Assembly: GCF_008065095.1 (NCBI RefSeq)
Contig: NZ_CP042911.1
Location: forward strand, 2,070,001-2,102,000
Length of the DNA stretch: 32,000 bases
Direction of reading: 5' to 3'
Source of the DNA: Gemmata obscuriglobus
GTDB taxonomy: Bacteria > Planctomycetota > Planctomycetia > Gemmatales > Gemmataceae
Position numbers and translations under genes: made by a program. A model generated the notes under the pieces. The model did no database searches. It saw only the letters and a list, made by a program, of their open reading frames with translations, and was not told the origin of the DNA. Positions 1 to 32,000 of the stretch are shown here, piece after piece. Position 1 is the first letter of the stretch. Each line of letters starts with the position of its first letter.

Positions 1-169
1 GTCTGTCGTCGTCTACCACTTGTCGCAGTGGGCGGGCGGCCAGATAAGCTGCGTTAGGCTGGTCGGGAGCAGCTTACCAAGACAACTTTGGTATCCGCAA
101 CCCCAAAACGAGAAAAATCGCCAAGACCCGCAACAGCAGGCAGCCAACAGTATTGGGATGAAAGTACGC

Positions 170-727
170 CTACTTGAAGCGGTCTGCCGGGTGCGTCTCC
201 GACATCAGCCAATCTGCCGACGCATCGCCCTCATCCCTTCGCTCCGCAGCCAGTGCCCACGGCATGTCCGGTGGAACGGAGAAGACGAACTTGGCTCGTG
301 CTGCGGCGACTTCTGAAATCACCTTGTCCGGGCTGGTGAGCGGGACGTATCCGGCTCTCCCCCACAGTTCCACTGTGAAGCAGTCGGGCGGAATGACGCC
401 GTGAAAGAACGACCACCACTTAGCCTGTCCTGCCGGGTTCAGACCGTTACGAATCGTCTTGGCCGGAACGCCCAGTCGCTTCCAGGCGGCCAGTGCGGGT
501 TCAAGCCGCACGTCGCCGTCCGGGATGCGGCAGGCGTAGCGGACGGCGGTCTTTACGGGCAACCTCGTTGACCAACAGAGGAGCGTGTCAGGATCGGTCT
601 GGGTTGTTAGGCTGACGGCCGTTAACGTCTGTTTCAGGTCGTGGGTGGCAATCTCGCCCTTGCTCAACCCCTCCGACCAAATCGGGGGGAGGTGGACGAG
701 AGGGGAATAATGAAAGAGAACCGGCAT
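170..727 (-). CDS. hypothetical protein (185 aa)
   Basis: ATG at 727 with AGGTGA 5 nt upstream. Uninterrupted 185-codon frame with GC3-rich codons and a non-repetitive, globular-looking sequence. I cannot name any motif. Confidence 0.55.
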   Translation of the reverse strand: MPVLFHYSPLVHLPPIWSEGLSKGEIATHDLKQTLTAVSLTTQTDPDTLLCWSTRLPVKTAVRYACRIPDGDVRLEPALAAWKRLGVPAKTIRNGLNPAGQAKWWSFFHGVIPPDCFTVELWGRAGYVPLTSPDKVISEVAAARAKFVFSVPPDMPWALAAERRDEGDASADWLMSETHPADRFK

Positions 728-774
728 GGTTTCACCTGCGGCGAGGATAGAGCATCGAAGATTTGCAGACTACT

Positions 775-900
775 GGACAGGGCCGGACTAACTAATATAA
801 ATACGATTTAATTGATTAAACTTACTGCAACCAAAAGTAAATTATGTTAGTGTGTAATAAAATCTATTCACACATTCGTTATCATGATCGTGATTATTGT
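775..900. other. AT-rich block (junction or promoter region) that breaks the surrounding GC-rich sequence
   Basis: Sequence 'actaatataaatacgatttaattgattaaacttactgcaaccaaaagtaaattatgttagtgtgtaataaaatctattcacacattcg' contrasts sharply with its flanks. It begins where the methyltransferase fragment at 894-1058 loses its reading frame. Confidence 0.4.
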
Positions 901-1058
901 TCCGCAGTCTCTTGTTTCGCCCGTTCCCGGCCCTTGCCCAAAGAAGCCCGGCATCCGTGCCATCGGGACGCTGGGACAGCGAGCTTAAGTCCGAGTTCGA
1001 TGCCGCCGATGCCGGAGCAGAGGGACAGAACGTTGAAGGAAGATGCAGCCACATACAT
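894..1058 (-). pseudogene. N-terminal fragment of a C5-cytosine DNA methyltransferase (truncated)
   Basis: My own translation of an ORF too short for the track gives MYVAASSFNVLSLCSGIGGIELGLKLAVP... The stretch 'F-x-x-LSLCSGIGG-x-ELGL' matches AdoMet-binding motif I of Dcm-type enzymes. The frame stops after 54 codons (TAA at 896-894), no later motif (PC, ENV, QRR) follows in any frame, and the ORF runs into the AT-rich block. Confidence 0.5.
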
Positions 1059-1073
1059 GTTGGCCCCGGTTGG

Positions 1074-1868
1074 TTATTGAATGTGCGGCGTAATCAGCAC
1101 CTCTTTGTAGAACCGAGTCGGCCCACCCAGCCCACGCCCGAACACAATTGTCTGGATGCGGCAGGTCTTGTAACGGTTCCAGATGGCCGGATGGTCGTCG
1201 TAGGACATTAGCCACGGTGACTGCCGGGCCAACACGATGTCCCGAAGCATCAGATGGTCAAGTTGGGTAAAGCCGTGTGCGTAATACTTGCGCCGAGCGG
1301 CTCCGACGTACGGTGGATCACAATACAGCACGCTGTCGTCGTCTTTGAGCACCTGCCGGAAGTCCAAGTTGGTGATCTTGGCGTCTCTGAGGAGCCGGTG
1401 GGCGTTACGGTACTGCTGCTCTTTCGTGTGCAGTTTCGCTCGTGAGCCGCAGCGGGGGTTAAACGACACGCCCTTCTGCCCGTACGACCAGGCGTGGAGG
1501 GCGCACAAGCGCCAGCCGAGTTCCTTCAGGTCGGCCACGGTTCCGTTGGCGATGGACTGGTGGTACTCCTCCCACTTGTCCCGCTCGCAGTGCTCACCGT
1601 ACAACTTGTCGATCAGGAACTCGTGGTCGTCCCGAATGGTCTTCCAGAAGGCGTAAACCGGACGGTATACGTCGTTCAACCAGACGTCCGCCCACGGCAG
1701 GCGGTCCAGCAAGGTCAGGGCCACGGCCGCACCCCCGGCGAACGGCTCGGTGTACGAAACACCTGGCCGCATGTGCTGGGTGAGCAGGTGCAGGAAGCGG
1801 TGGACGATCCGGCGCTTGCCACCGAGCCACGGGAGCGGGTAGATGAAGTTGCTCTTGTTCTTCGGCAC
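1074..1868 (-). CDS. dam: DNA N6-adenine methyltransferase, Dam / D12 class
   Basis: N-terminal 'PLPWLGGKRR', AdoMet motif 'EPFAGGAAV' and catalytic 'VLYCDPPY' occur in the alpha-class order, and the 264-aa size is typical. GTG start at 1868 with GAGG ~8 nt upstream. The next in-frame Met lies after the GGK motif, so GTG is the only sensible start. Confidence 0.85.
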   Translation of the reverse strand: MPKNKSNFIYPLPWLGGKRRIVHRFLHLLTQHMRPGVSYTEPFAGGAAVALTLLDRLPWADVWLNDVYRPVYAFWKTIRDDHEFLIDKLYGEHCERDKWEEYHQSIANGTVADLKELGWRLCALHAWSYGQKGVSFNPRCGSRAKLHTKEQQYRNAHRLLRDAKITNLDFRQVLKDDDSVLYCDPPYVGAARRKYYAHGFTQLDHLMLRDIVLARQSPWLMSYDDHPAIWNRYKTCRIQTIVFGRGLGGPTRFYKEVLITPHIQ

Positions 1869-1939
1869 GGTGACGCCTCGTGAGACGGAACACCCGGCGG
1901 TAGCTTTTCCGCCGAGTGGAAATCGAAACTGAAAGTGCG

Positions 1940-2539
1940 TTAGCCCTGGGGAATGATGACGATGATGTCGTTGCCGAGCTTGATCGGGACCGTTTGGTTT
2001 TTGGTGATGAACTTCACCTTCACTTCCATGTTAAACTTCTCCTTGAGGTAGTTTTTCGCCTCGGCCTCACGTTCCTTATCGGCCCCCTTCGGCTTGCGGG
2101 TGCGCACCTTGCCGGATTTGGGCGATTGGGACGCAACATCGCCGTTCTTCGTTTCGGCCCCCTTCACTTCGGTCCTCAAGCGGTTGGATGCTTCCTTCTG
2201 CTCCTCGATGTACTGCCCCATCTCGTCGGGGTTGCGGGCGAAGCGGACGATTTGCTTGATGCTCAGGTTCCAAAATTCCAGTCCCATCTGAAGGCAAACG
2301 GTCTGGACCCCGTCCCAATTTTCCGCCAGCGCCTTGTGTTCGTAAGCGGTGCTTTGGGGAATGCGATGCTCCTTCAGCACGTCGGTGTAGTTGATGCCGT
2401 CCGCCTCGCACTCTTCACGGAGCTTCAGCAGCCAGTCGCCGTGATCTCGGGCCTTCTCACGCTGGTTCAGGGTGGCCCCCTTGTACGCCTCGTAAGCCGC
2501 CTTCACCGCCTGAATCGTCGCTGTGTTCATCGTGGTCAT
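1940..2539 (-). CDS. hypothetical protein (199 aa), Lys/Glu-rich central region
   Basis: The track ORF 1940-2752 was trimmed to the ATG at 2539 (MTTMNTATIQ...), which has GAGGG upstream. The upstream 71 codons look like non-coding read-through. The gene sits 71 nt upstream of dam on the same strand. Confidence 0.6.
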   Translation of the reverse strand: MTTMNTATIQAVKAAYEAYKGATLNQREKARDHGDWLLKLREECEADGINYTDVLKEHRIPQSTAYEHKALAENWDGVQTVCLQMGLEFWNLSIKQIVRFARNPDEMGQYIEEQKEASNRLRTEVKGAETKNGDVASQSPKSGKVRTRKPKGADKEREAEAKNYLKEKFNMEVKVKFITKNQTVPIKLGNDIIVIIPQG

Positions 2540-2646
2540 CTCGTCACCCTCGTTGGTTTCAGGCTCCGTTGTGGCTCCTGACACCCCGTTGGCTGTACGG
2601 TCACCTTCTGTCAAGTTTTGCAAACTGGAATTTTCGCAAGTCTTTA

Positions 2647-3240
2647 ATGGATAAGGAAATGCAGCAATGCCGAGGGCGACAGAAGTTCGTGAGCTATGGT
2701 TCTGAAATGCCACGCAATTGGAAAAGCCCGCTTTACTGGCGGCGAATCGCAAGTCTTGTGAGGACTCTGGCGGACGAACGGATCGATGAAGCGATGCGGG
2801 CCGGAGTGGGTTTTGTGCCCGTCTACCGTTCGTTGCGACAGATTGCAGACGTGCTGAACGAGAAAGGGTACCGTACTCGTCAGGGCAAAAAATTCAGTGC
2901 CGAGACGGTGCGCCTTCTTCTGGAACGAACGAAAGACCGGGCACGCCCCGAGCCTCTCTCGGAATATGCTCTGGAGGCGACCCGAACGTGGCTGGCTCGG
3001 ATTATGAAAAACCCACCGCCGGGAATGCTCTGGATATTGTTAGCGAGATTACACGGTCAAAAACGGTGGTACCGATACAGGCGGGAAATCACAAGCATGG
3101 AAGACATCACTCTCGACGTGTGGAAAGCGATACACCCACAAGTACGGGAATTGGACGAATTCCAGTTTCTGGGCGAAGTTGCTCTCCTGAATACGCTGGG
3201 GAAAATCGGTGCATTTTCTGAAACTGAAAACGAGGAGTAA
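2647..3240 (+). CDS. small DNA-binding protein with a serine-recombinase-type 'Recombinase domain' HTH; no catalytic domain
   Basis: 'SLRQIADVLNEKGYRTRQGKKFSAETVRLLLER' resembles the HTH segment of large serine recombinases (pattern L..IA..LN..G..T..G..WS..TV..IL). No resolvase catalytic Ser region is present. The start is uncertain (ATG at 2647, 2659 or 2707). Divergent from the 1940-2539 gene. Confidence 0.5.
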   Translation: MDKEMQQCRGRQKFVSYGSEMPRNWKSPLYWRRIASLVRTLADERIDEAMRAGVGFVPVYRSLRQIADVLNEKGYRTRQGKKFSAETVRLLLERTKDRARPEPLSEYALEATRTWLARIMKNPPPGMLWILLARLHGQKRWYRYRREITSMEDITLDVWKAIHPQVRELDEFQFLGEVALLNTLGKIGAFSETENEE

Positions 3241-3271
3241 TACGAGCGAACAGCGTTGCGAATGGTGACAA

Positions 3272-3625
3272 ATGAAGAAAACGTACAAAGCGGGACTGAG
3301 TTACGGCGACAACTACTTTTCTTACACCGAGACGAACGGCGGCTGGTCCGTTGTCGTGAACGTCTTGCCCTCCGGCGTTCACGCTACGCTGGAACACCCA
3401 GAGGTCGCCAAGCCCGTGGCGACCGCAGCCGTCCAGTCGGAGGAATGCCGGGCGGCGGCACAGGCATTGATCGACAAGCTGTACAACCCACGCCACCAGT
3501 TGCCGGACATCCGGGCGCTGTACCACGCCTTCGGCCAAGCATTGAAACAGGTCTGGTTCGCCCAGGACGACTACGAGAAGAAGCTGCTCGGGATGCTCAA
3601 CTACACCGGGGGCGCTGAGGCTTAA
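3272..3625 (+). CDS. hypothetical protein (117 aa)
   Basis: ATG at 3272 with GGTGA upstream and GC3-rich codons. The stop lies 2 nt before the next ATG (3628). Confidence 0.6.
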   Translation: MKKTYKAGLSYGDNYFSYTETNGGWSVVVNVLPSGVHATLEHPEVAKPVATAAVQSEECRAAAQALIDKLYNPRHQLPDIRALYHAFGQALKQVWFAQDDYEKKLLGMLNYTGGAEA

Positions 3626-3627
3626 CG

Positions 3628-3885
3628 ATGGACGAGCTATGGGCGGAGTGCGAGCGGGAGGGGTGGAAGGATTTGGGGGCCGTGCGGCGGCTCGTTTCGC
3701 TCCTGCGCCTGACCGGTCAACACGAGCGAGCGGAACAGGCGAAACGCAACTACGAGATGACAAACGGGCCGCCGTGCGGGGAGGTGTCGCCGTACCCGGA
3801 CATGCCGCTGGACGAGATTCAGCGGCACATAGATATTATCCAGCGGATGAGCAACCGGTGGGGGTACCCGAGCGATGCCGAGTAA
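3628..3885 (+). CDS. hypothetical protein (85 aa)
   Basis: ATG at 3628 with GAGG 7 nt upstream. Strong GC3 bias and tight packing behind the 3272-3625 gene. Confidence 0.6.
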   Translation: MDELWAECEREGWKDLGAVRRLVSLLRLTGQHERAEQAKRNYEMTNGPPCGEVSPYPDMPLDEIQRHIDIIQRMSNRWGYPSDAE

Positions 3886-4180
3886 CCACATCGTGTACAT
3901 GTTCTCGTTTGACTCAGGGACCGCTGCCCGGCTCGAAAGGTTCTTGAGTCGTGCCCAAGCGCCTTCTGCCGTCGATGCTGCCTGAGCTACCGCCTGGGCG
4001 AAATTGCAGGCGGCGTCAAGCAAGAAACCGCTCTTGAGTCCGGCGACGGGCGAGGCGGTGGCAGCAACACGAGTCGCAGGCGACTTCCGCCCGGCAGAAG
4101 CGTTGCGGACGGTGGAGTGCGGTGTACGAAGTCCTTGTCAAGTGCGACCCCCGCCAGGCCAACGGCTTCAGCACAGAATA

Positions 4181-4426
4181 TCACGTCCTGAACTTCCACG
4201 AGATGAACGGCGAACGCCCGCCAGTCGCCCAGCGCTCCACGGCGGCTCCCACACGTTCACGGAGGATGGGGTACAGTTCCGTCTGGAACTCGTGTCGGCT
4301 GATCTGAGCAAGTAGCGACTCGTAGTTGGTGAGCCGGTGCCGGACGTACGCACGAAGCCCCCGTTCCGAAAGGTTGCGGTGGATGCGGCGGGCGTCATCG
4401 ATCAGCGTGTCGAGCAGCGGGGCCAC
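4181..4426 (-). CDS. hypothetical helical protein (81 aa), possibly DUF2293-like
   Basis: GTG start. 'LRAYVRHRLTNYESLLAQ...RERVGAAVERW' recalls the R-H-x-x-T-x-Y-[DE]-x-LL...W pattern I associate with DUF2293. It competes with the overlapping + strand ORF 4122-4307. Confidence 0.4.
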   Translation of the reverse strand: MAPLLDTLIDDARRIHRNLSERGLRAYVRHRLTNYESLLAQISRHEFQTELYPILRERVGAAVERWATGGRSPFISWKFRT

Positions 4427-4483
4427 TTCGATTGCAACGGTGCTGGCCCACGCCTCGGCACCCCGGAGCCGCTCCCGTCGCTT

Positions 4484-4771
4484 CTATTCTTGCATCGTCT
4501 TTGCCGCCGCCGACCGCCGGACCCGACTTTCCCGTGCCCGGTCCACACGCTCCTGGTTGGCCCCGACCCAGAACTCGACCCGCTGGATCGAGTAAAGACC
4601 GGAGGGCGGGCCGTCCGGCCAATGCGGGTTGTCGCAGAACTTGTCGGGTTCACCCAACTCGTTAATCGTGGCCGGGGTGAGGCCGTAGGTCTTACTCAGC
4701 GTGGACTTGTAAACGAACGGCTTCTCTCGTTCATCACGACAGCACTGCGAAGGGGGTTCCCGATGCGACAT
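4484..4771 (-). CDS. hypothetical protein (95 aa)
   Basis: ATG start at 4771 and a plausible globular sequence (KSTLSKTYGLTPATINELGEPDKFCDNPHW). Member of the minus-strand small-gene array. Confidence 0.55.
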   Translation of the reverse strand: MSHREPPSQCCRDEREKPFVYKSTLSKTYGLTPATINELGEPDKFCDNPHWPDGPPSGLYSIQRVEFWVGANQERVDRARESRVRRSAAAKTMQE

Positions 4772-4903
4772 GCCGACACGAGCAGGTCACACAAGCGCTA
4801 CCACGGCACAGGCGCAGGCCGTGCGTGAAGGAGCTAAACTGACGAGGGGTTTAACGAGCAGCCCCAGCGACTTCGGCGGCACTGAGGGCTGTTCTGGAAG
4901 TGA

Positions 4904-5176
4904 CTACTCGCCTTTCTTGTTCTCGTGGTCGTCGTCCTCGTCGTCCTCATCCTCGCCGCCGCAAATCTCGAGGAACTCTTGGAGGAGGTGCGCCCACCTT
5001 TCGGGTGTGTCTCCATCGGCGGGGTGTACGAACCCCATGAGGCCGTCCTCGTGGATGACTAGCGTTTCACCCGCCGGGTTGCGGTGCGGCTCGAACACGA
5101 GGAACCGTTTGAGGGGCTTGCCATCGAGGGTCGTACAGGGCGGGAGGCACCTCGTCAGGGAATCATCGGTCATCAT
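4904..5176 (-). CDS. small protein (90 aa) with a poly-acidic C-terminal tail
   Basis: The ATG at 5176 overlaps the stop of the upstream gene (ATGATGA at 5170-5176). The C-terminus reads 'GGEDEDDEDDDHENKKGE'. Confidence 0.65.
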   Translation of the reverse strand: MMTDDSLTRCLPPCTTLDGKPLKRFLVFEPHRNPAGETLVIHEDGLMGFVHPADGDTPERWAHLLQEFLEICGGEDEDDEDDDHENKKGE

Positions 5177-5556
5177 TTATCCTTATCGTGTACAGTTGGG
5201 AGCGACGGTTTCTTCTTGGGCAGTAGGTCTGCCCAGTCTGGGGGTACCGGGGAGCCGGGGCCGCTGATGAGTGCGGTGACGCCCTCATCAAATGCCACCA
5301 GCAGGTCGTCGGTCGGATTGTGTTCACAGCCCGGACGAAGGATCAGCACCCGGCTGGGGACGGGTTCAACTTCGTAATCCTCCACCAGCCAACCGGACTC
5401 GTCGGATAGGAGCGACGACAACTGGTCGTTCAACTCGTCCGGGTCGAGCATGTCGTGAATCTGATCCATATCCAGTTCGACAACGAGTTCCTTCGGAAGA
5501 CCCCGCACCCGCTTGCCGTCGGTGTCCCACTTGATTTTGGAGCATCGGAATTTCAT
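5173..5556 (-). CDS. hypothetical protein (127 aa)
   Basis: Track ORF 5173-5694 trimmed to the ATG at 5556 (MKFRCSKIKWDTDG...), which has AAGGA 7 nt upstream (an alternative ATG is at 5562). Its stop overlaps the start of the 4904-5176 gene. Confidence 0.6.
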   Translation of the reverse strand: MKFRCSKIKWDTDGKRVRGLPKELVVELDMDQIHDMLDPDELNDQLSSLLSDESGWLVEDYEVEPVPSRVLILRPGCEHNPTDDLLVAFDEGVTALISGPGSPVPPDWADLLPKKKPSLPTVHDKDK

Positions 5557-5615
5557 AGCCATGTCCTTGTAAAAATAGTTTAAGTGCCAACTATGTACCC
5601 AGAAAAACGCTGCAA

Positions 5616-6200
5616 TCATCTCGACGTACAAAACCGTTTGGTGACGAAGTCGGACGCCTGCACCTGCGCCTGCCGCATCGTCGGGCTGAACCACCCGCCC
5701 CAGCCGTATTCGTAGAAGAACGGCGTCCGCTTACACTTCTTTCCCTGCGGCGTGGCGAGGAAGGCGGTGATCTCGTCCCGCCCCCGGAACTCCAGACCCG
5801 GAAAATAGACCTCGACCCCGGTCGGCAGGGTCGGGTCGAGTAGCACACCGTCCCGCACGACCCAACCGTGTTCGATCATCATCCCCGAGTCGCACACGGC
5901 CCAGCCCTCGACGTAACTCGCCCCGGCGAAGTCCTTCAGCCTCATCACCGCTCGGCGGGCGTTGAACCAGCACTGCTTCGGGACGGCCCGGATACGGTCG
6001 CCGAGTTCCTTCGACCCCGCTTCGTCTTTCGGCGGCGAGCCGCAAACGGGCTGGTAGGTCTGGAAAAAGGCCAGGTCTTCCTCGGTGTGGCCGAACAGCC
6101 GGTGGCGGTCGGCGTCGGTAAAGGGTAGCGCTGCGGCTTCCGGTATCGGGTGACTGTCGGGTGCCGAAGAGGGGCCGGGTCGTTCAATGGTTTTTGGCAT
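5616..6200 (-). CDS. hypothetical protein with a transglutaminase-like Cys-His-Asp signature (194 aa)
   Basis: ATG at 6200. 'QCWFNARRAVMRL...YVEGWAV...IEHGWVVRDGVLLDPT' matches the C..[FW]......R ... G ... H.W ... DPT spacing of transglutaminase-like cysteine peptidase cores. Confidence 0.6.
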   Translation of the reverse strand: MPKTIERPGPSSAPDSHPIPEAAALPFTDADRHRLFGHTEEDLAFFQTYQPVCGSPPKDEAGSKELGDRIRAVPKQCWFNARRAVMRLKDFAGASYVEGWAVCDSGMMIEHGWVVRDGVLLDPTLPTGVEVYFPGLEFRGRDEITAFLATPQGKKCKRTPFFYEYGWGGWFSPTMRQAQVQASDFVTKRFCTSR

Positions 6201-6493
6201 AATCGCTCTTTCGTGTTAAATGTGTTGGTTGCGTTGCCCTTAACGGGCGGTGGCCGAAGCGCCCTCGGTGCCGGAGGACCGGGGCGGGGTCGGCTTCGAG
6301 TTGCCTGTGCGGTTGCTGGGTTTCGTTGTGGCGAGACGTGGGCCGGGCGCTGCCGAGGTGGTCGGTGCGGAACCCGGATGACATTCGACATGCTGACGGC
6401 AGTTCTGCTACCTACCCTCCACCCTTTGCCCGCTTGCGTCGCTCGTGCCGCACCTTTGCCGTGGGGCGTCCCGGCCTCTGGTGTTATGATTTA

Positions 6494-6997
6494 TCAGGCC
6501 GAAATCGCAGGTGTGCCGTAACCGTTCTCAATCTCGGCACGCTCATGCGACATCAGGGGTTGAAGCGTGAGTAGTGCTTCCAGAGTGTGGTCACGGAGGC
6601 AGTATCCGACAGGGCAACCCGGCCCGGCCCTGTCATCCTCCAAGAACTTGTCGTTGTATTGCGATGGCGTAATGTCCACACGCTCACCGGTCGGCGATTC
6701 CCACACGGTATGAGCGACTAGCCGCCGCACTCCCGGTGCCGTGTGCTCGTCTACACTCCACCCGTAGACAGCACGCCCACCGTCCCGCTCGACTTTTCGT
6801 TGAACGTTTTTCCAGCACTTTAGGGGTTGTGCCCCAGGCTCTACGGCGACGGGTATCAGGGTGGCGGCGGTGAAGTCCAAGATTTTGTCCGAATACTCAA
6901 TTTTGCAACGGTTCTTTGCCTGCTCACGCCGTCGCTTGCGAACCTTCGCCATGTATTTTTGTTGCTCTCGTGCCCTGTTCGCTTTGCTCTTGCTCAT
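6494..6997 (-). CDS. hypothetical protein, distant paralog of the 5616-6200 product (167 aa), basic N-terminus
   Basis: True ATG at 6997 (MSKSKANRAREQQ...) with AGGAG 9 nt upstream. The track start at 7006 is TTG. 'KCWKNVQRKVER...VYGWSV...VAHTVWESPTGERVDITP' aligns by eye with the Cys/His/Asp regions of the 5616-6200 protein. Confidence 0.65.
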   Translation of the reverse strand: MSKSKANRAREQQKYMAKVRKRRREQAKNRCKIEYSDKILDFTAATLIPVAVEPGAQPLKCWKNVQRKVERDGGRAVYGWSVDEHTAPGVRRLVAHTVWESPTGERVDITPSQYNDKFLEDDRAGPGCPVGYCLRDHTLEALLTLQPLMSHERAEIENGYGTPAISA

Positions 6998-7001
6998 AAT
7001 G

Positions 7002-7040
7002 TCCAACTCCTGAGTAAAGAAGCTCGGGGCGTCCCTGCCT
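7002..7040 (-). repeat. 39-bp leader repeat, copy 1 (immediately 5' of the 6494-6997 gene)
   Basis: Plus-strand 'tccaactcctgagtaaagaagctcggggcgtccctgcct' is identical to 7266-7304. On the coding strand it reads AGGCAGGGACGCCCCGAGCTTCTTTACTCAGGAGTTGGA and contains the RBS. Confidence 0.9.
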
Positions 7041-7060
7041 GGAGAAGTTAAACATTAGTC

Positions 7061-7261
7061 CTACATGATGTCGTTGATGAACTCGGCTGCGGCGCTCAAG
7101 TTGGGGAAATCAAAGCCTATCGGGTCGAATTGGCACTCAGGGTCTTCGGGCGGCCACACGTTGTAAGGCGGCGAAACCTTCAACATGCCGTCCTTCACGC
7201 TCGTAAAGGCACCGACGATATAGCCATAGTGTGTCCAAGTTTCGTTGCCATTCTTTGTCAT
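7061..7261 (-). CDS. hypothetical protein (66 aa)
   Basis: ATG at 7261 (MTKNGNETWTHYGY...) preceded by the same AGGAG-containing leader as the 6494-6997 gene. The track start at 7270 is TTG. Confidence 0.55.
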   Translation of the reverse strand: MTKNGNETWTHYGYIVGAFTSVKDGMLKVSPPYNVWPPEDPECQFDPIGFDFPNLSAAAEFINDIM

Positions 7262-7265
7262 AACA

Positions 7266-7304
7266 TCCAACTCCTGAGTAAAGAAGCTCGGGGCGTCCCT
7301 GCCT
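7266..7304 (-). repeat. 39-bp leader repeat, copy 2 (immediately 5' of the 7061-7261 gene)
   Basis: Identical 39-mer to 7002-7040. Similarity continues, with 2-3 mismatches, through the start codon (cataaTGtcc versus cataaCAtcc). Confidence 0.9.
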
Positions 7305-7724
7305 CCGCCTCACGCCGGCCGTTTGACGTGAGCGGCACCGGTCAGTACCGGAACAGCCGCCGCTCTAGGAGCAAGGCGGACGGTACGAGCGGACGGCGCA
7401 GGCAGGGCAGCACACGTTCGACACGACAGCGTTAGTGAAAGGTGCCCTCATGCGACCGTCGAGGCACTGCTAAGACACGCCCACGCCTCGACGCTGCACG
7501 AGCGCCACTCACGCCTCACGGCACAGGCGAAATCCATTAAAGGAAGCTGCCGAGCAGGTACGAGTTTAAGCTTGGGCGGGCACAGCAGTTTGAGGCTGTA
7601 CCGGCCCGCCATCCGGTAGCCGTCACAAGAGTGTGACGGCGGCGTTCACATTCCGCCCGCCGGAAAGGGATGACTAAAGCAGCACGCCCGTGCCTGAAAC
7701 GGCTTATCGTGACGCCCCCAAAGT

Positions 7725-7960
7725 TCAGGCGAAGCCCCTCGATTCGTGTTCTTCAATCGCTACAATCGCCTGCCGTAACGTGCCGAACGGTTCGTACTCC
7801 TTGCCATTTGCCGCCAACCCCTTGTGACTCCATTCACCCCACAAGGTCGTTTCCCCGTCGGCGCATCGCTCGACGTACCAGCCATCCCTTTTCTTGCGGA
7901 TCGTCCATTTGCCGTCGGGTGACGCCCACGCACCCTGCCACCTATTGAATTCCCTGCCGT
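7725..7960 (-). CDS. hypothetical protein (78 aa), Trp-rich
   Basis: Track ORF trimmed to the ATG at 7960 (MFHYGREFNRWQGAW...), which has GGAGG 6 nt upstream. Confidence 0.55.
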
Positions 7961-8048
7961 AGTGAAACATACTTACCTCCCAAAAAGAAGCTGCGGCATC
8001 CATTCCACACGGCTCACGACTATGATCGAGCGTGAGCAGGCAAGCCCA

Positions 8049-8288
8049 TCAGTTCCGGTGCGGTCTTCGTACCAGCCGCCGGGCGTCACGTTCCAGGCTG
8101 GGGAGCGTGCAACCCTCTGGGCAACGGCGGTACCCAGGAGGTCGCCCCCCTCCGGTCAACAGTTCTGGCCACCACTCACGCCCGCACGCCAGGCACTCGC
8201 ACCGGACCGTGCGACCCGTCGGGCCATCGATCACAGTCACGTCGGCAACGCTTAACGTGTGCGCCGCTGGAATACTGCTTTCATTCAT
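8049..8288 (-). CDS. small Zn-ribbon-like protein (79 aa)
   Basis: ATG at 8288. Cys pairs 'CECLAC' and 'CPEGC'. First gene transcribed leftward from the AT-rich divergent region. Confidence 0.5.
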   Translation of the reverse strand: MNESSIPAAHTLSVADVTVIDGPTGRTVRCECLACGREWWPELLTGGGRPPGYRRCPEGCTLPSLERDARRLVRRPHRN

Positions 8289-8503
8289 GTTTAACCTTTC
8301 AAAATATTTGTAAAAACTTTTATCATCTGAAATCTGAACGCAATTGTGACAAAATAATTCAGCTAATCAAGACGTGTCGGATGCGTGTCGGCGGCGGGCC
8401 TGCTTCCGACTCACGGTTAACGCCCGTATGCTCCGTGATCAAGATTTGAATCGTCGCCAAGCATAGAGTAGTTTGCGCCATTCGCTTTCTTGGAGTGGTC
8501 GCA
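8289..8503. promoter_or_regulatory. AT-rich divergent intergenic region with a tandem 8-mer (divergent promoters and/or origin-like region)
   Basis: 'tttaacctttcaaaatatttgtaaaaacttttatcatctgaaatctgaacgcaattgtgacaaaataattcagctaatcaag' is followed by the direct repeat cgtgtcgg at 8373-8380 and 8384-8391. It lies between genes diverging at 8288 and 8504. Confidence 0.45.
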
Positions 8504-9865
8504 ATGAAATATGTCTGGAACCCACACGACTTCGACCCGCTCAACTTCCTCCCGGCTGCCCTGCGCCGCCAGTCCGACGCCGCCCGTGTCCTCGTCCACC
8601 AGATCGAGTTCCGGCGACTGGACAAGCGGCACAGGGCCGACGAGTGGGTCACCCTCCAGGCCAAGTACCTGCGCAACGTTGTTGGCGTCGACCACTGCGA
8701 GGCGATCCGTGACTGCCTGGCCTCCGAAGGGGTGATTTCCGTCAAACGCAGTTTCGTGGTCGGCCAGAAGTCCTTCGAGTTCAAGATCGGCCCACGGTTC
8801 CAGAACTCCATGTTCCGGCGGTTCCCCATCACCGACAAGTTTCTCCTCCGGCGCATGGGCAAGCACCTCGGCCGCACCGGGCCGAAGGCCGACTGCCCCA
8901 CCGAACTGGCGCTCTACTCGTGGCTGAAGGGGTTGACCATCGACGCCGACGGAGCCAGAGACTACGTTCGGGCACACGGCGGGGCCGCAGAATGGGTCCG
9001 GCAGAAGACGTTAACCGTCGACATGTTGGCGGAACGGGACTTGTGGTTCACGAGGGACCGGTTCGGCCGCATCCACACGAACTTCACGAACCTGTGGTCG
9101 GGGCTGCGGCGGTTTTTGTCGGTGGGCGGCAGTCCCCTTGTCGAAATGGACATTGCCAACAGCCAGCCGCTCTTCTTCGGGCTGTTGGCAATGGTGAAAT
9201 GGCGGTCGTCTCAGGAGGCAAGTTCTCAGTGCCAACAGGACGTGGAAGAGTGTAGGAACAACTCAGGTAGAATTACTAATGTTAATTCCAAATCAATTCT
9301 ATCTCCTCCCCCTCTCCTCTCTCTTTATGATGCGGGAATTCATCATGGCAACATTCGACGGTCTTTGCCTCCTGACCTTGCCGAGTACCTGGGCCTGGTG
9401 GAGCGGGGCGACTTTTACGAGCATCTGATGCGCAAGGCACGCCTCACCTGGGCCAAAAGAAGCCAGTTCAAGGACTCGTTCTTCCAGCACGTCTTCTACG
9501 CCAAAAGGGTGTACCGCAACCCGATCGCCAACGTGTTCCGCAAAGAGTTCCCGACCGCCCACGCCGTCCTGACCGCCATCAAGAAGAGTGACCCGAGGGA
9601 CGCCCCGCACAAGATGCAGCAACTCGAGGCGGACTTCGTGATCGGCACCTGCTGCCGGAAGTTAAGCGCCGATCACCCCGCCGTCCCTTTGCTGACGCTC
9701 CACGACGGCATCTGGACGACACCCGACCACATCGGCCTCGTCCGCCGAACGGTGCAGGACGAGTTCGCCAAGTTGGGTGTGCGCCCTTTGCTGCGGTGCC
9801 GGGCGGCCAGCGACCTTTCCTTGCCCCCTGGCGCTTCCGTACAGACAAGATCGCCGGGCCGATAG
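8504..9865 (+). CDS. minimal family-A DNA polymerase / T7-RNAP-like polymerase (palm and fingers only, ~453 aa)
   Basis: ATG at 8504 with GGAG 8 nt upstream. 'FGRIHTNFTNLWSGLRRFL' resembles the PolA pre-motif-A GR.HT...TGRLS. 'LVEMDIANSQPLFFGLLA' resembles motif A (DYSQIELR). 'RSQFKDSFFQHVFYAK' fits motif B (R-x3-K-x3-F-x3-[FY]). 'LLTLHDGIWT' resembles motif C (HDE in PolA, HDS in T7 RNAP). No exonuclease or N-terminal domain is evident. Confidence 0.65.
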   Translation: MKYVWNPHDFDPLNFLPAALRRQSDAARVLVHQIEFRRLDKRHRADEWVTLQAKYLRNVVGVDHCEAIRDCLASEGVISVKRSFVVGQKSFEFKIGPRFQNSMFRRFPITDKFLLRRMGKHLGRTGPKADCPTELALYSWLKGLTIDADGARDYVRAHGGAAEWVRQKTLTVDMLAERDLWFTRDRFGRIHTNFTNLWSGLRRFLSVGGSPLVEMDIANSQPLFFGLLAMVKWRSSQEASSQCQQDVEECRNNSGRITNVNSKSILSPPPLLSLYDAGIHHGNIRRSLPPDLAEYLGLVERGDFYEHLMRKARLTWAKRSQFKDSFFQHVFYAKRVYRNPIANVFRKEFPTAHAVLTAIKKSDPRDAPHKMQQLEADFVIGTCCRKLSADHPAVPLLTLHDGIWTTPDHIGLVRRTVQDEFAKLGVRPLLRCRAASDLSLPPGASVQTRSPGR

Positions 9866-9904
9866 GCGTTCCCCCTGCTTGATGTCGCTCGTGGCCGTAC
9901 ACGC

Positions 9905-10747
9905 TCACAGGCCGCACATGCCCTGGCACTCACCGGTGGTCAGCGGGTCGATGGTGTTGGGCCATAACTTGGTGAAGTCGATCACGTCCAGCGGCACGCA
10001 ACTCCGGTGGACGAACAACTCCTGCCGGAACCCACGGGTCACGACGCTGCCCTTGTCCCGCAGCGCCCGGTCCACCTCCACCGCCCGTTTCCAACCGTCG
10101 GAATCGGTCTGCTTCAGGGTTAACCACGCCTGGTTCGTGCGGTAGGGGCAGAACACGCACGACGACTTCGGGACTTCGTGGGGCAACTTGTCCTTTAGGT
10201 AGGCCAGGCAGTCCTTGCGGCTCCAGCCCATCTCGATCAGCGGCCAGTGCGGGACCGTGTGCTTGACGCCCTCGAACCGCTTCTTCGCTCGCTCGGCCCT
10301 CGCCGCCTCGTCGGTGCTGATGCCGAAGTACTGGTGCAGGATCACGCCCTTCGGGATGCGCTGCCGGGGTTTCAGTCCCAAGAGTTCCCGCCGGATCGCC
10401 CGTTCGCACACGTCGATCTTGTACTCCTTCGTACACTGCCGCCGAACTATACCGACTTTGCCATCCGGCCCTTTGGTGAACGCCGGGATCGAGGCGAACC
10501 GCTGGCCGGTGGAGTTCCGCCCGTTCACGAGGTCGTCGCCGAGTTTGCCCGCCGCCCGCACCCAGATGTCGGGTGCCCCCAGCGCCCGCAGGTAGTCGAG
10601 GTGGCGATACACGGCGGTCGGCTCCTCCCCGGTGTCGGCGAACACCGCCAGGTCGAAGCGAAATTTGGCGTCGGGTTCCCGTGAGAGCAGGTAGAGGGCG
10701 GTGGACTGCACGCCAGCGCCGAGGTTCAGGATGTGGTACTCGTTCAC
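9905..10747 (-). CDS. phosphoadenosine phosphosulfate (PAPS) reductase-family / PP-loop ATPase-like protein (280 aa)
   Basis: N-terminal PP-loop-like 'HILNLGAGVQSTALYLL' and C-terminal Cys clusters 'SSCVFCPY' and 'GECQGMCG'. Size and layout match the phage/mobile-element PAPS-reductase-like family. GTG start, with an in-frame TAG 6 nt upstream. Confidence 0.75.
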   Translation of the reverse strand: MNEYHILNLGAGVQSTALYLLSREPDAKFRFDLAVFADTGEEPTAVYRHLDYLRALGAPDIWVRAAGKLGDDLVNGRNSTGQRFASIPAFTKGPDGKVGIVRRQCTKEYKIDVCERAIRRELLGLKPRQRIPKGVILHQYFGISTDEAARAERAKKRFEGVKHTVPHWPLIEMGWSRKDCLAYLKDKLPHEVPKSSCVFCPYRTNQAWLTLKQTDSDGWKRAVEVDRALRDKGSVVTRGFRQELFVHRSCVPLDVIDFTKLWPNTIDPLTTGECQGMCGL

Positions 10748-10875
10748 CCCCTATCTATGGGGGCCGCACCCGTTCTGCACGCCCTGACACTGGGCCGTTT
10801 TGGCGGCGATTTCCATTTGTCGGAAAACGGGCCATCGTGACGGGCGGGGGACTACTGCGGTTGTCACTCGGCGTT

Positions 10876-11199
10876 TCAGCGTGCCGCCCGTCCCGCCCGG
10901 TAAGCGGCGGTCAGCGCCCTCTCGATCTCCCAACACGCTACCTCGTGGAAGTCCAGTCGATCCGACTTCCGGGCCTCGAGGGGCCACTTGAAAGCCTGTT
11001 CCGCCACCCGCCGCACCGCCTCTTTCACGGGGTCAGCACCCGCCAGCACGAACGCCCCGTTCTCGTCCTTCGTTAGCAGGACGGCAGCGCAGGTAGGGCA
11101 GGTCGGCTCCCGCACGCACTCGCCACCGGCTCGGTAGAATTCCGTTACCCACGCCGGAGCGGTGTCGGCCCGAACCCCGCAAAAGTAGCACTCGGCCAT
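10876..11199 (-). CDS. small Zn-ribbon protein (107 aa)
   Basis: Track ORF trimmed to the ATG at 11199 (MAECYFCG...) with GGAGGGG upstream. Contains 'CYFC' and 'CPTC' pairs. Lies between the XRE gene and the PAPS-reductase-like gene on the same strand. Confidence 0.55.
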   Translation of the reverse strand: MAECYFCGVRADTAPAWVTEFYRAGGECVREPTCPTCAAVLLTKDENGAFVLAGADPVKEAVRRVAEQAFKWPLEARKSDRLDFHEVACWEIERALTAAYRAGRAAR

Positions 11200-11365
11200 C
11201 TCTTCCCCTCCACGTTTTTTCCCCGGACGAGGCACTTCGTACTACCTCGGTCCGCCGCCCGAGTGCCAGCACGGTTGCGAGAAACCGACCTTCGGACCCG
11301 CCAGAAACCGGCTCCGATCCGCCACATCTGAATGTGTTCGGCCGCTGGTGGGGAACAGGAAGGGG

Positions 11366-11740
11366 TCACCCGCCCAACCGGGCCAGGAGGGGCACGAGCA
11401 GTTGCAGCGTGTTCCGGTCGGCCGATCCGACGAGCGCCTCGAACAGGCGCCGGGCCTCGGCCCTCAGCACCTCGTCCGGGTCCGGGGGCGGGTCGGTCGG
11501 TAGCAGTTCGGCGGCCGTCGTGCCCAGCGCCTGAGCCAGCCGGTCCAGCAGGTCGATGCCCGGTGCGGCCCCGGCCGCCTCTAAACGCCCGACGTAGTTA
11601 ACCGTCACGTCCGCACGCTCGGCGACCTCGGCCTGTGTCAGCCCCAGCGCCGTCCGCCGCTCTTTGAGGCGGTCGGCGAACCGGCGGACGATGGCGGCGT
11701 GGGTGATCCGGCCCTTCTGGGCCTTCTTGTCGGGTGGCAT
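11366..11740 (-). CDS. XRE-family helix-turn-helix transcriptional regulator (124 aa)
   Basis: Track ORF trimmed to the ATG at 11740 (MPPDKKAQKG...). 'LGLTQAEVAERADVTVNYVGRLEAAGAAPGIDLLDRLAQALG' is a canonical HTH_3/XRE motif. Confidence 0.8.
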   Translation of the reverse strand: MPPDKKAQKGRITHAAIVRRFADRLKERRTALGLTQAEVAERADVTVNYVGRLEAAGAAPGIDLLDRLAQALGTTAAELLPTDPPPDPDEVLRAEARRLFEALVGSADRNTLQLLVPLLARLGG

Positions 11741-11753
11741 CCGGGATAACTTG

Positions 11754-11884
11754 GCCCGTTTGCCCGTCCGAGGGGAGCGCACATTAGTGGTGGTTGACCA
11801 ATTGAAAAGTGGTGCTACGCTTTTGAAGCGGTTGCCGTGGCGCTCCTGTCGTGTGCGGCCGGTGGACGGACGGGCACGACGGGC
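11754..11884. promoter_or_regulatory. divergent control region with mirrored ACGGGC repeat pairs (candidate operators)
   Basis: gcccgt at 11754 and 11762, and acggGC (its reverse complement) at 11870 and 11879. Each pair ends 14 nt from the ATG of the gene it faces (11740 and 11898). Confidence 0.5.
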
Positions 11885-11897
11885 AAGGGGACGAGTG

Positions 11898-12089
11898 ATG
11901 CTTCGCAAGCTCAAGGCGTGGTGGCTGAATCGGAAGCTGAGGAGCCTGCAATCCGACCTGGACTACATGACCAACTACGAGCAGGTCACCGGAGCGCCCA
12001 AGCCCGGCTGGGTGGACGCTGCCATCGTCAACGCCCGCATCCAGGTCGCCCTAGTTAACCGTGACCTGGATGCCCTCGGTCGGGGGTAA
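11898..12089 (+). CDS. small hypothetical protein (63 aa) divergent from the XRE regulator
   Basis: ATG at 11898 (MLRKLKAWWLNRKLRSLQSDL...). The long track ORF 11664-12089 overlaps the XRE gene and is trimmed here. Confidence 0.45.
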   Translation: MLRKLKAWWLNRKLRSLQSDLDYMTNYEQVTGAPKPGWVDAAIVNARIQVALVNRDLDALGRG

Positions 12090-12177
12090 GAGCCGAATCG
12101 CTTGAGCGGCGCTCGGCCCCAAGCAAGCGCTACCGGATCAGAGAGGCAACACGGGTACGAAAGTGGGGAGGGTGACG

Positions 12178-12501
12178 ATGACGACGTGTTCGACCTGCCG
12201 CATGGACATCCCCTACGGGGCACGGGTCTGTCCGTTTTGCCGGGACGACCGGCGGGCGGAGGCCCGAGAAGAAGACGAAGACAATGTGGCCATGTTCCGC
12301 TTCGTGGTGAGTGCCGTTCTCTTCGGTGCGCCGGCGTGCCTGCTTTGGTACCGGTCGCCGCTGGGGGACGAGTACCGGGGGGCGTTCTGGCTAATCGTAC
12401 CGGCGGCCGGTGCGCTGGGATATCGCATCGTGGCCCGGTACACGGTGGCCGCCGTGCTGACCGCCATCGCCTTACCGGTCGGCTACTTCTGGTTCCGGTA
12501 A
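12178..12501 (+). CDS. Zn-ribbon membrane protein (107 aa)
   Basis: ATG at 12178 with GGGGAGGG upstream. 'CSTC...CPFC' ribbon, followed by hydrophobic segments (FRFVVSAVLFGAPACLLWY, FWLIVPAAGALGY, AAVLTAIALPVGYFWF). Confidence 0.6.
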   Translation: MTTCSTCRMDIPYGARVCPFCRDDRRAEAREEDEDNVAMFRFVVSAVLFGAPACLLWYRSPLGDEYRGAFWLIVPAAGALGYRIVARYTVAAVLTAIALPVGYFWFR

Positions 12502-12699
12502 GTCGCTGGGCCGCTTGGCGTCACCGACTTACCGGCTACGGGTGCGCCGGCGTCGGGTTCACGCACGACGGGTGGCCTGCGGGCGGTAGTGTAGTCGAAG
12601 GGAACGCACGGGCACCGACGCCTGCTCGTTCCGTCGGTCATCGCTCGAGGGCGTGTTGCCCGCCTCGGCCCTGTTCGCTCACCGCACAGAGGAAACGCC

Positions 12700-13788
12700 A
12701 TGCATCGAACGGTCGCCACCGTGCTGCTCGTGCTGCTCGCTCCCGTTGCCCGTGCCGACGACGGCGAGGGCGCAGCGGTCAAGGCCATCGAGAAGTGGGG
12801 CGGCAAGGTTAAACGTGACCCCAAAGGCGTGGTGACCCATGTGATGCTCCGGGGCAAAACGGTCACCGACGCCGACCTGAAGGCGCTCGCCCCGCTCACC
12901 GGCCTGACCGATCTCGACCTCTCGTCCACCCCGGTCACAGACGCCGGCCTGAAGCACCTCGCCCCGCTCACCAAGTTGACGGCCCTCAACCTCGGCGGCA
13001 CGAAGATCACGGACGCCGGGCCAACGGAACTCGCCCCGCTCGCCGTGCTGACCGACCTCAACCTCTCTTCCACCCAGGTCACAGACGCCGGTCTGAAGGA
13101 GGTCGCCCGGCTCCGAACGTTGGTGGCCCTCGACCTTTCCCACACCGGGGTGACGAACGCCGGACTGGGGCACCTGACCCTGACCAAAATGCGCTCCCTC
13201 AGCCTCCGTGGGACCAAGATAACGGACGGCGGGCTGCGGGAGATCAGGATCATGAGCGTGTCGGGCCTGGACCTCTCCGGCACCGCCCTCACGGACGAGG
13301 GGCTGAAGGACTTGGGCCTGTTCGAAGAAATCACCGGCCTCGACCTGTCGGACACGAAGGTGACGAGCAACGGCCTGAAGGAACTGGCCTCACAGCCCAC
13401 GTTAAAGTTCCTCAGCCTGAGCAGGACCAAAGTAGGGGACGCCGGGCTGAAGCACCTCGCCCCGCTGAAGCGGCTGGAGTCCCTGTACCTGAACGGGACG
13501 GGCGTCACGGGCACCGGGGTGAAGGAACTCGCCCCGCTCGAACGGCTGAGAATCTTGGAACTCACCGGCACGATGGTGACGGGCGGCGGGTTGAAGCACC
13601 TCTCCACGCTCCCGAGACTCGCAATCCTGCGTCTTTCCGATGCCGCCGTGACGGACGAGGGGCTGAAGGACATCGCCCACCTCAAAACGCTCCTGGCGCT
13701 CGACCTCTACCGAACGAAGGTGACCGGTGCCGGCGTTGCCGAGTTGAGGAAGGCGCTGCCGAGGTGCGACATCGGCTGGAAGGAGTAG
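12700..13788 (+). CDS. secreted leucine-rich-repeat (LRR) protein (362 aa)
   Basis: ATG with GAGGAA RBS. Signal-peptide-like 'MHRTVATVLLVLLAPVARADD'. About 12-13 tandem 24-25-aa units of the form L..L..L..L.LS.T.VTDAGLK.LA. Confidence 0.9.
   Translation: MHRTVATVLLVLLAPVARADDGEGAAVKAIEKWGGKVKRDPKGVVTHVMLRGKTVTDADLKALAPLTGLTDLDLSSTPVTDAGLKHLAPLTKLTALNLGGTKITDAGPTELAPLAVLTDLNLSSTQVTDAGLKEVARLRTLVALDLSHTGVTNAGLGHLTLTKMRSLSLRGTKITDGGLREIRIMSVSGLDLSGTALTDEGLKDLGLFEEITGLDLSDTKVTSNGLKELASQPTLKFLSLSRTKVGDAGLKHLAPLKRLESLYLNGTGVTGTGVKELAPLERLRILELTGTMVTGGGLKHLSTLPRLAILRLSDAAVTDEGLKDIAHLKTLLALDLYRTKVTGAGVAELRKALPRCDIGWKE
12832..13750 (+). repeat. in-frame ~72-75-bp tandem periodicity encoding the LRR units
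   Basis: Recurring 'gtcacagacgccggcctgaag' and 'ctcgccccgctc' segments. This is a coding repeat, not CRISPR. Confidence 0.8.
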
Positions 13789-13953
13789 CGCCGGGCGGGC
13801 CGTCCGCTTATGGAGTCACTCGCCTGGAACACGAGTGGTTCGATCCGAATGGCTGGGCGAGTCAACACGCCACGCCGGGCGGCGGACTGAACCGAGTTCC
13901 CGACGGAGCAACTGCCGCCACTGGACCGCCGGATCAGTCGGGTAGCGGCGTCG

Positions 13954-14298
13954 CTACCGCTGCCGTTTGAGTTCGGCGACCTTGCCCACCAAGTACCCGA
14001 TCTCGTCGCCGTCGAGTTCGGCGACCGGGGCGACACCGTGGATGTTCCGCAACAGGTCTTCGGATGCGCCGAGAAACGCTTTGAAGGACGCCTCGCCATC
14101 GCAACGGCCGAGCAGATGACCGTCCGGGGTGATGACCATCTCGACCAGCCGTGGCGTCGTCCAGTCTTTGTTTAGGAGGCAGCCGAGGACCGCCCGGAAG
14201 TGATCGCTGACTTCCACAGCCACAAGCTTTCGGGCGGCGTCCTGGCGGATTTGTTCGGGTTCACGCATCGTCGGCTCGGTCATGGTTTCTCCGCTCAT
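13954..14298 (-). CDS. hypothetical protein (~114 aa) immediately downstream of drmC
   Basis: ATG at 14298 (an alternative ATG at 14283 has GGAG 6 nt upstream). GC3-rich codons and a globular-looking sequence (..VAVEVSDHFRAVLGCLLNKDWTTPRLVEMVITPDGHLLGRCDGE..). Same strand as the DISARM operon. Confidence 0.5.
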   Translation of the reverse strand: MSGETMTEPTMREPEQIRQDAARKLVAVEVSDHFRAVLGCLLNKDWTTPRLVEMVITPDGHLLGRCDGEASFKAFLGASEDLLRNIHGVAPVAELDGDEIGYLVGKVAELKRQR

Positions 14299-14332
14299 CT
14301 TTCTCACCGCAAGCCCACTGGCGCAACTCACC

Positions 14333-14352
14333 TTCGGCACTTTCGTGCCGAA
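14333..14352 (-). terminator. perfect 8-bp hairpin with a GNRA loop between drmC and the next ORF (terminator-like or processing element, no U-tract)
   Basis: Minus-strand RNA reads UUCGGCAC-GAAA-GUGCCGAA, 70-90 nt after the drmC stop. There is no following U run, so it is not a classical intrinsic terminator. Confidence 0.35.
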
Positions 14353-14421
14353 CAAGCGAAACCCGCCTTCAGCGGTTGCCACCCAGTGAATACCGCCCCC
14401 GCCTCGCCACGGCGCTCCTAC

Positions 14422-15225
14422 TCATACTCTCGTTAGTGTGCCGTCGGCCAGAAGTCGGTCGAAATGTCGCTCCACTTGTCCCGGTAGCCCTCCTCCCGTC
14501 ACGAGCAGGCCCAACTCCATGTTGATGGTGAAGGCGTACTCGGTGAAGTTGGCACTCGACAGGAACATTCGGTGTCCGTCGGCGACTGCACATTTGACGT
14601 GCAGGATGCCGATCTTGCCGTTGTCGTCCCGGCCCCGCTTTTCCTGGGGCCAGTAGTATACCGAGCAGGACGATGCAACGCTCCCGCCCAGCGCTCGCAC
14701 GCAGTCGTACTCCCCCTGGCCCTCGACCCGGTTCGGCGTCTCCACGATCAAGCAGATGGCAACGCCACGGCGGGCCGCAGCGACGAGCGCCTCACGGATG
14801 CGTGGAATCCGGTAGACAGCATAGCTCACGATAGTCAGGCGGCTCGTCGCCGAGTTCACCACTTCCAGGATGGCCTGCTCCGTCTGGCGGAACCGGGCCT
14901 CGGCGGGTTCCGGGCCGGTCCAAACGACCTCGACCGTCTCCTCATGCCGGTGGTTGTGTTCGCACTTCGCTGCCGTGACTATGGCCACGGCGACCGCCTC
15001 GCCTCCGACGCAACCCGCCGTCGAATGCCAAACGTCGATGAATTCGGCGGTCGCCTCCCTGAAGTCGGGCGTCGGCACGGACTGAAGAATCGCTTGCCGG
15101 GCCACCGCTCGGTCGAGGCTGCTGTACCGGGTCACGGCGTCGGCCACGCCCACCATCAGTGCGTGAGGCAAACGACCCGCCAGCCGTGCCGCCGCCGCCC
15201 CGATCTGCTGGTGTTCGTGGCTCAT
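14422..15225 (-). CDS. drmC: phospholipase-D-family (HKD) nuclease, DISARM DrmC-like (267 aa)
   Basis: Single HKD motif 'ILHVKCAVADGHRMFLSSANFT'. ATG at 15225 lies 5 nt after the drmB stop. The 553-aa track ORF is an artefactual N-terminal extension that overlaps drmB. Confidence 0.85.
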   Translation of the reverse strand: MSHEHQQIGAAAARLAGRLPHALMVGVADAVTRYSSLDRAVARQAILQSVPTPDFREATAEFIDVWHSTAGCVGGEAVAVAIVTAAKCEHNHRHEETVEVVWTGPEPAEARFRQTEQAILEVVNSATSRLTIVSYAVYRIPRIREALVAAARRGVAICLIVETPNRVEGQGEYDCVRALGGSVASSCSVYYWPQEKRGRDDNGKIGILHVKCAVADGHRMFLSSANFTEYAFTINMELGLLVTGGGLPGQVERHFDRLLADGTLTRV

Positions 15226-15230
15226 AGCTT

Positions 15231-17138
15231 TCACCGGAAGAATGCCAACTCGCTCGACTCGCCCGTCTCCACCGTGGGGGCCAGGACCGCCCGGTCGAGG
15301 TACTTGTTGCCCCGCTCGCATGATGTCTCCGGGGCAAACAGGCAGGCGTGGCACGAGGCGGCGTGCAGGGTGATCCCGTCCCGGTACGGGTGGTGTTCGG
15401 CGCACAGCGGGTCGCTGGCGCACAGCCGCACGTTGTCGAGCGCCTGGTCCAGGTGCCGCTCCAGGGCCTCCGGTCTGCCCAGCGATACCAACCCGCCGAG
15501 CGTGCCTTCGCTGTCCGGCGCTGCGGTGTAGATCAGCACGCCCGCCATCTCCGGCTGTTCCTCGCCGGGGTTGCGGGAGTAAATCCGCTCCCGCAGTGAG
15601 GCCGTGGTGTACCCGCATTCGACGGACAGTTGGCGGATCAGGGCGTGGGCAAACGAGTGCAGCAGGACGTACCGCAGGCCCGGATAAAAGTCCTGGGGCG
15701 GGTCGAGCTTCCGGGCCGTCCGCCACCGCTGATGGGCTTCGAAGAACCGCCCGTCGAGCGTCTCGTTCTTCTTCACCCACGTCTGGATCAGGCTCTCCTT
15801 GAAGTGGAAGAACAGCCCCTCGCCCCGAATCTCCGACGCCGGAACCCAGGCCGGGTCTTTGCGGGAGAGTCTGGCCCGCTGATTCGGTGGGAACGCTGCC
15901 GGGTTGTCGTAGTCGCTCGGCGACTCGATGCGGGAGAAGCCGACCAGCGCCCGCACCTCTCGCAGCCGCTCGGCCAGGACCACCTTCTCGAAATACTTGG
16001 CGTACCGTTTCGGCGGCGGGACGGCCCGCAACTGGAAGTCCCGCCCCGTTTCCGCCGAGCCGGGGTCGGTGAAGACCTCCCATTCCGGCGTCTTGAGGTC
16101 GGACGGGTCGCCGCCTTGGTCCGGCACGGCGGTCTTCTTGGTCTGAACCGCCTGCCAGATGTCGGCGGGCGTGTACTCGGCCAGGTCACGCAACTGCGGC
16201 GTCACCGCCTGGAGGAGTTCGATGTTCTGCTCGCTTTGGACCTTCTCCAGAATGGTCCAGTGGTCATCGACAAGCTGTTTTAGCTTCCCAGACGCCTGCG
16301 GGATCGCCAGCGCTGTGAGCGTCAGACCGAACCACGAGTTCGATGCCCCCTGGAGCATTGGCTCCGCCCGCACTTCCACGCCAATGGGCGTCTTGCAGCC
16401 GCACTCGTCGTGGTCCCGCAAGTGGGGGCGGCGGGCCTTGCAGACCGGCAGCGCCTGGAGGTCCATCTTGAAGGCATCCGACATTGGCCGAGAGAGTAGA
16501 ACGGGCTTCCCATCTCGATAACCTAATCCGTGATCCGCCTCGCACTGCACATAGATGCTCGAAGCTTCGCCAGTGGCCGAGGGTTCGAGCAGCTTCAACC
16601 CGCCTTGGCATTTAGTCGGCCCGCCGTGGACGAAATTCCGCCACGGGAAGTCGTCCAGGTGGCCGTTCTTGCACGCCACGATGAAGCGGGCGGGAACCAC
16701 GGTCGGTGGCTTCCCCGGCTTGGTACAGTTGGCGTGGACGTACCGAATCTGGTCGGTACGGTACGGCGTCTCCAGCTTGAACAGCCCACCGCCGAGAGGT
16801 GCCAGCCGACGACAATAGGGGCAGACCATCCACCGGGGGAACGGGGCGACCGGGATGCCGACCAGGGCCGACGAGTCGAACTGGTTGACCTGATGCGTGT
16901 CCGGCACGACCGGGGCCGACCGCAATGCGGCTACCTGCGCCCCCAGCACTTCCTTGACCGACGCCAAGAGCCGCTGCTCCCCGATCTCCACCGTATCCTT
17001 GAGCGGCCAGTCCTCTAGCCCCATCACCATGACCGACAGGTTCGGCAGGTCGATGATCGCCCCGACGCCGAACGTGGTGAGCGCCTGGCTGGGGCGCAGT
17101 TCACCCACCTTGAAGCGTTTCTGGTCCTTCGGGGTCAT
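15231..17138 (-). CDS. drmB: DUF1998-domain protein, DISARM DrmB-like (635 aa)
   Basis: C-terminal 'CHACLFAPETSCERGNKYLDRAVL' is the DUF1998/MrfA-type Zn motif. N-terminal 'LRPSQALTTFGVGAIIDLP' and the Cys cluster 'CPYCRR...ANC' are also present. The ATG at 17138 overlaps the drmA stop (ATGA). Confidence 0.85.
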   Translation of the reverse strand: MTPKDQKRFKVGELRPSQALTTFGVGAIIDLPNLSVMVMGLEDWPLKDTVEIGEQRLLASVKEVLGAQVAALRSAPVVPDTHQVNQFDSSALVGIPVAPFPRWMVCPYCRRLAPLGGGLFKLETPYRTDQIRYVHANCTKPGKPPTVVPARFIVACKNGHLDDFPWRNFVHGGPTKCQGGLKLLEPSATGEASSIYVQCEADHGLGYRDGKPVLLSRPMSDAFKMDLQALPVCKARRPHLRDHDECGCKTPIGVEVRAEPMLQGASNSWFGLTLTALAIPQASGKLKQLVDDHWTILEKVQSEQNIELLQAVTPQLRDLAEYTPADIWQAVQTKKTAVPDQGGDPSDLKTPEWEVFTDPGSAETGRDFQLRAVPPPKRYAKYFEKVVLAERLREVRALVGFSRIESPSDYDNPAAFPPNQRARLSRKDPAWVPASEIRGEGLFFHFKESLIQTWVKKNETLDGRFFEAHQRWRTARKLDPPQDFYPGLRYVLLHSFAHALIRQLSVECGYTTASLRERIYSRNPGEEQPEMAGVLIYTAAPDSEGTLGGLVSLGRPEALERHLDQALDNVRLCASDPLCAEHHPYRDGITLHAASCHACLFAPETSCERGNKYLDRAVLAPTVETGESSELAFFR

Positions 17139-20100
17139 GGGGCGGCTCCCTCCTCGTCCTCGCCCTCGTCGTCCATGCCGAAGGTGTCGAGGATCAGGTT
17201 GGCGGTCGGCTCCACGTCCCGGAGCGAGTTGAGGCAGGTGAACTCGTCCCACGGCTCGATGCTCGGCTTGCGGAGCAGGCCGACCGTCACCCCGTCCTTC
17301 TTCGTCTCGTAGCCGAGTTGGTTCCCCTGGGCCGTCCGCTGTGCCCGCTTCTGCCACAGGTCCATCTTCCGCTTGAGTTGCTGGCGGACCTCCTCGGCGG
17401 TGTCCGGCCCGGCGACCAGTTCGGCCCGCCTCGTGATGACCTCAATGGCGTCGGCGACGTACTGGTGGCCCCGCTGGGTCGCCATCAGCATCGCCTTGTC
17501 GTTCGAGTTAAACTCGAACCCCCGCTGCCGGACCAAGGCCACCAAGAGCGCCGCCAGCCCACGGGCTGTCGCCCCCGCTGAGAACGGCGTGACCGACAGG
17601 GCCTCGACGTGCTTGTAGAAGGTCGAGTGGTAATGCTCGAACGTTTCGTAGTGGGACAAGTCCCGTGGCCTCGCCCAGTTGAACACCGTGCAAACGAGGC
17701 CGGGGAACTTCCGCCCGACCCGGCTCGACGCCTGAATGTACTCCGCAGTCGTCTTCGGCTGCCCGCCGACCACCATCAGGCCGAGGCGTGGTACGTCCAC
17801 GCCGACCGAGATCATGTTGGTGGCCAGCAGCACGTCGATGGGGCGGCGGATGAACTCCGCACTCCCCTTCCGCTTCTTGATCTCGTCCAGAATGTCTGGG
17901 TCGAACCGGCTCTCCAGCAGGTCGAGCGTTTCCGGGATCGCCGTCGATCCCAGCCGGGAGGTCAGTTCCTTCACCGTGTCAGGGGTGTACAGCGTACGGC
18001 TCGCCAGCCCCCGGTCATGCATTCTGCGGAGCCGGGTACGCACGTCGTCGTCCACCAGCCGCTTCATGCCGCCGAGTTCCCGCAGACTGTTGAAGTACCC
18101 CACGAGCGTCATCCACGGGTCGGCGTCCAGACCGTATTTGTCGAACAACACCTGCCCGGCAGACAGGAAGGCGACGTACACCCGGATGAGCGCCGCCTTG
18201 AGCCGCCGACCGGGGGCGCAGATGCCGATGTACTTCCGCCCCGGAGTCTTCTCCCCCGATTGCCGCTGGAGGGAGAAGAAGTTGTCGGCGATCTCCAGGC
18301 CGCTCGGCGGGAACACGTTCAGGCTGCGGAGGAACAGTCCGTACACCTGATCGCTCGCCCGGCGAATGGTCGCCGTGGACGCCACCACCTTGGGCCGCAC
18401 CTTCTTGCCGTTCACTTCCCAGGTGCAGAGCCGGTCGATGGCCGTCTCGTACAGGCCGACCAGCGTACCGAGCGGCCCACTGATGAGGTGCAACTCGTCC
18501 TGGATGATGAGGTCGGGCGGGCGCAGCGGGTTTTGCGCTACCACCCTCGCTTGGGGGATACTTCCCTTAGCCCGGTGGACGCCGCCGACCTCCAGTTCCT
18601 CGGACGCCTCGGCCAGACCGGGGGACCGAAATCCGTGCCGCTCGCAGTACCCGTCCACCTGTCCGAACAACATCTGTACCGACCCGTTCCACGGCATCTG
18701 AGCGAACTTGTCCACGGTGGTAATCAGGAGCGACGGCAAGCGGCGGTAAATCTCCTCGTCCACCACCATCACCGGCAGCCCCTCGCCCGGCGCTTCCTTC
18801 ATCGAGAACTTGCACTGGCCGAACTTGGCCCCACAGTAGATCAACGTGCGGCACGCTCCCTCGGCGTACTTCTCGACCTTAATGTGCTTGCCGGGGTCGA
18901 TCTTCGTCCCGCACCACGGGCAATTGGTGAGTTGGTGTGGGGACGCCGTCCCCGACTTGGGCTTGCCGCCGTGGGCCGACTTCACCGCCTCGTCCGCATC
19001 GCTGGTCCAGTTCGGCGTTGTGCTGCCGCCGACCCACAGGCCGATGCGGAACGGCGTTCTCCCCCATCGGGTTTCGCCGTGACTCAGGGCCGTGCGGCGG
19101 ATGTCTTCACAGGCGCAAATGAGCGCCGCCGCCCGCTGGAACTGCTGGAGTGTCAGGAGCCGGAGCGTGTATCGCATCAAGACGGTAACGCCATTCTCGC
19201 CGGAACGCCCCTCGATCACGCCCTGGAGCCGCCGCAGGCCGAGCGTGTAGGCAGTCAGGCCGAGGTACGCTTCTGTCTTCCCGCCGCCCGTGGGGAACCA
19301 GAGCAGGTCGGCGACGGCGTCCGGCGACTCGCCCCGTTCGGGGTGGTCGAGCTTCGTGATACCGGGCAGGTTCAGCAGGACGAAGGCAAGTTGGAACGGA
19401 TACCACGAGCGGTTTACCGGGATGTCGATGGCCCCCATGTCGGGCTTCTCGTCGCCCCGCCGCACCCGCTCTGCGAACTGCGAGTGGGTCCGCTGGAGCC
19501 ACATCGCCCGGTTCATGAACTGGAACGCCTGCGCCGCCTTATCGTCCTTATCGAGCAGGTCCAGTCCGGCCTCGATCCGCTGGAGGGTGGTGCGGCAGCG
19601 GGTGAGCGCTTGGCGGGTGGCGTGCTGGAAGTGCGTCAGCCCCTCGGCGGGGTCGGCGATTCGCTGATCTTCCCGCTCGATCCAGTCCCGGTACGCCTCG
19701 ACCAGTGGCTTGAGCATCGGGCGGTACTGCTTCGGGCTGGCCTCGGCCAACAGTTTCATGTCGAGGACCAGCCCCTCCAGCTTAGCAAAGGCCGGATTGG
19801 TCCCGGCGTCGGCGGGCGTTGGCGGGGTAGTCTTAGGAACCTCGTAGGTCGGCACGACCCTGGTGCGGACCCGGACGGCGTGTGTCGGGTCGGGCGACAC
19901 GTCCACATGCACACCGATCCCGTGGCCCACGGCGAACTCGACGTGCCGCCGATACAGCATCCCCAGCAGTTCGTTCTCGGCCTTCACAGCCGGGTCCGTG
20001 CCGGTGAGTTCGAGGATGGTGTGCCGCTTGTGCAGGACCGCCGCCCCACCGACCCCTTCCGCCATCAACTCCGGCTGGAACACCCAGGCGGCGTCCTTCC

Positions 20101-20752
20101 GCTTCTCCGGCTCCTGCTGCTCGTTGACCAGGAACAGGGTGACGCACCAGTGGTCGGTCCGCTTGCGGACGAGGCCCTGGACGACGACTTCGGGGCAGTT
20201 GTGATCGACCACGACCGGCTGGAGCGGGCCGTCCTTCAACGGCAGCCGGTGCTTGCCGCCACGGGGATACCGCTTCCACACCAAGCGGGGGTTGCCAGTC
20301 TTCTCGCTGACGAGGTACTCGCTCTTCTCCCGGAGGTACTGCCCCCAGGCGGCGGACAGATCGATCTCGCTGGCCTCAGGGTTAACCGAGAAGGTCATGC
20401 CGAACGACGACGGGATCAGGGCCTTGGCCTGCTCCTGGGCGGCTTCCCGGTCGGTCGGCCCGTCCTGCGACGTGTCTTTGCCGCCTAGCGCCAGGTCGTC
20501 GCCGTCGAGGATTTCCCCGTCCGTATCACCGTCGTCGTCCTCGTTGGTCTGGGGCGGGGCGGGTCGAGCGGGTGCGACCTCGGCGGTTCGCTTCCGGGGG
20601 GCCAGCACGCCGACGAAGTACCGAGTTCCGGGCGACTCGGTGATCTCCTCCTCGGCGCTGCCGGGGCCGAGGAGTTCCTTCAGAACCATCGTTTCCAGTT
20701 CGTCCCGCAACTGGAGGGGCGAGGGCGGCTTCGGCAACGCTGGCAAACTCAT
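17135..20752 (-). CDS. drmA: superfamily-2 DExH helicase, DISARM DrmA-like (1205 aa)
   Basis: Motif I 'LWFPTGGGKTEAYLG', motif II 'LIIQDELHLISG', motif III 'ASTATI', motif V 'LLATNMISVGVDVPRL' and motif VI 'YIQASSRVGR'. ATG at 20752. Confidence 0.88.
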   Translation of the reverse strand: MSLPALPKPPSPLQLRDELETMVLKELLGPGSAEEEITESPGTRYFVGVLAPRKRTAEVAPARPAPPQTNEDDDGDTDGEILDGDDLALGGKDTSQDGPTDREAAQEQAKALIPSSFGMTFSVNPEASEIDLSAAWGQYLREKSEYLVSEKTGNPRLVWKRYPRGGKHRLPLKDGPLQPVVVDHNCPEVVVQGLVRKRTDHWCVTLFLVNEQQEPEKRKDAAWVFQPELMAEGVGGAAVLHKRHTILELTGTDPAVKAENELLGMLYRRHVEFAVGHGIGVHVDVSPDPTHAVRVRTRVVPTYEVPKTTPPTPADAGTNPAFAKLEGLVLDMKLLAEASPKQYRPMLKPLVEAYRDWIEREDQRIADPAEGLTHFQHATRQALTRCRTTLQRIEAGLDLLDKDDKAAQAFQFMNRAMWLQRTHSQFAERVRRGDEKPDMGAIDIPVNRSWYPFQLAFVLLNLPGITKLDHPERGESPDAVADLLWFPTGGGKTEAYLGLTAYTLGLRRLQGVIEGRSGENGVTVLMRYTLRLLTLQQFQRAAALICACEDIRRTALSHGETRWGRTPFRIGLWVGGSTTPNWTSDADEAVKSAHGGKPKSGTASPHQLTNCPWCGTKIDPGKHIKVEKYAEGACRTLIYCGAKFGQCKFSMKEAPGEGLPVMVVDEEIYRRLPSLLITTVDKFAQMPWNGSVQMLFGQVDGYCERHGFRSPGLAEASEELEVGGVHRAKGSIPQARVVAQNPLRPPDLIIQDELHLISGPLGTLVGLYETAIDRLCTWEVNGKKVRPKVVASTATIRRASDQVYGLFLRSLNVFPPSGLEIADNFFSLQRQSGEKTPGRKYIGICAPGRRLKAALIRVYVAFLSAGQVLFDKYGLDADPWMTLVGYFNSLRELGGMKRLVDDDVRTRLRRMHDRGLASRTLYTPDTVKELTSRLGSTAIPETLDLLESRFDPDILDEIKKRKGSAEFIRRPIDVLLATNMISVGVDVPRLGLMVVGGQPKTTAEYIQASSRVGRKFPGLVCTVFNWARPRDLSHYETFEHYHSTFYKHVEALSVTPFSAGATARGLAALLVALVRQRGFEFNSNDKAMLMATQRGHQYVADAIEVITRRAELVAGPDTAEEVRQQLKRKMDLWQKRAQRTAQGNQLGYETKKDGVTVGLLRKPSIEPWDEFTCLNSLRDVEPTANLILDTFGMDDEGEDEEGAAP

Positions 20753-20829
20753 CTCAAAACCTCGAACGCTTGTAGTCGTCGCACGGCGAACAACACCCGT
20801 CGTTCACCGTCGTGAGAGGTTGCAGAGCT

Positions 20830-22845
20830 TCATGCGCCCTCTTCATCGTTGAAGAGGGACTGTTGTTCCGAGTCGGACTGAGCGATTTCCAGTTGCCTCC
20901 GAAAGAGCGAACCCGCTCCGCCGCTGAGAACTTCCTTCGTCACGTCGGCAGACCGAAGCGCCTCGGACGGTTGAGTCGTTGTGGTCACGATGTACTGGTA
21001 GGGCGTGGTGCCCGCATCCGACATCAGCGAAAACGCCGTGTCCAGCATCCGCTCGTACAGCCGCACGTTGAGGTCGGCTTCTCGTGGGCTGTCGTGGATG
21101 AGCAGTCCGGGGTGGCAGACCGACCCCGACGAACTCTCCACGAGAATGGCGAGGTCGGCCAGGAGCACGGCAAGCGTTTCGTACGCCTCGCCAGCCAGCG
21201 AGCGCTCCCGGCTGATCCGAAAGGCGATCTCTTCCTTGTCGACGGCGACCGTGCCTTTGAAAGTGCCGGTGATCGCCTGCTGGACGATGCTGTGGAACCG
21301 CTGTCGAAACTGCTCCATTCGTTCGTTTTGCTTGACCAGCAACTCTGACAACTCCTGCTTCAGTCGCTCGACCTCCGCCTGTTTGTTTTGCTCGTCCGAA
21401 CTGAGGGCGGCGAGTTCGTGGTTCGGTTCTTCGCCGCTCTCGACCCGGTGCCACTTCAACAGATCGTTCGTGACGAGGGGAACGACCTTCAGCAAGTTGT
21501 TGATGTCACGGCGACGATCCGACAGGTCGTTTTTCGCCTCATTGAGTTGCTTCAACTTCGTTCGAATCCGCTCCAGTGAGTCCTCCTGGCGTTTCGCCTC
21601 GGTGCCCAACGCCGTTTCGACTTGGTCCCGGTTCTGAACCACCCTGAGCACCCGCCGCTGACCTTCCGGCGGCTTCTTTGCGATCTCGCCCTCCAGATCG
21701 GCCAACTTCTTCTTGACCATCTCGCACTCACTGACCAGTTCACCAGTCGGGCACGATTTGAAGCCCTTCTCCAAGATCGTCTGGCGCTGGCTTTCGGGGC
21801 TGACCGACTCTTCGAGGACGGCGGTGCCCGTAGCGGTGACGACTTTTGCGCTATCGCTCTGTTCCTGCAACTCGTGAATCTCGTTGAGCCTCGCCGTCGC
21901 CCCGTTGATCTGTGTGTCGAGGTCTTCGATCCTCTTCTCGACAGCGGCACGCTCCTGCTCCAGATCGCTGATGCGCCCCTCTGTCATCTGGCGAATGTTG
22001 CCGAGTACCCGGTTGTCCAGCGGCGCAGCGTCCGCTCCGGGCACCTCGCACTCGTCCCGCAGGCGCTTGCGAGTCTGCTCGATGTGGAACGCTGGCTCGG
22101 CGGCTTTCAACTTGATCTTGTCCCGCAGTTCACCCAGTTCGGCGTCTAACTCGGCCTGACGCTTCAGAATTTGGGGTTCTCGTATGTCGAGCAGTCCCAA
22201 CATCGCACGCACGCACAGGGACACATCGACTTTGGTGAACTTCGTGACGCCGGAATCGCTGCGGGCGGGGCGCACGTTCCAGAAGCGGTCGTAGCGGCTC
22301 TCCTGATCTCGGCTACACAGGGCCAGCAGATGCGACCACTGGACCGCCTGTCCGCCGGACAGCACCTCCCGGTGCTTCAACCCCGACAGAACGAGTTCCT
22401 GCACGTGCTTCAGGAACTCGGTGTACGGTTGGTCTGCTGCTGCTGCTGCCAGTTTCGCCAGCGTAACCCCACGCTTGACCCGATCTCGTCCGCCGGTGCC
22501 GAGCTTTCTCAGGACCGCCCATTCGTCGCCGTCCACGACGACCACAGCGCCGACGTACCCTTTGGGAAAGCAGTGCCGGACTTCTTCGACCACGTGCTGC
22601 TGACCGAAGGTCTTCTCCCCCAGGCAGTACCGGATCAACCGGCAAAGCGTCGTTTTCCCGTTGCCGTGCCCCGATTCAAAGTCTTGGGCCGAGTCGTCGG
22701 ACTTGCCCTGGATGATGTTCAAGCCGGGCGCAAACGGGATCGTGCGAATCTCATCAACCGGCGAAAGCGACCGATACAGCGTCACCTGCTTCACCCAAAT
22801 CAGGGGCGAAGTGCGCTTGCCGGGTTTCGCCGATTTCCGGGTCAT
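20830..22845 (-). CDS. coiled-coil ABC/SMC-type P-loop ATPase (671 aa) embedded in the DISARM operon
   Basis: N-terminal 'APGLNIIQG...ESGHGNGKTTLCRLIRYCLGE' (P-loop). About 350 aa rich in heptad-like E/K/L/Q/R (coiled coil). C-terminal 'HPGLLIHDSPREADLN' (Walker-B/D-loop-like, reminiscent of the IHDS motif of DUF2326 / ABC-3C ATPases). The ATG at 22845 overlaps the drmMI stop (ATGA). Confidence 0.8.
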   Translation of the reverse strand: MTRKSAKPGKRTSPLIWVKQVTLYRSLSPVDEIRTIPFAPGLNIIQGKSDDSAQDFESGHGNGKTTLCRLIRYCLGEKTFGQQHVVEEVRHCFPKGYVGAVVVVDGDEWAVLRKLGTGGRDRVKRGVTLAKLAAAAADQPYTEFLKHVQELVLSGLKHREVLSGGQAVQWSHLLALCSRDQESRYDRFWNVRPARSDSGVTKFTKVDVSLCVRAMLGLLDIREPQILKRQAELDAELGELRDKIKLKAAEPAFHIEQTRKRLRDECEVPGADAAPLDNRVLGNIRQMTEGRISDLEQERAAVEKRIEDLDTQINGATARLNEIHELQEQSDSAKVVTATGTAVLEESVSPESQRQTILEKGFKSCPTGELVSECEMVKKKLADLEGEIAKKPPEGQRRVLRVVQNRDQVETALGTEAKRQEDSLERIRTKLKQLNEAKNDLSDRRRDINNLLKVVPLVTNDLLKWHRVESGEEPNHELAALSSDEQNKQAEVERLKQELSELLVKQNERMEQFRQRFHSIVQQAITGTFKGTVAVDKEEIAFRISRERSLAGEAYETLAVLLADLAILVESSSGSVCHPGLLIHDSPREADLNVRLYERMLDTAFSLMSDAGTTPYQYIVTTTTQPSEALRSADVTKEVLSGGAGSLFRRQLEIAQSDSEQQSLFNDEEGA

Positions 22846-25800
22846 GCCGCCACCACATACCACTGATATCTGTCATTCACAATCGCCTTGAGAATCTCGG
22901 CCTTCTCTGGCGGAATCTCATTGGGCGTTCCTGTGTTCTCAGGGCCGAACCGTGTCTGAAGATCACGCAATTCCGCAGCAGCTTTGCGAAGCAGGGAGAC
23001 AAGTTCCGGTGCGGCAGCGAGGTACGACTTCCGAGCCTCGGACACGGCTGTTCCCACCTGAATGGTCTGGCCTCCTTGTTCGATGGCTTTCCGCCGGACA
23101 AGCTGGTTCTTCAACTCACCCCACGGGATTTTGTCTGCGGTGCTCCACGAGGCTAATGGCGTGGCCTGACACAACTTCTCAAACTCGGTGCGGTCCTTTC
23201 CGGTGAGAAGCTGTTTGTGTCGCTTATAGCCCAGCGCAATCACGAGGGCATCGACGTATTCCAACTCGCTTAGACCGGAGTCTGCTTTGACCAGATCGCA
23301 GACGAGTCCACAGAGATAACTGTCCCGTTCGGTGCTGGGGAATGTGCCATCGTCAGGGTCGAACAGCGTGGCCCCGGTGGTGGCTTTCTGCTCGGTAGCC
23401 TTCGCCTTCGGCTTGCTGGCCGCTTTCGGCTTCTTTTTCGTGTCGTGCAGCCCTTTCTTCACTTCATCGGCGTATCGCTCGTGGTTCAATCTCAGTAGCC
23501 GAGCGAGGATTTCCCGCCGGGCCGGTTCGCTGATCGTGTACCGGATACCTTGCTTCGTTTCGTGGAAGCCGTGGTCGAGGGCGAGATCGGACCAGCCGTA
23601 GGCGGCGACGACAGCGCAGTCCATCTCGACGTGGAGTTGTCGGAGTTTCTGGATGCCGTCGTTGGTTTCCTCGGAGTCGTGGAATCGATTGTAGGTCTTG
23701 GTCAGCCCTTCTCGCCTAGTGGACATCACATCTTTTCGATGCAACTCGTAGCTCTCGCCTACCTGAAGCGCAGGGATTTGTGGGGGGAAAGGGAAACTCT
23801 CGAAACTGTCGGAGATCGAGAACCGGAGCCGTGTTTCGAGCGTCGAAGACGTCTCCCTGGACCACAGATCAAAAATGCTCGACGACAAAACAGAATACGC
23901 TGCTGTCGCTACGCCACAGTGTACTGCTAGATCGACCGAGAAGACGCAGTTGGTCGGGAGTGTTGAGACGCATAGGTATTTCGTTACACGTGTGGACGCC
24001 ATCACTCGATCTAGACCAGACATTACTTCGATAATTTCCCGCTGCACTCGGCCATACTGCCACCAAAACTGCTTTCGGCGACGGCCATCCGTGTTGTCTT
24101 TCAACCGATCACGTTCCGGTTTAACTTTTTCTTTCACAATTCTGAAGCAGTCGGGGTAATCCATCGCCTTCTCGATGGGCCAGTCGAAGAAGTTGATGAC
24201 CCAGCGACTCGGTGACTGGTCAGGACGGGAATTGAGGTCTTCGCCATTCAAGTACGGGAACAGCACGTTCCGGTTTCGGGAGTCTTTGGCAATCAGCGCC
24301 TGAGCTTCTTCAGGCGTCATCACGAAGCCCATGCCGAGAACGATAGAACCCTGGAACGACTTGCCCTCGTTCGCCTTGAGACTGTAGGGGTTACCTGTCA
24401 CAGTTTTTGGGGGTGTCAGGTAAGCAGTAATCCCCTCGGCAGGCTTCTCATCGAGGACGTATAAGCCGTTCCACCCACCCCTGCGAACCCACACGATTGA
24501 AATTTCCAGACTGGCGAATCCCGGCCACGGGCGGCTCGAATGCGCCCGGTTGACGATGAAGTTCGCCGCCAGCAGCAGATCGAAGGCGACCTCTCTGGTA
24601 TCCCCTTGAGCAATGGTGTTGCTGGCGATCAGGCCGAACCCTGCGCCCGGTCGCACCAACTGCGCCGCACGCAAGAAGAAGTAGGCGCACAGGTCGGCGC
24701 TACCCCGCTTTCCTTTGGCGAGATGGTGAACCAGATACTCTCGGTAGAGAGTTCCGAGGAAGCCGGTGATCTTCTGCCCGCCCATGAACGGTGGGTTTCC
24801 GATGCAGGCATCGAAGCCCCCTTTGGTAATGAAAACTTCGGGGAACTCCAGCGGCCAGTGAAACGGCGTGCGTCCCTTGTTCGCCGCACATGCGGTGACG
24901 GCGAGATCGTGGTCTTTTCCCTGCTGGAAGCTAATCGCCGCCGAAATTAACTCGCCGTCCCCAACATCGAATGCCTTCCCAATCAACACGTCAGCAACCA
25001 GCTTCAGCCGCTTCGTGAGCGCCACGGATTCGTTGAAGTACGCCTCCTGCTCGTTGATCGCTTCGATTGACGTGGCGTGGCGGTTTTCGAGCTTATTTCG
25101 CAGGGCAATCGCCTGCGTCGCTGCATCGTCCAGGCTGGAGAGGAAGAGGTTCCCTTCCTCCCGCTTGCCGGACAGAGTGAGGTTCCGCAGTTGGTCGAGG
25201 TCGTGGATGCCGACGAGCGAATCGCCGTGCCGGATCGCATGGTCGAGGAACTCGAACGGCTTGTCCTTCGCCAGCGTGAGCAACCACAGCGAGAGCTTGG
25301 CGATCTCGACGGCGAGCGGGTTCTTATCGACGCCATAGATGCACCGCTGGGCAACGAGCCGCCGGGCGTAGGCTTCCCGCTCGTCGGGATCGGCGGGGAT
25401 CAGTTCTTCGTTCACCGCCCCCTGTGACGGCAAGCCTTCCGGGGTCAACCGCACCTGGCTCGGCTGCTGGCGTTCGAGTTCTTGCCACGCCTCTTGGAGC
25501 CGAGCCGCCAAGTACCGACACGCTTCGACCAAGAACGCCCCGGACCCGCAGGCGATATCGCACACCTTCATGCCGAGGATGTCACGGGCTGATCTCAGCT
25601 TCCATTCTTCCTTCGGCTTGCCATCAGAAGGGCCGTCGTAAATGAGCGGTTCGAGGGTGTACTGAACGATGGGTTCGGTGAGGGTCTTCGGGGTGTAGTG
25701 AGTGCCGGTGCTGCGCCGGTCTGTGCCCGCCGTGACGAACACGCTGCCCGTGGTCACGACGACTGGGTAGCCGAGCGTGTCGAGGCGCACCAGCCCGGCG

Positions 25801-27353
25801 AGCGGCTTTACCCGCTTCCACAACTCCGAGTCCTGACAGGCGCTGCGGAAGCGACCGGCGAGTTGGTCGTCCAGTTCAACAGTGAGCGCCTTCTTCAGTG
25901 CCGATTCCGACCGCCCCGTTTCGTCCTTGAGGAACGTGAGCAGTTCCTTCTCCCCTTTGGCGGCGAGCTTCTCCAGTTCGGCCAGGGCGAGTTCCGGCTC
26001 CTGATCCCGTGTCCCCGCCAGCCCCAGCATCGGCTCGGCGGCACGCCGGGCGGTGTGGTCGAGCAGACCTTCGTAAACGTGGCCGATCTGCTCGATGTCG
26101 AGCGACCGGAAACTGAGCGACCGGGCTTCGGTCGTCTTGCCGACCTTTGTTTGGAGCACCTGCAGCGCTTCGAGCAGGTGCAGCACCGTGCGGTTGCTCA
26201 CTGGCAGCGGCGTGGCTTCAGCGGTCTTCCACGTCGTGCCCGACTTGCGGCCTTCGAGGAAGGGGAAGCGGTCGGGGTTGAACAGACTGCCGCCGTAGGC
26301 GGGGAGTTTCAGCCGGTCGTGCTTCACGCCAGCGTACACCGCCCGGAAGGTGGTGAGCAACCGAATCCAGGCGTCGAACCGCAGGCCGAGGATTTCTTCG
26401 CCGTGCTCGTCCGCCGTGAGCCGCAGTTGTTCCCGCAGCGTACTGACGGCGTAGTTCTTGTCGTACAGTTCGTCGCCGAGCAGCAGCAGTTCCCGCTCCT
26501 CGGCGCAGAACAGGAACACCAACCGCATCATCACCGTGAGGGCCGACTCGTAGAGAGCCTTTTCGTCAACGTCGGCGAGAAGCTTCCGCCCGTGGTCCTG
26601 GTCGGCCTTGTCGAGCGCCTGGATCAGCACCTCGACCGCCTTGCGAACCTGATAGCCGAGTTGGTCCGTGACTTCTTGCTGGTCCTTCTGGCTCTGGTCG
26701 AGCAGGCCGTCCTTGAGGTCGAGCGTGTCCTTGTCCGGCACGCTGAAGAAGCGATCCGCCGAAAGCAGGGTGCGGAAGGCCCGCAGCGTGATCGGCTCCT
26801 CTAGCCAGAGGTCGGCCCGCCAGGTGGCGTAACCGGTCGGCTCGTTCTTCGGGGCGTTCACCAGCATCCAGTCGAGGCCGTTGGTGACGAAGCCGAGCCG
26901 GATGCCGGTGTCGTTCAGCAGTTGCGTCATCCGGGTGTCGGGCGATGTCTTCCACCGGGACGCCACAACGGGCTTCGTGAGCGACTGCGACCGGGGGTAC
27001 ACCTGCACCAACAGTCGGACCTTCTGTGTGGCCGGGTCTGTCACAATCCAGTCGGGGCGCAACGTCTCTCCGTACTGCGCCTCCTCGCTCTTGAGCGACT
27101 GCGGGATCGCTTGCCCCTCGGCGAGCCGTTCCTCGAAGCCCAGAGTCTCGCCCAGCACGAACCGGACCCACTGGCGGTGGAGGGTGGCGTCGTGGTCCCA
27201 CTCATCGAACGCCTGCCGCAGCCGCCGGGCGTGTTCGGGGTCGTGAGCGTCAACGCCTTGCGGGAACGCCTGCGCCAGCACCGGCAAACTCAAGAACGGT
27301 CCCGAGTTCGGGACGAGGCGCAGCCAGTCATTGTGGTGACGGGTGATGGACAC
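22842..27353 (-). CDS. drmMI: large N6-adenine DNA methyltransferase, Eco57I/PglX type, DISARM DrmMI-like (1503 aa)
   Basis: 'GTHYTPKTLTEPIV', AdoMet motif 'VCDIACGSGAFLVEA', 'IYGVDKNPLAVEIAKLSLWL' and catalytic 'ACIGNPPFMGG'. GTG start at 27353, 3 nt after the drmD stop. Confidence 0.88.
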   Translation of the reverse strand: MSITRHHNDWLRLVPNSGPFLSLPVLAQAFPQGVDAHDPEHARRLRQAFDEWDHDATLHRQWVRFVLGETLGFEERLAEGQAIPQSLKSEEAQYGETLRPDWIVTDPATQKVRLLVQVYPRSQSLTKPVVASRWKTSPDTRMTQLLNDTGIRLGFVTNGLDWMLVNAPKNEPTGYATWRADLWLEEPITLRAFRTLLSADRFFSVPDKDTLDLKDGLLDQSQKDQQEVTDQLGYQVRKAVEVLIQALDKADQDHGRKLLADVDEKALYESALTVMMRLVFLFCAEERELLLLGDELYDKNYAVSTLREQLRLTADEHGEEILGLRFDAWIRLLTTFRAVYAGVKHDRLKLPAYGGSLFNPDRFPFLEGRKSGTTWKTAEATPLPVSNRTVLHLLEALQVLQTKVGKTTEARSLSFRSLDIEQIGHVYEGLLDHTARRAAEPMLGLAGTRDQEPELALAELEKLAAKGEKELLTFLKDETGRSESALKKALTVELDDQLAGRFRSACQDSELWKRVKPLAGLVRLDTLGYPVVVTTGSVFVTAGTDRRSTGTHYTPKTLTEPIVQYTLEPLIYDGPSDGKPKEEWKLRSARDILGMKVCDIACGSGAFLVEACRYLAARLQEAWQELERQQPSQVRLTPEGLPSQGAVNEELIPADPDEREAYARRLVAQRCIYGVDKNPLAVEIAKLSLWLLTLAKDKPFEFLDHAIRHGDSLVGIHDLDQLRNLTLSGKREEGNLFLSSLDDAATQAIALRNKLENRHATSIEAINEQEAYFNESVALTKRLKLVADVLIGKAFDVGDGELISAAISFQQGKDHDLAVTACAANKGRTPFHWPLEFPEVFITKGGFDACIGNPPFMGGQKITGFLGTLYREYLVHHLAKGKRGSADLCAYFFLRAAQLVRPGAGFGLIASNTIAQGDTREVAFDLLLAANFIVNRAHSSRPWPGFASLEISIVWVRRGGWNGLYVLDEKPAEGITAYLTPPKTVTGNPYSLKANEGKSFQGSIVLGMGFVMTPEEAQALIAKDSRNRNVLFPYLNGEDLNSRPDQSPSRWVINFFDWPIEKAMDYPDCFRIVKEKVKPERDRLKDNTDGRRRKQFWWQYGRVQREIIEVMSGLDRVMASTRVTKYLCVSTLPTNCVFSVDLAVHCGVATAAYSVLSSSIFDLWSRETSSTLETRLRFSISDSFESFPFPPQIPALQVGESYELHRKDVMSTRREGLTKTYNRFHDSEETNDGIQKLRQLHVEMDCAVVAAYGWSDLALDHGFHETKQGIRYTISEPARREILARLLRLNHERYADEVKKGLHDTKKKPKAASKPKAKATEQKATTGATLFDPDDGTFPSTERDSYLCGLVCDLVKADSGLSELEYVDALVIALGYKRHKQLLTGKDRTEFEKLCQATPLASWSTADKIPWGELKNQLVRRKAIEQGGQTIQVGTAVSEARKSYLAAAPELVSLLRKAAAELRDLQTRFGPENTGTPNEIPPEKAEILKAIVNDRYQWYVVAA

Positions 27354-27356
27354 GGC

Positions 27357-30300
27357 TTACCCCTTCCTCATCTTTTCCGGGACGAGGAACGTCACCGCCA
27401 CGGGGAACATGCGGGGTTGCGGGTCGGCGTAGCGGGCTTGGACCGCCGCCGCCTCCCGCTCGATCTCGGCGGGGATCGCCTTCGACCTCGCTCGCAGGAA
27501 GTCCTTGTTCCGGTCGAACTGGTCTTGTTCGAGGAGGTCATCGAACAGGCCGGGCTGGTGGTTCGCTTGCTCTGCGAGTTCGGTGTCGATGGCCTTCTTG
27601 AGTTCGAGCATGATCGCCCGGATGTCCTCGGCCTCTTTTTCTCCCCGCTCACCGAGTTTCTTCTGGAGACCGGCGGTGCGGTCCCGCATCCGAACTTCAA
27701 GCGACTGGGAGAGTCCGGGGGCGAGTTTGTCCCACAGTTCGAGCAGGTGCCTTTGCATCGGTTCGTAAGGCTCGTCGCCGGTGACGGCAGCGAGCAACTT
27801 TTCGATGTCGCCGACGTTCAACCGGGAGAATCGCCCTTCCTTGATCTGCCCTCCCGCCGTGATGATCTCCTCGTGCAAGCGGTGGCTGTCGCCGCCGATG
27901 ACGACCAGGCGGGCGTGGGCGACGACGGCGGGCGTGTTGAGGACGTGGTTCGGCACGAGCCGGGCGGTGATACGGTGGAGCCGCTTGCGCCCCTTCACGG
28001 ACCAGACCTCCGCCCGCAGCAGCCGCAAGCTCATCTGCACGAGTCGGTGGTTGAGGTGGGCCAGCACGATGTCGTCCCGTCCGTCAGCGGCGGAATGGTC
28101 GAACGTGATCGGGCGGATTTCCTTCGTGTGGGGGTGCTCCAACCCCTCGGCGCACGCCGCCCAACTGTGCTTGAGCGCCGGGAGCGTGAAGACCGGCTTG
28201 CCGGACGAATGCGGTACCGGAATCAGGGCCGGTTGCTCGGCAAGGGCCAGCCCGACCTCGACCACCTTGCGGATGTTCTCCGGCGACAGCCGCAGTTCTC
28301 GCTGTGTCTCCCGGTACTGTTCGAGCAGGTCGTTGATTTGCTTCGCCAAGTCCCTCTCGAACTTGAGCATCTTCCGCACGGGTTCGGATTTGGCGTCGGC
28401 CCGGACTACACCCGGCATCGAATACCCCCGACCGAGCATCGCCTGTTCAACGTCATCGGCCAGCACCGTCCCGTAACTGCCGAGGTCTTCCCTGATCGTC
28501 TCGACCTTCTGCGCCACCCGCATCAGGAATTCCAAGTCGGCGTCGAGGTCCGCCGCCTTCGCTGCGAACGCCGAGTGCTGGCGCTTCTTGTACCCCTGCC
28601 CGACGAAGTGGTACACGAACACCTGGCGCTCGCCGCTGTCGGCGAGAAAACCCTTTTGCCCGTGACGGTCGATCCGCCCGTTGCGCTGTTCCAGCCGGTT
28701 GGGGTTCCACGGGATTTCGTAGTGGATCAGTCGGTAGCAGTGGTTCTGAAGGTTCAGCCCTTCAGCCGCCGCATCCGTGGCGAGCAGGAGCCGCACCGGG
28801 CTGATGTCCGGGGCCGACTGGAAGGCGGCTTTGACCTCCTCCCGCTCCTCCGAGTCCATGCCGCCGTACATCGTCATCAGCCGCTCGCCGCCCGTGAACC
28901 CCCGCTGGGCGAGGATTTCCAAGAGCCAGTTCTGGGTGGCCCGGTACTCGGTGAAGATGATGACCCGTTCGGCGCTCCACTTCTTGTTGGGACGAAGGTG
29001 GGTATTCAACCACTCGATCAGCCGGTTTACCTTCGAGTCGAGTTGGGCCGTCGCCGTTTCCGCCCAGGTCCGCATCTGCCGGAGCAGGGCCAGTTCTTCC
29101 GTGGACGGCTCGGTGAACAGCAGTGAAGCGGCGTCCAGGGCGTCGGTCATCGCCTCGTCGTACTCGCCGTCGTCGGCGTAGTCCTCGTCCGCCCGGTCGA
29201 GTTCTTGCTTCAGGACGTTGACGGACGACTTGCGGACGGCCTTGCCCCGCCTGGCTTGCCGGAGCGATTGCTCGTGCTGCTCAAGGGTCTTCAGAAACGC
29301 CGCCGGACTGGAGAAGAGGCGCTTCTTCAACGTCTTGAGAACGAACTCCGTCGCCAGCTTTTCGGTGCTGTCCTGGGCACGCTCGACCCGGAGATCGGCG
29401 TACCGCCGGAGGGCCGTGTGAACGGCTCGCTCGTCGTCGGTGTATGGCACTTCGATGGGGTCCAGCACCCGCTTCGGGAACCGGGGCGAGCCGTCCCACT
29501 TCGGCGGCAGTTCCGACTTCATGCGCCGGACCATGACGGCGTTGAGTTGCTTGCGGTCGGGCGGCGTGCTGCGGGCGAACCGCTGGTTGTCGAGCAGTTC
29601 GAGCAGCGCCGAAAAGCTCTCCGGGTAGCCGTTGTGCGGCGTGGCGGTGAGGAACAGCTTGTGTTCAAAGTGCGGCACGAGTTGCCGGAGCGCTTGCGTC
29701 CGCTGCGAGTCCGTGGCGTACCGCCCCACGCCGGACGGGGCGCAGTTGTGGGCCTCGTCCACGATGAGCAGGTCGAACCGGCGGGGGTAGATTGGATCGT
29801 CCGGCCCCGGCAGCAGTTCCCGGAACCGCCGCAGCGGGCGCTCCCGCTTGAGGAAGTCGATGCTGGTGATGAGTCGGGGGAAGTGGTTCCACGGGTTGAC
29901 GTGGATGCCCCGGCTGCGGCGCAGTTGCCCCACGAGCGCCGAGTTGACGATGCGGAAGTCGAGACCGAACTTGTCCCGCATCTGCTCTTGCCACTGCACC
30001 TGAAGCGGGGCCGGGCAGACGATCAGGATTTTCCGAGTCCGGTGGCGGATAATGAGTTCGAGCGCCACCATGCCCGCCTCAATGGTCTTGCCGAGGCCCA
30101 CGTCGTCGGCCACCAGCAGGTTAACCCGTGGCATCTGGATGGCCCGCACCACCGGGTCGAGTTGGTAGTCCTCGATGTCGATGCCACTACGGAACGGGGC
30201 CTGAATCGTGCGCACGTCCGCCGACGAGGAAGCGCCCCAACGGACGGCATCAAGGAAGGCGTCGAGTTGTTCGGGCGGATCGAACCCAGTGGGATCGGGC

Positions 30301-30539
30301 AGGGCGACCTTCTCGACCACCCTGGCCCCCGGCTCAAGTTCCCAAACGACGTTCAGTTCTTCGCCCAGGCCGTCGTCCTCGACCGACGACAGGGTAACGA
30401 GGTGCTGCGGCGAGTCCAACCCGGCGTGCAGTCGTTCGGACGGCAGGGTGCTGGCGGATACGTCCGTGACCATCCAGTTGCGGGACCGGACGCTGACCAT
30501 CTGGCCCTGTTCGGGGTGTCGAGAGGTTATGGGCGTCAT
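27357..30539 (-). CDS. drmD: SNF2-family helicase, DISARM DrmD-like (~1060 aa)
   Basis: 'DYQLDPV', motif I 'LLVADDVGLGKTIEAG', motif II 'LLIVDEAHNC', motif III 'LTATPHNG', motif V 'LLATDAAAEGLNLQ' and motif VI 'WNPNRLEQRNGRIDRHGQ'. I chose the ATG at 30539 (MTPITSRHPEQGQMVSVRSRNW...). The frame stays open to a TTG at 30635, so the 5' end is uncertain. Confidence 0.85.
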   Translation of the reverse strand: MTPITSRHPEQGQMVSVRSRNWMVTDVSASTLPSERLHAGLDSPQHLVTLSSVEDDGLGEELNVVWELEPGARVVEKVALPDPTGFDPPEQLDAFLDAVRWGASSSADVRTIQAPFRSGIDIEDYQLDPVVRAIQMPRVNLLVADDVGLGKTIEAGMVALELIIRHRTRKILIVCPAPLQVQWQEQMRDKFGLDFRIVNSALVGQLRRSRGIHVNPWNHFPRLITSIDFLKRERPLRRFRELLPGPDDPIYPRRFDLLIVDEAHNCAPSGVGRYATDSQRTQALRQLVPHFEHKLFLTATPHNGYPESFSALLELLDNQRFARSTPPDRKQLNAVMVRRMKSELPPKWDGSPRFPKRVLDPIEVPYTDDERAVHTALRRYADLRVERAQDSTEKLATEFVLKTLKKRLFSSPAAFLKTLEQHEQSLRQARRGKAVRKSSVNVLKQELDRADEDYADDGEYDEAMTDALDAASLLFTEPSTEELALLRQMRTWAETATAQLDSKVNRLIEWLNTHLRPNKKWSAERVIIFTEYRATQNWLLEILAQRGFTGGERLMTMYGGMDSEEREEVKAAFQSAPDISPVRLLLATDAAAEGLNLQNHCYRLIHYEIPWNPNRLEQRNGRIDRHGQKGFLADSGERQVFVYHFVGQGYKKRQHSAFAAKAADLDADLEFLMRVAQKVETIREDLGSYGTVLADDVEQAMLGRGYSMPGVVRADAKSEPVRKMLKFERDLAKQINDLLEQYRETQRELRLSPENIRKVVEVGLALAEQPALIPVPHSSGKPVFTLPALKHSWAACAEGLEHPHTKEIRPITFDHSAADGRDDIVLAHLNHRLVQMSLRLLRAEVWSVKGRKRLHRITARLVPNHVLNTPAVVAHARLVVIGGDSHRLHEEIITAGGQIKEGRFSRLNVGDIEKLLAAVTGDEPYEPMQRHLLELWDKLAPGLSQSLEVRMRDRTAGLQKKLGERGEKEAEDIRAIMLELKKAIDTELAEQANHQPGLFDDLLEQDQFDRNKDFLRARSKAIPAEIEREAAAVQARYADPQPRMFPVAVTFLVPEKMRKG

Positions 30540-30640
30540 CTCGGTCGTGCCTTCCGGTTCGGCGAAAGCGCCGGACTCCGCCGTGATCGGGCCGTTCCCC
30601 GCAGCAATCTTTAAAGTGCTGTTCGTGAAGCCCAAGTATC

Positions 30641-30883
30641 CTACGGTGACGAGGGACGCCTCGCCACCGGGAAAGTCGCCCTGTTGCGTCTGTCCTCACG
30701 GCTGAAGTACGCCCGCATCCCCTCGATCTGCCCCGGAGCGAACAGCGCCCGCCGCTTGAACACCACGCCCGGCCCCGGCAAGTACCCCGAATCGACGGCG
30801 TACCGCAACCGCCACACGGCCACCCCCAGCACCTCCGCCGCCCCTGCATATGTGTAGCACTCCCATTTGTTAACATTCGTCAT
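30641..30883 (-). CDS. small Xis/AlpA/MerR-like helix-turn-helix DNA-binding protein (80 aa) directly upstream of drmD
   Basis: ATG at 30883 with GAGGA upstream. 'YTYAGAAEVLGVAVWRLRYAVDSGYLPGP..FKRRALFAPGQIEGMRAYF' fits the HTH_17/excisionase-type pattern (..aA..Lgvs..tl.r....G.lp......r..f....i..w.). Confidence 0.65.
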   Translation of the reverse strand: MTNVNKWECYTYAGAAEVLGVAVWRLRYAVDSGYLPGPGVVFKRRALFAPGQIEGMRAYFSREDRRNRATFPVARRPSSP

Positions 30884-30940
30884 ATTTTCCTCAAAATATT
30901 CTCAACTTAACACATATATAGTGGCAAAAGGAGAATTCCG
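30884..30940. promoter_or_regulatory. AT-rich divergent promoter region between the HTH/DISARM operon and the OB-fold gene
   Basis: 'attttcctcaaaatattctcaacttaacacatatatagtggcaaaaggagaattccg' is the only AT-rich stretch near the operon head. It contains the AAGGAG RBS of the + strand gene. Confidence 0.45.
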
Positions 30941-31303
30941 ATGAACTGGTCAGATCATTTCCGTGAGTTGAAGCGTCAGCAGCCCCCCGCCGCCGCACCG
31001 AGGTCGGGGCCGACAAGTGTGCAGTCACTCAGCGACATCCCGCCCGAGGCCACGCCGTTGCAGGTGTTCCGCCTGCCCGTCGAAGTCCTCCGGGTGGACG
31101 AGCGAGTAACGAGGACCGGCGACCCGTGCTACTTCCTGCACGTCCGAGACGCCGACGGACAGAGATTCCCGATTGTCTGCTGGGACTGGCAATGGGCCAA
31201 ACTGAGCGGCAGAATCACGGTTGGTCGAGAAGTGACGCTGGACGTGAAAGTGCCGACAGGCGACTACTTGTCGTTTACGCTGGCCGGAACAGGCGCTTGC
31301 TGA
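30941..31303 (+). CDS. small protein (120 aa), probable OB-fold nucleic-acid-binding domain
   Basis: ATG with AAGGAG 7 nt upstream. The C-terminal 80 aa show an alternating beta-strand pattern 'LQVFRLPVEVLRVDERVTRTGDPCYFLHVRDADGQRFPIVCWDWQWAKLSGRITVGREVTLDVKV', typical of tRNA_anti-like OB folds. The fold call is tentative. Confidence 0.7.
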   Translation: MNWSDHFRELKRQQPPAAAPRSGPTSVQSLSDIPPEATPLQVFRLPVEVLRVDERVTRTGDPCYFLHVRDADGQRFPIVCWDWQWAKLSGRITVGREVTLDVKVPTGDYLSFTLAGTGAC

Positions 31304-31313
31304 AAGTCATGCT

Positions 31314-31341
31314 GCCGAATTTCCGAAAACCGGAATTTGGC
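31314..31341 (+). terminator. imperfect 12-bp hairpin just after the OB-fold gene (terminator-like, no clear U-tract)
   Basis: gccgaatttccg-aaaa-ccggaatttggc: 11 of 12 positions pair (2 are G-U), starting 11 nt after the stop. Confidence 0.3.
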
Positions 31342-31594
31342 GAACGGGCACTCGATGGGAGCGGCGGGGTCGAAGAGGTGTGCAGAGGTGCGCAGCCCGC
31401 AGAATTAGACTGAAGCGTCCGAAGATCGGCGTCGTTGCGTACCGAACGGTAGAGCAGAGTCGGGCGAAGCAGGTGGCCTGGCAAAACATTAACGTCAATC
31501 AAATTCATTTGTCGATTATGCCCAAGCGATAAATTATTATATCGCCTACACAATTGACTGAGCATTGAGAAGGGATTCAGTAAATAAGATTCTC

Positions 31595-31626
31595 TTGAAA
31601 GATGAGTGATGAATATATAATATAAT
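31595..31626 (+). promoter_or_regulatory. sigma70-like promoter candidate in an AT-rich block
   Basis: TTGAAA (31595-31600), a 17-nt spacer, then TAATAT (31618-31623). Overlapping TATAAT hexamers at 31616 and 31621. It points into the ORF-poor structured region. Confidence 0.3.
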
Positions 31627-31629
31627 CTA

Positions 31630-32000
31630 ATTAAATAGCCCCTGAATGGCAAGCGAGTCGTGTGCTGTGTGCGACGTTAGCGGCTCTTGCGGGAGAAGCA
31701 AAACACGGTGAAGCCTACTACTGAAGGGCGTGCGAAATGGCTCAGTGCGGATACCGTGTGAACGTGCGACGAACAGACACGGGTTAAAGAATATGGCGAA
31801 CTGCCAAAGGTAAGCTCACTTGCGTGGAACTCAATAGCAAGGACGCCCCTATCCGCCGTGTTGTCGGGGTGAGACGCTACGAACACGTAAATCAACCAGT
31901 GGCGAACAATACGCTCCCGTGCTTCGGCACGGGGTCAATACGCCTTCACTCTGGACAGTTCGAGACGAGCGCAACAAGAGTTACCGGCACCTGCGGTGAA
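31630..32000 (+). ncRNA. structured non-coding RNA candidate running off the window (group II intron 5' domain, RT-associated ncRNA or long leader)
   Basis: No credible ORF on either strand. GTGCG at 31669 (the group II 5' consensus is GUGYG). Hairpin CCCGUGC-UUCG-GCACGGG at 31916-31933. Stem ccgtgt/acacgg at 31754-31782. Purine-rich loop-like motifs are present (ggtgaag, gcgaaatgg, uauggcgaacugccaaagguaag). GC content is lower than in neighbouring CDSs. Confidence 0.35.

Follow-up and report, generated by a model that had tools for sequence, protein, structure and literature searches.

We found that a gene of Gemmata obscuriglobus, located in a 32,000-nucleotide stretch of contig NZ_CP042911.1 (hereafter the window), encodes a minimal polymerase related to PolA and T7 RNA polymerase (RNAP), of the type termed TV-Pol. 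This assignment is supported because the active site is conserved across 84 homologs and because the structural matches listed from the PDB were family-A DNA polymerases (DNAPs) or single-subunit RNAPs only. The analysis established the fold of the protein, the conservation of its active site, its domain layout and its mobile-element context. We propose that it is a template-dependent polymerase of the family-A fold, carried by a mobile element and most likely acting as a DNA primase-polymerase, a reading to which we assign a probability of roughly one half. The functions offered in an initial annotation of the window (replicase of a mobile module, transcriptase or template-independent enzyme) can be narrowed.

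The open reading frame given in that annotation is real. Its product of 453 amino acids (aa), read from an ATG, is called identically in GenBank and is identical to WP_010046617.1 (GobsT_17940), and a 453-aa gene was also called in the draft assembly GCA_000171775.1 (contig ABGO01000224.1). In UniRef the protein is titled 'DNA-directed DNA polymerase family A palm domain-containing protein'. A GTG at 8495 in the same frame is an alternative start that would yield 456 aa. The gene stands alone on the plus strand, flanked by minus-strand genes (Table 1), and a 67% identical homolog in Gemmata JC717 has a 280-aa gene at the same adjoining position. The candidate promoter is a consensus match only, in a region that averages 0.6 matches when shuffled. 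Inspection of the surroundings of the polymerase gene, here and at four homolog loci, revealed no convincing arrays of iterons or origin-like repeats. A perfect inverted repeat of 14 nt overlies the motif A codons; a functional role for it was considered and rejected, as it is broken in relatives by synonymous changes without compensation.

Table 1 Features of the polymerase gene, its product and its immediate surroundings (window coordinates)
Feature	Position	Strand	Basis
Candidate promoter, AT-rich stretch 5′ of the polymerase gene	8285..8375	+	Single sigma-70-like match TTCAAA-17-TATCAT, 8298-8326
Polymerase open reading frame, 453 aa, WP_010046617.1	8504..9865	+	Open reading frame list, GenBank call
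N-terminal domain, residues 1-~110, winged-helix-like	8504..8833	+	Predicted models, Foldseek, family coverage
Helical region, residues 112-176 (helices 112-125, 132-142, 148-158, 162-176)	8837..9031	+	Model secondary structure
Pre-motif A beta-hairpin, residues 182-207, GRxHTNxTxL...R, invariant R189 and R202	9047..9124	+	Model, 84-sequence alignment
Motif A, residues 212-225, LVEMD216IANSQPLFF	9137..9178	+	Strand ending in invariant D216, then N219-S220-Q221-P222-L-F-F
Low-confidence fingers insert, residues ~231-288, clade-specific	9194..9367	+	pLDDT <50 at 256-269
Motif B / O-helix, residues 319-333, R319SQFK323DSFF327QHVFY332	9458..9502	+	R319-x3-K323-x3-F327-x4-Y332
Helix 366-390 with Q372 (aligned to Pol I Q849) and invariant E375	9599..9673	+	Model, hhalign, alignment
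Motif C hairpin, residues 396-405, T398-L-H400-D401-G402	9689..9718	+	Model, hhalign, alignment
Convergent neighbour, 280 aa, phage-type PAPS-reductase-like	9905..10747	-	phrog_424 1.9e-35; weak SspD-like match

The AlphaFold (AF2) model of the 453-aa protein (pLDDT 85.7, pTM 0.82) places D216 on a strand (residues 213–217), followed by helices over residues 220–390 and by a hairpin (strands 397–399 and 402–405) that carries H400 and D401. This order of strand-Asp, fingers insertion and hairpin-HD is that of an RRM palm with inserted fingers, as described for TV-Pols. A Foldseek search of the PDB, the kind of check to which the annotation had submitted its polymerase reading, recovered the palm fold: all 50 of the 50 matches listed belonged to the family-A DNAPs or the single-subunit RNAPs, with E ≤ 1e-3 for 16, and included Taq, Klenow, Bst, Aquifex Pol I, apicoplast Pol, Pol theta, POLRMT and T7 RNAP. 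The best matches in BFVD were phage proteins of ~400 aa (TM-score 0.66–0.73, E 8e-20), with phage Pol I, barbavirus and Aeromonas-phage proteins among the further ones and a weak structural match (E 2e-3) to the Zamilon virophage 'DNA replication protein' (V13-like). At the level of sequence, the ties to PolA are weak. Searches of Pfam (at E ≤ 10), PHROGs, NCBIfam, PADLOC and PDB sequences with the protein returned zero matches, as did a search of PDB sequences with a profile of the 84 sequences. Among the 84 members, DNA_pol_A (PF00476) was matched by none and RNA_pol (PF00940) by 4, weakly (best E 0.0066) and far under the gathering score, and hhalign against single sequences gave E values of about 0.1.

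Conservation was counted in an alignment of 84 diverse homologs with a mean column identity of 22%, and at that level of identity the conserved motif strings stand far above chance. All four strings that had been read as pre-A, A, B and C are present and conserved across the set. Seven residues (R189, R202, D216, Q221, P222, E375 and H400) are invariant in 84/84, and D401 (83/84), K323 (83/84), Q372 (82/84), N219 (81/84) and S220 (79/84) are nearly so; the two catalytic Asp residues, whose conservation had been named as a test of the polymerase reading, are thus retained in 84 and 83 sequences. A pseudoenzyme was rejected because every catalytic residue is conserved. The pre-A string (G188-R189-IHTNF...R202, residues 188–205) lies on a modelled hairpin (strands 182–184 and 190–192) that bears R189, and its Arg-to-Arg spacing is 13, compared with 14 for R654 and R668 of Pol I. 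At the position two residues after the SQ of motif A the family has Leu or Phe, and the Gemmata protein (D216-I-A-N-S-Q221-P-L223) carries no Glu in this stretch. In motif B, hhalign set R319, K323, F327 and Y332 in register with R754, K758, F762 and Y766 of Pol I, at an E value of only 0.11; the R319 position holds Arg in 71 and Lys in 10 of the 84 sequences, and a conserved acidic residue of the fingers, D291, is Asp in 62 and Glu in 15. Motif C aligned with H881-D882 of Pol I and H811-D812-S813 of T7 RNAP. It had been reported as HDG, which is true of the Gemmata protein but not typical of the family: of the 84 sequences, 75 have Ser at position 402, 4 have Cys, 3 have Gly and 2 have Ala, giving a consensus of T-[IV]-H-D-S. 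Judging by this alignment, HDG is a peculiarity of the Gemmata clade, and the HDS of the family at large is that of T7 RNAP.

The protein had also been described as consisting of palm and fingers only. It has no exonuclease domain, as stated there, but the claim that it lacks an N-terminal domain does not hold. Residues 1–~110 are confidently modelled, also when modelled alone (pLDDT 88.5, pTM 0.84), and are covered by most family members (profile positions 1–3 onward). They form a strand (2–7), a helix (18–40), a strand (49–52), two helices (53–60 and 65–74), a hairpin (78–85/88–95) and a strand (104–109), in the order alpha1-beta1-alpha2-alpha3-beta2-beta3. Foldseek of this domain against the PDB ranked winged-helix DNA binders at the top, the best being a Rep–DNA complex (5kbj/4pql, E 0.016, probability 0.92) that contains the iteron-binding N-terminal domain of a plasmid Rep, with zero matches at E ≤ 1e-3. 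The domain is thus conserved across the family and, in the models, looks like a winged helix, with matches that all have E ≥ 0.016; it may bind DNA. A thumb, likewise said to be missing, may be supplied by the helices at 112–176, a candidate short thumb by their position before the hairpin and the description of TV-Pols. The fingers insert (Table 1) is absent from phage-type homologs of ~394 aa, and a scan of the long family members for informative domain fusions recognised none.

The polymerase gene is part of an integrated element that spans at least some 43 kb and carries two recombinases and a DISARM system. A large serine recombinase is encoded ~1–3 kb to the left of the window, where a ComEC-like fragment is also found, and to the right lie a RuvB-like AAA+ gene and a tyrosine integrase at ~7–10 kb, together with DUF6878/DUF6915 and an AcrVA2-like gene. 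DISARM is cargo of the element, and a capH-like regulator is likewise near. The GC content is 56–63% in the left module versus 65–68% in the DISARM region. No helicase or SSB gene adjoins the polymerase gene in Gemmata obscuriglobus.

The family comprises at least 8,940 clusters at 50% identity and has no Pfam or NCBIfam model; a further large search for homologs, run with the profile, brought nothing new. Its members occur in small integrative elements and jumbo-phage-like contigs without an obligate partner gene; across 40 non-redundant loci, even the most frequent neighbour family is present at no more than 9. Divergent homologs adjoin integrases, HTH_17 excisionase-like genes, serine recombinases, resolvases and DNA methyltransferases. 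One compact locus of ~5 kb (L014) has about eight genes, in the order int, xis, xis, 174 aa, pol, 63 aa, 378 aa and 63 aa. On the jumbo-phage-like contigs the neighbourhood is variable and sometimes includes an Fpg/Nei-like glycosylase, gp32 and an SF2 helicase. The Hymenobacter plasmid NZ_CP060788.1 carries a full-length homolog together with a conventional Rep3 initiator and ParA, beside a TIR-domain (CAP12/Pycsar-type) defence gene; here the homolog is accessory and not the replicase. Placement of this copy in a parA-parB-rep-like slot was rejected, as the gene beside it encodes the TIR-domain protein and Rep3 and ParA are already provided by the plasmid. Defence genes accompany other homologs, with type I restriction–modification (R-M) and AbiC at a Bremerella locus and Lamassu-like genes, type I R-M and ArdC-N at another (P0008). 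Orphan methyltransferases of the D12 and N6_N4 types, like the AcrVA2-like gene, are found on elements that carry family members.

These features allow us to propose how the protein might act as a DNA primase-polymerase. A polymerase core made up of a short helical thumb, a beta-hairpin with two invariant Arg residues, a palm and compact fingers would be preceded by the fused, family-specific, winged-helix-like domain. On element DNA that is single-stranded or nicked, the protein would initiate a DNA strand, presumably de novo, and elongate it; this would serve to copy the element once excised or to complete the duplex following transfer. The N-terminal domain would hold the DNA, a task for which CcPol of SCCmec depends on its separate partner MP. 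A more specific and doubtful version is that of a single-chain, A-family replication starter, in which the Rep-like winged helix would recognise or grip element DNA while the minimal PolA core primes de novo and extends. Points against a DNA primase-polymerase are the absence of an adjoining helicase or SSB gene and of iterons, the RNAP-like traits, the accessory status of the Hymenobacter copy and the variable jumbo-phage neighbourhood.

Of the alternatives, the one that survives best, although we hold it to be rather unlikely, is a primer-dependent accessory DNA polymerase that would fill gaps, repair DNA or bypass lesions for the element or phage without priming and would be dispensable for element replication. 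The evidence from fold and active site is identical for this reading and for a primase-polymerase. Several observations fit an accessory role: CcPol alone performs only primer extension (PMC7581432), the Hymenobacter plasmid has its own Rep3 and ParA, the jumbo-phage neighbourhoods vary and at times hold the glycosylase, gp32 and helicase genes, and Yutin et al. (2024) proposed such a role for the analogous divPolA2 (PMC11348598). Yet in small clusters such as L014 the polymerase gene is the largest and the sole evident candidate for DNA synthesis, the extra conserved N-terminal domain suggests more than simple extension, and a proofreading or lesion-bypass signature is absent.

The choice between DNA and RNA was approached through the steric-gate and motif B positions, an alignment that the initial annotation had recommended for predicting dNTP or NTP use; it located Gln at D+5 and Phe or Tyr at 332, and the resulting lean to dNTPs is weak. 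The D+5 residue, Q221, is bulky and invariant (84/84), where Pol I has its steric-gate Glu (E710) and T7 RNAP has Gly542; single-subunit RNAPs other than T7 RNAP likewise have Gly at this position. At the F762 position (F327), Phe (56) or Tyr (19) is present in 75/84 members, where T7 RNAP has Met (M635). Position 332, equivalent to Y766 of Pol I and to Y639 of T7 RNAP, at which the Tyr of T7 RNAP aids ribonucleotide selection, switches freely between Phe (47) and Tyr (34). From these residues, the polymerase would make DNA rather than RNA.

The traits of the family are nevertheless mixed, with GRxHT and an F762-like residue as in Pol I alongside HDS and a Ser at D+4 as in T7 RNAP. It is conceivable, but in our estimation improbable, that the protein is a minimal single-subunit DNA-dependent RNAP that serves element or phage genes or makes RNA primers, with the N-terminal domain in promoter recognition. 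Single-subunit RNAPs are A-family enzymes that start de novo without a separate priming partner. Motif C in 75/84 members is like that of T7 RNAP, the D-to-Ser spacing (+4) equals that of D537...S541 in T7 RNAP, the few weak Pfam matches were to RNA_pol and none to DNA_pol_A, and POLRMT entries top the query TM-scores in the PDB search (0.40–0.45, versus 0.25–0.34 for DNAPs). Yutin et al. raised the same possibility for divPolA2 (PMC11348598). Against an RNAP, however, stand the invariant Gln in place of Gly542, the Phe at the Y639 position in 47/84, the DNAP-like Phe or Tyr at the M635 position and the 'GRxHT' string, which resembles 'GRVHT' of Pol I and not 'GRVYA' of T7; the RNA_pol matches were far under the gathering score, and 350–450 aa is too small for the specificity loop, intercalating hairpin and large N-terminal domain that define T7-like RNAPs. 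Last, a part in defence or counter-defence, such as DNA synthesis against restriction on entry or alongside neighbouring immunity genes, is highly improbable: homologs do lie repeatedly in or beside defence islands (DISARM and the capH-like regulator here, and the Bremerella, P0008 and Hymenobacter loci), with the orphan methyltransferases and AcrVA2-like gene in the same elements, but such co-location is expected because mobile elements routinely carry defence cargo, Iyer et al. noted TV-Pol elements in R-M and mobile-element hot spots (PMC2579912), PADLOC models gave zero matches, the family has no fixed partner and the gene is transcribed singly, in the opposite direction to its neighbours.

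If the proposed DNA primase-polymerase activity is true, an enzyme of ~400 aa would be among the smallest natural family-A polymerases and would represent a third priming route besides the DnaG and AEP primases, widespread in integrative elements and jumbo phages. A single-chain starter, if true, would be the partner-independent counterpart of CcPol-MP and, with the number of clusters found, a major uncharacterised primase class outside DnaG and AEP. The family sets the lower size limit of the PolA/T7-RNAP fold and, because it mixes Pol I-like and T7-RNAP-like traits, bears on the divergence of DNA and RNA synthesis within that fold. It is very large and has no Pfam or NCBIfam model; therefore, thousands of 'hypothetical proteins' would gain an annotation from a curated model together with the biochemical study of one member. 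The novelty is modest and the finding is not new in kind, because the computational prediction of TV-Pol in 2008 already included Gemmata obscuriglobus among its species.

The TV-Pol group was defined computationally by Iyer, Abhiman and Aravind (2008, Biol Direct 3:39; PMC2579912), who predicted both primase and polymerase activity; their alignment legend gives the species as 'Gobs: Gemmata obscuriglobus', and planctomycetes are in the data set. Membership of this group had been suggested in the initial annotation; the name and minimal core proved real, and the protein may belong to the published PSI-BLAST cluster. A link to cyanophage Ma-LMM01, a named TV-Pol carrier, was not found: the family HMM had zero matches among all of its open reading frames. 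TV-Pols are standalone proteins of ~400–600 aa from bacterial mobile elements and viruses, with a short, two-helix thumb, a hairpin in which one Arg is absolutely conserved, two Asp residues in the palm and a conserved Asp and RxxxK in the fingers (PMC2579912), to which R189, D216, D401, D291, R319-x3-K323 and, as a candidate thumb, helices 112–176 correspond. They are tied to lambda-type integrases and resolvases in R-M-rich integration hot spots (PMC2579912). Their described settings are of two kinds: a D5-like helicase, fused or adjacent, or else an N-terminal TV-PolN module together with a resolvase, lambda-type integrase or transposase in mobile-element hot spots. The Gemmata element has a serine recombinase and a tyrosine integrase, without a D5-like helicase. 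A difference is that TV-PolN was described as all-helical (PMC2579912), whereas the Gemmata N-terminal domain is alpha/beta and winged-helix-like. The 2023 classification of PolA into 19 clusters neither covers nor cites TV-Pol-type enzymes.

Among TV-Pols, biochemical tests exist only for CcPol-MP, a dNTP-using primase-polymerase of SCCmec (Bebel et al. 2020, PMC7581432). Like the Gemmata protein, CcPol is an A-family polymerase without an exonuclease domain, from an integrative element with serine recombinases, and has the catalytic Asp pair and the F762 equivalent (PMC7581432). It is, however, a Pol I relative in truncated form, with the CHEAP cluster as its nearest group (PMC10201439); it keeps the steric-gate Glu (E174) and has no TV-Pol N-terminal domain, whereas the Gemmata protein has Gln at D+5 and an N-terminal domain of its own. 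To prime, CcPol requires MP, an OB-fold protein encoded next to it, and it acts together with Cch2, a helicase that is likewise adjacent. The Gemmata gene has no conserved adjoining small gene or helicase. Neither the steric-gate Glu nor the operon with OB-fold partner and helicase, which mark CcPol-MP and the PolA-SSB pairs (PMC10061031), is present here.

A further likeness is to divPolA2 of barbaviruses and related phages, which has ~430 aa, an active-looking palm, no exonuclease or canonical thumb, an N-terminal globular domain, a variable neighbourhood and structural matches to both DNAPs and mitochondrial RNAP (Yutin et al. 2024, PMC11348598). By sequence, divPolA2 and the Gemmata protein are not of one family, as hhalign against the divPolA2 representative AUR84708 gave E 0.032 and a probability of 1.6% over 38 columns, in which R189, R202 and D216 are in register, and hmmsearch gave no match. 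T7-like RNAPs have Gly542 at D+5, Tyr639, an N-terminal domain and a specificity loop; here D+5 is Gln, the Y639 position is Phe or Tyr, and the N-terminal domain of the 453-aa protein matches winged-helix proteins and not the one of T7 RNAP. The HDS of motif C is shared with the family. Unlike canonical family-A enzymes, the Gemmata protein has about half the mass of the polymerase domain, no exonuclease domains, ~23 residues fewer between the second Arg and motif A, NSQP for YSQIE, HDS/HDG for HDE and no Pfam DNA_pol_A match. Like E. coli Pol I Klenow, Taq, T7 DNAP and the T7 and mitochondrial RNAPs, it nonetheless has the palm–fingers architecture, with an RRM palm, inserted fingers and an O-helix that corresponds to the family-A pattern R-x3-K-x3-[FYM]-x3-Y, and motifs A, B and C with their residues in register.

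The polymerase gene, carried on an integrated mobile element, encodes a genuine minimal polymerase of family A and of TV-Pol type, with its catalytic site intact. The ORF (window 8504–9865, + strand) starts with ATG and encodes 453 aa, with an alternative in-frame GTG at 8495 that gives three more residues. Its product is a 100% match to Gemmata obscuriglobus WP_010046617.1/GobsT_17940, a protein called 'hypothetical' by NCBI but 'DNA-directed DNA polymerase family A palm domain-containing protein' in UniRef. The four motif strings read by the initial annotation are all present (residues 188–205, 212–225, 319–332 and 399–402) and, judged from sequence, exceed chance. A word-indexed search returned 26 homologs. 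Scanning 1.84 billion cluster representatives exhaustively with a profile gave 8,940 proteins within E ≤ 1e-3, of which 3,301 reach E ≤ 1e-30; most are 370–500 aa long and match the whole profile. In an alignment of 84 sequences (mean column identity 22%), R189, R202, D216, Q221, P222, Y305, P350, E375 and H400 are invariant, and D401 (83/84), K323 (83/84), Q372 (82/84), N219 (81/84), S220 (79/84) and G188 (78/84) nearly so; both aspartates named earlier as catalytic, D216 and D401, are therefore conserved. The HDG form of motif C is present here but fails as a family trait: the motif reads T-[IV]-H-D-S in 75 of the 84 members, Gly402 occurs in just three, and the alignment marks the glycine as a quirk of the Gemmata clade. 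Within the ORF, a perfect 14-nt inverted repeat (window 9151–9164/9180–9193; DNA folding z = −3.0) spans the motif A codons; synonymous changes in Gemmata JC717 and Urbifossiella break its pairing without compensation, so the repeat is probably coincidental rather than functional.

Searches of the polymerase against Pfam, PHROGs, NCBIfam, PADLOC and PDB sequences gave zero matches, as did the family profile against PDB sequences; four of the 84 members weakly matched Pfam RNA_pol. An AlphaFold2 model built with the family alignment (pLDDT 85.7, pTM 0.82) was then compared with PDB structures using Foldseek, and all 50 listed matches, 16 of them at E ≤ 1e-3, are either DNA polymerases of family A or single-subunit RNA polymerases, which bears out the polymerase palm fold. 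These matches have low TM-scores (0.25–0.45) because the PDB targets are roughly double the size of the query. In the viral structure library, the top matches were ~400-aa phage proteins (TM 0.66–0.73, E 8e-20), followed by phage Pol I, barbavirus and Aeromonas-phage proteins and the Zamilon virophage replication protein. Where the sequence libraries are silent, the predicted structure is decisive for a family-A fold. Alignment of the family profile with single sequences by hhalign, using residue numbers from the real reference sequences, is statistically weak (E 0.1–0.3) with the register as expected, placing R319/K323/F327/Y332 at Pol I R754/K758/F762/Y766, Q372 at Q849, and H400-D401 at Pol I H881-D882 and T7 RNAP H811-D812. 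The R189–R202 spacing is 13, compared with 14 for Pol I R654/R668.

The enzyme had been described as palm and fingers only, lacking exonuclease and N-terminal domains. The exonuclease is indeed absent; the remainder is incorrect, since in the model residues 1–~110 form a confident domain followed by candidate thumb helices. Modelled in isolation (pLDDT 88.5, pTM 0.84), this domain runs strand, long helix, strand, helix, helix, beta-hairpin, strand. Its PDB structure matches are nearly all winged-helix DNA binders, led by the N-terminal domain with which a staphylococcal plasmid Rep binds iterons (5kbj/4pql; E 0.016, prob 0.92). Because no PDB structure matched at E ≤ 1e-3, we tentatively regard the layout as winged-helix-like, a feature of the Gemmata polymerase that seems to have gone unremarked.

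The best-supported mechanism, with a probability of about 0.5, is that the protein would act as a DNA primase-polymerase in synthesis of the element's DNA. Clustering of 647 ORFs around 40 non-redundant homologs revealed no conserved partner, any neighbour family being shared by at most 9 of the 40 loci; recurrent neighbours include homing-endonuclease-like genes, SF2 helicase, gp32 and an Fpg/Nei-like glycosylase. Divergent homologs adjoin integrases, HTH_17 excisionase-like genes, resolvases and methyltransferases, in one case within a compact integrative cluster of ~5 kb. A viral-contig scan gave 54 homolog loci, many on contigs of 100–500 kb, and the sole tblastn matches among annotated phages were 595–735-kb 'uncultured phage' records. 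The 35-kb Hymenobacter qilianensis plasmid NZ_CP060788.1 carries a full-length member (524 aa; hhalign probability 100%, E 1e-42) and also encodes a Rep3 initiator, ParA and a resolvase. Given the 9/40 maximum and this plasmid's own Rep3 and ParA, the polymerase has no obligate partner and is accessory on some replicons. That the Gemmata enzyme is itself a primer-dependent accessory polymerase is the leading alternative, though an unlikely one. On the same plasmid, the 524-aa member adjoins a CAP12/Pycsar-type TIR-domain protein.

Five residues past the motif A Asp, the family has the invariant Gln221; the corresponding residue is the steric-gate Glu710 in Pol I and Gly542 in T7 RNAP. F or Y occupies the F762 position (Met635 in T7 RNAP), and the Y766/Y639 position is mixed (F 47, Y 34 in the 84-sequence alignment). 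These residues would favour dNTP use, whereas the HDS motif C, the D+4 Ser spacing and higher POLRMT TM-scores lean to the RNAP side. DNA-polymerase and RNAP traits are mixed; we consider a minimal RNA polymerase improbable.

The polymerase gene is a lone + strand gene amid − strand genes, and the AT-rich DNA in front of it contains a single promoter-like match. To its left are small genes of unknown function, a D12 methyltransferase and then a large serine recombinase. Beyond the right edge of the window are DUF6878/DUF6915, a tyrosine integrase and two genes resembling AcrVA2 and the RuvB-like AAA+ ATPases. These right-hand genes also occur near homologs at other planctomycete loci: a tyrosine integrase and a RuvB-like gene, again with a serine recombinase, adjoin the homolog at locus P0008, and DUF6878/DUF6915 flank the Gemmata JC717 homolog. 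GC content is 56–63% in the left module versus 65–68% in the DISARM region. From the recombinases, the recurrent gene set and the GC contrast, we conclude that the polymerase gene is part of an integrated element that extends over ~43 kb or more from one recombinase gene to the other. The PAPS-reductase-like, DUF6900, capH-like, D12 and 80-aa genes are typical mobile-element accessory genes. A complete class-1-type DISARM operon occupies window 14422–30635 (− strand; DrmA, DrmB and DrmC at E ≤ 1e-69), and a defence-linked role for the polymerase is very improbable.

Several further features were observed. The serine recombinase (567 aa) directly abuts a ComEC-like ORF (346 aa, DUF4131 + Competence), which makes comEC a possible insertion site of the element. 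A perfect 39-nt direct repeat, TCCAACTCCTGAGTAAAGAAGCTCGGGGCGTCCCTGCCT (window 7002–7040 and 7266–7304), flanks a small 66-aa gene (7061–7261, −). Divergent from the polymerase gene across an AT-rich spacer is a 79-aa ORF (8049–8288, −) with a zinc-ribbon-like CxxC...CxxC pattern, absent from the draft-assembly gene table (L016). A 400-aa ORF (12483–13685, −) with zero family matches overlaps the LRR ORF almost fully in antisense and is probably a spurious high-GC ORF.

Features of the polymerase and its surroundings (L017 and L018, stretches left and right of the window; L080 and L081, Hymenobacter plasmid)
Feature	Location	Strand	Basis or remark
Candidate short thumb, helices	residues 112–176		model
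R189-bearing hairpin	residues 182–192		model
Motif A strand ending in D216	residues 213–217		model
Fingers	residues ~220–390		model
Clade-specific disordered insert in fingers	residues ~231–288		model
H400-D401-bearing hairpin	residues 397–405		model
Serine recombinase + ComEC-like ORF	L017 8195–11001, ~1.2–4.0 kb left of window position 1
Orphan D12 adenine methyltransferase	window 1074–1868	−
PAPS-reductase-like / weakly SspD-like gene, 280 aa	window 9905–10747	−
DUF6900 gene	window 10876–11235	−
capH-like HTH_3 regulator	window 11366–11914	−
LRR-repeat protein ORF, 362 aa	window 12700–13788	+	Pfam LRR_6 2.7e-30
DISARM DrmC/PLD	window 14422–16083	−	start uncertain
DISARM DrmB/MZB	window 15231–17357	−	start uncertain
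DISARM DrmA	window 17135–20752	−
Extra LmuB/SMC-like gene, 677 aa	window 20830–22863	−	between DISARM methylase and DrmA
DISARM Eco57I/MmeI-type N6 methylase	window 22842–27353	−
DISARM SNF2 helicase	window 27357–30635	−
80-aa gene directly upstream of DISARM	window 30641–30883	−	HTH-like by eye
DUF6878/DUF6915 to tyrosine integrase	L018 274–6742, about window +34.1 to +40.6 kb
Hymenobacter plasmid NZ_CP060788.1 loci	L080 19347–23338; L081 4118–6751

The name TV-Pol, given in the initial annotation, is genuine. TV-Pols were defined as a minimal PolA-like domain made up of a thumb, an Arg hairpin, a palm with two Asp and fingers bearing RxxxK. Viruses and mobile elements carry it in one of two associations, with D5-like helicases or with an N-terminal TV-PolN domain together with integrases/resolvases, and it is predicted to have both primase and polymerase activity; Gemmata obscuriglobus is named in the alignment legend (PMC2579912). 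The Gemmata polymerase agrees with this definition in structure and gene context, the two features by which it is placed with the TV-Pols here. The family is large, and its function is a predicted one. CcPol-MP, the sole biochemically tested TV-Pol member, is a dNTP-using primase-polymerase (PMC7581432). CcPol, a truncated Pol I relative, keeps the steric-gate Glu, is without the N-terminal domain and depends on the OB-fold protein MP as partner and on the Cch2 helicase; the Gemmata polymerase is outside this subtype. The barbavirus polymerase divPolA2 (2024) strikingly resembles the Gemmata polymerase in architecture and is likewise ambiguous between DNAP and RNAP, yet the two are only remote relatives. 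A 19-cluster PolA classification (2023) neither covers nor cites TV-Pol-type enzymes. The Gemmata protein is a new member of a kind of polymerase already known and defined computationally.

Follow-up and report, generated by a model that had tools for sequence, protein, structure and literature searches.

An SMC-type ABC ATPase within a class 1 DISARM operon of Gemmata obscuriglobus and the C-terminal domain that accompanies it across restriction-like defense systems

A class 1 DISARM operon with a sixth gene

The class 1 DISARM system, consisting of drmD, drmMI, drmA, drmB, and drmC, was reportedly set out by Ofir et al. in 2018 and is said to be represented in Serratia sp. SCBI. The 32,000-nucleotide stretch of Gemmata obscuriglobus DNA analyzed here (the window) contains a complete operon of this class, in which a sixth gene, referred to as X, lies between drmMI and drmA. 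All five drm genes, identified with PADLOC/NCBIfam models, follow the canonical order on a single strand (minus) with overlapping or near-abutting junctions, and the additional gene of 671 aa that had been predicted from the sequence is indeed present as an ORF at 20830–22845 on the same strand. Its product is 100% identical to G. obscuriglobus GobsT_18050. Relative to known class 1 DISARM systems, the locus thus has all five genes and two extra elements, namely X and a C-terminal domain (CTD) of approximately 170 aa on DrmMI. The operon and its surroundings comprise the following features:

30898–30927, minus strand: weak sigma-70-like promoter match upstream of drmD (consensus scan, 9/12 positions)
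27357–30635, minus strand: drmD, SNF2-like helicase (given as the longest ORF; translation may begin slightly downstream)
22842–27353, minus strand: drmMI, large N6-adenine (type IIG/PglX-like) methyltransferase of 1503 aa (PADLOC, Pfam)
22845–23342, minus strand: CTD of DrmMI, residues about 1338–1503, beyond the canonical DrmMI model
20830–22845, minus strand: X, LmuB/YydD-like SMC-type ABC ATPase of 671 aa (ORF, PADLOC, AF2, Foldseek)
20753–20829, minus strand: X–drmA spacer of 77 nt, holding a 12-bp hairpin at 20783–20810
17135–20752, minus strand: drmA, YprA-family helicase (PADLOC DrmA, E = 0)
15231–17138, minus strand: drmB (DUF1998/MZB; PADLOC DrmB, 2e-69; Pfam MZB)
14422–15225, minus strand: drmC, PLD-family nuclease (PADLOC DrmC, 7e-71; Pfam PLDc_2)
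14363–14375, minus strand: weak terminator-like hairpin directly past drmC, a possible operon end (consensus scan)

DrmD matched its PADLOC model (PDLC02621) at E = 0 and the NCBIfam DISARM_DrmD model at 1337 bits (cut-off 610); it contains the Pfam domains SNF2-rel_dom and Helicase_C, and the HmaA and BrxHII models of PADLOC also recognized it. DrmA scored 1408 bits against NCBIfam DISARM_DrmAS (cut-off 950). The Pfam domains Eco57I, MmeI_Mtase, and MmeI_TRD were found in DrmMI, which matched PADLOC PDLC02643 at E = 0 with coverage of residues 2–1324 only. Translation of drmMI begins at a GTG codon 3 nt past the drmD TAA, and the ATG of X (22845–22843) overlaps the drmMI TGA (22844–22842) by 4 nt as ATGA, which ties X to the drmMI side of the operon, as originally predicted, and speaks against a free-standing cassette. 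Likewise, the drmB ATG at 17138 overlaps the drmA stop codon as ATGA, and the drmC ATG lies 5 nt past the drmB stop codon. In the consensus scan, terminator-like sites were no more numerous across this region than expected from shuffling.

The X–drmA spacer is the sole sizeable gap within the DISARM operon and forms the boundary between a drmD–drmMI–X module and a drmABC module. Both the spacer and its hairpin had been noted in the original prediction; the hairpin proved unremarkable, as its stability does not exceed that of shuffled sequence (z = -0.96), and the consensus scan detected neither a U-tract nor a terminator-like site after it on the minus strand. It was thus rejected as a terminator or regulatory element.

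In other DISARM loci, the drmMI–drmA junction holds unrelated embedded genes, including an ATP-binding protein together with an O-methyltransferase in Microvirga, and XisH/XisI in Oscillatoria. Such occupancy is what would be predicted if X were an independent defense gene embedded in DISARM, and it counts against the view of X as an accessory subunit presented below. An embedded X would be a stripped-down or orphan Lamassu/ABC-3C sensor that shares only transcription with DISARM and serves as a backup or guard, triggered, for example, by an anti-restriction attack on DrmMI. Genes of this kind are often carried by DISARM, BREX, Hma, and Type I RM systems, mostly on the same strand (10.1101/2024.01.29.577857), and X matches the embedded-candidate model PDC-M68B at 1e-18. 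The ATGA overlap between drmMI and X in Gemmata argues against this explanation, which is considered improbable in light of the distribution of X and its partners described below.

Family, fold, and motifs of the sixth protein

Over its entire length, the X ORF is conserved in more than 100 protein clusters, with identities as low as 28%, and is therefore no chance ORF. Its product is an SMC/Rad50-type ABC ATPase of the LmuB/YydD (ABC-3C/DUF2326) kind. The PADLOC LmuB model PDLC03859 matched X at 1.3e-23, with residues 19–624 aligned to positions 6–585 of 611, and a Foldseek search with the AF2 model of X (pLDDT 82.7) returned YydD as the best match (5e-16), followed by four independent LmuB structures (1.5e-14 to 9e-12). 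Rad50, SMC, JetC, and MukB, and also Smc5/6, ranked behind these, with Rad50/SbcC-type matches at 1e-9 to 1e-5. Although X is only about 14% identical to the solved LmuB and YydD structures, these results bear out the split-head SMC/Rad50/ABC-3C (DUF2326-like) architecture that had been proposed from sequence. Searches with X against Pfam and NCBIfam gave nothing significant (AAA_23, E = 0.027), Pfam DUF2326 (PF10088) gave no match even at E <= 10, PDB sequences yielded coiled-coil noise only, and the DISARM models of PADLOC and NCBIfam did not match. One X homolog (P0062) has a precomputed PF10088 match, and PGAP calls one homolog DUF2326. The following elements were located in the X protein:

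22648–22671, minus strand: Walker A motif GHGNGKTT, residues 59–66 (motif and family alignment)
21274–22182, minus strand: antiparallel coiled-coil arm, residues about 222–524 (AF2 model)
21724–21753, minus strand: coiled-coil apex hairpin, C365 to C374, a candidate zinc-hook-like dimerization site
21172–21198, minus strand: ABC signature-like motif LAGEAYETL, residues 550–558 (family alignment)
21070–21108, minus strand: Walker B and D-loop region GLLIHDSPREADL, residues 580–592 (family alignment)

As in other members of the SMC/Rad50 superfamily, the head has a Walker A motif, a Q-loop, a signature motif, and a Walker B motif and is split by an antiparallel coiled coil; according to the AF2 model and the alignment, the coiled coil spans approximately 300 aa and ends in an apex with two invariant Cys. 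The coiled-coil insert that had been predicted is therefore present, but shorter than the roughly 350 aa first estimated; its helices comprise residues 222–264, 284–362, 375–469, and 476–524 in the AF2 secondary structure. The P-loop and the LLIHDSP motif (residues 581–587; family form hhhHD[S/C]P) were likewise found as predicted. Within Walker A, G59, H60, G63, K64, and T65 are invariant in all 78–79 family members with a residue at the respective position, and the Q of RDQ is conserved in at least 77 of the 79 sequences. The signature-like motif is similarly well kept (G552 in 77/79, E553 in 74/79, A554 in 77/79, and L558 in 79/79), as are H584, D585, P587, R588, A590, and D591 of the Walker B/D-loop region, each present in 79/79. 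At position 586, which immediately follows the Walker B Asp, Ser occurs in 69 sequences, Cys in nine, and Gly in one; thus, none of the 79 has the catalytic Glu. In addition, the residue expected as the H-loop His seems to be Thr. No effector domain was seen in the AF2 model.

The apex is modeled as a short beta-hairpin joining two arm helices. No hinge domain is present at this position, and the Cys pair, which is found in 79/79 sequences, is spaced as Cx8C in Gemmata and Cx8-11C across the family (x9 in 70/79), not as CxxC. By analogy with the CxxC hooks of Rad50 and LmuB (PMC12663957), the pair may bind zinc. X shares with Rad50/SbcC the ABC head, the antiparallel coiled coil, and an apical Cys pair; it differs from them in its much shorter arm, in the Cx8-11C rather than CxxC spacing, and in lacking both an Mre11/SbcD partner and the catalytic Glu.

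RefSeq/PGAP names homologs of X "chromosome segregation protein SMC" or "DUF2326 domain-containing protein", and the former name would suit a housekeeping SMC protein residing in the operon by accident. However, true SMC proteins are far longer than 671 aa, X has a 300-aa arm and no hinge domain, and its closest structures are those of LmuB and YydD. Furthermore, the family is patchily distributed, occurs on plasmids, and was found in a defense operon wherever its context was examined. A housekeeping role is thus exceedingly unlikely.

Lamassu systems are organized as lmuA–lmuB (type I) or lmuA–lmuC–lmuB (type II), where LmuB is an ABC-3C ATPase and LmuA consists of a toxic effector domain (Cap4, Mrr, lipase, SIR2, protease, or others) and a C-terminal anchoring domain. 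The ABC-3C classification itself is said to originate with Krishnan et al. in 2020. The CTD of LmuA anchors the effector to the coiled coil of the LmuB dimer, and LmuA release is governed by DNA ends and ATP (10.1101/2025.06.23.660979). LmuB hydrolyzes ATP despite its deviant Walker B motif (10.1101/2025.06.23.660979; PMC12663957), for which the consensus in short LmuB proteins is hhhhD[Q/S/T/E]; SbcCD has been proposed as the ancestor of Lamassu (PMC12663957). X shares its fold, size, Cys-bearing apex, and best profile and structure matches with LmuB and with Bacillus subtilis YydD (DUF2326), and its Walker B motif (LLIHDS) fits the short LmuB consensus. The gene order is also shared, in that a gene encoding a variable N-terminal part and a conserved CTD precedes the LmuB-like gene. 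However, the Lamassu apex is CxxC as opposed to Cx8-11C, and both LmuC and the LmuA effector (nuclease, lipase, SIR2, etc.) are absent from X loci. No LmuA-like gene was found in the window or in related X loci, DrmMI gave no LmuA model match, and the 4-nt overlap and 77-nt spacer leave no room for an lmuC ORF between drmMI and drmA. The three-gene ABC-3C context that had been raised as an alternative was thus not borne out. Where Lamassu has its effector, the cargo at X loci is a 1300-aa methyltransferase, a Type I HsdS, or an ABC ATPase within a larger restriction-like operon.

Partners of X and the C-terminal domain they carry

Relatives of X were found at 517 loci in GTDB species genomes, and partners were analyzed for the best 80 of these. 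An ORF ends at the X start in 77 of the 80, the other three having too little upstream DNA; where identifiable, this ORF encodes a large methyltransferase, an HsdS, or an AbiLi-like ATPase. Most commonly, the partner is a large methyltransferase, PglX/DrmMI-like, that belongs to an ARMADA Type I-like operon; the pattern YprA–SNF2–MTase–X was seen at about 50 of the best 80 loci. ARMADA Type I is composed of a YprA-like helicase, a BrxHII/RapA-like SNF2 helicase, and a PglX-like methyltransferase (Bell et al. 2025, PMC12458937), which matches in content and order the operons that most X homologs terminate. This content (YprA-like with DUF1998/MZB, BrxHII/RapA-like SNF2, and PglX-like methyltransferase) was confirmed at loci L078, L054, L012, L024, and L081. 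Moreover, two X-bearing plasmids, Mesorhizobium AR02 CP080530 and Caballeronia SBC1 CP049160, appear in the ARMADA Type I helicase list (PMC12458937), although no SMC/ABC-type fourth gene is mentioned in the text and supplements of that paper that were examined. Relative to ARMADA Type I, the Gemmata locus differs in its split DrmA/DrmB and its DrmC, which make it DISARM.

Within class 1 DISARM, X occurs in Planctomycetota and in one verrucomicrobial genome; hence, the linkage recurs and is not a one-off insertion. At occasional loci, the gene preceding X encodes a Type I HsdS or an AbiLi-like ATPase, and no SNF2 or PglX protein is present there. The family is thus not peculiar to DISARM, as the original prediction had implied, but mostly ends ARMADA Type I-like operons. 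On plasmids, all eight matches to X have the arrangement helicase–MTase–X (four checked directly), and none is a classical Lamassu system. Downstream of X, no conserved gene was found in 74 loci; HNH, GmrSD-like, Hachiman, and other genes appear only sporadically among variable neighbors, and a conserved downstream gene was accordingly rejected as an effector of X.

The proteins encoded upstream of X have a common C-terminus. In Gemmata DrmMI, the CTD is all-helical and is preceded by a K/A/P-rich linker. An HMM built on the C-termini of X-linked methyltransferases matched the Gemmata CTD at 2.7e-47 and detected the domain on 73 of the 77 upstream proteins, including Type I HsdS (1.5e-22) and AbiLi-like ATPases (1e-19 to 1e-38). 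The four exceptions are one partial X, one seemingly frameshifted case, and loci L021 and L022, where a gap of about 1 kb separates the methyltransferase from X. Conversely, the methyltransferases of X-less DISARM loci from Oscillatoria and Microvirga gave no match to the HMM even at E = 10, and ARMADA Type I loci without X exist in which the methyltransferase is shorter. The same division was seen among the 30 plasmid methyltransferase homologs listed: alignments reach residues 1385–1403 in the four with X and end at 1310–1325 in the 26 without it, bar one match cut at 1022. The Mesorhizobium methyltransferase was missed by the HMM, yet its tblastn alignment runs into the CTD region. As for the identity of the domain, Pfam, PADLOC at E <= 1, and a PDB profile search gave no match, and its sequence resembled no other that was compared, LmuA and LmuC included; an AF2 model with four close homologs as input reached a pLDDT of 49, too low for a fold search. 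The CTD of X partners is analogous in position to that of LmuA, and it is proposed to act as a docking domain for X.

The nearest neighbors of each CTD are those of its X, even across families of host protein, and CTD and X distances are correlated (Spearman 0.68 over 2850 pairs). Agreement of the two phylogenies despite changes of host protein indicates that the CTD and X constitute a two-part portable module. Adjacency and co-phylogeny would also be expected under simple co-inheritance, a consideration that weighs against a tether between X and the CTD. In a neighbor-joining tree, DISARM-linked X sequences are polyphyletic and follow host phylum, and a single origin for them was thus rejected.

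These patterns bear further on an X that is merely embedded in DISARM. X is found in none of the 86 plasmid records with a DrmA homolog, a point in favor of that view. On the other hand, X has no effector domain and no LmuA-like, LmuC-like, or other conserved partner, and the pairing with the CTD, observed in 73/77 loci and missing from the methyltransferases checked in X-less loci, counts against autonomy because an autonomous cassette would need no matched domain on its neighbor.

Another explanation, likewise judged unlikely, is that X is the counterpart of the ATPases that partner PglX-type methyltransferases and SNF2 proteins (BrxC, DUF499, and HmaC), and would thus be a core DNA-loading or scaffold ATPase of DrmD–DrmMI rather than a Lamassu-style sensor or tether. 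Hma and the BREX proteins BrxC/PglX/BrxHII share with the present locus the logic of an SNF2-type helicase, a DNA methyltransferase, and a large ATPase; such helicase–MTase–ATPase trios recur in Type 3 BREX and DUF499 systems (PMC12839542) and in Hma (PMC8565338), and X mostly concludes an operon of the form YprA–SNF2–MTase–X. In BrxC, too, a long coiled coil is found, and its apex subdomain has been likened to Zn-hooks (PMC12839542). However, BrxC is an AAA+ ATPase (PMC12839542), to which the ABC/SMC-type X is unrelated in sequence and fold, and the HmaC and BrxC models of PADLOC did not match X. Most methyltransferases of the ARMADA/DISARM type lack X, which accompanies only about 8/83 plasmid methyltransferase records and is therefore optional, not core; X also joins HsdS and AbiLi-like ATPases at loci without SNF2 or PglX. 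Hma was separately rejected as the identity of the trio, since HmaB is an m5C methyltransferase (PMC8565338) as opposed to the N6-adenine enzyme DrmMI, and no HmaC match was obtained.

A possible tether for modification enzymes

The favored reading, with a probability of roughly 60%, is that X serves the modification/specificity arm (DrmD–DrmMI) as an accessory subunit and is neither a part of the DrmABC core nor an independent cassette. The DrmD–DrmMI pair adds to defense in the Serratia class 1 system (10.1101/2021.12.28.474362). Coupling of X to the DISARM helicase–nuclease core, as originally proposed, was not supported, as the conserved link is to the CTD of the upstream protein (DrmMI) and not to DrmABC.

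The way in which such a subunit might act can be sketched from Lamassu, where the LmuB dimer grips LmuA through its CTD and changes state on meeting dsDNA ends (10.1101/2025.06.23.660979). By this analogy, X would form a homodimer held along the coiled coils and at a zinc-hook-like Cys4 apex, and the dimer would bind the CTD, thereby tethering DrmMI. The heads would be the site of ATP and DNA binding, with free ends or other intermediates of replication and injection as the probable DNA ligand. With the catalytic Glu replaced and the expected H-loop His seemingly Thr, X is probably a slow switch rather than a motor, and the absence of the Glu also renders ATP hydrolysis uncertain. DNA sensing could then alter the action of the tethered methyltransferase or specificity subunit and its SNF2 partner. 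X may recruit or license the restriction-like complex on invading DNA; alternatively, it may withhold methylation from invading DNA, so that fewer phage escape through accidental modification. Which direction the regulation takes is a guess. A more specific idea, advanced here only tentatively and held to be less probable than a role as accessory subunit, is that CTD and X represent a portable, Lamassu-derived "SMC tether" through which a sensor of DNA ends or DNA structure controls the methyltransferase or specificity subunit of epigenetic defense systems such as DISARM, ARMADA, and Type I RM.

The published DISARM gene lists examined contain five genes only, at times with drmMII (10.1101/2021.12.28.474362). 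In the literature searched, no description of the six-gene arrangement was found, in keeping with the expectation that this composite architecture is undescribed; Ofir et al. (2018) and Krishnan et al. (2020) might mention it. Together, the CTD and X are a portable add-on to several restriction-like defense systems, of which no description was found either. The X family, comprising a few hundred clusters at 50% identity, is recognizable, and the CTD could be used by annotation pipelines, in which these proteins currently go under "chromosome segregation protein SMC" or "hypothetical". X is thus a candidate for the PADLOC and DefenseFinder catalogs, as a sixth gene of DISARM and a fourth of ARMADA Type I.

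The finding bears on how DISARM and ARMADA discriminate self from foreign DNA; methylation status alone is insufficient to explain targeting by class 1 DISARM (10.1101/2021.12.28.474362). An optional SMC/Rad50-like subunit on the methyltransferase suggests a testable second input, namely DNA ends or replication intermediates. The Lamassu principle of CTD-tethered cargo on an SMC-like dimer may thereby extend from abortive-infection toxins to DNA-modification enzymes. If the SMC tether exists, the choice between methylation and restriction would depend on the physical state of the DNA as well as on its sequence and modification; X would be the first known SMC-family regulator of a restriction-modification-like system, and the Lamassu cargo slot would be able to hold a non-toxic enzyme.

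The operon and its extra gene

A single, tightly packed operon, drmD–drmMI–X–drmA–drmB–drmC, lies on the minus strand of the window; in it, X is the gene for a 671-aa coiled-coil ATPase:

27357-30635, minus strand: drmD, 3 nt to drmMI
22842-27353, minus strand: drmMI (methyltransferase), ATGA overlap with X
20830-22845, minus strand: X, 77 nt to drmA
17135-20752, minus strand: drmA, ATGA overlap with drmB
15231-17138, minus strand: drmB, 5 nt to drmC
14422-15225, minus strand: drmC, end of the operon

PADLOC recognized all five class 1 DISARM genes (E = 0 for DrmD, DrmMI, and DrmA; 2e-69 for DrmB; 7e-71 for DrmC), and DrmD and DrmA exceed the curated NCBIfam cut-offs for DISARM. The operon has the full class 1 DISARM set plus one gene, X, that is missing from the accessible descriptions of DISARM. 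The original prediction had placed an ORF of this length and position within a DISARM operon, and the gene coordinates and PADLOC assignments agree. The ATGA shared by the start of X and the drmMI stop codon was read at the junction itself, and the motifs expected in X were located at residues 59-66 (GHGNGKTT) and 581-587 (LLIHDSP). X sits at the boundary between a drmD–drmMI module and a drmABC module, and the 77-nt spacer between X and drmA is the sole real gap of the operon; the hairpin reported within it (20783-20810) is present, its stability is statistically unremarkable (z = -0.96), and a terminator scan of the window did not identify it as a terminator.

The window DrmA aligns only to positions 556-1724 of the PADLOC DrmA model PDLC02567 (1750 positions); some DrmA proteins thus carry an N-terminal extension of ~555 aa that this DrmA lacks. 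Elsewhere in the window, an ORF for a D12-class N6-adenine DNA methyltransferase (1074-1868, minus strand; Pfam, 9.8e-22) lies near an ORF with a weak match to the serine-recombinase 'Recombinase' domain (2569-3240, plus strand), hinting that the DISARM operon sits within or beside a mobile or defence island. The window contains no tRNA gene. The strand opposite drmC encodes a 362-aa leucine-rich-repeat protein (12700-13788, plus strand; LRR_6, 2.7e-30), its gene lying about 630 nt away from where drmC ends; the 400-aa ORF that overlaps it on the other strand is probably spurious, the DNA being high in GC.

Family and fold of X

X is identical (100%) to GobsT_18050 of Gemmata obscuriglobus. 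Sequence searches of Pfam, NCBIfam, and the PDB returned no significant match; the PADLOC model PDLC03859 for LmuB, the SMC-like ATPase of Lamassu, matched X from end to end (E = 1.3e-23). AF2, given a family alignment of 19 sequences, yielded a confident model (pLDDT 82.7) that has a half-head at each terminus and, between them, an antiparallel coiled coil (~222-524) with a small hairpin at its apex. In a Foldseek search of the PDB with this model, the LmuB-like protein YydD of B. subtilis ranked first (9a6c, 5e-16), followed by four independent Lamassu LmuB structures (1.5e-14 to 9e-12), with Rad50, Smc, MukB, JetC, and Smc5/6 behind them. Profile, architecture, and fold searches bear out the proposal of a split-head P-loop ATPase of the SMC/Rad50/ABC-3C type, though Pfam and NCBIfam are silent, and X is almost certainly an LmuB/YydD-type SMC-like ABC ATPase. 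That X is a housekeeping SMC has annotation as its only support and is contradicted by its size, context, and distribution.

Among 79 full-length family members, Walker A, an RDQ motif, a signature-like G-E-A..L motif, hhhHD[S/C]PREAD (Walker B/D-loop), and QY..TTT are near-invariant. In none of them does Glu follow the Walker B Asp, a feature that fits the 'short LmuB' consensus hhhhD[Q/S/T/E] (PMC12663957); LmuB proteins with such a deviant Walker B retain moderate ATP hydrolysis (PMC12663957; 10.1101/2025.06.23.660979). The apex cysteines C365 and C374 are kept in 79/79 sequences, with a spacing of Cx8-11C, and constitute a candidate zinc-hook-like dimerisation site. Given the H-loop of SMC proteins, QFIVITH, the H-loop His would also be replaced in the QYIVTTT of X.

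Distribution of X and its matched C-terminal domain

Relatives of X were located at 517 loci by a pattern scan that covered GTDB with a single genome for each species, and a full HMMER search through 1.84 billion representative proteins gave 974, 710, and 382 clusters at E <= 1e-3, 1e-10, and 1e-30, respectively. Gene context was analysed for the best 80 of the 517 loci. An ORF ends at the start of X in 77 of these, the remaining three having too little upstream DNA; no conserved gene was found downstream, where neighbours vary. In six of the best 80, all of them class 1 DISARM loci, drmMI and drmA flank X; five are from planctomycetes, and the sixth is from an Opitutaceae genome and has an X that shares only 26% identity with that of the window. 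X is not a one-off. Approximately 50 of the best 80, from many phyla, encode, in this order, a YprA-like helicase (DruE-like, MZB/DUF1998), an SNF2 helicase (DrmD/BrxHII-like), a large N6A methyltransferase, and X. The content and order of the first three are those of ARMADA Type I (Bell et al. 2025, PMC12458937), to which X adds an unlisted fourth gene. RefSeq-annotated plasmids show the same arrangement, and the X-bearing plasmids of Mesorhizobium AR02 (CP080530) and Caballeronia SBC1 (CP049160) appear in the ARMADA Type I helicase table; the text of that paper and its accessible supplements make no mention of an SMC/ABC-type gene (PMC12458937). The X tree follows host phylum, with DISARM-linked X polyphyletic.

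The window DrmMI has 1503 aa, and the canonical DrmMI model stops at residue 1324; beyond it lie a K/A/P-rich linker and an all-helical C-terminal domain (CTD) of ~170 aa. An HMM based on nothing but the C-terminal parts of long methyltransferases linked to X found this domain at the C-terminus of 73/77 proteins encoded upstream of X, among them proteins of other families. In Kolteria, X follows the hsdR–hsdM–hsdS genes of a Type I RM system (HsdS, 1.5e-22), and in three loci (L047 8060-12034, L065, and L074) it is preceded by an AbiLi-like AAA_21 ATPase (1e-19 to 1e-38). The X-less DISARM methyltransferases of Oscillatoria (1400 aa) and Microvirga (1378 aa) gave no match even at E = 10. When an ARMADA-type methyltransferase was used as the query against a plasmid collection, alignments reached query residues 1385-1403 for the 4/30 listed homologues with X in the record and ended at 1310-1325 for the other 26/30, except for one hit cut at residue 1022; the methyltransferase of the X-less ARMADA Type I locus of Acidithiobacillus caldus has 1317 aa. 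Nearest neighbours of the CTD are also those of X, even across host-protein families (Spearman correlation 0.68, 2850 pairs): the HsdS-linked CTD clusters with planctomycete methyltransferase CTDs, and the AbiLi-linked and verrucomicrobial DISARM CTDs cluster with those of verrucomicrobial ARMADA methyltransferases.

The linkage of X to the CTD is obligate. The presence of the CTD on X-linked proteins, its lack in X-less controls, and the matching neighbours make X and the CTD a two-part module that has repeatedly been grafted onto different host proteins, and we put the probability of a physical X–CTD partnership at about three in four. X could instead be the core ATPase in a triad with a helicase and a methylase, in the way of BrxC/HmaC, and the logic of such a triad is analogous; but X differs in fold, is optional (present in ~8/83 plasmid methyltransferase records), and joins non-methyltransferase proteins too.

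Several loci show further features. The Kolteria novifilia chromosome (L008 3099-11998) encodes an unusually long 653-aa HsdS, whose extra C-terminal ~140 aa are the CTD, with X directly after. The AbiLi-like (OLD-family) ATPases bear the CTD where neither an SNF2 helicase nor a methyltransferase is encoded close by and the downstream ORFs lack a Pfam match, and they may form a minimal two-gene system with X. In L021 and L022, ~1 kb separates methyltransferase and X (~8960-9960); the CTD HMM did not match the ORF taken as upstream, and the gap may hold a separate small CTD-bearing ORF. X is broken into two overlapping ORFs in L064 (9986-12035), pointing to a frameshift, a pseudogene, or an error in the assembly. 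The PADLOC 'DpdE' model PDLC02853 matched an ARMADA-type SNF2 helicase (L078 2725-5571) over its full length at 6e-213, far above any DrmD model, and may therefore capture ARMADA helicases, not Dpd proteins.

Embedded cargo, Lamassu, and a proposed role

Unrelated inserts occupy the drmMI–drmA junction of other DISARM loci. This recurrent insertion point holds an 'ATP-binding protein' and O-methyltransferase in a Microvirga terrae plasmid (L085 9186-11600) and XisH/XisI in an Oscillatoria plasmid (L084 10746-11497); X-bearing DISARM loci L005, L007, L062, and L064 have an extra 0.6-2.7 kb between X and drmA. In the Mesorhizobium AR02 plasmid (L081 13955-14725), the gene after X encodes an HNH endonuclease; in the X-less A. 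caldus plasmid (L086 13091-13873), such a gene comes directly after the methyltransferase. The HNH gene may be a further optional component of ARMADA, X having been inserted between it and the methyltransferase gene; the A. caldus operon also has a Phd/YefM–VapC toxin-antitoxin pair between SNF2 helicase and methyltransferase (8355-8989). So cargo-prone a junction, like the literature on embedded defence genes, favours X as an autonomous cassette within DISARM, a view at odds with the matched CTD on its neighbour protein, the ATGA overlap with drmMI, and the lack of an effector of any kind with X.

Neither the effector LmuA, the middle component LmuC, nor another conserved partner was found at the window or related X loci; the lack of LmuA and LmuC places the locus outside the definition of Lamassu, and the three-gene ABC-3C context raised as an alternative is absent. 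No paper describing the X family, the CTD, or their link was found; an earlier mention in Ofir et al. 2018 or Krishnan et al. 2020 is possible.

In Lamassu, a LmuB dimer holds one LmuA through the LmuA CTD on its distal coiled coil, senses dsDNA ends and ATP, and then frees the effector (PMC12663957; 10.1101/2025.06.23.660979). X is homologous to LmuB and YydD and may work in a like manner. The gene arrangement is the same, a variable N-terminal part with a CTD followed by a LmuB-like gene, but the 'cargo' is a methyltransferase or specificity subunit. By analogy with this arrangement, an X dimer is proposed to tether DrmMI via its CTD and could make the activity of the DrmMI–DrmD module, or its placement, depend on the sensing of DNA, as ends or as replication intermediates. 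X might recruit or license a restriction-like complex on invading DNA or, alternatively, keep methylation off it. We advance this sensing and regulation model tentatively, at somewhat under even odds. The X module provides a concrete, testable handle on possible foreign-DNA sensing by DISARM- and ARMADA-type systems.
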